DNA of 58,178 nt, the filler included, from Jimgerdemannia flammicorona (lineage: Eukaryota): NCBI GenBank assembly GCA_003990765.1. It is 3 parts of 3 records of this genome, joined end to end, with 100 filler letters (N's around TTAATTAATTAA, not from the genome) between each part and the next. Parts side by side here need not be neighbours in the genome. Positions count along the whole stretch, not along the records: positions 19,432 to 38,755 come from RBNJ01001967.1; 2 more parts are not named here. The stretch is one strand, 5' to 3'. The notes beneath the pieces were generated by a model. The model worked only from the letters and a program-made list of their open reading frames with translations, was not told where the DNA came from and ran no database searches. A program made the translations under genes and the position numbers. Shown here in pieces: positions 1 through 58,178 of the stretch. Position 1 is the stretch's first letter; the number at the start of each line of letters is the position of its first letter.

Positions 1-147
1 AGTTCCGCCCCCTCTTCCACCACGGCCCCCCGCCAGCAAGCCCCTCATACTTCCCCCCAAGCCGGGGCCTCTCCCCACTTGTTGCCAATCAAACGCTCCA
101 GGGCCACCCTGCCCAGTACGCACCTCCGGATGCTCGTTGGTCGCCAT
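1..147 (-). CDS. 5' end of a Gly-rich ORF running off the window, possibly ORF1 of a LINE inserted into the neighbouring retroposon copy
   Basis: ATG at 147 opens MATNEHPEVRTGQGGPGAFDWQQVGRGPGLGGSMRGLLAGGRGGRGGGT with no stop to position 1. The segment is CpG-rich (young) and abuts the break point of the repeat at ~238. Confidence 0.3.
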   Translation of the reverse strand, partial: MATNEHPEVRTGQGGPGAFDWQQVGRGPGLGGSMRGLLAGGRGGRGGGT

Positions 148-237
148 GATACTAGTAGCTTTTCTCCAGAAACTGTGTCGAAAGTGTTGCCAAAGGGTTG
201 TGTAACCTGAATGTTACCGGAGAGAGATGATCAACCC

Positions 238-1250
238 ACACCTCATTCTATATACCATACTCTTCTTACCACTAGGGAGAACCTAGCTATATACTAATGA
301 CTGAAAGCATATACCCAAGACTCCAACATATATACAAGACCACATCTGAGCTAAATAGAATAGTCTCTGCTACCTCAAAGAGAATGACAGACAAAGAAAA
401 ACCCCTCATCAAAGTATAATACAGTGGGTAGGACCTAGTTCTCTCAGTTGAGATAAGTAAAGAACTTATACATGAGATAGGAGGAGACCCCCAATATCTC
501 ACTACTCAAGTCTATAGGCCTTGATCATATTGCTATATCAGCCCCTAGTTCTAGTTAAGTGCAGTTAAGATATCTGAAATAGGTAGCCTTGAGTCTCTCA
601 ACCCCTCCCAATGACCAGGGCCTAATCTACTGAATTGCTAAAAGAAGCCAAGAGTGATACCTACCATCTAACTATATCACACCAATCAAAAGACCCCACT
701 AAAGCAACATCTGCCTCAGCCCCAATGACCACTCCCAGTCTGGTACCCTACTGGTTCACCATTATTGCCCTTCTGTCTATCTGTGATAGCCATCTCTCTT
801 CTCATCTTGACAATACCCAAAAAGCAGTTACCTATACCAGAACCATGCTCACCAGAAAGCTCACTAAAGCCAGAGGGCCCTACCACAGATACTGAGAACC
901 TACAGATAACCTATACTGAGCACTTGATGCTCAAGATTGACTGACTTTCTATATAGTCTATGATATACCAAGATAGTATCTTATTGGTAATAGCAAAAAA
1001 AAAAAAGGTACTACATCAAAACAGATATACTCCAGATATAGCTGAAGATATCAAAAACTGTAAAAAAGTAAAAAAGACATTGATCTGACACCAATAAAGA
1101 GGCAACTCATTACCATTACCTCCCTCTTACTACTTTATAATAGATATAGCAAATCAACTCAAGGTAGAGGGGGTAATAATTATAGAAAGTAGACTTGGAA
1201 GGTTGTCTACCAAACTATTGTAACCAGTAAGATAGTGGAGAAAGAGATAC
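238..1250 (-). mobile_element. Non-autonomous polyA retroposon (family B) copy 3, 3' part missing
   Basis: Colinear with the reverse complement of 21649-22656 and with 20700-21648. It shares the same 5' end near 1248 and shows many C>T/G>A changes. Confidence 0.85.
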
Positions 1251-2400
1251 TTATATATACTTATTATTATACTTATTATAATATTTAAAACTCTTAACTT
1301 ATACTTATTATATTTATTATAATATTGGAAACTCTCAGCTTATACTTATTACTTATAAGCTTATAAGTTTATAAGTATAAGTACTTCAGATATAGTAATT
1401 AAGTATATATAATATATATTCTTAAGCTTTAAATATATTTGAAATTCAATATAATATATATATATATAGGTTTATATAAGCTTATATAATTGAGAGCTTA
1501 TTATAAGTTTATTATAAATAATACTTAGAATAAGTTGAATTAATTTAATTTAAAGTTTAATTTGAATCTAATTTTTCAAAATTCAATAATTTGACAAAAA
1601 TATATATATTCAAATTTAATAAATTTTAGCTTATTAGATATATCATATTATAATAAATCTAGCATAATAAATAATATTAAATTTGGATATATTTTTATTG
1701 AGTTATTATATTTTGAAGTTAGAATAAAATTTTAAATTAAATTGAACCTCAATTTAATTTAATTCAAATTGAATTGGATCTCAATTTAATTTGATTTGAT
1801 TGAGAGTACTAATTGTAAGTATATATATATTATTATATATTCTATTTATTAGACTTTTTGATAATATATATTACTATTATATATTACAAAATATATAGTA
1901 TTATTATTTATCTTTTTTAACTTTTATATAATAATAAACTAGTTTTTATTAATTTTAATTATTTATATTATAAGATAAAATTATTATTACTTTATTATAA
2001 ATATTAATAAAATTATTATATATAATAAAAAGGTTATATAAAAGTTAATATTTATATTTTTAATTTTAATATTTAGATCTTTTTAATTTATATATTATTA
2101 ACTATTTATTTATATAAAACTATAGTTACTTTGATAAAAATAATATTCAATATATTATTTAACTTCTTTTACTCTTAATAATCTCATTTTACATATCTGC
2201 TAGATATTAATATAATGATAAGTTTTATTATATATATTAATAAATATAGAATATAATTAGATAAAGTCTACAAAAAAGCAACTTTATAACTACTGAAAAT
2301 ATTTGATATAGTAGTTATTCTATAGTTCAACTTATATACAATGATCAGAAAAAATATAAAATAAAAATAAGATTGAATAGATGATATATATTGTGCAAGA
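1251..2400. other. Extremely AT-rich degenerate repeat relic
   Basis: Almost no CpG, dense TpA, no ORFs; a weak inverted similarity between ~1530-1600 and ~1690-1770. Confidence 0.55.
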
Positions 2401-3215
2401 TATTGATATGGAGCCACAGGTGCTTTCTTGATTAGTTGCTCAGTAAGGTGAAATATATCTGAGACTTACACATCAAAGACTTGCAGTATATGTAGGTGGG
2501 TCAACCATGGCCTGGGTCATCGAAAGGGTTTCCGATATATACTAGAATTGGAAATGGATAGTAGATAGGAATGTAAACGGTGCCCAAGGGATTTTTCTGA
2601 GGGGACTTCTGTTCCTCAAAGGGAGGTATCAAGGCTTTGCTGGATTGGGCGATTTTCATGTACCTTACTATTGTTGACTAGTTATGGCCAGTGATGTTCG
2701 CTTAGACCAATCCGTATATCAGTTTTGCGTTTTAATATATAACAAACTTAGGTATTGCACTCATGCATAGTACACAACCCAAACCCCTGCAAAAAAGTCA
2801 TAACACATGCCAAAACATGCAAAAAGTTCCATGAAATGCTAGCTATGCTTAATTTTGGGGGGGGTTTTTTTTTGTGCCAGTTGCGATTAATGTGCAATGA
2901 GCTATGTTACATCCGCAAAGGTTAAAAGAAGAGCATGGAAAAAGGATCCTATTTGAAGAATTATTGTACAAAAAATAATGCTGTAAAAGAGAGGATCACC
3001 AGAAGCTAATGAGAAAGATTGGCAGCAAAAATGTGGTCTATAGCAAAAAAGACTGAGTGAATGCCTGCAAGAGCAATGATATGGAAACCGCACCCCACAA
3101 TCCCTCCGGCCCCACGCCAACTCATGTATATACATTTCATCCACCCAGCAAAATGCAAATCCCACCCCTACGAACAACCACACCATCACGATCCTTCATA
3201 CGCCGCAACTGCCGC

Positions 3216-3485
3216 CTACGTCTGCCCGCTCGCACTACCGATGCTCAATGACCTCTGGCGCAAGTTCTGAACGTTCTCAGCCTCGGCGATCTCGGCCTCA
3301 ATCCTGCGCACAGTCTCCTCCTGCTCCGCCAACATCCCCATGGCCGCCGCCCTGACCACCCCGGCGTCATCCGCGTAGCGGTTGCCGACGCCGTTGTACT
3401 TCACCGCGTTCGCCTCGATGAGTTGGATGTCGGCCATAAATTGGGCCGTCGAGTGGTAATGGAAGTTACGGTTTTGCTGGTGAGA

Positions 3486-3518
<33 letters not shown>

Positions 3519-6500
3519 GGGGGGGGAAGGACATTAGTAGATGATGGTGAGGGGAACAGGAATTGGCAGACACAGGAGCGAAACATGCACTGCCATATAT
3601 ATATATCCGATGCTCACCTCCCGCATGTTGGTCAAATCCCGTGGCTCTTTTATGATGGTGTGGTAATCCGGCGCGGCCTTTGCGCTGACGGCGGTAACGA
3701 AGGGTACAGCCTGCAGGTCACCGACATAACAATTCAGAATTAGAAAGAGTCAGGGCGACACGTCCAACGCCGACAACCATGCCCGTCTCCTAAACGCAAG
3801 ATATAGTGACAGCCAACCTCAGGCATTTTCGTCAGCTTAAGAATGATGCTGTCGATCAAGTCAGCGAGCTCGACCTCAGGCCGTTTGCGACGCCCACCAG
3901 AGCTCTTGTATTGGCCGTGGACGTAATCACTGAAATGGTCAGCGTCCGTCGAGCTGCGTTTTCGCTTACTAGCGGGAGGCGGAGGAGGTGGGATGTCTAC
4001 GAGATTTTCAAACGGCACAAAGAACATAAATCATGTTAGCGACAATATTAAACACTCACTCATTACTATACATATATATCGTTGGTGACACGTACTGAAC
4101 GCTGAAGTCGGCAGCTTGACCGTTATGGGAGTCCTCGGTTCATCTGGGTCGATCGGAAGAGGGGTGCGAAATCTATCCAAAGAGCATTGGAGCTATGAAT
4201 GAGTACACCATATTACATTTACAGGTCGCGCATCCTCCCAGAGACAGGTCATGCTCACACATACGCAAACTTCAAGCATACCCTTCCGCCGGAGGCTTGA
4301 TGATGAGCTTGGTCCCTTCCACCTTTACCGGCGGGTCCACGACGGGCGGCTCTTCGGCGATAGGCGTCTGAGGAGCCGGGGTGGGCGGGCCGGCACGGGC
4401 CGGAGTCGGCGGATTCTCGGCATCCGCGGCCGAAGCATTGAACTTGGGGCAATTCTTGTTCGTCTTCATGTGACCGAGCTGGCCGCAGTTGCCGCATTTA
4501 CGCTGGTTGATAAAAGGGGATTGGGGACAGCGGGTTTAGCACCACAGTGAATGTTTTTGAGCAATCTGCAACCAAAGCAAACAGCGATTCGCTTACCACC
4601 AGCCCCTCCTTCTTGCCCTTCATTAGTCCGAGCACGGGGTTCTCCGCCAACGCAGCTTGCTTGGCCAACGCCCTCTGCTTCCTTCGTTCTGCATTCCGTT
4701 TCAGTTTCCCGAGCTGATCTTGGATCCTTTTCTTCATCCGCTCGTTCTTCTCCGCATCATCCGTCGGTTCCAAGGATTCAGGGCTATGTGTTACGAGGTA
4801 AATGAATGTGAGGTGTTTCTTCCTTCGACCATAATCAGGATGACGTGAGACAGCCATACTTACTCGATTGATGTTTCCTCGATGACTTGGCGTTGGCGGA
4901 GGTAAGCATTGATGACGGCGGGATCTCGTACCGTTTCGGTCTGAATGATATTTTCGCCGTTCTTTCGAACCTTCAGCGGCGACGAACCACCATGACATGA
5001 CACTGTCAGTATTTCGACATTACAATTCACCGTCGACTTACATTGTGTAATTACTATGACTGTGAGACAACCCGCTTACCGTGCGCCTGATTATTAAAGA
5101 CTTATTGTGATTTTGAATGTTGAAGCTAGTCCGCGACCCGAGCGACATCTCGTCGTCGTCAACGGCTTCGGACCCCGCGCGCTCGCTCCGCCTCAGCGAT
5201 GCCAGGGATGGCGCTGCCGGTTTGGCGTCATAGGACGAAGGCTCGCGCTTGACGTGGACGACGGTATCGTCGGTGTCCATCTAAAAAGGCCGATGGAAAA
5301 CAAACGAGTGAGACACTTGATGCACGCAACATCTACATCCTCTCGATAAACAATGTGATGGTGTTATTTGCTTACATTGCGCGGGCTGTCCATCTCTATG
5401 TCTCGCGTAAGATCATCGTATTCGCTCGCATTGTCATCAAGCATATCTTCATCGTCGAGCATTGGTTCCACAGGGTTCATCAGAGAGTCGTATTGGGTCT
5501 TCCATATCCGCGCAATCTATGCAAAATAATACGTGGGTTAGATCGTAATTCAAATTTGAATGGCAGATAAACATAGTATTGGATTTTACCTCCTCCCTGT
5601 AAATTTGCTGTTGCTCGGCCACGTTGTACCTGTGGGCACTCTTGGGCCTGGCCTCGATTTGCGCTGCAAATTTACACATTGTGGCGTCGGAAATAACGAA
5701 AGGTTTTCATTTCGGGCCGTTGCACGTAATCGAGGGCGTGATTTCTTAAATGGAATCTTACCTAGCTTCTCCTCCGCCGACTCGCCTTGCCTCAAGAAAA
5801 TATCTTTCATCGACACACGAATGAAGCTAAAGCCTTCCCCTCTACCCGTTGGATCGCCCGCGCCGTACAGCTTGAGCATAGCCTTGCCCTGTGTGGCGTT
5901 GATGAAATTTCGTGTGGCAAACCAGGGGGCCAGCTGCTGCTCGACCTCGAGCGTCATATCGTTTTCCTCCTCCTCGTTTCCGATGGTGCCGTATCCAAAG
6001 TCCTGCAGGTGGCGCTCACCGACGAGCATGCTCTCATACAGGCACACCATCTCGGGTGTGACCATCTTTCGCAGTTCCTCTTCGGTGGGCAGGGGGATGT
6101 TCGGCTTGAGCTTCCAGAAGCCGCCGGCGTTCAACTTGCCCTTGCCACGATGGAACTCGGCGAACTCCTTGAGCCGCTGCCGTAGTTGGTTGTCCACGTA
6201 TTCAGGGAATTGCTTCAGCAGCTTGGGGGCCTTGAGTTGGTGCTGCGGATGCTTACGGATGATGCGGTAAGCCGCTACCTGCAGACGGTTCTTGACCGTA
6301 GTTGTGATCTTGCGCGCGTGCGGGCCGGGCACCTCTTGTACAGGGTAAGTTTGCCCGATCGTGAAGAGGATCGGGATCTCTCGCAGGTAATACTTGATCT
6401 GCCCCTTGTATGTGTTTCTGATGACAAGGAAATCCGTGCTCTTGACTTCGTGCCTGAAGAGCGGTGCTCGGACCAGGTTGTTGTACAGCACGGGAATCGT

Positions 6501-9410
6501 TTGTCCCGGTTCCACGTTGCCAAAGTTCATAAAGGGCGACGTGTCACCAATGTCTAAAACAAACGACTGCCCAACTTCAGACTGTTACCGAACAAAGTGA
6601 TGTAAGGAGTCGTCAGATTGTAGAATGGCACCCTTCCAAATTTAAGAGAATCAAGCCAACAATGCAACTCACCTGCGGCACATAAGTATCCTCGATATTC
6701 GTTTTTCGATAGTAGTTGATTAGCAAGCTTCCCATGCCAATATTTGAGATGATCGGAGGATACTCCTCCTATATTTCCGAAGGCAGTCAAAACTTAATCA
6801 ATGTCAACCAAATCATGTAAAGACACAGTATTGTTCGAATCCCAGTCTTACCGAATATTCGAGCAACACAAAGTAGCTGTTGTCCTTCAGCGTTAGATCT
6901 TTTGAGCTGCGCATGATCTCCGAGGGGTCCTTTTTCTTGTCTTTTTTCTTCTTCTTCCCTGCTTTGACCCTCGAAAAGTGCAGCTCGATGTTGGGCGGGA
7001 AGGACAACTGGGGACGATGGAACGATCGCAGCTCCTGCTTGGACAGCCTTGTTTTGAACTGTGTCGGACAGGAGAGAGGATGCAGCACGCGTTAATAAAA
7101 GGGCGCATAGCCAAAACGTTCAAATAAATCGTGATTTTATTTGATGTGGAGAATATAAACCCCTCTATCGCGCGGAGCTTGCTTCGGAGACGGGGAGACG
7201 AGCGTGGGGATGCTCTTGCGATGACAACTTACGAATGGAGTCTGCAACTTGAGGGCAGGTAACGCGTGCTGAACGATGAGCTGGCCGAAAGTCTGGCGCA
7301 CGCGATGCATTTTTGCACCGGCGTGCGCTTCGTAGTGCCTATCGTTGGATATGTTGAACCTGTCGAGACCCAAGCGCATGTTGATCTCAATTTCCGACGG
7401 TTGCACGGCGTTCTGAATCAGGAGAAGTACCAAGAGAATGGACAAATTGTTCAAACCCAATCCAAACAATCAACCACCCTCTCTCGATCATCCACCATGT
7501 ACCGAATTGAAAAAATTCAGTCCTAATTACCTTTGGATTGGCCTTCACGATCGGGATAGCCGCCTTCCTGCCTTTCCGATTGTTCCTTTGCTCCTGAGCA
7601 CTGGGCTTCGTGGCCTCCAGCGACGCGACGTCGAACAACATGTTGGTGTCGTTCAGGTTCAAAGTCAGCTTGGCGAACGGCATGTGGGGCTTGCGATCAT
7701 CCCATATGATCGAGTGGACCCAGTCGCCGTTCTCAAGATCGTAATTCCGGTGTGGAGGTAGTATGGAATTCTTGCTCTGCGTAGTATCAAAACCGTGCCT
7801 CGATTCAGAACATAGAATGGTGATAGAATGAATGCATGAAAAGGTTGAACTTGAATATATATAAAGGAACCTACAGAGGTGATTTCTTCATTTTTTCTGT
7901 GAAAGAAGAGAAGGAGTATTGACGTTAAGTACCTATATTCGTATTTATAATTTATGTGTCTCAAACACAATGTTCCAATCTACGATTATCTTACTTTGGC
8001 GGAGCTTCATCATCCCACATAATGTCATCTTCCCAAGCGTCCAGCACAATCGAGTAGAACTCCTCTGCAGCCGTCGGGATCCGCATCGCATCCCCGAGCA
8101 ATGGGATTTCCTGGAATTGGCACAAAGGAAACAGCAATATGTTTTGCCGCGGTATCAGATTCAGCTCTGACCGCCGCCCGCTATCACGAACCAACACATG
8201 GCCGACGATCGCGAGCTCACCTTTGTCACCTCCTCCTCGTCATCGCTTGTGTTCTCTGCCTCGCCGACGTTGTCGCGGGCCACCTCGAAACCGTACGCCA
8301 GTAACCGCCGTTTCGGGCTGTCCTCCCAGTGCTCGAACTTCAGAGGGCGCCCGAATTGCCGCTTGTCATCGGATTCGACCTCAAACTCGAATCCGTCGGG
8401 GAAAGTCACTGTAGAATAATCGCGTCCATGGGAAGGACCCGTTGAACGGTGTGTTAGACTCAGAAGACACAGTCCACCATAACCCGTGTCCAGTGGCGCA
8501 GTAACGCCACTCCGAAACACGAGAACCCGGACATAAAAACAACCACACAATCAACGAACCTCGTTTGCCCTTTGCATGCAGAGCCGGCGGTCTCCGCAGT
8601 TTCTTCGAGAACAGTTCCGAAAACTTGAGGATCTTGTCCTTCTCAAACGCCGGGTACAGTTCCTTGACGTCCAGCGGCTGCGGAGGCTGTGGTTCCGGGG
8701 TTATCACGGTGAGCGCGGGCTCCGTGAAGGGGAGAGTCGCGCCGGCGGCAATCCTCTCCAGGAGTATAGGGCGCGCGGGTTCGCGGAACATCGCGTCGCC
8801 CACGTGTTGGGAAGCCATGAGGCCGGTGTCGATGGTTTTCTTGGGCATGCCGAACTCCTGCTTGACCTTGCCCTCCTCGTCGTAATCGTCCTCGTCATCG
8901 TAGTTGTCGTCTGTCGGCTTTTTCCTCCCTCCCCCCGCCACCAGCGACTGGAGCTGCTTTACGGCGCCGAGGCCCCGTCGGTAGTAGTGGTCCGAGATCT
9001 GACTATCGTTCGCAATGTCCGGGACGACCTCGTTGAAGTCGGAGTAGTCAACCGCATCCGCTGCGTGCGGTATGAACGAAGGCGCCTCGTTGCGGGGAGT
9101 GTCGACTGCGTCGTCGTCATCGTCATACTCTGCTGCATCGTCCTTGGAGAAGCCAAGGGACTCGGTTGAGTTGATAAAATGAGCGATTACACGCTGGGTA
9201 TCGGCCTGCTGTAGCGTCTCGCGCAGCTCCTATAAAGGTTTGCAAGGGCCGATCACGGTTAGACTAACCCCAAGTTTCTTTTATTTTAATATTAAACTTG
9301 CCAACGTCGTAAAAAAAACTTTTGCCACAACCCCTACGAACCGGGTCGAAGGCCGAGTTTTCCAGGTGGCCATGCTCATCGACATTTCCCCACAGATACG
9401 TCAACGACAT
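3216..9410 (-). CDS. TAF1: TFIID subunit 1 (multi-exon): TAND-like N-terminus, DUF3591 core, zinc knuckle, single C-terminal bromodomain
   Basis: Start MSLTYLWGNVDEHGHLENSAFDP. Core motifs LRSFHRP, QEVPGPHARK, RQRLKEFAEF, LAPWFATRNFINATQGKAMLKLYGAGDPTGRGEGFSFIRVSMK, HRYNVAEQQ. Knuckle CGNCGQLGHMKTNKNCP. Bromodomain PFVTAVSAKAAPDYHTIIKEPRDL...FMADIQLIEANAVKYNG. The introns I traced are GT-AG. Confidence 0.95.
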
Positions 9411-9583
9411 TATGTTGTGCTACTCTCAAGTTGTATTCTATTCTAAAAATGTGCAATCCAAGGTAGTCGTAGGTATAATGGTGTCTGTGGGGTGAAGAGG
9501 GAAGTTTATATTTATAGGGAAGAGGGATTCGTTGTGAAGGGGCGTCTTGTTTACTCCAACCCTCACGGGGTTTTGTTTGATGA

Positions 9584-9591
9584 TGACGTCA
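9584..9591. promoter_or_regulatory. CRE-type palindrome TGACGTCA upstream of TAF1
   Basis: Perfect TGACGTCA ~175 bp upstream of the TAF1 ATG. The same 8-mer occurs at 11766, 12708 and 50302. Confidence 0.35.
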
Positions 9592-10352
9592 CCTCTCGCC
9601 GCCCAGTCACAACGTCGCTTATACTACTACGTATTTCGGTTCATTATATACCCCATCCCAGTTGTATACAGTGACTATTAACAACCAAGCTGGCTCAGCA
9701 TTGCAGAGAAAAACACTTTCAATTTTACTATTCGAGCTGATAATTCTGTTCGTGAATACACAATTAATTGTGTTGCTGGACAAATAATCCAGCTGAAGCT
9801 GTCTCCAACACCCAATAACTCATACAATCTTTGCGTGCTATAGTTATTATTACAACTATCATACTTGAAGTTGGTTGTAAGAGCCCAGCATATGTGCAAA
9901 AGAATTCTCCTCTTCCTCCCTCACTCTCCCCCCCCTTCCAAAAAAAAAAAAAAAAAAAAAAAAAAATTATTATTATTTATACTTCGAAGTCTGCATATAG
10001 CCACCAAAGTCACTAAATTCAGATAATCCTTATGGGAAATTAGCTTTATATTCGTGGTTATTTATCATAAACACTTGGTTAGAAATTATGAATGTTATCT
10101 AGCAATTAGGTAGACACTAAAGAACATTTCCAGATTCCTATTAACTCGTTAGCTTCCGTAATGACAACCGTACGTTATACAATCCGTTGAAAAATAAGCT
10201 CAGGACATTACACAGAAAAAAATACTTCAATTTTTATTCGCAATATTTCATATTCTTGATGTGTGTACATTTTATGTCGCTAAATGCTCCAGAACGATGA
10301 CCCCATCCAATTTCTTTTCTTTTTATGACCAGTATCAGTTACGAAAGCTAGC

Positions 10353-11530
10353 TCAGCCGTGGATCCCCGTATTGCCAATCGACACACCCCAGCCCCTCGA
10401 AGGATTAAAGTTGGCTGGAGAGTATGCACGTCGCAGTTGAAATGATGAGTAAGGATCGAGGGAAAATCAATCTACGAACAGCAGCAATACAAAACGATCG
10501 ACAAATAAATAAACGTGCGAATACTCTACCGCTTCTGTCCTTGACCTCACCATGTGTGTAGCCCAACCCAGAAGCCTGAACATGCCCGTGCTCCAGGATG
10601 GTGAGGATAATGTCGTCGATATTGCTGGTTCCAAAATCTTCCCTGATATGCGCAAGAGAAAATGAAGTGGAAACTCGATATGGAGATCCAAAAAATAGAA
10701 TTAAGGAAACAGAAATTCAATGGCCTCACTTGAGTTGTTCCGTAGGCGGACGCACGTATTGTCCCTCGCTTCCGCAGTTCAAGGTGTCGAAGACGTCGTA
10801 CGCTAATATAATGAAAGTTAACGGCGGTTCGATTGTCAGGCTGTAATGTGATTTCTAACACACCAGACAAGGCCAAAAAAAAAAAAAAAAAAAAGAAGAG
10901 GAATATGCCAATGCTTACACTGAACGACATCAGTGATGGGAATGGTTCTGAAAAGGAAATATTGAATATTGCACAGCTGTTAATCTCAAAATCTCCATTA
11001 ATTTAGCGGATTTGGTTTTCTGTCCAAGTTGCCGAGCCAGAAATAAGCACTTACTTGTCTTTGTGGCAATTTCCCAATTTTTGCGTAAGTTTGTAGAAAA
11101 ATTGTAGTGGTGACACGCAATAAGCATACATTCTCAACTCAAAAATAACTTTACGAAAGAAATAATTAAGGGTGCAAAAAACTCAACGCGCGACAGACTC
11201 CAGTGCGACCGCCCCCACAAATTTCTTGACTCAACACAAACCTTTGTGCCATTTTTCAACCTGAATCCCGAGTCAACCGTGCAACCGAAAAAAAAAAAAG
11301 TGTGCACAGGATATTCCGTCAGCATTGCGATTAGGTATACTCATACATCAACTTGTCACCCACACGTTGCGTGCCCCCTTGTGTACCCTCCACACCAAAA
11401 TTTATTGACGGGAAGGTTCAAACCCCCACCCACACACCATGCCGGGCTCGATGAAGACGATGTAGGCCTTCCCGGACGTTGGGGATTTGTACACGGCTTT
11501 TTCTGCGCCGGTAAGTTGGTGCTTCGACAT
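10353..11530 (-). CDS. RTC3: RTC3-like small protein (SBDS N-terminal/FYSH fold, DUF1960-type), 7 exons
   Basis: Exons 11530-11438, 11260-11242, 11058-11055 (4 nt), 10947-10919, 10802-10730, 10642-10551 and 10414-10353, all GT-AG. They join in frame to MSKHQLTGAEKAVYKSPTSGKAYIVFIEPGMVEKWHKDKTIPITDVVQSYDVFDTLNCGSEGQYVRPPTEQLKEDFGTSNIDDIILTILEHGHVQ..., matching the Rtc3 pattern (YK..IVF, VV..F.VF, G.EG, EFG...DEVI..IL..G). The last exon is less certain. Confidence 0.8.
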
Positions 11531-11765
11531 CGACAGACCAGGTGGTACGATTCGGGGGTTTTGCTTTTTGAGTTTTGACAAGACAAGTCAGAAGGTCGTT
11601 TCCGTTTGCGGACGGGGCGGTAAGATTTCCGAAAGGAGAGGGTTGTGTTGGACGAACGGACGAGAGAGGGTGGGGGTAGGGGAGATATATGATACAAATG
11701 TTTGCGCCGCGGTCGGAAATGCTGAAACGTAAAAATCAGCATGGTTCGCCATTTCACATGTAGGT

Positions 11766-11773
11766 TGACGTCA
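11766..11773. promoter_or_regulatory. CRE-type palindrome upstream of the RTC3-like gene
   Basis: TTGACGTCAA ~240 bp upstream of the ATG at 11530. Confidence 0.35.
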
Positions 11774-13199
11774 AATCGTGATTCGGATCAATTTCTGGCG
11801 CCAACGCGTGGCGCAAGGGCGTATTTTGGCGAAAAGTAAAAATCGCCTGGTGGAGTCTGTAGGGAGTTCTAACAGATCACTCATGTGCACACCGTTATGG
11901 CAAAAAGCTCGGCTAGTCCGTAAGCCGATGCGATCACACATTCAAACCCCATCTCCGCCCAGCACCGATAGAAAATTACTACCCCCTCCGTATGCGAGGA
12001 ATTTATTGATTGGCCTAGGGGCCCTTTACATCGCACGCTACCCGCACCACGGATAGCCGCGTGGATGCCACAGTGGGTCGCTAGATCGTCATTCCAACGG
12101 TTGTACTTGCACGACAGCGTCCATTATCTTATTCCACGCATCATATAAAATAAGTAGTATGTATAGTATGTATGTATGTACATGCATGCACCTGTAAAAC
12201 GGGCAAGTCGTATCACAACCAATATCCGACAGCACCAAGTCCTCGGTCCGTATCGACACCCGCGGGCCGTGCAGGGTTCGCCGGATACATCTTTGCCCTC
12301 CTCCCTCTCCCTTCCTTGTTTCCACGTGGGGGCATCCCATCAAGCGTCAAAACAATCCCAAATCCACTCTTCTCATGACCGAACGATTTGGCAACATATC
12401 AATTCCCTCCCGCATAGCCTGCTACCGTCGTGCCGGACAGATCGTACCACCAAACTTGAAGGCCACCATGATGGAAACGGGGGAGGTACAACGAAACACA
12501 CGAACACCTTGGGCGTCTCGAAAAATCCCAGATCATCATATTCCGTGTCGGAACCTCGTTTTTTTGCGTACAAGCGGCCCCGCCTGTTGGATTTGGGCAC
12601 CCTAAAGTGCCAAAATGGCGCGATGGTTCAGATAAAAAAACCGGTTTGAAGCTCGCATGTGATCCGTACTCCAACCGGGAAATTTCATTTCTGCATCATG
12701 CGGTCCGTGACGTCACCTTCCGGCCTCGATAGACAGGACACGGGGCTGAGTAAGATTGAAAAGCAGGGGTAGCCAGAATGGTTACCACAACTACCATAAC
12801 TACCAGTCGATCTCCTGGATCTCTACGCTTGAGAATGGTTGGTCCGTCGGCGTAATTTCGAGAACTTTGTCACAGAAATTCGCCGATATGAGGCGTAGAG
12901 CGATATTTAACAGATCGTCTACATTACATGACTCAAAAGTAAAATAAAAATCGTTCTACAATGCTAATTGCACTTGGTGACACTAAAAGCGGTTTCAATG
13001 ATCAGTTAGCATCTAGATCAAAAGCCTAGATTTGTCTATATATGCGATAGTCTACATCGGAAATTGTCAAATCCGAATAAATGACTATTGCTAAAATGCA
13101 CGCGGCAGGACAAAAAAGATAATTGAAAGAAAGGGGTGAGGTAGGAGACAGAAGATCATGTCTCAGACCTTAACATCGGCGACTAAGCCTTCGTTTTCT

Positions 13200-13892
13200 A
13201 ACATCCTTGAGCCACTCAGATAGGCCGACTCATTATTCAGGAACATGTTCCAGGCGCGTCCGCGGTTCTCTCTAACCCAAACATGCAGCAGGTCCCGCTC
13301 GCGATCGGAGCGGCGTCTCCAGTAGCGCCCTGATCGCGCAGATCACCGAGGCCCCATGCCCCACGAGCAGGATCGCCCGCGGACCGGATGGATCGACGAG
13401 ACAACGTGTCGCACTGCCGGTCTTGGCACTGCTCCCTACTCTCCGCTCCCTGTGGGAACGTCATCGTTGGCTCGTAGGTCCCATCGATGCGAGGGAAGAG
13501 CGCACAGAGTGTCTCCAAGCTTGCAGAGTCGCTGTAAGTGGAAATAAAAAGTACTATGTCAATCAATAGGTCAGCGAAAAAAAAAAATTGACACTCCCAA
13601 TCGAACGAGTCGATCTGGTGACACTCAACACTCCCCTCAACCATACACAGCGTTTTGAACCCTCACCTCAATCCGTTCTCGACGTGGATGGCCAGATCAA
13701 GCTTCTCGGCGATGCTATTGGTGGTCTGTAGGCACCTGTAGAAGGGCGAGCAGTATATTCATCCGTTGAATTCCCTTATCGCGCAGGAACACCGCTAACT
13801 CCTCCGCCTGCCGGACGCTCACGTCAGCCAAAGGCGGGTGTGATCTAATCGGCGCGGAAACCATGGCGCGTGACGTATATCTTTTCTATCAT
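13200..13892 (-). pseudogene. Histidine phosphatase / phosphoglycerate-mutase-family pseudogene (Tfc7/Tau55-like)
   Basis: MIEKIYVTRHGFRAD* (RHG motif, TAG where Trp is expected), then HPPLADVSVRQAEELA, IYCSPFYRCLQT, HVENGL and ILLVGHGASVI. The segments lie in different frames without splice signals. Confidence 0.8.
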
Positions 13893-16661
13893 ATTGTAAG
13901 TTCAACCGTTGCTTGCCTGCGCATCAAACAAACCGCCAACCACAGAACAGTTTCACCTCCAGTCTCGCCCGATCGGGAAATATTTCATTGTAAGACCGCG
14001 TCGGGGATTGTGGGCATGATATTACCGGAAAAGACCCCGTGAGGCCCGGCTATAGACTCCATTCTTCAGTAGTTCCGTGGGCGGTCACTGTTTATGAATT
14101 CCTGAATTTAGTGAGTAGGTGCAACGTGTGTCACACACACTCCGTTGCTAGCGTACACACGGGTCCGAGCTCCCGGATACTTTCCACCAGCCACTTAGTT
14201 GGAGGTTTGTTTCACATGTCTGCTCTTGAATGACCGTAGGCGGATAACAAGAAGGACCCAAGAAAGGTGACGGATGTCTAAAGATCATCGGATTGTCCGA
14301 AGCCCCGTGCATGTCCCTTAGGCAAACCCCATGTTTTCTGTCTGGTGCGCGCCGCTCGTCCCTAAGGGTCCACGTTACCGAAATGAAACCCAGCTCGGCG
14401 CCTGGTCCATTCGCAGAAACCGATCCAAATCCTGACTGTTCTCCACTACTGCAAAGCGTTCAAGTGGGAGGATTTTTCTAGCCAGAGAACAAGGTTTTTT
14501 CGATTTGCGGAGCGGAAACGAAAGTACTGGTCTCTACTTCAACGGCTCACGTGAGTCCAACCTTGGTCGTTCGACGCCAGCTGCAGTTTTTGGTCCTTTC
14601 TCAACATGTAAAAGTCAGGTTGGGCTGTCCGAATCCCCGAAAACTCAACAATGGCGTAAGTGTGTTTTTTGGGGGTACGTACGTAGTCTGTCTTTTTTGT
14701 TGTCCTCATGATTATTGTTTGTTTGTGTGCACGTTTTGACCGTGTTTTTCTCTGATGTTACCAACTATGTATTCCCCCTTCTCGTTTGTTTGTATACACC
14801 TACTTTTCTGAGCCACTTCTTCTGATTCTTCTTTTGGTGCAAGACTGGCACGACACTACCGTTAGTGATGCGTTAGTGCGTCCACCCCCAAAAAACAATA
14901 TGGTTTTTCTCCGTACTAAGGTGACTTCTGTTTTCCCATTCCTCGGATCGGTTCCGGCAATAACATGGGTCATCACTCGCGTGTGACATGTTCCACAGTC
15001 GCAACATGCGCGAGTCGACAAAACGTCAGCACACAGATGGAAGGGTGCACCGTAATGTTACTTTGGGAAGGTTTATGACGAGTTTTTCGAGAAGGGAGGG
15101 CCCCTATATTTTTTATGACGGATCATCGAAGATGTCATTATGTCAGACATTTATTTCATGACGTGACAGTACTTTCCGGTTGTATTAAATGCACTATACA
15201 GTCATCGGCGGGGGACCCGACAGGGATACAGAGAATATGGTTGGAAGAAAGTCTAGCTACTACCCTTCTCTTTCAGAATTGGTCTAGATTCTGGAAAGGC
15301 AGCAAAAAAAAAAAAAAAAGCAGCTCGCAAGGGGTGTGTGGCAGGACGTTTCCGTAATAACCGTCTGAGTTTCCGTCATTTTGGGCCCGTTCCGTGTTTG
15401 GCCGCCGCGGAGAGGTTTTCCTGTCTTTGCAGCGGTGTTTTAATTTTGCCACTACCGCTTACCAGTGTTCGGTGTTCAGCTTCAGGACCACTACGAAAAA
15501 GGCCGATGTATCCATTTCATCATTTTCTTCGCCCTTTTCGGCGGCTTGTCCCTCAAACAACTCTAACGGGACAGTCCGAGGTTTGTCCCAAAGTGGTGGC
15601 TGGGAGTCATTCCGGTATGGTGCAGTCTGCAACAAACATTTTTTCGACGGGCGCACAGAGGACGCTGTGAAGAGAAAAATTTTTCAGGTCAGCCGACTTG
15701 TCCCAGGTGCACCTGACTTGACATGTGGCGGGGAATCCGTTTCGGGCGATTTTACCGTTAATGAGGATAGAGGCAATGGGTCGTCATTAGTTATGTAAGT
15801 CGGGATGTTGGAAATGAAGCCGAAGGTGAGCACGCGAGGAAAGGGGACGGGAAAGTGGTGTTTCCGTAAGAAAGGGCAGGCCGAGTAGGCCACACTTACA
15901 GCCAAGATCCAACGGTGAAGGGTGTCATTGTTCGTTTAAACTTTCAGTAACCCGGACACGTAAACTATTTGCAATAAGGAAGCCCTAACCCTGCCCATTT
16001 CGGAGACGGCTCTATAGATTTGAAATGTCCGTTTAGTTGCTGTGCGTGGAAACCGGTTTTCCGACTGGCGAGCCGGTGTTTAAGGGGAGCAAGGTGTTGG
16101 TCGTGACGATCAATTCGGAGATCCCCAAGCCGTATTCGCGCACACCCCGCGCACGCAGCGGTGGGGGTGGGGGACAATGTTGCGGGCCCAGCACGTCCAC
16201 GCGGGAGGTACCCCACTAGACTAACTGACACAGGAATCATTAAGAAAAAAAACCTTTTTTTTTTTTGTGACCTCATTCAGTCAGTCCCCCTATTCATTGA
16301 GGGCAGGACAAGAGTGCGGCACATGAGCAAATCGCAATAATATAAACAGACGCTCGTTGACAAGTGTGGATTGCCTTTAGCGGGTTATTAAAATTAGTCC
16401 CAGTTAGCTGACAGGTCCTTATGAGGAATTCTTGTGTGTCCAAGTTTTGAGGCCCGCCGTGTAACCACAAAGGTTCCACAGAATGCCTTGTTGATGCCAG
16501 CCGACACAAACAGTGCTACAAGCCTGTGTAAGCCACACAACCTCCGGCACAACAGATCTGGGGATAGTCGGTTTCCTGTTCGGGCCCTCTGCTGGCAGGC
16601 CGGATAGCAAATGCGGTCGGTGATTTTGTGCCTCCTGTGGTGCCTGGGGGTGCCCCCGACA

Positions 16662-16670
16662 AATATATAA
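16662..16670 (+). promoter_or_regulatory. Putative TATA box of the homeodomain gene
   Basis: AATATATAA ~155 bp upstream of the ATG at 16821, followed by a pyrimidine/AC-rich leader. Confidence 0.4.
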
Positions 16671-16820
16671 GCTAAATGCTTAGGAGAAAATTGTTTTCCC
16701 TCGTTTTCAACTCACACATCTCTAGTGCCCTACTGTTTACTTAAGGCATCTCCACCGAGTGCTCCTCATCTCATACAAATATCCCCCATATCCTTATCCC
16801 TATAACAACATATTATTATC

Positions 16821-18423
16821 AATGGCAACAGCCTTCTATCCCGGTGAATACCTTTTCGACCATCAGATCTTCGATGATGGCTTCAAGGGAGCTTATTCCT
16901 CGTTTCTGCACGAAGACATGGCCGCCTTCAACGAAGTGAGCCACCACGAGTCTTTCGCGGACGCGTCCATCCCCGAGCGTATCGAAGACCCTACTCACAC
17001 ATCCTACTGTGAGCAGCCCGACTTCAATACCTCGCTGCTGGCGTTCTCTGCCACCTATGGGCAATCCAACTTGGGTTACACTCCCATTGCCGCGCACCCC
17101 TATGAACATGACTACAACTCGCCATACTTCTACCAGACCCCGCGACACGTCGATATGCCCAACCTGAAGCACTACGAACGTCGACCACTCACCATCGACA
17201 CCCATGATCACTCTTACCTCCACGCTGACACATGCGAGCTCGTCCCTCCCCCGGTGCTCTCGCCCACGCAACTCGGCTACCCCGAATCCGCTTCCGATGT
17301 CGATGACACAAGCAGCGAAGGATCCTCCGAACCCCATGAGTACTATGCTCCCGAAGTACAAGATATTCCCGATGCTCATCCCTCGATGGACCTGGCCAGC
17401 CCCGTCGGAGCGCCAGACCAGTTGTCCGGTTCTGAGTACGAGCTCTTCCGCCGCCACCCCCACTTCAACCTCTGGACCCAGCTGTCCTCTTCCTACACCG
17501 CCTCGTGCTCGCTGTCTAGCGACCGGAGGTCGCCTTCCCTCCTTACTTACATCGAGTCCCTCACCCAGAGCGCCTTCCACAACCTTGAGCTCGACACCTC
17601 CATGCACCCCTACGACAGTGTCATCCGTACTCGCATCATCGGCCTCCTCGAGGTCCTCATTGAGATGGTTGACTGTGGCCGTGAACGCATGCACTCCGGC
17701 GAGGATGACGAGTCCGCTGACATCGTCGATCTCAACATTGCCCGCTCTGACTTCTCCAACACCGCGAGTCCGACCATGACCACCATCACCCCGGATACCC
17801 TCAAGGCCTACTCTCCCATTAAGGAGGAGAGCGACTCCGACGACGCCGACGACGACGACGAGTGCCACTCTGGCGACAGCGACGCCGCCTGCAGCCCCAG
17901 CCCTGTCATGCACTCCCTCAAGCGCGTTAAGCGCGAGTTGCCCAAGGATGACGACGAGGACGATGAGGATGACACCGAGGGTTCATCCTGCGAGCACCCT
18001 TCCAAGAAGAGGAAGACCCGCGAGAATTACGACCGCAAGACCACCAAGGTGCTCATGGACTGGTTCCTCCTCCACGACGGTGTCTCCCCTAACCAGAAGG
18101 CTAAGGACGAGCTCTCCAAGGCCACCGGCAAGACCCCCGCACAAAGTAAGCATACTTTTACACATTATCTCTTCAAGCAACATTCACACTCCCAAAGCGA
18201 AACAAGAAACTCATCGTCTCTCCTCTCCTCCCCTGCAGTTGCCACATGGTATCAGAACGCCCGCCGGCGCTACCAGCAGAAGCTTCAGCGCTTCCGCCAG
18301 CTTAACTCGCACCACCCCTCTATGGTCTATGACTACGAGAGCTTCGACGCCTATGTGAAGGGCAAGGAATCCGAGCCCTGCCGCAAGCGCAACAAGGGCA
18401 AGCCCGACAGCAAGAACGCATAA
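16821..18423 (+). CDS. Homeodomain transcription factor (atypical, TALE-like), 2 exons
   Basis: Exons 16821-18145 and 18239-18423 with a 93-nt GT-AG intron. Spliced domain KRKTRENYDRKTTKVLMDWFLLHDGVSPNQKAKDELSKATGKTPAQIATWYQNARRRYQ; long acidic N-terminus; strong C-ending codon bias. Confidence 0.88.
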
Positions 18424-19331
18424 ATATAACCCCTAATCTCATGCTGCTGCGCTTTGGTTGCGCGGCGATCCTTATACAAGCCCTCGCTGGAGTTTGGAGG
18501 GCTTGGAAGCTTCTCAAAAAAAAAACACAGAAAACGAAAACGTTTTTGTCGCATCTACAGACGGCGGCTGTTTATATGGAGGAGTATGATGAAAGACAAT
18601 TAGACGATTATACAATTTTTGTTGGGTTTCCTCTACTTTCCTTTACATATTTCCTTTTCTCTTTAGACCTGTGAGACAAAAACTTGTATAAATCGATCTC
18701 TGTATACTTTTCCTTGATTTTTCTTTTCTTTTTTCTTTTTGCCGCTGGACACTTTTTTACATACTGCTTTTCTCTTGTACAATCCCCTTGTTTTTTTTTT
18801 ATCGTTTGCAATGTTTCTTTTTTCTCTGTTCTCTGCTTTCTCGCTAGTAAACCAAGGCTCGTTACATAGGCATGTACCATACATATTTATTCTATCGTCT
18901 CAGCCTTCTAGTTTTTGCTTTCTCTCTGTATTTCTGTCTTTCTTTCTCGTGTATTCTGTCGCCTGTACTGTACTGTATTTCTGCCTGTTTCCTATTTTCA
19001 AAAAAAAAAAAAAACACACCTAACAAAAGTTGCCTTCTTGGCTTTGTTTTGGCTTTGCCAATCCCAAACCTATTCGTTCTCCACGTTTCCCCCTTTTTTT
19101 TTCAAATGAGTGACATGCAGTCTAAAGTGACACATGAAAACGCCAAAGCCAAAAATTCTTGTGCGGCTTATCCGCTATCTGAACAAAAAGTAGGTGAACA
19201 CAAGGTTGGGTAGCGACGAATCACTTAAGGGGTACGACCCAACCTTGGCGGCGGGAGTACAAGGTAGAATTGTCATTGTGACAGGGCCGCGGCCGTTCCG
19301 TCGACAGGGGTATGTATTGGGAGGACAACGA

Positions 19332-19431
19332 NNNNNNNNNNNNNNNNNNNNNNNNNNNNNNNNNNNNNNNNNNNNTTAATTAATTAANNNNNNNNNNNNN
19401 NNNNNNNNNNNNNNNNNNNNNNNNNNNNNNN
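19332..19431. other. Artificial scaffold gap/linker
   Basis: 44 N + TTAATTAATTAA (stops in all six frames) + 44 N = 100 bp. Confidence 0.97.
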
Positions 19432-20513
19432 CCCTTACACTCTTATACTTGAAAACTAAATCCTAGTATCTGTATAGATATTTCTTGAAAAGTATCAATT
19501 TTAAAGCATGTGCCCTCATATCTGAAGAGACAGATATAGGTAATACAATTTCATTGACTATAACAATATTTGATTTATTCAGCTATATTGAAATACAGTC
19601 TCATCAAAAAAGAGGCCAAAATTTAGATAAAAAGTAGTATTTGCTCTTATACTATTATTATAGAAAGAGAGATTGTGGTTGCTGAACCAGATGAGTTCAT
19701 ACTCACTTATGATTTAAACTGAATTAATAGAAATCAGTCTCCATATATATAGAAGATTTATCTATAAATATCTCATCTCTTCTATATTAGACAATAGAAA
19801 AAACCTCTCTGATGAATATATCTATACATATCTTTACTTCTTTTATCAGAACATTATCAACAACTATCTAAGTATATTAGATACTATAGAATACTATTTA
19901 GGACCCTCTTATCAGTAGCTTTATCACATAGATACTACTTATATAGTATATTCTAAAACTGAACTAATATTTTATTAAATTTTATATTTTAATTATTTAA
20001 ATAAAAATACTTTATATAAATATATTATATTATATTATATTATAGTTTTATAAGAGATATTTAAAAATATTAAATTTATTATTTTTAAATTTTTATTTTA
20101 TCTTTAAAAAAAATTCTAAAAAAAATATTTATTAGTTCAGTTTTGGAATAAAATTATTTATAAATATTTTTTATTTAATAGATAGATAATAAATTGAGAT
20201 ATATATTTAAAACTTATTATAGTTATTCTATTAATATTTTTCTATAATTTCATATAATTTATTTTTTAAAATATATAAATATATATAATATATTATTAAT
20301 ATACTAAATTCAAAAATTAAAGTAATGATATTTTGTCTAAAGAAAACTATTTAAGTATACTTTCTACTTATAATAAATTATAATTTATTTATTAAATAGA
20401 TTAGTTATAATTTAAGATTATATAAATTATTATAGTATTAAATATATATATAAGAATAACAGAAGAATATACAGAACAGACTGATATTAGATGACTGGAA
20501 GTATAGTATTCTC

Positions 20514-22813
20514 TTTTTTTTTTTTTTTTTTTTTTTAACAGACTTAAAGTCTTGCAGATTTTTATTAGAAGAAAATCTAGACTATATAGGCTAAAACTCT
20601 CTTCTACTATCCACTGAGTACTATACTCTTATTTAATCTAAACTAGCTATTATTCAGTAGCTCAATCATATTAAATATAGTAGGACAAAATTGCTTATAT
20701 CTCATTCTGTATACTATGTTCTTTCTACTATCAGAAAGTAAACAACTATATACTTATGACTAAAGGTGCATATCTGAAATCTCAATATATATATAAGACT
20801 ATATCTAAGCTAATTTATATAGCCTCCACTATTCCAAAAGAAGTAATAGGTAAAGAAAAACCCTCCTTAAAGTACAGAATAGTAGATAGAATCTAGTTTT
20901 CTCCAATGAGATGAGTAGAAAACTTATATAAGATGAGAAGAGATCCTCAATATCATACTACTCAAGCCTGTGGGTCTCAATTTTATTACTATATCAGCTC
21001 TTAGTTCCAGTTAAGTATAACTAAGATATCTGATCTGAGTAGCCTCAGACCTCCTGACTATCTCTAATAACTGGGATCCAATCTTATATATTACTAAAAG
21101 TAGCTAAGAGTAATACATATCTACTATCTAACTATCTCTTACTAATTAGAAGACCCTACTGATATATATGTAGCACTCACTTTAGCTCTGATAACTACCT
21201 CTAGCCTAGCACTCTACTGGTTTATTGTAATTATTCTTCCTCTTATCTGTAATGATCATCTCCTCTCTCATCTTGACTCTATCTGAAAAACAGTTACCTA
21301 CACCAGCACTGTACTCACCAGAAAGCTTTCCAAAGCCCAGAGGGCTCCATCAAAGATACTGAGGATCTATAGATAATCTATACTTGTACTTGATACCCAA
21401 GGTCAGTTGATACTCTATATAGTTCATAATATACTAAGATAATATCTTATTGATGACAGTAAAAGAAAGAAGAGACCATATTAAAATAAGTATATCCTAG
21501 ATATAGTCAGAGATATCAGAAATTATGAAAAAGTAGAGAAAGCATAGATCTAATACTAATAAAGAGACAACTCATCACTATTGCCTCCCTCTCACTATAC
21601 ATATCTTTATAGATATAGCAAACCAATCTGAGATAGAAGAGATAAAGTCAGCTCCTTTCTCCGCTACCTTTCTGGTTACAAGGTTTGGTAGACAACCTTC
21701 TAAGTCCCCTTTCCCCTATTATTACCCCCTCTATCTCAGGTTGGTTTGCTGTACCTACAGAGGCATGGTGGGAGGAGGGCAATAGTGATAAGTTGTCCCT
21801 TTATCAGTATCAGATCAGTGCTTCCTCCACTTTTTCACAGATTCTGGTGCCTTCAGCTATATCTGGGGTATACCTGTTTTGGTGCAGTGCCTTCTTCCTT
21901 TTGCTGTCACCAACAAGGAGTTGTCTTGGTGTATCTTGGGCTACATAAGGAGTCAGCTGACCTTAGGCATCAAGTGCTCAGTGTAGGTTACCTGCAGGTC
22001 CTCAGTGCCTGTGGTAGGGCCCTCTGGCTTTGGCGAGCTTCCTGGCAAGTATGGTTCTGGCATAGGTGACTGTTTTTTGGGTGTTGTTGGGATGGGAGGG
22101 GAGATGGCCATCATAGATAGGAAGAAGGGCAATAATGGTAAACCAGTAGAGTGCCAGGCTGGGGGCAGTCATTGGGGCTGGGGCAGGTACTGCTTTGGTG
22201 GGGTCTTTTGATTGGTGCAGCACAGTTAGGTGGTAGGTATCACTATCAGCTTCTTTTGACGGTCAGCGGGGTTGGGCCCCAGTCATCAAGGGGGGTCAAG
22301 AGGCCCAAGGCTACCCATTTCAGGCATCTTAGCTGCACTCAACTAGAACCAGGAGCTGATATAGCAATATGATCAAGACCTGCAGGCTTGAGTAGTGAGG
22401 TATTGGGGGTTTCCTTCTGCCTCATGTGTAAGTTCTTTACTCACCTTGACTGGGAGAACCAGGCCCTACCTACCATATTGTGCTTTGATGAGAGTTTTTC
22501 TTTGCCTGTCATTCTCTTTGGGGTAGCAGGGGCTATTCTATTTGGCTCGGGCATGGCCTTATATATATGTTGGGTTCTCAGGCATGCACTTTCAGTCATT
22601 GGCATATGATTGGGTTTCCCCTGGTGGTAGGGAGAGCATGGTGTGTAGAATGAGGTGCAGGCCTAATTAGCCCTGCTGCACCTGATATAGTCGAGCTGCT
22701 GGATAATAGCTAGCCTAGGTTAATGGGGGGACAGTGCTTGGTAGGTGGTGGGGGAGGGTTTTGGCCTATATAGTCTAGGTTCCCTTCCAATAAAAATCTG
22801 TAGGACATGAGTC

Positions 22814-22849
<36 letters not shown>

Positions 22850-22931
22850 GAAGAGGTAAAGTAGAGAAAAGGAGACTTGGAAAGTTGCCTACCAATCTTA
22901 TGATCAGTATGGTAGTAGAGAAATAGATAAA
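20514..22931 (-). mobile_element. PolyA retroposon family B copy 1 (older, split by copy 2)
   Basis: PolyT at 20514-20536; body 20537-21648; 5' end resumes at 22863-22931; TSD TATAGTAT(T/C)CTCT at 20502-20514 and 22934-22946. Confidence 0.85.
21649..22847 (+). mobile_element. PolyA retroposon family B copy 2 (youngest, full length ~1.2 kb)
   Basis: 30-A tail at 22818-22847; AATAAA at ~22789; 16-bp TSD ATAGAAGAG(A/G)TAAAGT at 21633-21648 and 22847-22862; no recognisable coding capacity. Confidence 0.9.
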
Positions 22932-23799
22932 TATATAGTATCCTCTAATAAAACAAAATCAACTACTTTAGATCTTATATAATATATATATCTTTTTCTA
23001 TTATCTTTAAATTTTATAATCAATTGATGTTATATAACTTTTTTCATATTGAAAATACTTTAAACTGACTATAAATACTCAAACAGTATATTATTATTAT
23101 CTCAAATCTCTAAGATACTATAAAATTGAATCAAAGATATAAAATATCACTTAATATAAGTTATATAATATTAATTGACTAAAATTTGAAGATAATAGAA
23201 AAAGACAAGAATCTAAAATAATTGATTTTTGTTTTATTAGAGGATACTATATACTTCTAGTTACCTAATATCAGTCTGTTCTGTACAGTATCTATTTATT
23301 CTCCTATTATTCTTATAATATATTTAATACTATAATCAATTTATTTAATAAATAAATTATAATTTATTATAAGTAGAAAGTATACTTAAATAGTCTTCTT
23401 TAAATAAAATATCATTGCTTTAATATTTGAATTCAGTATATTAATAATATATTATATATATTTATATATATTTAAGGAAAGTTTTTTTATTATTTTTTTA
23501 AAAGATAAAATAAATGAGATTTTAAAAAAATAAATTATATAAGATTATAGAGAAATGTTATAAGAATAACTATAATAAGGTTTAAATATATATCTCAATT
23601 TATTATCTATCTATTAAATAAAGAATATTTATAAATAATTTTATTTTAAAACTAAACTAATATTTTTAAATACTTCTAATATAAAACTATAATATATTAT
23701 AATATAAAATATATTTATATAGAGTATTTTTATTTAAATAACTAAAATATAAAATTTAATAAAATATTAGTTTAGTTTTGAAATATACTGTATTATATA

Positions 23800-25198
23800 A
23801 AGATGATAAGATTTGTAAGTTTCTTAGTACTGATGATGGTAAAGTCAGCAAGCTCAATCTTTCAAAAAGTATAACTAATATTATTTGATATGACCTAGAG
23901 AATATTATATCTTTTTTTTTTTTTTAGAAAACAAGTATATAGATTAATAGTTAAAATAAATTAGATAAGAAAACTATTAAAGTATAAGTCTTTATAGTTA
24001 TAAATTGATAAAATAGATATCATCTGATATAGAAAATAATAGTCTATAAGATAAAAATACTGAATAGATAAATATTACTAAATAAGATAGATATATAATA
24101 GTAGTATTATAATTAGAGTCAAAGAGATTAAGTATATAGAGAGTAGTTAGTAGATACAAGAGGGTATATTCTGATATACTATTATATTATTCATTATCCT
24201 ACAATATCTCTAGCTCAAGTATCTCAAGATAATAGTAGCTATTAAAAAGCTGAGTAAGAGAATATTGATTAATATATATAATATAAGATAGTTATAGATT
24301 AATAATAAGAAAATAAATATTAAATATTATACTTCTACTATAGTTATATAGTTCTAACCAGCAAGACTTCTGTTTTTATTAATAGTATTATAGTATGGAT
24401 CTAGCTTATTATAAAGGTAGTGGGAATTAATATTATATAGTAAGATCTGATGATAGAGTACTTAAGTAGCTTTAGTATCAAAACTATAGCTAACTAAAGT
24501 ACAGGGGTGAAGACTGATATAATGTAACTTAGGGCTATTCTTTTATAATTAGAGAATATCAGAGAGATACTCTAGAATAATATAGAAAATATCATTATAA
24601 ATAATAAAAGATTAATCTGCTCTTTACTAAAAAAAATAAACCAAAAAATCTAAATATATATATATTTATATATATATCTAACTAAGATTAGCTAATAGAA
24701 TATACTATAGAATTCTACTATATCTATAATTATATATAATATTTGCTGTGAGATAGGCTAGTGATAGATAATTAGAAGATCTAGTTCTGCTCTCTATGAT
24801 AAGAAGTGGAAAGATATGAGAGAGCTGCTTTAGATGAGAAGAGTTGATAAATTATAGTATATATAAGAGATTCTGGTAGGATATTGTAGAGGTCTAGCTG
24901 GCTATGAGGTTGACAGAGCCTAAAGTTGAAGAGGAGGTAGGTACTAGACAGTAGTGATAGAGATTAGAGCTACTCCAGATTGGTGGCAGAATATTAGAGA
25001 AGTATTCCTTGAAAGAGGTCATAAAATGAGCTAGAATAGAGCCTCTTGAGAGATAGTCAGTAGATTGGTAAGCTGCTGGAATTGGTGAGATATAAGAGTG
25101 AGAACAGATTTAGCATTAGATAACTACTTTATACTAAGTAGTATCCTCTTGATACTGGATCATATAGTAGTAGTTTTTGAGGAAAAATGTAATACTGA
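23800..25198. mobile_element. Heavily decayed transposon relic, host of the LTR insertion (continues at 35645-~37900)
   Basis: AT-rich and CpG-free, with similar purine-skewed composition on both sides of the ACTGA target duplication. Confidence 0.45.
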
Positions 25199-27161
25199 TG
25201 TAAGAGAGTTACTTTTTAGGGTGACCATTACGTAGTTCTGGAAGGGTTTTCTGAAAGTTCTGGATATTCTGGAAGACCGTTTTCTTATGGTCAAGATCAA
25301 TTTCATATGGAGTACATCCTCTACGCTTATTGATTTCAAGATCGGGTTGACGTCTCAACCAAAGTCCTTTTTCGGACTAGTTCTGGATGTTCAGGATTTT
25401 CCATATTTCAGGAAGTTCAAGAAACTAAGACCAGCTTAGTTGAATTGGCATATCGCTGCAGACAATACCCAATTAGGAAATTTCGTGAGTGGGTTAGGAG
25501 TGAGACCTAACAGGGAGTGGATTTACTTAAAAGTGGTTTGCGGGTTATGGAATAGGTTTATTTGCTATTCATGATGCTATACTAGAAGTAGTTGTGTGAA
25601 GGAGTATTTGTGGGGAAGTGCTCAGGAGTTGCATTCGGATTCAAGTCTGAGATTCTGAGGTCTGGGGGAGGGGGTATTTATACTAGTGAGGGGCTATCTG
25701 GACTATACTAGATATGGATGTAGCACTAAGTGCCTTGCTGAGTCAGAATACAGTCATGTAGTACAAGGCTAATCTATCTATACTATGACTGCTAGACTAT
25801 TTATAGGTTTAGACACTATCTGGGTAGTCTTCGATGACATCACCATCAATTGCATCATCTCTGATGAAGTAGTCATCTAGGAAGAGTGGTTCATGGATTA
25901 CTTCTCCTTGTTGGCTGAGGTAGTAATACATTAGGACTTCATCTCCATCCCACAGGATAGCATCATCTGTTTCATATGCTGGATAAGGTGTTGGTGGATG
26001 AAGGATGGGTATATCATCTTCGCTTTCATCAGATTCACTATCTGTATACCTTCTATAGGTTACGGCACTATGAGTTGCGGGGTTATAGTATGCTGGTGGC
26101 TGTAGTTCATGTCACTCGTACTCGGGTGGTAGAGTGGTTGGTTCGATCTCGAGGGTTGTCTGAAGGTACAGGTTGTGTTCTCCAGTCTCTTCATTATAAT
26201 TGAAGTAATCGGGGGTGAATGTGGGTTGGTATTCATGCCAGTGGTCATTGTCCCAATAAGTCTCGTATGTGGTTATAAACTGTTGTAAGTTCATCGGCAA
26301 GGTTGGCGGTGTGATCAGGGTTGGCAGAGATCCTTGGCTAGAGGTCATGTCGGCATCAGAGGGATCATTGTCTTCTGCTTCATCTTCGTCGAAGTGGATT
26401 ATATCGTAGACGTCCTTCATGGCATATCCAACTTGAGGCATTTGCAGGATATGGTCATCAGGGTGTGAGAAGGTTCTGTCTGTGGTCTGGATGTATTCGA
26501 GGTACTTGTGGTTGAGTTCTTGTATCATGTCATCGATTTGGCCATAGGACAGGGTAGCAACCATTTCGCTGGTAGTAACTCGGAGGCAGGGAATAAAGGT
26601 GTTGTACTTGTAGAAGAGTTCTCGATATTTGCGGGCGATGAGCTTCTGGTGTTGAGACATCTGGGTAATGTCTGTATCGTAGTGGTATTCGATCATATCT
26701 TCCAAGAGGTGGCCGATCTAATAGTAGCTTGATATTTGTCCAATCCGGTGGGCCTTGTTAAGCATATTCAGGGCATTCCATTGGGCTTTCATGAAGTAGA
26801 GGGGTGCTAGGCTATGGATATTCATGAGGGGCAGAGGGGGTGTGGCTCGGTTGACAATGGCATTCCAAATATCAGCGCAGATATGGTTGTAGATCTCAGT
26901 GGTCATGTTGTGTATTTGGAAGTTGTAGTTGTTGTTTGTTTTGGTTCTCTGATTTGGCGCATCTTGGTGCTTGGTATATATGCATTTAGTCCTGATTGGT
27001 AAGATTCTGTTTGTGCAAATCTTGTGTTCCATGACTTCGTATTGACTCGGCTTTGTGCGCTGTGACTTCAGTTTGACTCAGCTTCGTGATCAAGCAGGTG
27101 ATTTCTAGATTTATTCAGAGGTTGCGTGTAATTTCGGTGGCTTGGAGGTTGTGCGCTTACA
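25199..27161 (-). repeat. 3' LTR of element 1
   Basis: TGTAAGAGAG...GCGCTTACA; high identity to 33680-35644; minus-strand TATAAATA at 25675-25682 and AATAAA at 25557-25562. Confidence 0.95.
25809..26906 (-). pseudogene. LTR-embedded ORF (365 codons), 3' LTR copy, unknown product
   Basis: MTTEIYN...IEDYPDSV* in one frame with two premature stops (TAG at 26718, TGA at 26112). These are CAG and CGA in the other LTR. Confidence 0.8.
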
Positions 27162-27174
27162 ACTCTCCCCTTCT
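27162..27174 (-). other. Polypurine tract
   Basis: AGAAGGGGAGAGT directly before the 3' LTR on the minus strand. Confidence 0.85.
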
Positions 27175-27589
27175 TAGCTTTCGACGTCCTCGTCGGGGCC
27201 TTCTAATTTGTTCTAGTGTTGTTACACTGTTTGGAAGGTCAAAAGTCTGGTAAGGTCCATTTTCTCAGAAAGTGGCATGCTCATAGTACAGTTGCCTAAT
27301 GCATTGGATTCACATGTTAAAGGGTCGTGTATTCGATGCCGTGCACCGGAAGTGATTCTGACGTCATTCACTGCTGGAGAATTTCCTCTAAGGAATCTTC
27401 TTAAATGTCTACGCCTCGTTTCCCACCAGTGGTATGGGGAGAATAGGCTTGCTTTCAGTTTTGCTATTTTTCCAGAGGGTCGGTATTCTTGTCTTGTTTT
27501 GCTGAGTTCTTGACTTGGTTCATGATAGTTATAATGTTCAAGAGGGTAATATATAGCGTATATGGATAGGTGCAGAGTATTTGGTTCTA

Positions 27590-30500
27590 GTTGTTCAAGG
27601 AATCATATTCCTGAACTAGGTTGGTAGCATTCTGAAGGTTGGTCTTGGGTTCCCAGGTTGCATCATGGATTGGGTAATCTTTCCATTTGACAAGGTACTC
27701 AGGATGGTTCTTGTTGCCATGTTTGTTGAGAATTTGTTCAACTTCGTACTCTTCTTAGTCATTGATGATGACAGATACAGGTGGTTTGGTGGTCCTGTTT
27801 GGAAATAGCTCATCATCATTGTCATTGTATCGCTTGAGATGTTGAACATTAAAGACTGGGTGAATCTTAATGGTGTCCGGTAGCGCTAGTTTGTAAGAGG
27901 TTGGAGAGACTTGTACAATGACTTCAAATGGTCCAGTGAACTTGCTGTTCAACTTTGTGGATGGTCTGTGCTTGAGGTTGTCAACTCAGTATCCTCTGAT
28001 GTCTAGTAGGACTTTTTCTCCAATATCAAAAGTTTCTTCTCGGCGGTGCTGGTTAACATACTGTAATTGTTGTTCTTGAGCTCGTGATAAATTCTCAATG
28101 GCAATCTGGCTTAAATTGCACATTCGGAGTAAGAGTTCTTCAACAGCTTCGACTGTGGAGGGTTCTTCAGTGGTTCGGATAAGTGTCAATGGGGTGTTTG
28201 GATTTTGTCCAGTGTTGGCAAAGAATGGGGTCATTCCAAGAGAGGCTTGCTTGCTATTGTTGTAGGCAAACTCAACTGCGGTGAGGTGTTCATGCCAATC
28301 ATCTTGTCTGTAGGAGACATAGTTCCTTAGCATTTGTTCCAGAGTTTGGTTCATTCTTTCGGTTTGGCCATCGGTTTCAGGGTGAAAGGCTATGGATAGT
28401 GCAAGTTTTGTTCCAAGGTGTGTATGGAGGGCTTTCCAAAAATGGCTGGTGAATTTTGGATCTCAGTCACTAACAATGATCTTAGGAAGACCATAATAGT
28501 GGAAGATGTTGTCAAACAAGAGTGTGGCTATGTCTGGTGCTATTGCAGTAGTGGTAGTAGGCACAAAGTGGGCTTGTTTGCTGAGATAGTCCACAAAGAC
28601 AACAATTGCATCTTTTCTATTCTTGGTTCGCAGTAGTTGTACAATGAAGTCCATAGAGATTTGTTCCCAATTTGCAGATGGTACTGGAATAGGGTGGAGT
28701 AAGCCGGGTTTTGCTAGTGTTGAGGACTTGTTTCGTTGGCAGGCATCACAGGAAGTGATATAGGTTTTGAGCTGATCTGCCATGCGGGGCCAATAGAAGT
28801 TTCGGGAGATAACTTCATAGCATTTGTCAAATCCTAAATGTCCAGCTGTAGGGGCATCATGACATTCGAATAGGATAGTCCTTCGGAGGTCTCGGTTGTT
28901 TGGAACATACAATCTGTCCTTGTAGTAGATAGCATTGTCCTTGAGTTGGTATTGATTGTACTGGGTATGCTTGTCAGCATCGTCATTGTTCAGGATTTCT
29001 CGGAGTGCTTGAGCTTCTTTATCATCAACATATGCTGCGATGATTTGTTCCATAATAGTGTTGGTAACTAAGATCAGAGTTTGGATAACCTCTTTGATTG
29101 GTGGTCTGGAGATTGCATCAGCAACAATATTTTCCTTACCAGGGCAGTACTGGATTTCGTAGTCAAAGTTGGTGAGGACTTTCATCCATCTGGCTTGCTT
29201 TCAAGAAAGGGTAGCCTGGGTCTTGATATTGACTAGTAACTTGTGATCAGTTAATACAGTGAAGTGTGCTCCTTCTAGGTATGGTCGCCATTTGATCAGA
29301 GTGTCTACAATGGCTAGCATTTCCTTCTCATGAGTTGCGTAGTTGATTTCAGCATCATTGAACTTGCGGAGTGATAGGCCACAGGGTGTCCTTCTTGCAT
29401 GAGCACTGCTCCAAGAGCTAGGTCAGAGGCATCAGTGGTGACTTCATATGGTAGGGCAGGGTTTGCTGCTTGAAGTACTGGTGTGGTTATCAGGGCATCT
29501 TTCAGTACTTGAAAGGTGGTATCTTGTTCGGGTCCCCAATTTACAAGATTGTTGAAGTCCTTCTCTTGTTTCATGGTCCAGGGTTGTTCTTGTTTCTTGC
29601 TATGCTTGGTCATTTGGGTGAGGGCGGTAGCGATTTTAGCAAAGTTGGCAACAAATTGCCTATAATAGTTTGCTAATCCCAGGAATGACTGGAGGTCTTT
29701 CAGCTTCTTGGGTCTGGGCCAATTCTTGATTGCAGAGATTTTGCTGGGGTCTACTTTGATTCCATTCGGAGTGACAATGTGTCCAAGGAATTGAATTTCT
29801 TTCAGAAGAAATTTGCACTTACTGAGTTTTGCAAAGAGTCTGTTTTCTCGGAGTTTCAGTAGTACTAGTTCAAGGTGTTCGAGATATTCCTCCAGGGTTT
29901 TGCTGAAGACTAGGATGTCGTCAATGTAGACAATAACAAATTTATCCAGGTATGGATGCAGAATAGTATTCATCAGTGTCTGGAAGGTTGCTGGAGTATT
30001 AGTTAAGCCAAAGGGCATAACCAGGAACTTGAAGTGTCCATAGCAAGTTTGAAAAGCTGTCTTGTAGATGTCTTCTTCTTTCATGGCAATCTGCCAGTAA
30101 CCATTTCGCAGGTCAAAAGAGCTCATAAATTGTGGGTTGGTGAGTCTATCAAATATTTCATCAATTCTTGGTAGTGGGCAACAGTTCTTGATGGTCTGTT
30201 TGTTGAGATCATGGTAGTCAATGCACATTCGTAGGTCTCCTCCTTTCTTGACAACAAAGAGGACTGGTGTACCATAAGGTGATATGCTGGGTCTGATGAA
30301 TCCTTATTCTAGGAGTTCGTCAATTTCCTTCTTGAGTGTATCAATTTCTCTCGGAGATATGTGGTAGATTGACTTGAAGGCTGGTTTGGCATCTGGGATA
30401 GTCTTGATTGCATAGTCTACTGCTCATTTGAGAGGTAGGCCTTTCAGGAGCTTCTTTGGGAATATGTCTCGGAATTTCTGGAGTAGTGGTCTGACACGGC

Positions 30501-33500
30501 TGTCAACTTTGAAAAAATCTTCTTCAGAGTTCTCGGGTTCTCCTTTGGATGGTCAGATGGAGATGGTGAAGAGAGGGCATTTCTTGGCCAATTTCTTGAG
30601 TTATAGCTTATTGATGTGGGTGATCTTTGGTCCAGGGTCACTAGAGTTGAGTGGGTCCTTTTCGCCTTGTAGTTTGAAGTTGTGGCGTCCTTTCTTGATG
30701 GTCAGAGAATGGTTTACCCAATCAATCATGGAGTTCTCTTGTTTTAACCATAGAGTCCCAAGGATGATTTCATTGTCAGGAAGTGGTACGATTTGGAGGG
30801 TAACATATACTCGGTAGTCGCCAATTCAGAAGGGTAGATTGCGGACTTCTTTGCTAATAATATGTGAGGTTCCATCAGCTATAGCAACTGCTTGAGTTTG
30901 CTGTACCGGGGAGGTGAAGACCTTAAGTCTGTTGGCTGTCTCCTCATTAATGAAGTTGCCTGAGGCACCACTGTCTATCATAATCTTGACAGGTACTCTG
31001 TTGATGAAAGCCTTAAGGGTGAGCAGTTTGTCTGATCCAATGCTGGTGATTTCAGTTATAGGAGCCTTTCTTCTGTTGGTTCTTCTTTGAGCCAGTTTGT
31101 TGATACAAGAGAAGCAATCATCAATCATTCAGGAAGAGTACATTCCAATACTATGAGGGCATCAGCCACTTGGTACATATCCATTTTCTATCTTCTTGTA
31201 GAATTGCTCTTCTTTGCTTATCGTAGGTTGGGCTGGGGCTTTGTTTGATGAGCCAAATCCTTTAGATCCTCAGATGGTAGGCAGTAGCTCAGGGACTTCC
31301 TTGACTATCAGGGTTGACTCGATTTTTTCGAATAGGATCTGGGTGATGCAGAAGCCAATAGGGATCTTGAAGGGTGTCCAACTGTGGTTTCAGATGAGAA
31401 TAATAATTTCGCCTGTATAATCCTCATCAATGACTCCTCCTTCTACTGAGAGTCCTTTCAGTGTTAGGCTGCTGTGACAGCATATTCTTCCAACATGTCC
31501 TTTAGGGATTTAGATACTGATTCCTGTGTAGACTTGTTTGACTTCTTGGTTGGAAACTGTAGCTTCTTCGGCTGTATACAGGTCATATCCGGCTGCTTTT
31601 TGACTTCCTTTGGTTGGGGCCTTAGCAGTTTGTCTTAACTTGACAAAGTCCAGTATTCTGGTGGTCAGGTTGTTGAGGTGGTGCAGAGTGGTAACAGTTG
31701 CTCATGTTGCTGTTCGTGGTTTTCGGTTGGGGCAGGCACTGGCCATATGTCCTGTCTTTTGGCAATAGAAGTATGCTCTGCTTCTTCGAAGTTCATTTCT
31801 TTCGCCTTCAGTAAGTTTCTTGAAGGTACTTGGCTGGGTGGGTTCATGATTTCTGGGTGTCCAAGAGGTGGATGTGGAGGGAGCTCGGGATGCTTCATGC
31901 TTGGGTTCTTCTTTCTTGGTCCAAGTCCTTTCCTTGTTGTTAAATTATCTTCGGGGCAGAATTGGTCCAGCTGTTAGAATTCGCTTGACCATGATTTTGA
32001 TTCTTGCTAGGCACCATTGTTGGTAGTCACAACCAACTGGGCGGCCTTGTTCTCGGATTTTTCTGGTAAGCCATTCAGGCAGGGCATCAAATAAATGGTC
32101 TGCTCTTGTACCATTTCATGCTTCATCATTGGTGATGTATCCTAAGCCAACAGTGTTCAGGAGTGACTCGAGTTTTGTACAGAAGGTTTCGAATTCTTCT
32201 TTGCCATGTACATCAAATTTGAGGTTGTAGAGTTTTACTCGGGATTCGGCAATCATGGTTTCGCTGCGATATTGAGCAATCATGAGTTGTTTGAGTCCAG
32301 GGGCTGCAGGATGGGCTCCATATCCTGGGGCATTGTTTGCTGCATTCTGGGCAACTACTGCAGGTCAGGTATCCCAGGTGAGGGATTTTTCAGGAAGGGT
32401 TTGCCACCATTCTTCAGCAGGTCCTCGGAAGAATGTAACAACTTGGTGGACATAGGCTGTAGTTGTAGCAAAGAGTTGTTCTAGAGTGTGATCTTGATTG
32501 TTTGTCAGAATATGGTCAGCAACTCACTCATTAGTCCATTGATTGGCTTCGAAGTTGGTGTCAACTATACTAATGAAGCTTTGGACTTCTTGTGCAGTAC
32601 CATTGAAGATAGGTAGGCTCAGATTTTTGGTAGGTCGGGTCTGTTCAGCTAAGGCAGTAATGGTTGCTGCCATTATAGCTACTTGAGCTGTGAGTTCTAG
32701 AATCTGTTGGTTCGCCATATTGTTTACTGGAGGTGGTTAGACTGCTGGTAGTGGTGTTACTGGTACTACTTGAGGTACTGGTGCAGAGTGTAATGGGGTT
32801 CTTTGGGTCTGTGTAAGCTACTGGAGTAGTAGTTGTGGGTCTGGAGTGAGGGCTTAATAGATAGCTGTTTGTTGCTGTGTAGGTGTATTCTGTCCTGATG
32901 GATGTGTGTCTCCTTCAGTAGTGTATCTGGGATCGAATTCAGTGAGATACTCCTCCTCTTCTTCGGTTTGGTCTCTGTGTAATTGGGTTTGCTTGGCGTC
33001 AAAGTAGATAGAATCAGTTGTGTATCTAATTTCAGATGGACTTAATTCAAAGTCAAGTTCAGGTTCAGTATTGGTTTCAGATTCAGGTAGAGTTGTAGCA
33101 GGGCCTGGTTCAGGTTCGGGGTCAGGTAGTTGATGAAGGGTCTCTCTTGCTTCTTCTTTAAGGATATGGCGGGCCTTGCTGTTCTGGAATCGGTAGTATA
33201 ATGCGGTCTTGGTCCTGGTGCAGTGAAAGTCAGTAGAGTTGAGCCACTTGGCTACAGAGGCTTGGGCTTCGTGAGGAACTAAGGCTAGAAAGACTGTTGC
33301 TGGTTGTCCTAGGTCGCTCGGATTTGTGGAGCTGACAAAACTCTTGTTAAGAAGAGTAAAGAAGGCTTCAATAAGACCTTCTTCATCTTGACTTGCTGGG
33401 TGTAGTGTAAGGAGTTCGGTGAATAGGGATTTGCCTATTTGCTGGTTTAACCAGAGTACTTCTTTCTTTGAATGAAGTTTATTCCACTTGTTGCAGGTGT

Positions 33501-33627
33501 GGAGGTCAAATTGCCCTTGTATGTCAGGTTCAATTCTCTCCAGATTGTCAGATGGTTCGGATAAATTCCAGTTCAGAGGTTGGGCTTTATACCAACTTGT
33601 AGGAATTCTCAGAGGGGTTTGTAGCAG
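27590..33627 (-). pseudogene. Gag-Pol polyprotein of element 1 with multiple premature stops
   Basis: Gag MANQQILEL (32718); knuckle (C>Y)FYCQKTGHMASAC (~31730-31772); dUTPase (~31245-31655); protease MIDSGASG; RT VYIDDILV; RNase H TTDASDLALGAVL; IN HDAPTAGH...CDAC, SMDF, IVSD, GPF; chromodomain YEVEQIL...YLVKWKDY...TWEP. Confidence 0.93.
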
Positions 33628-33664
33628 GGTGAGGAAGCGTCTTGAAGTGGAATTGGATTGTAAA

Positions 33665-33677
33665 CCACTGCTACTAA
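33665..33677 (-). other. Degenerate primer-binding site, possibly tRNA-iMet
   Basis: TTAGTAGCAGTGG starting 2 nt after the 5' LTR; two substitutions away from a TGGTAGCAG(C/A)GG-type PBS. Confidence 0.5.
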
Positions 33678-33679
33678 GT

Positions 33680-35644
33680 TGTAAGAGAGTTACTTTTTAG
33701 GGTGACTATTACGTAGTTCTGGAAGGGTTTTCTGGAAGTTCTGGATATTCTGGAAGACCGTTTTCTTATGGTCAAGATCAATTTCGTATGGAGTACGTCC
33801 TCTACGCTTATTGATTTCAAGATCGGATTGACATCTCAACCAAAGTCCTTTTTCGGACTAGTTCTGGATGTTCAGGATTTTCCGTATTTCAGGAAGTTCA
33901 AGAAACTAAGACCAGCTTAGTTGAATTGGCATATCGCTGCAGACAATACCCAATTAGGAAATTTCATGAGGGGGTTAGGAGTGAGACCTAACAGGGAGTA
34001 GATTTACTTAAGAGTAGTTTGCGGGTTATGGAATAGGTTTATTTGCTATTCATGATACTATACTAGAAGTAGTTGTGTGAAGGAGTATTTGTGGGGAAGT
34101 GCTCAGGAGTTGCATTCGGATTGTTCAAGTCTGAGATTCTGAGGTCTGGGGGAGGGGGTATTTATACTAGTGAGGGGCTATCTGGACTATGCTAGATATG
34201 GATGTAGCACTGAGTGCCTTGCTGAGTCGGAATGCAGTCACATAGTACAAGGCTAATCTATCTATACTATGACTGCTAGACTATTTATAGGTTTAGGCAC
34301 TATCTGGGTAGTCTTCGATGACATCACTACGATTGCATCATCTCTGATGAAGTAGTTATCTAGGAAGAGTGGTTCGCGGATTACTTCTCCTTGTTGGCTG
34401 AGATAGTAATACATTGGGACTTCATCTCCGTCCCACAGGATAGCATCATCTGTTTTGTATGCTGGATAAGGTGTTGGTGGACGAAGGATGGGTGTATCAT
34501 CTTCGCTTTCATCGGATTCACTATCTGCATACCTTCTATAGGTTACGGCACTATGAGTTGCGGGGTTATAGTATGCTGGTGGCTGTGGTTCATGTCGCTC
34601 GTACTCGGGTGGTGGAGTGGTTGGTTCGATCTCAAGGGTTGTCTGAAGGTACAGGTTGTGTTCTCCAGTCTCTTTATTATAATTGAAGTAATCGGGAGTG
34701 AATACGGGTTGGTATTTGTGCCAGTGGTCATTGTCCCAATAAATCTCGTATGTGGTTATGAACTATTGTAAGTTCATTGGCAAGGTTGGCGGTATGATCA
34801 GGGTTGGCAGAGATCCTTGGCTAGAGGTCATGTCAGCATCAGAGGGATCATTGTCTTCTGCTTCATCTTCGTCGAAGTAGATTATATCGTAGACGTCCTT
34901 CATGGCATATTCAACTTGAGGCATTTGCAGGATATGGTCATCAGGGTGTGGGAAGGTTCTGTCTGTGGTCTGGACGTATTCGAGGTACTTGTGGTTGAGT
35001 TCTTGTATCATGTTATCAATTTGGCCATAGGACAGGGTAGCAACCATTTCGCTGGTAGTAACTCGGAGGCAGGGAATAAAGGTGTTATACTCGTAGAAGA
35101 GTTCTCGATGTTTGCAGGCGATGAGCTTCTGGTGTTGAGACATCTGGGTAATGTCTGTATCATGGTAGTGTTTGATCATGTCTTCCAAGAGGTGGCCGAT
35201 CTGGTAGTAGCTTGATATTTGTCTGATCTGGTGGGCCTTGTTAAGCATATTCAGAGTGTTCCATTGAGCTTCCACGAAGTAGAGGGATGCTAGGCTATGG
35301 ATATTCATGAGGGGCAGAGGAGGTGTGGCTTGGTTGACAATGGCATTCCAAATGTCAGCGTGGATACGGTTGTAGATCTCAGTGGTCATGTTGTGTGTTT
35401 GGAAGTTGTAGTTGTTATTTGTTTTGGTTCTCTAATTCGGCGCATCTTGGTACTTGGTATATATGTATTTAGTCCTGATTGGTAAGATTCTGTTTGTGCA
35501 AATCTTGTGTTCCGTGACTTCGTATTGACTCGGCTTTGTGCGCTGTGACTTCGGTTTGACTCAGCTTCGTGATCAAGCAGGTGATTTCTAGATTTGTTCA
35601 GAGGTCGCGTGTAATTTCAGTGGCTTAGAGGTTGTGCACTTACA
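33680..35644 (-). repeat. 5' LTR of element 1
   Basis: TGTAAGAGAG...GCACTTACA; direct repeat of 25199-27161. Confidence 0.95.
34293..35389 (-). pseudogene. LTR-embedded ORF, 5' LTR copy
   Basis: 208-aa ORF-track entry. The frame continues past one TAG (34763; CAG in the other LTR) through PPPEYERHEPQPPAYYNP; there is a 1-bp deletion near the C-terminus. Confidence 0.8.
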
Positions 35645-35733
35645 ACTGAGTTATTAGATAAGCTGAATAGAGATAGATAGTTGTTGAGATTATAAGTAGT
35701 ATACTGAGCTCTATAGAGAGATAACTCAAATAT

Positions 35734-35795
35734 ATTTATTTATAGACTGGTAATAAAGGCGGAGTCCAAGTGACTATATAAAAAAAAAAAAAAAA
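35734..35795 (+). mobile_element. 62-bp severely 5'-truncated non-LTR retroelement insertion
   Basis: AATAAA, polyA tail and a perfect 17-bp TSD AGAGATAACTCAAATAT (35717-35733, 35796-35812). Confidence 0.85.
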
Positions 35796-37929
35796 AGAGA
35801 TAACTCAAATATCAGAGTATATCTTGATAGTCTGCTCTAGAGTAGAAGGTTATTAGTAGAGTCTAGAGGAGTATTAGGGCTCTAGATATAAGAGGTCTGA
35901 GGATTCTGTCAGTATAGTAATCTAGAGATAGTTAGTGGGAGAGATTGATAATATTTGGGGTAGCATTAGTCAGATTTTGAGAGTATGAGTCTTGATAATA
36001 TTATACTAATAGTAGATCTTTGAGAGTATTCATTAGATAGAAATTAGAGAGTTAATAGAGGGATAGCAATAGTTTTTTTGAGAGGTAGTACAAGAGTAGT
36101 AGTATCAGAGAAAGCAGTAAGAGATTGGGGCTATAAAGAAGATATAAGATATTATTTTGAAGAGCCAGGGTTATTTAGTATTGAGTAATAAAGGAATATA
36201 GTAAAAAGTCAATATTGATTAATTGTCTTTTTGGAACAGTCAGTTGACCTTTCCTTAAATAGAATTTTTGCTAATAGTCAGTGGATCTATAGATTATATA
36301 TTGTTTATAGATTTTATTTTAGGGTAATAAAGAAGTCTGAGTGATTATAAAATAATAATAATAATAATAATAATAATATAATATTTACTATAGATAATAA
36401 TAATAAAAGCATAACTGAAAAACTAAAGTCTATAAATATATATATAGTATAGTAGATATAGAGTATATTCTAAGATACCATTACTATTTAGCTAAATATA
36501 TTAGACTAATATATACTATCTATCTTTATTATAACTAGACTGCTTGACTATATTACAAATAGTATATAATATATAGTCAATATATTAACTATATATAATA
36601 TATAGTCTGCAGACAGTATATCAGTAAAAATATATATAATAGTATCTAAATTACTCTATAGTAATTGTAAAAGAGTTTGGAGTAAGCATATATATATAAT
36701 AAATATATAATTATTTAAATCTATTATTTAGTATTTTTATCTTTTATATAAAATTATATATCAAAAGAATAGACAATACTTTTTAACTATATTATATATA
36801 TAGTTATAGAATAAAATTTATAATCTGTATTATTTATTTTTAATAATAATTATACTTTATATAAGTATACTGTAATATTTTTAGCTTCTCTTTACTATTA
36901 CTGTAATATTATATGCTATTTCTCTATATTTGTTCTTTATATCTATATCTATATTTAATTTATTTATATATAAGAAGTAGAACAGTTATATCTATTATCC
37001 ATTTTTCAATTTTACAACTTAATGAACAAAGTGAAAATAAGCTATTTCCCATACTGCATAATGAAGTAATATCTTACCAAAAAGAGTTGATAGTAGTATC
37101 AAACTTATAGATAAGTATTCTGATAAGATCAGTATCTATATAATATAGCAAGATATAATATATAATATTCTCTATCTATAACTTTTATATTTATACTAAT
37201 TTAGCTATTTTTCAGCAAAGCTTATATAGTATCAATATGACCACTCTTATAAGTATAGTATAAAGTACTCTGATAGTTACTTATAGATATATTAGTATAT
37301 AGTAATAATATAACCTTATAGTAATTATAGTAGACTACAATTTATAGTAGAGTTATAGTAGCTATAAAGTTACTGGTCTCTGAGCTAATACTATAGTTAT
37401 AAAGCATATATACAGTATTATAGCAACCATACTTAGTATTATATATATATAATACTAATATAGTACTATATCTAATAGTATCAATATCAGTACTAAGTTT
37501 ATATATAAGAATGATAATAATATAGATATTGTTCTTAAATATAGCTATATATAGTGAACTATAAGGTGTGATACTATTAGTTGATATATCAATTGTATAG
37601 TAGTCATTGATAGTTCTTTTAGTACCAAATTTTTGCTCTTTTAACTATTTTCTTAGAGTAGTATATTGCCCATCTTCATATAGTATGAGTGACACCCACA
37701 GTATAGCTATAGCTAATGAAGCTACTGGCAAGAGGGTTTTAAATGGTGTCCTATAGTGTCTAATACATTTGGGTGGTTGTTGGCAATGTTCTGGTAGAAG
37801 AAGTGGAGACATAGATATATCTATCAGAGAGGTTCTTTCTATTGTCTAATACAGAAGAGATGAGATATTTATAGATAAATCCTCTAAGTATGTATGTGTG
37901 GAGACTGATTTCTATTAATTCAGTTTAAA

Positions 37930-38755
37930 TCATGAGTGGGTGCGAACTCATCTGGTCCAGCAACCACAATCTCTCTTTCTATAATAATATAGTATATAGG
38001 AGCAAACGCTGAATAAATCGAATGTCGTCACAGCCAATGAAATTGCGTTGCCTGTATCCCAAGGATACAGCCTCGGTGTGAGGGCACGTGCTCTGAAATT
38101 GACGCTTTCCAAGCCTATGCAACCGGGCCTGTAGGAGGGAAACCCCTCAAGTATTTACTAGTCGATAGGCAAGGATGTAGTATAAATAGTGGACCCCCGG
38201 CTTGAAATTCAGCCCCTTTTCAAGCCTCCCCAGTGGCCCCGCAATGCTTTTCTTAGTCCATATAGATATTCCGTGCATATCCCATGATCAATTTTTGTGG
38301 AACTGTCACACCAGACACGAACCTTACCGCAAGCCACACAACATACTTGTATCGCTTGTTGCTATGTAACTATCTGTTGTACAAGCCAGTTGATCGCTTG
38401 TTGCTATACACCCCTGCTTGTTGCTATGTGACCATCAGCTCCGCACCTTCGCACCAGGTTCCAAAGTCGAAAGTAGGTCAAAATGAATACTGGGCACATC
38501 ACCCGATATCAAATTTCAAAGTTCCCAAATTCATATATAAAGGCTTGCTCAGAGTTATCGATTTCCAATCATCCAAGTTATTCCATCATGGATATTTACT
38601 GCCTGAACACGACTCCGCACCCCGCACAGATCTCTTTGAAACTTCCTGATGGGACCGAGATTTGGAATGGTAACTTTGTTAACCTTATTCTAATGTCTAA
38701 CATATACCAGAAACTATATTTAAGCGTCTAACATTACCATGCTTGTGCTCTTGCT
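37930..38755 (+). other. CpG-retaining promoter/LTR-like segment at the contig end
   Basis: CCAAT (38034), TATAAATAG (38181) and three GCTTGTTGCTAT repeats (38354, 38396, 38416); no recognisable protein. Confidence 0.3.
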
Positions 38756-38855
38756 NNNNNNNNNNNNNNNNNNNNNNNNNNNNNNNNNNNNNNNNNNNNT
38801 TAATTAATTAANNNNNNNNNNNNNNNNNNNNNNNNNNNNNNNNNNNNNNNNNNNN
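38756..38855. other. Artificial scaffold gap/linker
   Basis: 44 N + TTAATTAATTAA + 44 N. Confidence 0.97.
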
Positions 38856-41778
38856 TTGTGGTTCCTAGCAATGAGTAGAATTTCTCCAGTATAGTCTGAA
38901 TCAATGACTCCTCCTTCGATTGTGATTTCCCTTCTAGCCAGGCTGCTTCTTGTCTTAAGAATCCCGACATGATCCTTTGGGATGGTCATCTCCAGTCCAG
39001 TTGCGAGTAGGGTGGTTGTCTGGGGTTCCAGTACAGTTTCTTCTACTGTAGCGATGTCCATTCCAGCTGCGTTTTCTAACTTATATTCTGGCAAGACTGC
39101 GTCAGAGTGGATCTTTCAAATCTTGACCTTGATTTCTTCTTCATCATCACTGTCCTCCAGCAGGGCTGGTGGTTCATCATCTTCCTCCTTCTCTTCTTCT
39201 CTGATCTGTTTTTCGAGAGCTTTCTGGTTTCTTTCCTGGTAGATCTTCCTGATTCCGATGGTGTACTGGTAGCAATCGTTAACATGTTCCATACAGTACA
39301 TCTTGATTCCATGAGGACAGACTCCTTGTGGGGCATAGCCTTCTGCAATCTTCTTGCACCATTCTTTTTCACTCATCCATCTGACTTTCTTCTTCTTTGG
39401 AGTAGTCACCATATAAGCTTCCTCTTGCTCACTCTCTTCTTCTTCCATATCAGGTAGGACTCCTTTATTGACATTGATGGGAATTCGTATCTTCTGTCCC
39501 TGGTAGGTGATTTGCATCTTCTGGGCATTGAGATCGATTACTGCCTTGGCTTTGTGAAGCCATTGATTACCGATGAGGATGTCATAGTTGGTGGCATTGG
39601 TTATGATTACATCTACTGGGATTATTGCTCCTCCGATCTTGATGGGAACATCTCGGATCTTTCCCAGAGGTGTGGCTCTTGTGCCATCGGCTGTGACAAA
39701 TACTAGCTTGGTTGCTTCTTCCACATCCCAACCTAGGCAGTCTGCTGCCTTCTTACTGAGGAGACATCCTCCTGCTCCTGTATCAATGATGGCTTCAAAG
39801 ACTTGATCCTCAATTTGATATGTTGCATAAGCAGAGGTTTTGCAATTGTCCTCACTTTCTTCTCCTGAGTCCTCTTGAACATTATTGGCCTCAGTTATCT
39901 TTCATCCTTATTCCTTGGTTGTTTTGGCAAGTCCAAACCTCATTTGCTGTCTGAATGTTGGGATTTCTGCGAGCTGACCAAAGGTTGCATTGACCTTTTG
40001 TTGACTGAGATCCTTGAAGATATCATACTTGAAGGTCTTAGTCTTGCGAAGCTTCTTTTCTTTTTCTCCTTCACTGGCTGGAGTGGTTCCTCGGATGATA
40101 TCTTGAACTGCTTGCTCCAGCTCGATATCCTGATCCATATCTTTGGCTTGACTTTCTGTGGCAGTTTCCATCTGCTTTTCCACTGGGTTCTTTTTGGGTC
40201 TTCCTGGCAGTCTCTTGTAGGGTTCTTTGTGAACATCCTTCTTGGTGGTCTGAGCAGGATAGGCCTCCTATTCTTCTTTATCAGAATCTCCGATCTCCTC
40301 GAAGGTAATTATATTGGCCTGCTCCTCATTTTATGTGGCATTGCTTGGTTGAGCCTTGCACTTGGTTTCGCTCATGCATTCATAGGAGTAGTGGCCTTCT
40401 TCTCCGCAAGTATAGCAGGTGCCTTTCTTCTTGTCTGAGGTGGCGGTGAACTTCTGGACAGGGCGGCGGTCTCTTCCTCGAATCTCCTTTACCACATCTC
40501 CCAGGTGGGTGGTCATTTCAGCAAACCTTTTAGCAAGTTCCTCTATAGGGTCGCTGTTCTTTTGCTGCTCAGTAGCTTTTGGCTAAGGTGTGTTTCGATT
40601 GATCATTATGGTAGGGATCACACTGGTTGCCTTGGGTACCTCGATTCTGACTCCTGTAACTCTCTCCATTGTATGGTCTTGTGGGTGTCTGGCTATCCAG
40701 TATTACTGAGCATAGGTGACCCTTTGTGGCAGATCCAGAATCACTGGTGATGAGCGGATGGCCATGGCTATTTCTGGATGGACTCCTTTCATGAAGGTTG
40801 CTTCGGCTACTTGATCTCGGGTAGCAGCAGCATAATCTGCAAGGATTATCTGATATCGAATTCTGGTATAGAATGTGTTTGGATCCTCACTCATTCCTTG
40901 GCACGTTGTATTGAGCTGATCCTTCAGGGCTTGCTTGATCTCATCTGTGTAATATGTGTTTCGGAGCCAGGTCTTCTATGCCGTCAGTATGGTATCGGCA
41001 TCGTTTCCTGTATGGGTTGTGGCTGTGAATGCTGCTCTGGCAGGGCCTCGTAGGCTGAAGGGCATGAGGGCTACTTGCTGTGCTGCTGTCAGAGTCCTTA
41101 TGGCAGCATATTGCTCGAAATTGTCAATGAAGGTGATGATTGATTCATCTGAGGTATATCCATGGAATACTGGTGGTCTCATATCCATCTTGTCTGGGTA
41201 TTGGGGCTCGGTTTGTATAGTTGTTCGGGTAGTAGCAGTTGTTCGTTGTTCAGCTTGAAAGTGAGGGATTCATCTTGAATCACTAGCCAATGGGCACCAA
41301 GTTGTAATGTAGCGGACACTTACTCTTGAAAGTACGTCGGATTTCTGTATCTTGAAAACTTGACTGTTCTGACTCTCGCAGAGTCTCTTGAAGTAGCAGG
41401 GGAGGGTGGGTGAGTTCGAAGTGTATCTGCCCACAGGCTTACTAGTTCCTTTGCTATCTCTTTACTTTGAACTATTTCGATCTGAGGTTTATTCACTCAA
41501 AGATACTGGGTTATTTATATAAGTTTGCTAGCTATGAGAGAGTGGCTAAGTAATAAATGAGTCATTTGGACTTTGTCGAAACATTTGGACAATGTCTAAG
41601 TGCTATACTAAATTGGGGTATCCGATTTGGATAATGTCTAAAATTTAGACAATGTCTAAGGATTTAGACAATGTCAAAATCGAGGACTGCTAACTATAAT
41701 GCTATACTACTTTGGGAATGGGTGCGATCAAGTGTCTATTCTCTATTTCCTTCTTCCAAATCTGGCTGTACCATCACA
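38856..41778 (-). mobile_element. Gypsy-like LTR retrotransposon element 2 (5' part; cut by the gap)
   Basis: LTR 41303-41778; PBS TGGTGCCCATTGGCTAG next to the LTR; gag MDMRPPVFHG; knuckle CYTCGEEGHYSYEC; protease AIIDTGAGG...DILIGNQWL; dUTPase AAGMDI, RSSL, GVIDSDYTG. Confidence 0.9.
41303..41778 (-). repeat. 5' LTR of element 2 (476 bp)
   Basis: TG...CA ends, adjacent PBS, an abrupt switch to AT-rich flank, and internal ATTT(G/A)GACAATGTC-like repeats. No partner LTR is in the window. Confidence 0.7.
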
Positions 41779-43228
41779 ATATATTTATATAAATATATAA
41801 TCAAATATATAGTATATTCAAATACTCATATTAACTAATCAATCTTTAATAATTTACAATATTAATAATACTTCAAGTTAAATATCTTTAATAGTCTCAT
41901 ATACTCTTATAATCTTTGTTCTGAAATCTAGTAATATTATACTAAAATTGATAGTAAGATTATATATTTATAGTTACTATAGGTAAAAAAATATATTTGT
42001 AATATAACTAATATATTGTATAATATATATATATAATATTAATATTACTAAACTTAGCTAATCTCATATATTTATTATATAGCCAGAAATATAAAATATA
42101 TAATAGTTCAACTTTAAATATATACTAATATATAAGAGAAAGATACTCAGACAAAATTAAAAAGAATATAGAAATAAATAAAATCAACCTCTAAGCTATA
42201 ATGAGTATAATTATTACTCAAAATATAATTACCCAACTCTCTCAAAACTATTTAGCTATATATTTCAGTAAAGTTTCAAAATCAGTTTATTTGCTAGATT
42301 ATATATATATATAGACCAACCATTTGCAACTATTAAGAATAATTAATTATATAGTATCTTTGGTCTTCTTAAGTATGATTTATATTTACCAAGTACTGAT
42401 ATTATTTGTAATAATATCTTAGAGATCTATAGGAAGGAGTATAGAAATCTCTACTAGAAACTTCAGGTAAAATAAGAGTAATACTATGATATTGTGATTT
42501 TCTCTCTCTCAAAAAAAAAGCTTAACAATTTAATCTCATATCAAATAAATAGAATTTAGTAGGCAGAATTTTATTTATAATTAATATATAAATATCTTTT
42601 AATACTATTTTATTTCTAGGCATTACTGATTATTAAATTAACATCAATTAGTAGCTTTAATCTCTTACTCTTGACTTTATCAAGCTTGAGAGTTCTTATT
42701 TAGGAGAAAATATTATAGATACTTTTATCAAATATATCTATAAGCTTGAGATTACAACTAAAATAAAAGGAGAGAGGACTTACTATTTTCTAATTAGGGA
42801 GAACTAAATAAAAGACTTTTTTTTTAATAGTTTATTATTTTACATATAACTATCTTCTTATAAAATTATCTTCTGAAATAGATTTCAGCCATTATAATAA
42901 GTAATGCTATAAATAATATAATATTTTTCTACATTTTAGCAGCCAACCTTCAATAGAAAAATATATCCTTTAATATAAAAAATTGCCATGTATATTGTCA
43001 GGCCTACATATATACTAAACTTTACTATATAAGATTATCTCATATATAGTGACAAGATCAAAGATAAGTCTTTTGAATCTGCAAGAGAGTTTTGTTTGTT
43101 TATTTGTTTTAAAGGTAAGAGTGGGGGAATTTGATAAAAAATATAGAAACATAGAGGTAAGTCTTGATCCTCATACCAGCCAGCTTAAAAAGAATAAATA
43201 ATCTCTGTTAAAATAAATAAATAAACAA

Positions 43229-43297
<69 letters not shown>
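41779..43297 (+). mobile_element. Decayed AT-rich relic ending in a polyA tail (probable non-LTR element 3' end)
   Basis: (AAAT)n followed by a 68-A run at 43230-43297 that sharply ends the AT-rich block. Confidence 0.45.
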
Positions 43298-43298
<1 letters not shown>

Positions 43299-43329
43299 AT
43301 GAATATGAAACCCACTCTATCATCACGAC

Positions 43330-43920
43330 ATCTCTCTCTAATTTGAGTTACTCGATATGTGATCGATGCAGAGGTTAAGCACTGAATTCCTGTCCAAGTA
43401 GTTATCATAGTCAACCTTCAAGTTCATTGCATTCTTGCTTTTCACTGACAATATGTTGCTGTACGTGGTGTTGGCAAATTGCTGTGGACAAGGAGGAGGT
43501 CGATGGGTGGGATATATTGGTGAATTCAAATTATTGAAGGAATGACAAACATATGTGAGGGGGAAGGGGGATTTGCATAAAAGTTGAACGATGAAGAACG
43601 ATGGGGATATAACAGAACAACCCAAAATAAAAAAAGCTAACCTGATGAGTGGGTAGAGATTTTTATAGTCGAATAGACGCATAGGATCTGAACCTTGATC
43701 CTGCTGCTACTGCTGTTGTGGTGCCGACGAGCCCTTCTGTTGGCGTAGGTTCAGCTGGGCAGCCATGTCTGCTTATTGTGGGGACGCGGGGGTCTGTATA
43801 TCTCATGAGCCACAGCTCGTCAACCCACCCATCTCTCACACCAGCATTCTCTTTTCCTCCTCGCTGTTATTACCCCACATCTTATACCAACCTCATTTGC
43901 CGTCAGTGTAATGAGTCGTA
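43330..43920 (-). pseudogene. Possible degenerate multi-exon gene fragment
   Basis: Exon-like pieces (MAAQLNLRQQKGSSAPQQQ*QQDQ; QFANTTYSNILSVKSKNAMNLKVDYDNYLDR) with internal stops; family not recognised. Confidence 0.2.
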
Positions 43921-44985
43921 GAACCTGATGAAAGTTGTTCAAAGTAGATCAGGGTGAGGCCAGTGTAGGGGAGGTCAGCGATACACATAGGTAAACGATT
44001 TCCAAGGACCCCTTGCACGATTAGGACATGTCAACTCCAAAACACGTATATAATTACCTTACAGGACACTGGCAACTTCTAACAAGCCACGCCCTTACCA
44101 ACTTCCATACTCCCTCAAACCTCTACTGCCTCCACTCTTCCTGTACCCGAACTTTCACCACCAAAACACTCTACGTACTCTACATTTTATATATACGTAT
44201 CTTCGAGACTTTGGCGTAGGGCTAATGCCCTTACATAGCCATGGTATTAGTCAGAACGATGGGAAAAGGGGCCGTATAAATAGTGGATATTTATTGATAA
44301 AGCTCAGATTTGAAATATTTGGAATTCAGGAAACGAACGTGCTATCAAGGAATCCGTGTACTTTTCAGGCGTGTTAAGAAATTTACCATGTAATTAATTA
44401 GTGTATGTAGCGTAATTATGTCATTCAGGCACAAAAGACTCGCTATTGTAAGTATATATCTGCTATGCTTCTATTGTTCTTGAGCATACACATAGCCATT
44501 TGAATTCTTTGGAATGGCTCACGTTCCATTCAACCGTTTAAATCTTGCTTATTTTATTCTTCCCTGTCCAGCCTCGACAATGTCTGCCTGAGATTAGGGG
44601 AACGTTGCTTGGGTTGGTATAGTTGAAATGGTGATGGATTTAATGTTGACTTTAACCTCTATTTCTGTTTTGCAGTTCGGCTGTAACGCCCACAAGCGGA
44701 CCGGTGCTGACACTGAGATGCAATGTACAGGGTCTTCCCTCCCCTTCTTCCTCTTCCTGTTATATCTATCTAAACCCCTATTTCCTTCATTGTTCCAGAC
44801 ACCTTTCACATCTATCAGATCTTTGTCTTCTACTCAAGCTAGATGCCTTTTTCGAGTTTGTCTTCGCCCTCTTGTCATGGTTGAGACTATCCTTAGTGTT
44901 TTTGTGACGACAACGTTTATTTTTATGTCAAAGTATGATGGCGTCATCAATCGAGTGACACAAGCCCAGCTCTTCTGTCAGCGAC

Positions 44986-46861
44986 ATGCACTCCCCTAAG
45001 CGAAAGTACGCGCGACCAACCGTGCACCTTCGCCGTCCCTACTTGGTGTATGGTTTCGTCGCACTCATATTCGTTCTTATTTTAATCGCCATCCGCCCGG
45101 GACCCGATGGCAGCTCGTGGACCAGCCGGCCACCGCCCTTCCGGTATGACATTGGCGGATGGAAGGTGCCCGAGAGCGAGCAATGGCCAGATACGGAGCA
45201 TGTGTGCAAGCTGATCGACTTCTCCATCTTGTGAGTATTGTATGGGTGCGTTGTTTACGGTGGAGTTTGGGTTTGCGATTGCGATTAATCGATATTGATA
45301 CTGTGCTCTCATATTACAGTCATGCCAATCGAACCGTTGGGTATATTGTGGTGGACGGAAAGGTGTCGCTGGCTGATGCCCGTATCGGGCTTCCTGGACT
45401 CGCTTGTGTCATTATCTTGGTAAGCGTTCTAACTTGTATTATATCCTGGCCTAAGTGTGATAAAGCAACAAAAAAGAATTGTATGACAACAAACCGGAAT
45501 GAAATCAAGAAAACGAGATTCAAAACATCGATACAAAACCACATCCACCCGCAGCTCTCCGCCTCGAAACCCGACCCCAGCACCCACGCCTACCAACCCG
45601 TCCGCGACCACGCCCCCGACAGCCTCCTAGTCGTGGCTGTATCCGAAAACGTCCGCCACGTCATCGACGTCCATCCGGTCCGCAACCACCCGAATCTCTA
45701 CGCCGCACCCGCGGTCTTCCTCCACGCTGGCCGATACCACCTCGAGATTGACGTTGAGTACCGCAACTACGCCTGGAACTCCGAACCCGACGCACCGTTC
45801 CCCGCCTACGCCCCCATCTCCACTACTTCGGCAAACTCCATCGACGTCGTCGCGTCCACGCCGGCGTCCATCGCGTTGCTCGAGAAGAGGTTATGTGGCC
45901 CCGGGTCGGATTTTAGAGGGAGGTGGTTGAAGCTGGGGTTCTTTAGGAAGCTGTATCCGTTTGATTATTGGGGGGTCGAGGATACTCATGTCGACGATAA
46001 AGGGTATGTGTTTGTGCCGGATCGGTGTAGGATCGAGTACTTTAGCCTCAGTCAGGGAAACGAATGTCTTAAGGATATGGTGGTGCATGTTTATGGGGAT
46101 TCTAACACGATGAGGTGAGTATTGCTGTTCTACACTTGTTTATCTCGTGTAATCCCCCCATATCCCGCTCAACCATCTCGCCACATCTCCCACCTCCATC
46201 CCCGATTAGATCCCTCAAGGTTATCTCCACGGCTAACGAATGGTGCGCGGAGGGCGCCTGCGACTGTGAAGACCGTGACGGGGACGACCGCTCCGACACG
46301 CTCTTTCCGTGGGCAGCCAACCAGGACATCCCCCTTCAGTTCAACTCCTCGCGCAACGCCAATACCACCGTCTACTTCCATTTCATCGAGGGCCTAGTCC
46401 GCACATCCATATCCACATCCACCCCTTGGGCCAATCTCCTCAAGTCCAGCTCGCCCCGCGCCCGCACACTCCCAAAGGCAGACCTCGTCCTCGTTACACT
46501 CGGGAACTGGGACTCGGCGTTTACGCCACTGGAAGACTTCAAACGAGCGTTGAGCGATTTCACCCGCACTCTCAGGAGGCTGTACCCAAAGCAGAGGATT
46601 GTGTTCCAGACACCACAGCCGTTCTGTTGTACCATCATGAATGAGAAGCATTGGACGCGCGAAAGGGTGCAGATGTTCCATGATGCAAGCGTGAAGAAGA
46701 TGAGGGAGATTGGGGCTGTCGTTTGGGATGTGAGCGTGCTCGGGGGGAGGAAGGATATCGTCAAGCGGGACGATTGCGAGAACAGGAACAATTATGCAAG
46801 GATTAAGATGATGAGAATACAGAATCAAATCTTGTGGAATGTCATGTGTCGGAAGGCGTGA
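44986..46861 (+). CDS. Type II membrane SGNH/PC-esterase-domain protein (NXPE-like)
   Basis: Signal anchor YLVYGFVALIFVLILIAI; beta-rich segment (GRYHLEIDVEY); Cys linker LCGPGSDFRGRW...FVPDRC; VHVYGDSNTMR; DLVLVTLGNWD. GT-AG introns; the exon 2 limits are uncertain. Confidence 0.7.
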
Positions 46862-47186
46862 GATGGGAAAAACGATGTGCAGGGATCTAATTATGTAGAC
46901 GAGTTAGCTTTGATTGATTCGTTCTTCGTGTAAGAAAAAGAAGAAAAAAAGAGATGGCATTATCGTCATAGAGAAAAGATTTATTGGTTCCTGTCTAGAT
47001 ATCCAGATCTCTAACAACATCAGACCAATGCAAGGAGGTTATTGTCTATGACTGTTGAATTTAGATGCGACCAAAAAAAATTTGTCGTGATTATCTCCAA
47101 TCTCTTAAAGGCCGTCGCGTCCCCCTTTCTCTTCATTCTCTTCATTCTCCCTTCCTCCCCTATCCCCTACTCCCATTCAACCCACC

Positions 47187-49208
47187 ATGACCTCGCAAAA
47201 GCTTTGGGGTGGTCGCTTCACCGGCGCCAATGATCCGCTCATGGATGCTATCAACGTGTCTATCCACTTCGACCGCCGCTTGTATGGAGCTGACATCCTC
47301 GGCTCCATCGCCTACTCCAAGGCCCTCGCCAAAAATCACATCATTTCCCCTTCCGAACGCGACTCTCTCGTCACAGGACTGCAGCAGGTTCTGCAGGAGT
47401 GGGATGACAATAAGTTTGTTCTCCAGCCCGCTGACGAGGATATTCATACTGCTAACGAGCGGAGGTTAGGTGAGATCGTCGGGTCCGTCGCGGGGAAGCT
47501 GCATACGGGGAGAAGCAGAAACGACCAGGTCGCTACAGATATGAGGATTTGGGTTAGGGAGGAGGCATCAAAGCTGTTGGCAAATTTGAAGGAGCTCATC
47601 GCTGTCGCTGTGAATAGGGCTGAAAGGGAGATCGACGTGCTCATGCCGGGGTATACACACATGCAGGTATGCCGACAAAAATGCGTGCACAAAACCAAAA
47701 TTTGACAAACCTTAATGCCCTAACCATCAATAACTCCCTACTTTCTCTCTCTCAGCGCGCCCAACCCATCCGCTGGTCGCACCTGGTCCTCTCCTACGCC
47801 TGGTTCTGGCAAAACGATGCCGACCGTCTCGCGCAATACATTCACCGCATGAATGTCCTCCCCCTGGGCTCAGGCGCCCTGGCGGGTAACCCCTTTGATA
47901 TCGACCGCGATTTCCTCGCTACCGAGCTCGGGTTCCGCGGCGTCGTACCCAATTCCCTCCTTGGTGTCAGTGACCGCGACTTTGTTGCGGAATTCCTCTT
48001 CTGGGCTAGCCTCGTCATGATTCACGTGTCTAGGTTCGCGGAGGATATGATCATCTATTCTACGAGCGAGTTCGGGTTCGTCCAGCTGGCGGACACGTAT
48101 AGGTACGTTTGGGATGAGGTGGCTGGGGGTGGGTGTGGGGAGTTGGGGAAACGACGGATGCAAGTATTGTTTCTTATTAGGAGGAGTTTGAGAGACACCA
48201 ACGACTCGATTGCCATTGTAACGCTTCCCCGACCTCCTGCCGACCAATCATACCTTTCTAATCCACCCCCCCCCAGTACCGGAAGTAGCCTGATGCCCCA
48301 GAAGAAGAATCCGGACAGCCTCGAGCTCCTCCGCGGCAAATCCGGCCGTGTCTTTGGCCAAGTACGTCCCTCGATCCCGACGTATTCGACATCCATTTAC
48401 AACCCTAACCCGTTCTCAAATTCCCACAGATGTCTGGCTTCATGATGACGTACAAGGGCACTCCCAGCACCTATAACAAGGACCTGCAGGAGGACAAGGA
48501 GCCTGTCTTCGACGCCGTCGACACCCTATCGGTGTCATTGCAGATCACCGCAGGCGTGTTGTCCACGCTCACGGTATGCATTGGAGCTTTTTTTTGGGTG
48601 ACCGTGAGAGTTTGGGTGGCAGTTAGTGGGGCGTGGTTGGTTTGTTGGCGAGGGTGAAAATCCGAAGGGTTTCTGATGCAATTCATCTTGATTGCGCGAA
48701 TACAGATACGACCTGATAAGATGCGCGCTGGCCTTAGCCACGATATGCTGGCGACGGATCTTGCAGAGTATTTGGTGCGCAAAGGCGTGAGTATTATTTT
48801 TTCTTTTTTAAAAAAAAACAAGTAGTGTTCCATTGTGGTTATACGTTCATCTATTGTTGTACCCCCGACACCTTCATGCTCATTCGCGGAAGAGTGCATT
48901 ATTTTATGACATCCATACAATCCGCCGACTCATCTCAACCTCTCAACCCGCAGGTCCCCTTCCGCGAGACTCATCACATTGCTGGCGCGGCGGTCAAGCT
49001 CGCCGAGGAGCGCGGCACGTCGATGGCACATCTCAACCTCTCCGACTTCCAGGACCTGCATCCTGCTTTCGTGGACGACGTGACTGAGGTATGGGACTTT
49101 GAGCGCAGCGTCGAGCAGCGGTCCACGCAGGGCGGGACCAGCGAGAAGAGCGTCCGCGACCAGATCGAGAAGCTCAGGGAGTGGTTGAAGCAGGGGACGA
49201 AGCATTAG
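47187..49208 (+). CDS. ARG4: Argininosuccinate lyase, 6 exons
   Basis: [34 protein letters not shown], signature [24 protein letters not shown]. Exons 47187-47666, 47756-48102, 48277-48361, 48430-48573, 48706-48786, 48954-49208. Confidence 0.97.
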
Positions 49209-50043
49209 GTGGGATGGTTGTTTTGGAGGCTGGGGGTTTCTAGAGTGTGCTCACATGGCGAAAACTTTCCTTTGTGTCAAACAATGTTTTATGTCTCGCA
49301 TGAGCTTGGTTTGTGTAGGATGATTGTGGCTGGGAAAGGGATAATATGCGACTGCGCGAGTATCAATTATAGCACGGATTGATATGACCAAAGAACAAAT
49401 ATCGTTTAGGAAAACACTCCGATAACGCGTGTTTACATCATGATGGCCTTTTATTTGTTCAAATAAAGGCAACAGTCAAAATCGCAACTCTGTAGACGAC
49501 TTCGTCCCCAGCATCCCTGATATGTAATGTACCACTTACAATCAGACACTTATTTTTGGGTTGAAATGAAACCTTCGATGATCAGCGTGAGAAGTGTAAC
49601 ACGACTGAAGCATTGACGACTCGTTTATATACGGCCTTTGTTGGATAATCAATGCCGAAACCTTGGTTTATTTCGTTCAATAATATCAATGCAATGACAG
49701 ATGACACAAGGATCTACCCCACACGTCTGTCCAGACAGCCCTACTGAATGCATATACGAGTTTTAGTTCCTATTCTGTAGAACGTGGTTTCGCGCAAAAC
49801 CTGATCCCAAAGAATATATGAAGCATACCCGGGAACTCCGCCAACACTGCAGTTCCTGCGGGGGTTCATCTTTTGAAGCGACAAATTTTGATACCCAATC
49901 TATGGACGGCAAGACATATCTTTCCAGAACGTCAAATCTAATTAGTCGTATATACAAGCATTGTCGTAATAACAGCACTTCAAGGTGGAGGTCGGTGTTT
50001 AAACATTGTTTCCGTAAATGTGTGATTGCCCGATCCCAAATTG

Positions 50044-50074
<31 letters not shown>

Positions 50075-50447
50075 CGATCAATCTGATCTTTCCCCACCCC
50101 CACCGTACGATGATCGAACAAGTGAACAGGTGAACATCAGCAGCACACTGTCGGAAGATGCATGGGGATATCGACGAGGAAGTACGTATTGCCTCATGGG
50201 GCGATTTGCACGACTCGGCATAGGAAAATTCCTGCAAGCAGGAATTTCCAACATGTCGCCTTCTGACCTCATTGCATCATGCCAAGCCCGAAAACGGGCC
50301 CTGACGTCAATGTCACGAAAGTGGCCAAGCCACCATGTGGCTGATCAGAACGAAATTTCTTTTTTTGACAACCCCACCCCATGAATTCCACACAAACGAA
50401 ACCCTACCCCATCTTTTTACACATACCCTCCTCTGAATCTCGGCCCA

Positions 50448-51684
50448 ATGTCAACATACCATACCTTCAAGGATCCAGAAAGCATCGAACGAAGCAGCTC
50501 CCGGCACGGCCGTGATGTCGAAGAGGCGAACGACGACATATTCGAGACCATGTTTGGTATATCCGTGCGGCAACTGGATGTCGAGGAACGAATGAGTATG
50601 GAGTCGATTACAATATATTTCGGATCGCATCGGCGCGGTCGTTTTGTTTTGTTTTGTTTTTTTTTTTTTTTTTTTCGGTTGACGGATATTGATGTCGTAC
50701 GTATGTTTTGCTCGCAGAATTCGTCAGGAAGATTTACATCATAATCGCTGCACAATTGGCAACAATGGTCCTCTTCACCTACATATCAATGTATATTGAG
50801 GTAATATCTGATTGGATACAATGGAGGTAAGAAATCAGGGATATGTCAGATAAGGCATTTTGAGTGGCAGGGGACCCTTTAACATCCTCTCCTTATTCTA
50901 ACTCTCTCCATCAGTAAATGGGTATGGTGGATCCCTCTCCTCCCGATCACCATCTGTGCCCTCGGCTGCTCCTACATGCTATGGTCGCAACACCGAGAGC
51001 TGTCCTGGCGCGCGCGGTATTCATTGCTCACCGTATTTACTGTGCTGGAAGGAATCGTAGTGTGTGACCTGTGTATGTGTCTTTCCGGGCCATCTTCTTT
51101 CGTTGATGCTTTGGTGCATGGCCACTCAAATGCTCTCGCACTTGTATCGTACAGTGGCTAAATTCAACTTCAGATTTGGTTTGCTTGTCATCATCCTGAC
51201 GCTGGCGACCTCTTTGGGTATGATTGGATTTACATACCAGACCAAATATGACTTTACCGATTTTCCACCGCTGTAAGTGTTTGACTTCATACCACGGCTT
51301 CTTTTATGAAACGTTGTTTCTTCGAGCGAGTTTGGCAGGTGGCGACTGTCCTACGTCCATAATCATTGAATTGCTTCTTATCACATCTGATTCGCGTCTA
51401 GAATTTCCGCATATACCCTTACCACGCTCCTGGTCTCCCCGTTCGCGCTTCTCTTCCCAACCTTGGACGTCAACCCCGTCATCGGCGCCGGTTTCCTGTC
51501 CGCCCTCGTCTCCACCTACATCATCGTCGAGATCTACTACCTCATGCGCAAGCTCACCCAAAACGACTTCATATTCGCCATCGCCTACCTCTACGTCGAC
51601 CTCGGCTATCCGGTTCGATGTCTCCACCACATATGCGAGGTGACCGAAAGGATTCCTTTCGCGAACCTCGCTGAGGAGGACTGA
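50448..51684 (+). CDS. Bax inhibitor-1 / TMBIM family membrane protein (divergent), multi-exon
   Basis: ERM/KFVRKIYIIIAAQL, LLTVFTVLEG, FTYQTKYDF, YIIVEIYYLM...DFIFAIAYLYVDL; several hydrophobic helices; GT-AG introns. Confidence 0.82.
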
Positions 51685-52197
51685 TCCGCGAGATTGCGCT
51701 GCCGCTGTGCCATACATCAATATGGGTCTCGGCACTTAGTCCGTCATTGCCGGCGACGTTTAACGTTTAATTACCTGCATGCAATCGCGGGTCTTAGGGT
51801 TGGGAGCGTTGCGTACTCATGCGTGTGGCACAGGGCTTCGTGACATGTAACCAAGCTCCAAGCATCTCGTTGATCTCGCGGAGTATTAATCTGTAAATGT
51901 AATCAGACATTGTGTATACGAACCATGATCTGGTACATAATTTTCTCATCCTCGGTGTGAAGGTAGTCGGAAGCATGTTATGTCCAATCTCGTTCTAGCC
52001 AAACACCGAAGTGGGTCGAGGCTGGTTATCTCATGTGACGAACATGTTGTCTATTTTACCTTGCTTTCATCAGCATGGTGATTCCGGATGTTAACCTCAC
52101 AGTGCTAAGTAAATCTATAAATATAAGGCACAATTAAGAAATTTGAACATATGTACATTTGACACTAGGCGTCCGTGGTTCACGCAATCGCACCCGC

Positions 52198-52627
52198 TTA
52201 GACAAAAGCCTTTCCCCCGTTGTCGTCGGCCGACCGCGTCCCTGTCCCTTGTGAGAGCTGCGAATCGACGCGGTCGTTCGTGTATTGCGAGAGGGATACC
52301 GGAGCCGACTCCGCCGTTGTGGTTTCGCTGGCGGGTAATATCTTGTGGCTGAGGAAGATGATAATCCTGTTGGGCGGCGGCAACGAGTAAAAGTCCAGAA
52401 AGATCATCCTATCGTTCAAAAATATGACAGTTTGGTGAAATCATGTGATTGGGAATGCGGAGAGCCGATTTATGGGTAGCGGATACCATGCCTGAGGCAA
52501 AAACCGGCTGCGCACAGGATGACGAATGAGATCCCGAGCGGAACGAGGGGTGAGCAGCAAATTGAGCGATAGGCCCGAGAGGTATATACACACCTAATAA
52601 TAATAGGTGCGAATTGAGTGGGAAGAA

Positions 52628-52667
<40 letters not shown>

Positions 52668-53217
52668 CTTTCTCGCATCGAATACGACGCAAACACACGA
52701 AACCGGCCTGCTTACCGTAACCCAGGACAGCTCTGCCGCGCGATTCAATGGCACCAGAGTTGGCCTTGACGACGGGTTGGAAGGCGTACAGAAGGGCGAG
52801 GAAAAGCGAGAGGAGACCAAAGCATTCTTGGCACTGGACCAGAATCTCGGATATCGGTAGATATCGAACACTGGGCGACTCGCAATTACCGAACAAGGTG
52901 GCAAGCACGGTCGAGACCGGTAGAGGAGCGTTTGCGGTGGTTGTTCTTCCCGTAGAGCTTGGCGCCCAGGTTGAGCATGATGAGGTCGATCCAGAGGAAC
53001 ATGCCTATGGCAAAGATGTCAAAGAAGAGCGTGTCTTTTACCGCGGCCCGTCGTACGGAGAGACGTGAGAAGCGGCATCGTCGTCGCAGGCGAGACGCGA
53101 ATGGGTGTAATCCATCACTGCCTTGTGCCCAATGATCAAAAGGCCGAGGGCACTGAAGCCAAACACTGCCCAGACGGAGCCGGCAGCTTGAGTGGATGGC
53201 TCTCCATGTTCCTCCAT
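52198..53217 (-). pseudogene. Hypothetical multi-pass membrane protein, apparently frameshifted
   Basis: Hydrophobic segments VWAVFGFSALGLLIIG, TLFFDIFAIGMFLWIDLIMLNLG and FGLLSLFLALLYAF lie in different frames; a GTAAG donor near 52715 opens a polyA-containing intron. Confidence 0.35.
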
Positions 53218-53810
53218 GATGGTCCGAGTCGACGAAGGGACCAAGGTTTCAGAGGTGCGAGGAGTCCAGTGGAAAAAGTTCGGGAAACGAATTAACAGAT
53301 TGTGGGGTAATATCTTCATAACCATAATCGAGCAACGGCCAACGTGTCGAAAGGAGAAAAAAAACCCCCCCATTGGCATCGGAAGGTATATACATATACC
53401 GATCTGCAGAATTCGCTCGGTTGTCTATGGTACAAATGCGGGGTACGCATTAGTGCCTGAGAAAGACGCCTCAAAATGGGCTTCCGAACGATCAGCAGCC
53501 GCTTCGATTCACATTGACTATACGGGTCGGGCGAGCACCAGGGATCGTATCCAAACGGTCATCACTGTTTCAGGTGCACCCGTTTTTTGATGGCTATAGC
53601 GCACTCGTGTTTCCAGTGGTCCTTGCTTGACATAGATGAAAAACACGTGCCGAAAGAACGTTTCCCACGCGATAATAAAACTAAAACTCGACTCTGTAAT
53701 AATCAATTTATTTTCGCAGTCTGAATACGTAAATACAACATAACGACGAAGAAATATAATGGTAGCAATCGATGGCCCGGAAGAGCGTCTCGTATATATA
53801 ATCTTAAACT

Positions 53811-56800
53811 CTATATGGCATACCGAATCTTCAGAAGGACATCATACGCCAACCACGCAAATGACAACAACTTGCGATTACGGCGGCTCTGTTGGTTGTC
53901 ATATTGGCTGCTATTATCGTCATCATTGTCTTCATCGCTTCCATGATCTCCTTCCCTGTACGTGATGTAGTACCACGCCGACGCCTTTTTCTTCGCCTCC
54001 GGGCTGGCTCGCAGCGTGAATCGTGGATCGAAATCTTGCTCAAAGTATATTTCTTCCGCGAAAAACCTACGGTACTTGTGCACCAGGCCCTTGATCGACG
54101 CGGCCACGAGGTCCTGCACGTCGAACAGCTTGCGGCGATGGATCGGGCGGAAGTCGAGGATGTACGACGTGATTGCTTCCGCTTCCGTTTTGATCTTGAA
54201 TTTTGACATGAGATCGCGAAGCTCCCGGTCGTACATTCTCTTGTAATCCTCAGCCTCGTCAAGGTAGCCGTCGTACCCTTCCTCAAGCAGGGTTTCGTCG
54301 AGCGGAACACCGTTGAGGTAATTCAACCAGATGTTATTATCTGACGGATGATCGAGATTCTCCTCTACTCCGGCCACTCGTCGGTAGAGCGTTCCAAGAA
54401 CGCGCTTGGACATGTGCGTGTTCCGTTTCTGATTGCGAGATTCCATGAAATCGGGGTATGAGTCGACGCGACAGACCTTGTCGATTACCGCCGGGATACC
54501 CGTCTTCGGGAAGTCGACTGCGGCCGAGTGCTATGTGAAAAAAAAAAAAAAAAAAAAAAAACGTGAACACAAACCAGCAATTGAGTCTGGCTACATCCGT
54601 GGTTGGGTGTGTAAACGATATTAAAGATCCGAGCATATAAATGGTTGAAAATAATTACCGCTTCACAGAGCATCAGGCAACGTGGATCAAATACCCCATC
54701 AGAACTGTAATCCGCCAACGCCATGTGCATGTTGGCAATCATGCCCAATTTGTCGTTCTCGATGTAATCGACGAAGAACTGTTTAACGTGTGACATCTCG
54801 ACACTGTCCACTACTGGGCGTTCCGGGGCATCATAGTCCATTGGACCTGCTATACATGTAGGAAAGAGGCGCTCATCGTAGCAAACGAAGTATTCGTCAC
54901 CGTCTGGAAGATAACCGCAAAATAAAATTAATTATGTTCATTAATAACCTTACAACATCTGTCGCCGCGTAGGGTTTAATGTTGTGTGAAATATGAATTA
55001 CCCGTAACTCACCTAGATCGCCCCCGCTCATCATATTCGGAACGGGCCTTTCTCCTCTAGACGAGAAAACCACACAGTTCTTCATATGGCTGAGGCGCTC
55101 GCATCGCACCGCCTTCAAAATACGAATGTCGCCAGGATGTAGGCAGGGATTGCGCATGACCACAACCCTTCCTTCGAGTACCTTCATGGATCTCGTCGCC
55201 TTCTGTGACTGTGGTTCGGATGGATCGGCGAACTCCAGGATGGGGGCTTGCACGAACACCTCATCTTCTCTCAGCGTGCAAGTTTCATCAACTGTTCCAA
55301 AGAGGAGGTACGACTTCTCGACGAGGATGCGGGCCTTCTTCTTGAGGTTCTGCAAGGTGTTGAGCCGAATTACCTCGAGGATCGCGCAGAGGAACGGTTC
55401 CTCTTCATCCAGCAGACCCTTTCTCAACATCGCAAACGTCAACTTGGCGTGGTGGGTGTCGGTCGGACGGAGTCTGAGGAAATCCTTGGCCGCATTGGCG
55501 TCCGTCATCATCAGATCTGTTTTTTCAATGACTTCGTCTTGTAGTTGCAGGAAAATGTCATCATCGGTCCCGAGAGCGGACAGTAGCATGATAATTTGCC
55601 GGTTCAAATACGCTCGTTGGGGCTTCACCGAGGTCTTCACGATCTCGAACGTCTCTGACGTCGGGGCCTCAAATTTGGTCATACTCGGCCGTATACATAG
55701 CTGGTCTCCGACTAGAAACGGATCAATCACGACAACACCCTGGATGGCAAACCCAACACGGATTCTATGAGTCCTCCCCCCAACGTCGTACAATCAAACA
55801 TTAACGGTAAAGCACGCATATTCCAAATAGTACCATCCATGTTAAATAACGCACCTTGCAACCACCATACCGCATCTGATAGACAGATGGTAGATTGTCT
55901 GGATCTAACGTCATCCCTGACGCTGCCACAGCCTTTCTCGCCAGCGAAGGAGATATCTTTCCGATGCCATCTGTGAAACACTGTTTCTTGTTCGTTCCTG
56001 GGATCAGTCTCTCAATATCGTCGAGTCGGATCCGTTGTGTTGACGGGACCTTGATCGTTCCCGTCGTTGCCGTAAAACATTGTCCCATTCGCGCCGCATA
56101 CAAAGCAGGCGTCTTGATCGAGGAAAAATCGCCCATCCACTCGCGAATTTCGTCCGCCGTTTTCTCGGGGCAGGATGCGAAGAACCAGCACGAGTGGTCT
56201 TTCAGCTGCGACGAGCCGAACGCGAGGAATTCGTGTCTCCGCCCGGCGGTGATGATGCCGTCCTCCAGCACGCGGCGGACGCGCTTCTCCAGCAGCTCAT
56301 TCGAGCCTCGCCGCGTTCGCAGCAGCTCAAAATTTTCGTCCGCGAAATTGACGCGCAGGAACCGATCCGTGTGCGCCGAGAACTCGCGCAACACGCGATT
56401 CGACGGTTCAACCGTCGGGCCCTCGATGTGGATCCGCGTTGGCGTCACGGTCGCGTGGTTTATGTATACGAAATTGTCGCTGGCCGGGGGCGGCGCGAAC
56501 AGAGACAGGAGCGAATTGTTCGCCAACATCTCCGCAAATCTTCGATATGGTCGCAAGTCACCCCGCTTGCCGGGATTCCAATCGATTGTGTTGAGGCTTT
56601 CCAGGGCGCTGCAAGCTTGCATTGCATCTCCCGCGTCAATCACGTTCCTTAACACCTCGAGAAAGATTGGGTCAGTGACCTCCGAATGATACAAGACATT
56701 TGTCGACAACAGGCAGTGGATCTTGAACGCGACGTTGTATGGGAGGCATTCGAAGTAGGACGGATCCACTGATGGTAGTGGGGTGGCGGGCACTACCTCT

Positions 56801-57939
56801 CTCACATTATACGTCTCGGGCGGATGGGCTACTAGTTGATGCCGTGAAAGCGACCCCAGCATTTTCCGAAGGTCTGCGTCCAATCCGTCGACGGTTTGAG
56901 AATGTTTGGTGTTGCGACCCACGTTGAAGGTGAGCTGCCATACTAAATGTCTGCCGTCGAAGAGACGAAGGCGTGTTGGGTCGATGGTGCGAATCGGCTC
57001 AGGCTCATCAGATGTGTAATTGAATGACATTTGGGCAAGCTTATCCAAAAGAGTGGGCTCCCGAAATATCTTGGGCGGCCGAAGAAGAAAAATATACATC
57101 ATTAGCTTGCCCGGAATCGATTTATCGTCGACGACGACACCGCGTGGCCTGTCTACCAGGTCGTAAAACGATGCGTGGAGTTCGTGGTAAGGGGTACCAA
57201 GAATCCAAGAATTCTCGAGTTGGAGCTTCGTTATGCATAGCGAATGAAGCGATGTATCGATCACAAGCTGCGGAAATGGCGCGTCGCCTGGCAGTTCCCA
57301 ATGCCTCTCGAAAGTCCACGTATTACGCGCCGTTCCCTCCACCCAGCTGCCGATCGCGAAATTGTCGATCACAAATCCACCGTTCTTGACCCTAGGTCGT
57401 CGATCCTGCGGGCCGGGTTTGATCCGCAGCCGGCGATTCAACAGGACGGGTTTATCGTACACGTTTAAAAGGCGTCGAGCGTCGGCGGCGTTTGCAAACC
57501 TCACCGTCGCGCGTCCGAGGTTCCGGTTCCGGTTCTGCGGGTTCATTTCCAGCTGTAAGGTCTGAATCTGGCCGTACGATCGCAGCACTGCGCGGAGTTG
57601 AGCCTCTGTGGCCTCGAAGTGTATATTAGAAAGTTTGAGCGTCATGGACATGCTTGCTTGAGGCTCCGTGGCGTCGTGGGGTATATTTGCTTGAGGTTCC
57701 GTGGCGTCGCGGGGTATATTTGCTTGAGGCTCCGTGGCGCCGCGGGATATGTTTGCTTGAGGCTCCGTGGGGTCGGGAGGTATGTTTGCTTGAGGCTCGG
57801 TGACGTCGCGAGGTATGTTTGCTTGAGACACTATGGGGTTGCGGGGTATATTCAAAACTCTGCGATTTACTCGAGAAGGGCCCCTGGGCCCGAAGGGTCC
57901 AATGGTGTGGAAGGTTGCAGTGGGAAATGTAAAGTCCAT
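53811..57939 (-). CDS. RNA-dependent RNA polymerase of the eukaryotic RNAi type with N-terminal RRM, 4 exons
   Basis: Exons 57939-55855, 55739-55013, 54903-54659, 54530-53811. Motifs SNRVLR, FLRVNFADE, ARMGQCF, FTDGIGKIS, QMRYGGCKG, RNPCLHPGD, catalytic SGGDLDGDEY (across an intron), HSAAVDFPKTG. Confidence 0.96.
57656..57852. repeat. 33-bp coding tandem repeat (~6 units, NIPRDATEPQA)
   Basis: Units GCTTGAGGCTCCGTGGCGTCGCGGGGTATATTT with few substitutions. Confidence 0.92.
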
Positions 57940-58178
57940 GAGGTTCGCGAAGAAAGCAAGGGTGTAGTGGGGGGGGTGGAAGTGAGACACAGGGGCACAG
58001 TAAGGGTGGGCGGCAGGGGCGCGTGATTCTTTTTCGCGAAGCAGTTGACGTAGGCCAATGAATTTCTTTGTTTGGTCATCATTTCTCTCCTCCCACTCCC
58101 ACTCCCACTCCCACTCACCCCCCCCCCAACTCTCGTAACAACTAATTAAAATTACCACGTGCCAGTCAACTACGCCGG

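Follow-up and report, generated by a model that had tools for sequence, protein, structure and literature searches.

Does an open reading frame that lies inside both LTRs of a fungal retrotransposon belong to the element as a gene, or is it an accident of a long repeat? This question was raised by a locus in a 58,178-nt stretch of Jimgerdemannia flammicorona DNA (three parts of assembly GCA_003990765.1 joined end to end, filler included; referred to below as the window), in which a sequence-only reading had proposed an accessory-gene cassette carried by the LTRs of a chromovirus. Fungal gypsy LTRs are usually far shorter than 1.96 kb, and LTR-borne genes are known mainly from retroviruses.

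The window contains a full-length, inactivated chromovirus (Ty3/gypsy) at 25199-35644 on the minus strand. Its parts, in the order in which the element is read, are as follows.

25199..35644, minus strand: full-length, inactivated chromoviral Ty3/gypsy LTR retrotransposon of 10,446 bp, identified by its LTR pair, ordered Pfam domains and internal stops
35645..35649, minus strand: target-site duplication TCAGT, upstream copy (from the LTR alignment)
33680..35644, minus strand: 5' LTR, 1966 bp (BLAST alignment length), TG..CA ends
33665..33676, minus strand: putative primer-binding site, TAGTAGCAGTGG in the window and TGGTAGCAGTAG in related contigs (from the end of the LTR alignment and the contigs)
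31246..31626, minus strand: dUTPase domain, between gag and protease (PF00692, E = 1.9e-29)
30685..31038, minus strand: aspartic protease (RVP_2 / gag-asp_proteas)
29773..30249, minus strand: reverse transcriptase (RVT_1, E = 1e-32)
29165..29538, minus strand: RNase H, split across two frames (RT_RNaseH / RT_RNaseH_2)
27827..28897, minus strand: integrase, with H2C2 zinc finger, core and SH3_Tf2-1 (Pfam)
27602..27748, minus strand: chromodomain at the integrase C-terminus, downstream of SH3_Tf2-1 (PF00385, E = 3.5e-15)
27163..27175, minus strand: clear polypurine tract AAGAAGGGGAGAG adjoining the 3' LTR (from reading the sequence)
25199..27161, minus strand: 3' LTR, 1963 bp, TG..CA ends
25675..25682, minus strand: TATAAATA, presumed promoter of the genomic RNA, with the putative U3/R border ~30 nt downstream
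25557..25562, minus strand: AATAAA, putative poly(A) signal, in R
25194..25198, minus strand: target-site duplication TCAGT, downstream copy (from reading the sequence)

The assignment follows from a TG..CA LTR pair with a short target duplication, a PR-RT-RNase H-INT order on the minus strand (Pfam RVP_2, RVT_1, RT_RNaseH, Integrase_H2C2, rve) and a C-terminal chromodomain. Many stops were present in the internal frames. The two LTRs were 94.9% identical to each other, and no further LTR copy was found within the window. A second, related element fragment was observed near the chromovirus. This neighbour and the runs of N in the window would fit the view that the repeats are not true LTRs, and that a former internal ORF3 has come to lie in a repeat through faulty assembly, or in an element of recombinant or tandem structure. 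We regard this as very improbable: the repeats end in TG..CA and are flanked by a perfect 5-bp duplication, a polypurine tract borders one of them and a putative, tRNA-like primer site the other, and all N runs are outside the element. In related contigs, moreover, U5 is joined to the same primer-site sequence (contig set X2, loose end at 25201). The putative primer-binding site is mutated in the window, and the related contigs there read TGGTAGCAG...

Both LTRs of this chromovirus carry a sense frame that begins with MTTEIY, spans ~365 codons and lies wholly within U3.

25808..26906, minus strand: U3 ORF, 3'-LTR copy, 365 codons plus TAA (25808-25810), broken by TAG at 26718-26720 and TGA at 26112-26114
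34292..35389, minus strand: U3 ORF, 5'-LTR copy, broken by TAG at 34763-34765 and by a 1-bp deletion near 34329
26975..26999, minus strand: candidate internal promoter, motifs only, comprising CCAAT (26995-26999) and TATATA (26975-26980), 70-90 nt upstream of the ORF ATG

The start codons are at 26906 in the left copy and 35389 in the right copy. The left ORF (26906-25808) is placed between the LTR start (27161) and TATAAATA (25682), which is the layout of a U3-borne frame, and 255 nt of LTR sequence precede its ATG. The sequence-only reading had located the frame in both ~1.96-kb LTRs, upstream of the LTR TATA box and polyA signal, with CCAAT and TATATA motifs ahead of it, and the features were found at the positions it gave. 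Its statement that the premature stops differ between the copies was likewise confirmed, each of the three (26718, 26112 and 34763) being a Q or R codon in the opposite LTR copy. When C or G was chosen at every LTR difference, the reconstructed frame was open for 365 codons. A 1-bp deletion in the right copy, ~13 codons before the end (alignment column ~1395), had been missed by the sequence-only reading; it puts the terminal ...EDYPDS out of frame there.

Comparison of the two LTRs revealed 96 transitions, 1 transversion and 4 gap columns, the mutated copy being the left one for 49 changes and the right one for 47. Changes were found at 48 of 283 CpA (17%), 13 of 219 CpC (6%) and 2 of 253 CpT sites (0.8%), and at 33 of 148 CpG sites (22%), a share for which methylation-driven deamination could also account. 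All three premature stops in the ORF are C>T/G>A products. Judging from the near-exclusive C>T/G>A transitions and the dinucleotide context bias with both copies mutated, this copy is inactivated by RIP-like C>T/G>A deamination. Composite RIP indices of the element were not above the usual thresholds (TpA/ApT 0.81, compared with 1.15-1.23 in the AT-rich blocks that flank it), which suggests that the element is only lightly affected. Since the LTR differences represent RIP-type deamination and not ordinary drift, the insertion is not datable from LTR divergence. On general grounds, the RIP-like signature and the AT-rich blocks would suggest Dikarya, most likely a filamentous ascomycete, and make a Mucoromycota affiliation look doubtful. 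Within the ORF they comprise 23 synonymous, 39 nonsynonymous and 3 stop changes, indicating no selection since insertion. Such neutral-looking changes also agree with an account in which the frame is a passive relic, or is open by luck in an LTR that is rich in A and C and poor in stop-prone codons, unselected and giving rise to no protein. We consider this account unlikely, for the reasons given in the following three paragraphs.

The ORF frame contains 3 stops (2 internal ones and the terminator); the two remaining sense frames have 17 and 33, and the antisense frames over the ORF contain 21, 8 and 25. A best frame with 3 stops or fewer was obtained in none of 2000 mononucleotide shuffles, which argues against a lucky open frame. 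A codon model was trained on the element's own pol (732 codons). It gave +0.21 (left) and +0.196 (right) per codon for frame 1 of the ORF, with gag as a control at +0.17, and about -0.33 for frames 2 and 3. The model was negative in every frame of three non-coding stretches (the LTR sequence on either side of the ORF, and the pol 3' UTR), so that the pol-like signal is specific to frame 1, again at odds with a relic. When pol usage was set against that of host exons, the ORF scored +0.156 per codon, gag +0.325 and a held-out host exon -0.199, and pol-like usage in this comparison may be due in part to shared RIP history. By these scores, the codon usage of the ORF resembles that of pol rather than that of host exons. 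Derivation of the ORF from the element's gag or leader by duplication was rejected (best BLASTP E-value 1.4).

Two relatives of the ORF product, P0002 and P0003, were found among ~15 billion proteins. P0003 (128 aa) shares the MTTEIY start and has a Q at the first stop position; it is 86% identical to the window ORF and 93% identical to the reconstruction. Of its 18 differences, 17 are single transitions. P0002 (247 aa) matches residues 115-364 at 66% identity and has the same ...YPDS-x-stop end, and the two gaps in its alignment are both in frame. A transversion or more than one change is needed for 40 of its 82 differences, which marks P0002 as a diverged lineage and not a RIP variant. Its first residue aligns with M115, so the sequence ahead of this point may be disrupted or may fall outside the contig. 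The source contigs of P0002 and P0003 are 998 bp and 1180 bp long, and may or may not come from LTRs. Neutral point-mutation simulations to 67% identity remained stop-free in 4 of 1000 cases (kappa 2) and 12 of 1000 cases (kappa 6), an argument weakened by ascertainment, as both proteins owe their place in the database solely to an open frame seen by a gene caller. On the relic account, these relatives are no more than the few copies that chanced to keep an open frame and so were picked up by gene calling. It can point to there being just two of them, both fragments from ~1 kb contigs, to thousands of related copies as a pool from which open ones could be drawn, and to a product with no known domain and with low-confidence structural models. 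It accounts poorly for P0002, which has diverged by transversions and multiple changes and yet retains the same terminus and only in-frame gaps, for which the neutral expectation is 0.4-1.2%.

The related metagenome contigs, numbering thousands from 4 runs and with at least 80% likeness to the element stretch, also bear on the relic account. Among the 12 indel places listed (of 26), none was inside the ORF, which makes up 34% of the stretch; all 12 fell in the pol 3' UTR or in LTR sequence that does not code. The 40 substitution places listed, of 634, included 9 ORF places at which the LTRs agree but the contigs differ, 5 of them synonymous and 4 nonsynonymous. The element family seems to be abundant among soil-metagenome contigs. 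A loose end at 25767, ~40 nt 3' of the stop, was observed in 13, 3, 4 and 2 contigs of sets X1, X2, X4 and X19. This end and another at 26962 (X19) had raised the idea that they bound the ORF as a swappable module. The idea was rejected; the end at 26962 is, by eye, a strongly C>T-diverged form of the same leader and no border.

Beyond P0002 and P0003, no homolog of the ORF was found in a search through all 1.84 billion cluster representatives. A search among proteins of 30-69 aa with the alignment as query found none, the same kind of search with the single protein gave P0003 alone, and none of the pattern matches in metagenome, viral and genome contigs was confirmed by tblastn. P0004, a 436-aa repeat protein, was rejected as repeat-inflated (a 38-residue stretch matched six times, whole-library E 2e-9), and its Pfam matches were all spurious short stretches. 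These searches also concern a different origin for the frame, namely a fragment of a host or foreign gene that template switching brought into U3, coding by descent and now a useless passenger. An LTR far above the usual fungal gypsy length would fit such a capture, and capture of ORFs is known in LTR retrotransposons, from bdelloid elements (PMC5408684) and from brtn of Botrytis Boty/BcGypsy1 (PMC8365987). We nevertheless think it quite unlikely that the ORF is a captured passenger, as the only homologs in all 1.84 billion representatives are two element-like fragments, the codon usage is like that of the element's pol and unlike that of host exons in the window, and the frame is conserved between two diverged lineages. 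Several independent lines of sequence evidence indicate that the ORF is genuinely coding and that it is probably conserved in related copies. The proposed accessory-gene cassette is upheld to the extent that the ORF lies wholly in U3 of chromovirus LTRs and that the evidence for coding comes from several lines.

The predicted ORF product is very acidic and Tyr/Pro-rich, and is predicted to be largely unstructured, with a helix-prone N-terminal third; no hydrophobic segment was seen by eye. Pfam, PDB profiles, Atlas and AF2 gave no recognisable fold or family. The only Pfam match of the window ORF was RAMP (E 0.14, below its cut-off), P0002 and P0003 had no Pfam matches, and the PDB profile search returned only SKA1 (E 0.69). 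Atlas gave no usable match, an F-box cluster at 0.88 falling short of the 0.9 bar, and the AF2 model from a 4-row alignment had a mean pLDDT of 32.9. Two PPxY motifs are present (PPEY at 260 and PPAY at 270), neither conserved in P0002. The product would most probably work through contacts with other proteins, in a regulatory or adaptor role that benefits the element, and not as an enzyme. Such help could consist in activating LTR transcription or in blunting host silencing.

We propose, with a probability of roughly 65%, that the locus is a RIP-inactivated, dUTPase-bearing chromovirus whose 1.96-kb LTRs carry a genuine ~365-codon sense gene wholly in U3. Both ends of the cDNA receive a U3 that is copied from the 3' end of the genomic RNA, so each round of retrotransposition would duplicate the gene and carry it along with the element as an accessory gene. 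In live copies, transcription may start from the CCAAT/TATATA pair ~70-90 nt upstream of the ATG, with polyadenylation at the LTR's AATAAA, ~250 nt downstream of the ORF stop. With a promoter of its own and this AATAAA, any LTR would be an expression unit; a 3'-coterminal RNA from the 5' LTR promoter is a conceivable alternative route. In the copy studied here, deamination struck both LTRs about equally and produced all three stops. A further-reaching hypothesis, which we put forward as speculative and rather doubtful, is that in a soil-fungal chromovirus lineage the LTR is a self-contained gene (promoter, 365-codon ORF and poly(A) signal), so that every 5', 3' and solo LTR would express an acidic, disordered, element-serving protein. 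Such a protein might, for example, transactivate the LTR or antagonise RIP, quelling or methylation.

U3 accessory genes are a hallmark of complex retroviruses and commonly count as an advance on plain retrotransposons. If a fungal chromovirus that lacks env does have a conserved U3 gene, this would imply that the same genome economy can be evolved independently by LTR retrotransposons, and that an LTR can encode a protein and not be a promoter alone, even when recombination has reduced the element to a solo LTR. It would also imply that fungal elements may encode factors that handle host silencing. The further-reaching hypothesis, if true, would make this the first LTR-borne accessory gene of the sag/tas kind in anything but a retrovirus, and at the same time a counter-defence factor encoded by a fungal transposon. 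For annotation, the locus gives a reason against masking long fungal LTRs as non-coding, and unmutated copies of the family would permit direct tests.

The additional ORFs of other LTR retrotransposons (brtn, and the aORFs of plant and bdelloid elements) belong to the internal part of the element, either ahead of gag or after pol and before the 3' LTR, and are not known from inside the LTR; brtn is in antisense orientation. The window ORF, in contrast, is inside the LTR. What it has in common with brtn and with the aORFs of plants and bdelloids is that all are extra Ty3/gypsy ORFs with no function assigned to them, fungal ones included: brtn is an additional ORF of Botrytis Boty/BcGypsy1 (PMC8365987), an 'add. 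ORF' is named in a figure legend (PMC2864245), and bdelloid LTR retrotransposons have captured extra ORFs (PMC5408684). Among fungal chromoviruses, crapaud of Podospora is likewise a RIP target with LTR variation in the U3 half, its LTR subfamilies varying in that 5' half, but the diagram legend of the report gives two ORFs, gag and pol, and the accompanying excerpt reports none in the LTRs (PMC10787394). The excerpted text on dUTPase-bearing fungal gypsy elements (Tmt1 of Tuber, PosPlaTy3 of Postia and elements of Phanerochaete) describes a dUTPase domain in the chromovirus polyprotein, as found here, but covers the internal region only and mentions no LTR gene (PMC2864245). In the papers found by a literature search, we saw no account of a fungal element with an ORF in U3.

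Among retroviruses, nef of HIV/SIV and tas/bet of foamy viruses are 3' accessory genes with coding sequence that runs into U3, and foamy viruses have an internal promoter and an LTR transactivator, Tas. These genes start internally and overlap U3 partly, whereas the window ORF and the 255 nt upstream of it are all inside the LTR; they have no similarity to the window ORF. By analogy, Tas may serve as a working model for the acidic LTR-borne protein proposed here. The sag gene of MMTV is a sense ORF of several hundred codons whose whole length falls within U3, so that both LTRs contain it; the LTR promoter lies downstream of it, and its end precedes the R poly(A) signal. It belongs to a mammalian betaretrovirus with env and not to an env-less fungal chromovirus, has no sequence similarity to the window ORF, and encodes a type II membrane glycoprotein, whereas the product here is acidic and predicted to be unstructured. 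In U3 layout, the window ORF and sag are alike.

The element at 25199-35644 (minus strand, 10,446 bp) is a full-length chromovirus. Its LTRs (25199-27161, the 3' LTR or left copy; 33680-35644, the 5' LTR or right copy) are 94.9% identical, and no further copies occur in the window. Read on the minus strand, each begins with TGTAAG and ends with TTACA, and TCAGT stands outside each end. The internal region, scanned against Pfam in three frames with stops written as X, holds in minus-strand order dUTPase, aspartic protease, RVT_1, RNase H, Integrase_H2C2, rve, SH3_Tf2-1 and Chromo; by eye, a CCHC knuckle precedes the dUTPase. A polypurine tract, AAGAAGGGGAGAG, adjoins the 3' LTR, and the 5' LTR is followed by a primer-site-like sequence, which reads TGGTAGCAG... 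in related contigs and differs by a transition in the window copy. The internal frames contain many stops. A 280-codon stop-free frame lacking an ATG (32854-33696, minus) shares its frame with gag, toward which it runs from within the final 17 nt of the 5' LTR; it includes acidic stretches, gave no match in a Pfam search and may be an N-terminal gag extension whose start was lost to RIP. In a second retroelement fragment (~38860-41000, minus), truncated by the N runs of 38756-38855, a CCHC knuckle and an aspartic protease precede a dUTPase; protease and dUTPase stand in the opposite order to that of the main element, to which the fragment has no BLASTN relation. Four 44-N runs, read as either masked stretches or gaps in the assembly, were present in two pairs (19332-19431 and 38756-38855), all beyond the element.

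The sequence-only reading had described two LTRs of ~1.96 kb, each with a frame starting MTTEIY, and both frames are present where it placed them. The TATA, AATAAA, CCAAT and TATATA motifs that it named were likewise located at the following positions, listed with the dUTPase domain.

26906 (ATG) to 25808-25810 (TAA), minus strand: ORF, left copy, with internal TAG at 26718-26720 and TGA at 26112-26114
35389 (start), minus strand: ORF, right copy, with a single TAG at 34763-34765
26995-26999, minus strand: CCAAT
26975-26980, minus strand: TATATA
25675-25682, minus strand: LTR TATA, TATAAATA
25557-25562, minus strand: AATAAA
31246-31626, minus strand: dUTPase domain between gag and protease (PF00692, E 1.9e-29)

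The ORF lies wholly within U3. It begins 255 nt from the LTR start, and the distances from its stop to the downstream LTR TATA and AATAAA are ~125 nt and ~250 nt. The premature stops were positioned correctly by the earlier reading, and every one is Q or R in the opposite copy, as it had claimed; it overlooked that the right copy lacks 1 bp ~13 codons short of the end. It had called the consensus intact; choosing C or G at each LTR difference (hereafter the reconstruction) gave an open 365-codon frame. A 19-codon upstream ORF (26904-26962, minus; ATG at 26962) is found in both LTRs, its TGA overlapping the main ATG (ATGA), and may sit upstream of any transcript begun at the TATATA.

A comparison of the two LTRs revealed 96 transitions, 1 transversion and 4 gap columns. 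The context rates below assume that the C- or G-bearing allele is the original.

CpA: 48 changed of 283 available
CpG: 33 changed of 148 available
CpC: 13 changed of 219 available
CpT: 2 changed of 253 available

The inferred changes are divided between the left (49) and the right copy (47). The duplicated LTRs have been altered by RIP or RIP-like deamination and not by clock-like drift, and their divergence therefore cannot date the insertion. On general grounds such a pattern would point to Dikarya, probably a filamentous ascomycete, and not to the Mucoromycota, whose genomes the sequence-only reading proposed to search. Within the ORF, the changes were 23 synonymous, 39 nonsynonymous and 3 stops, indicating no selection after insertion. 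The copy in the window is dead. It is placed in an AT-rich block (GC 0.23-0.30) with gene-bearing DNA of GC ~0.5 on both sides. Elsewhere in the window, long intron-split frames resemble, by eye, a homeobox protein (16726-18423, plus), an argininosuccinate lyase (47109-49208, plus) and an RNAi-pathway RNA-dependent RNA polymerase (53811-58176, minus). The TpA/ApT composite index was 0.81 for the element (lightly affected) and 1.15-1.23 for the AT-rich flanks (heavily affected), with 1.15 at GC 0.29 for 18500-25198 and 1.23 at GC 0.25 for 35645-38000. These flanks look like old repeats heavily degraded by RIP; a Pfam search on the minus strand of 18500-25198 found no coding remains.

The frame is probably a coding gene carried in U3 (roughly two chances in three). 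It contains 3 stops, the two remaining sense frames contain 17 and 33, and none of 2000 shuffles had a best frame with three or fewer. With a codon model whose training set was 732 pol codons from this element, ORF frame 1 scored +0.21 and +0.196 per codon and frames 2 and 3 about -0.33; gag, an untrained control, scored +0.17, and negative scores were obtained in all frames of the pol 3' UTR and of the two LTR stretches that flank the ORF and are non-coding. Codon usage of the ORF was pol-like and unlike that of the host exons of the window, a likeness to which a RIP history common to both may contribute.

Only two true relatives of the ORF protein, both owing their database entry to open frames, were found among 1.84 billion cluster representatives (HMMER, full read), and word-indexed searches were concordant. 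The first, P0003 (128 aa, 1180-bp contig), keeps the MTTEIY start and has Q at the first stop; its identity is 86% with the left copy and 93% with the reconstruction. Of its 18 differences, 17 consist of one transition each, which makes it a member of the same family with fewer mutations. The second, P0002 (247 aa, 998-bp contig), shares 66% identity across residues 115-364 and has the same end point, and its two gaps are both in frame. A transversion or more than one change is required for 40 of its 82 differences, which indicates a separate lineage. Its first residue aligns with M115, and the N-terminal part may thus be broken or off the contig. Random mutation of the P0002-matched segment to 67% identity, by point changes without indels, left it stop-free in 4 of 1000 (kappa 2) and 12 of 1000 (kappa 6) trials.

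Thousands of related short contigs from four sequencing runs (X1, X2, X4 and X19) matched 25000-28200 at a likeness of at least 80%, with differences that were mostly transitions (in X1, at 332 of 363 places). The ORF makes up 34% of this stretch and holds none of the best 12 of 26 indel places; all 12 fall outside it, in non-coding parts of the LTR or in the pol 3' UTR. At 9 of the 18 best-supported ORF substitutions both LTRs agree and the contigs differ (5 synonymous, 4 nonsynonymous). At 25767, ~40 nt 3' of the ORF stop, contigs diverge into a common alternative sequence (13 in X1, 3 in X2, 4 in X4 and 2 in X19); this break could be a subfamily with another U3 end or an indel-rich spot.

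The ORF protein had no family match in Pfam, PDB profile or Atlas searches, and structure prediction gave no confident fold (AF2 mean pLDDT 32.9; Atlas model of P0002, pLDDT 0.39). Helices are predicted, with low confidence, in the first ~150 residues and little structure in the remainder. The protein is strongly acidic (pI 4.25; D+E 64 versus K+R 16), with 32 Tyr, 27 Pro and nearly no Cys. Short blocks common to it and P0002 are PHPDDHILQMPQV, FTPDYFNYN, GEHNLYLQTT, PPTPYPAY and YFIRDD; two PPxY motifs are found in the window copies and are absent at P0002. Kinship with the element's own gag or leader was ruled out by comparison. A weak match of the repeat protein P0004 to residues 111-149 was judged repeat-inflated; P0004 and its cluster (P0005-P0018) form a metagenome family whose proteins are built from tandem repeats of ~68 residues (...LSFDKIADFIEKLN...); its contigs reach 138 kb.

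By the established mechanism of LTR reverse transcription, the 3'-terminal part of the genomic RNA includes any U3 gene, and both LTRs receive a copy of it. Transcription of the ORF might start at the CCAAT/TATATA pair that closely precedes it and end at the LTR poly(A) site, a tentative proposal that we slightly prefer over the alternative, in which the 5' LTR would drive a 3'-coterminal RNA. The amino-acid make-up suggests that the product may be a binding or regulatory protein. With low confidence, it might aid the element, e.g., by activating LTR transcription or blunting host silencing.

The extra frames of other gypsy elements, brtn and 'add. ORF', reportedly lie in the internal region. 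The former is an extra ORF of a fungal gypsy element in Botrytis (PMC8365987), and the latter is named in a figure legend of a paper that also describes dUTPase in some fungal gypsy elements (PMC2864245). For the chromovirus crapaud of Podospora, the available excerpt describes a variable 5' half of the LTR and does not mention an LTR ORF (PMC10787394). No U3-borne ORF in a fungal LTR retrotransposon was found in a full-text literature search, the coverage of which excluded most subscription journals and supplements. The U3 layout of the ORF matches that of MMTV sag, and nef and the foamy-virus tas/bet genes show a weaker likeness.
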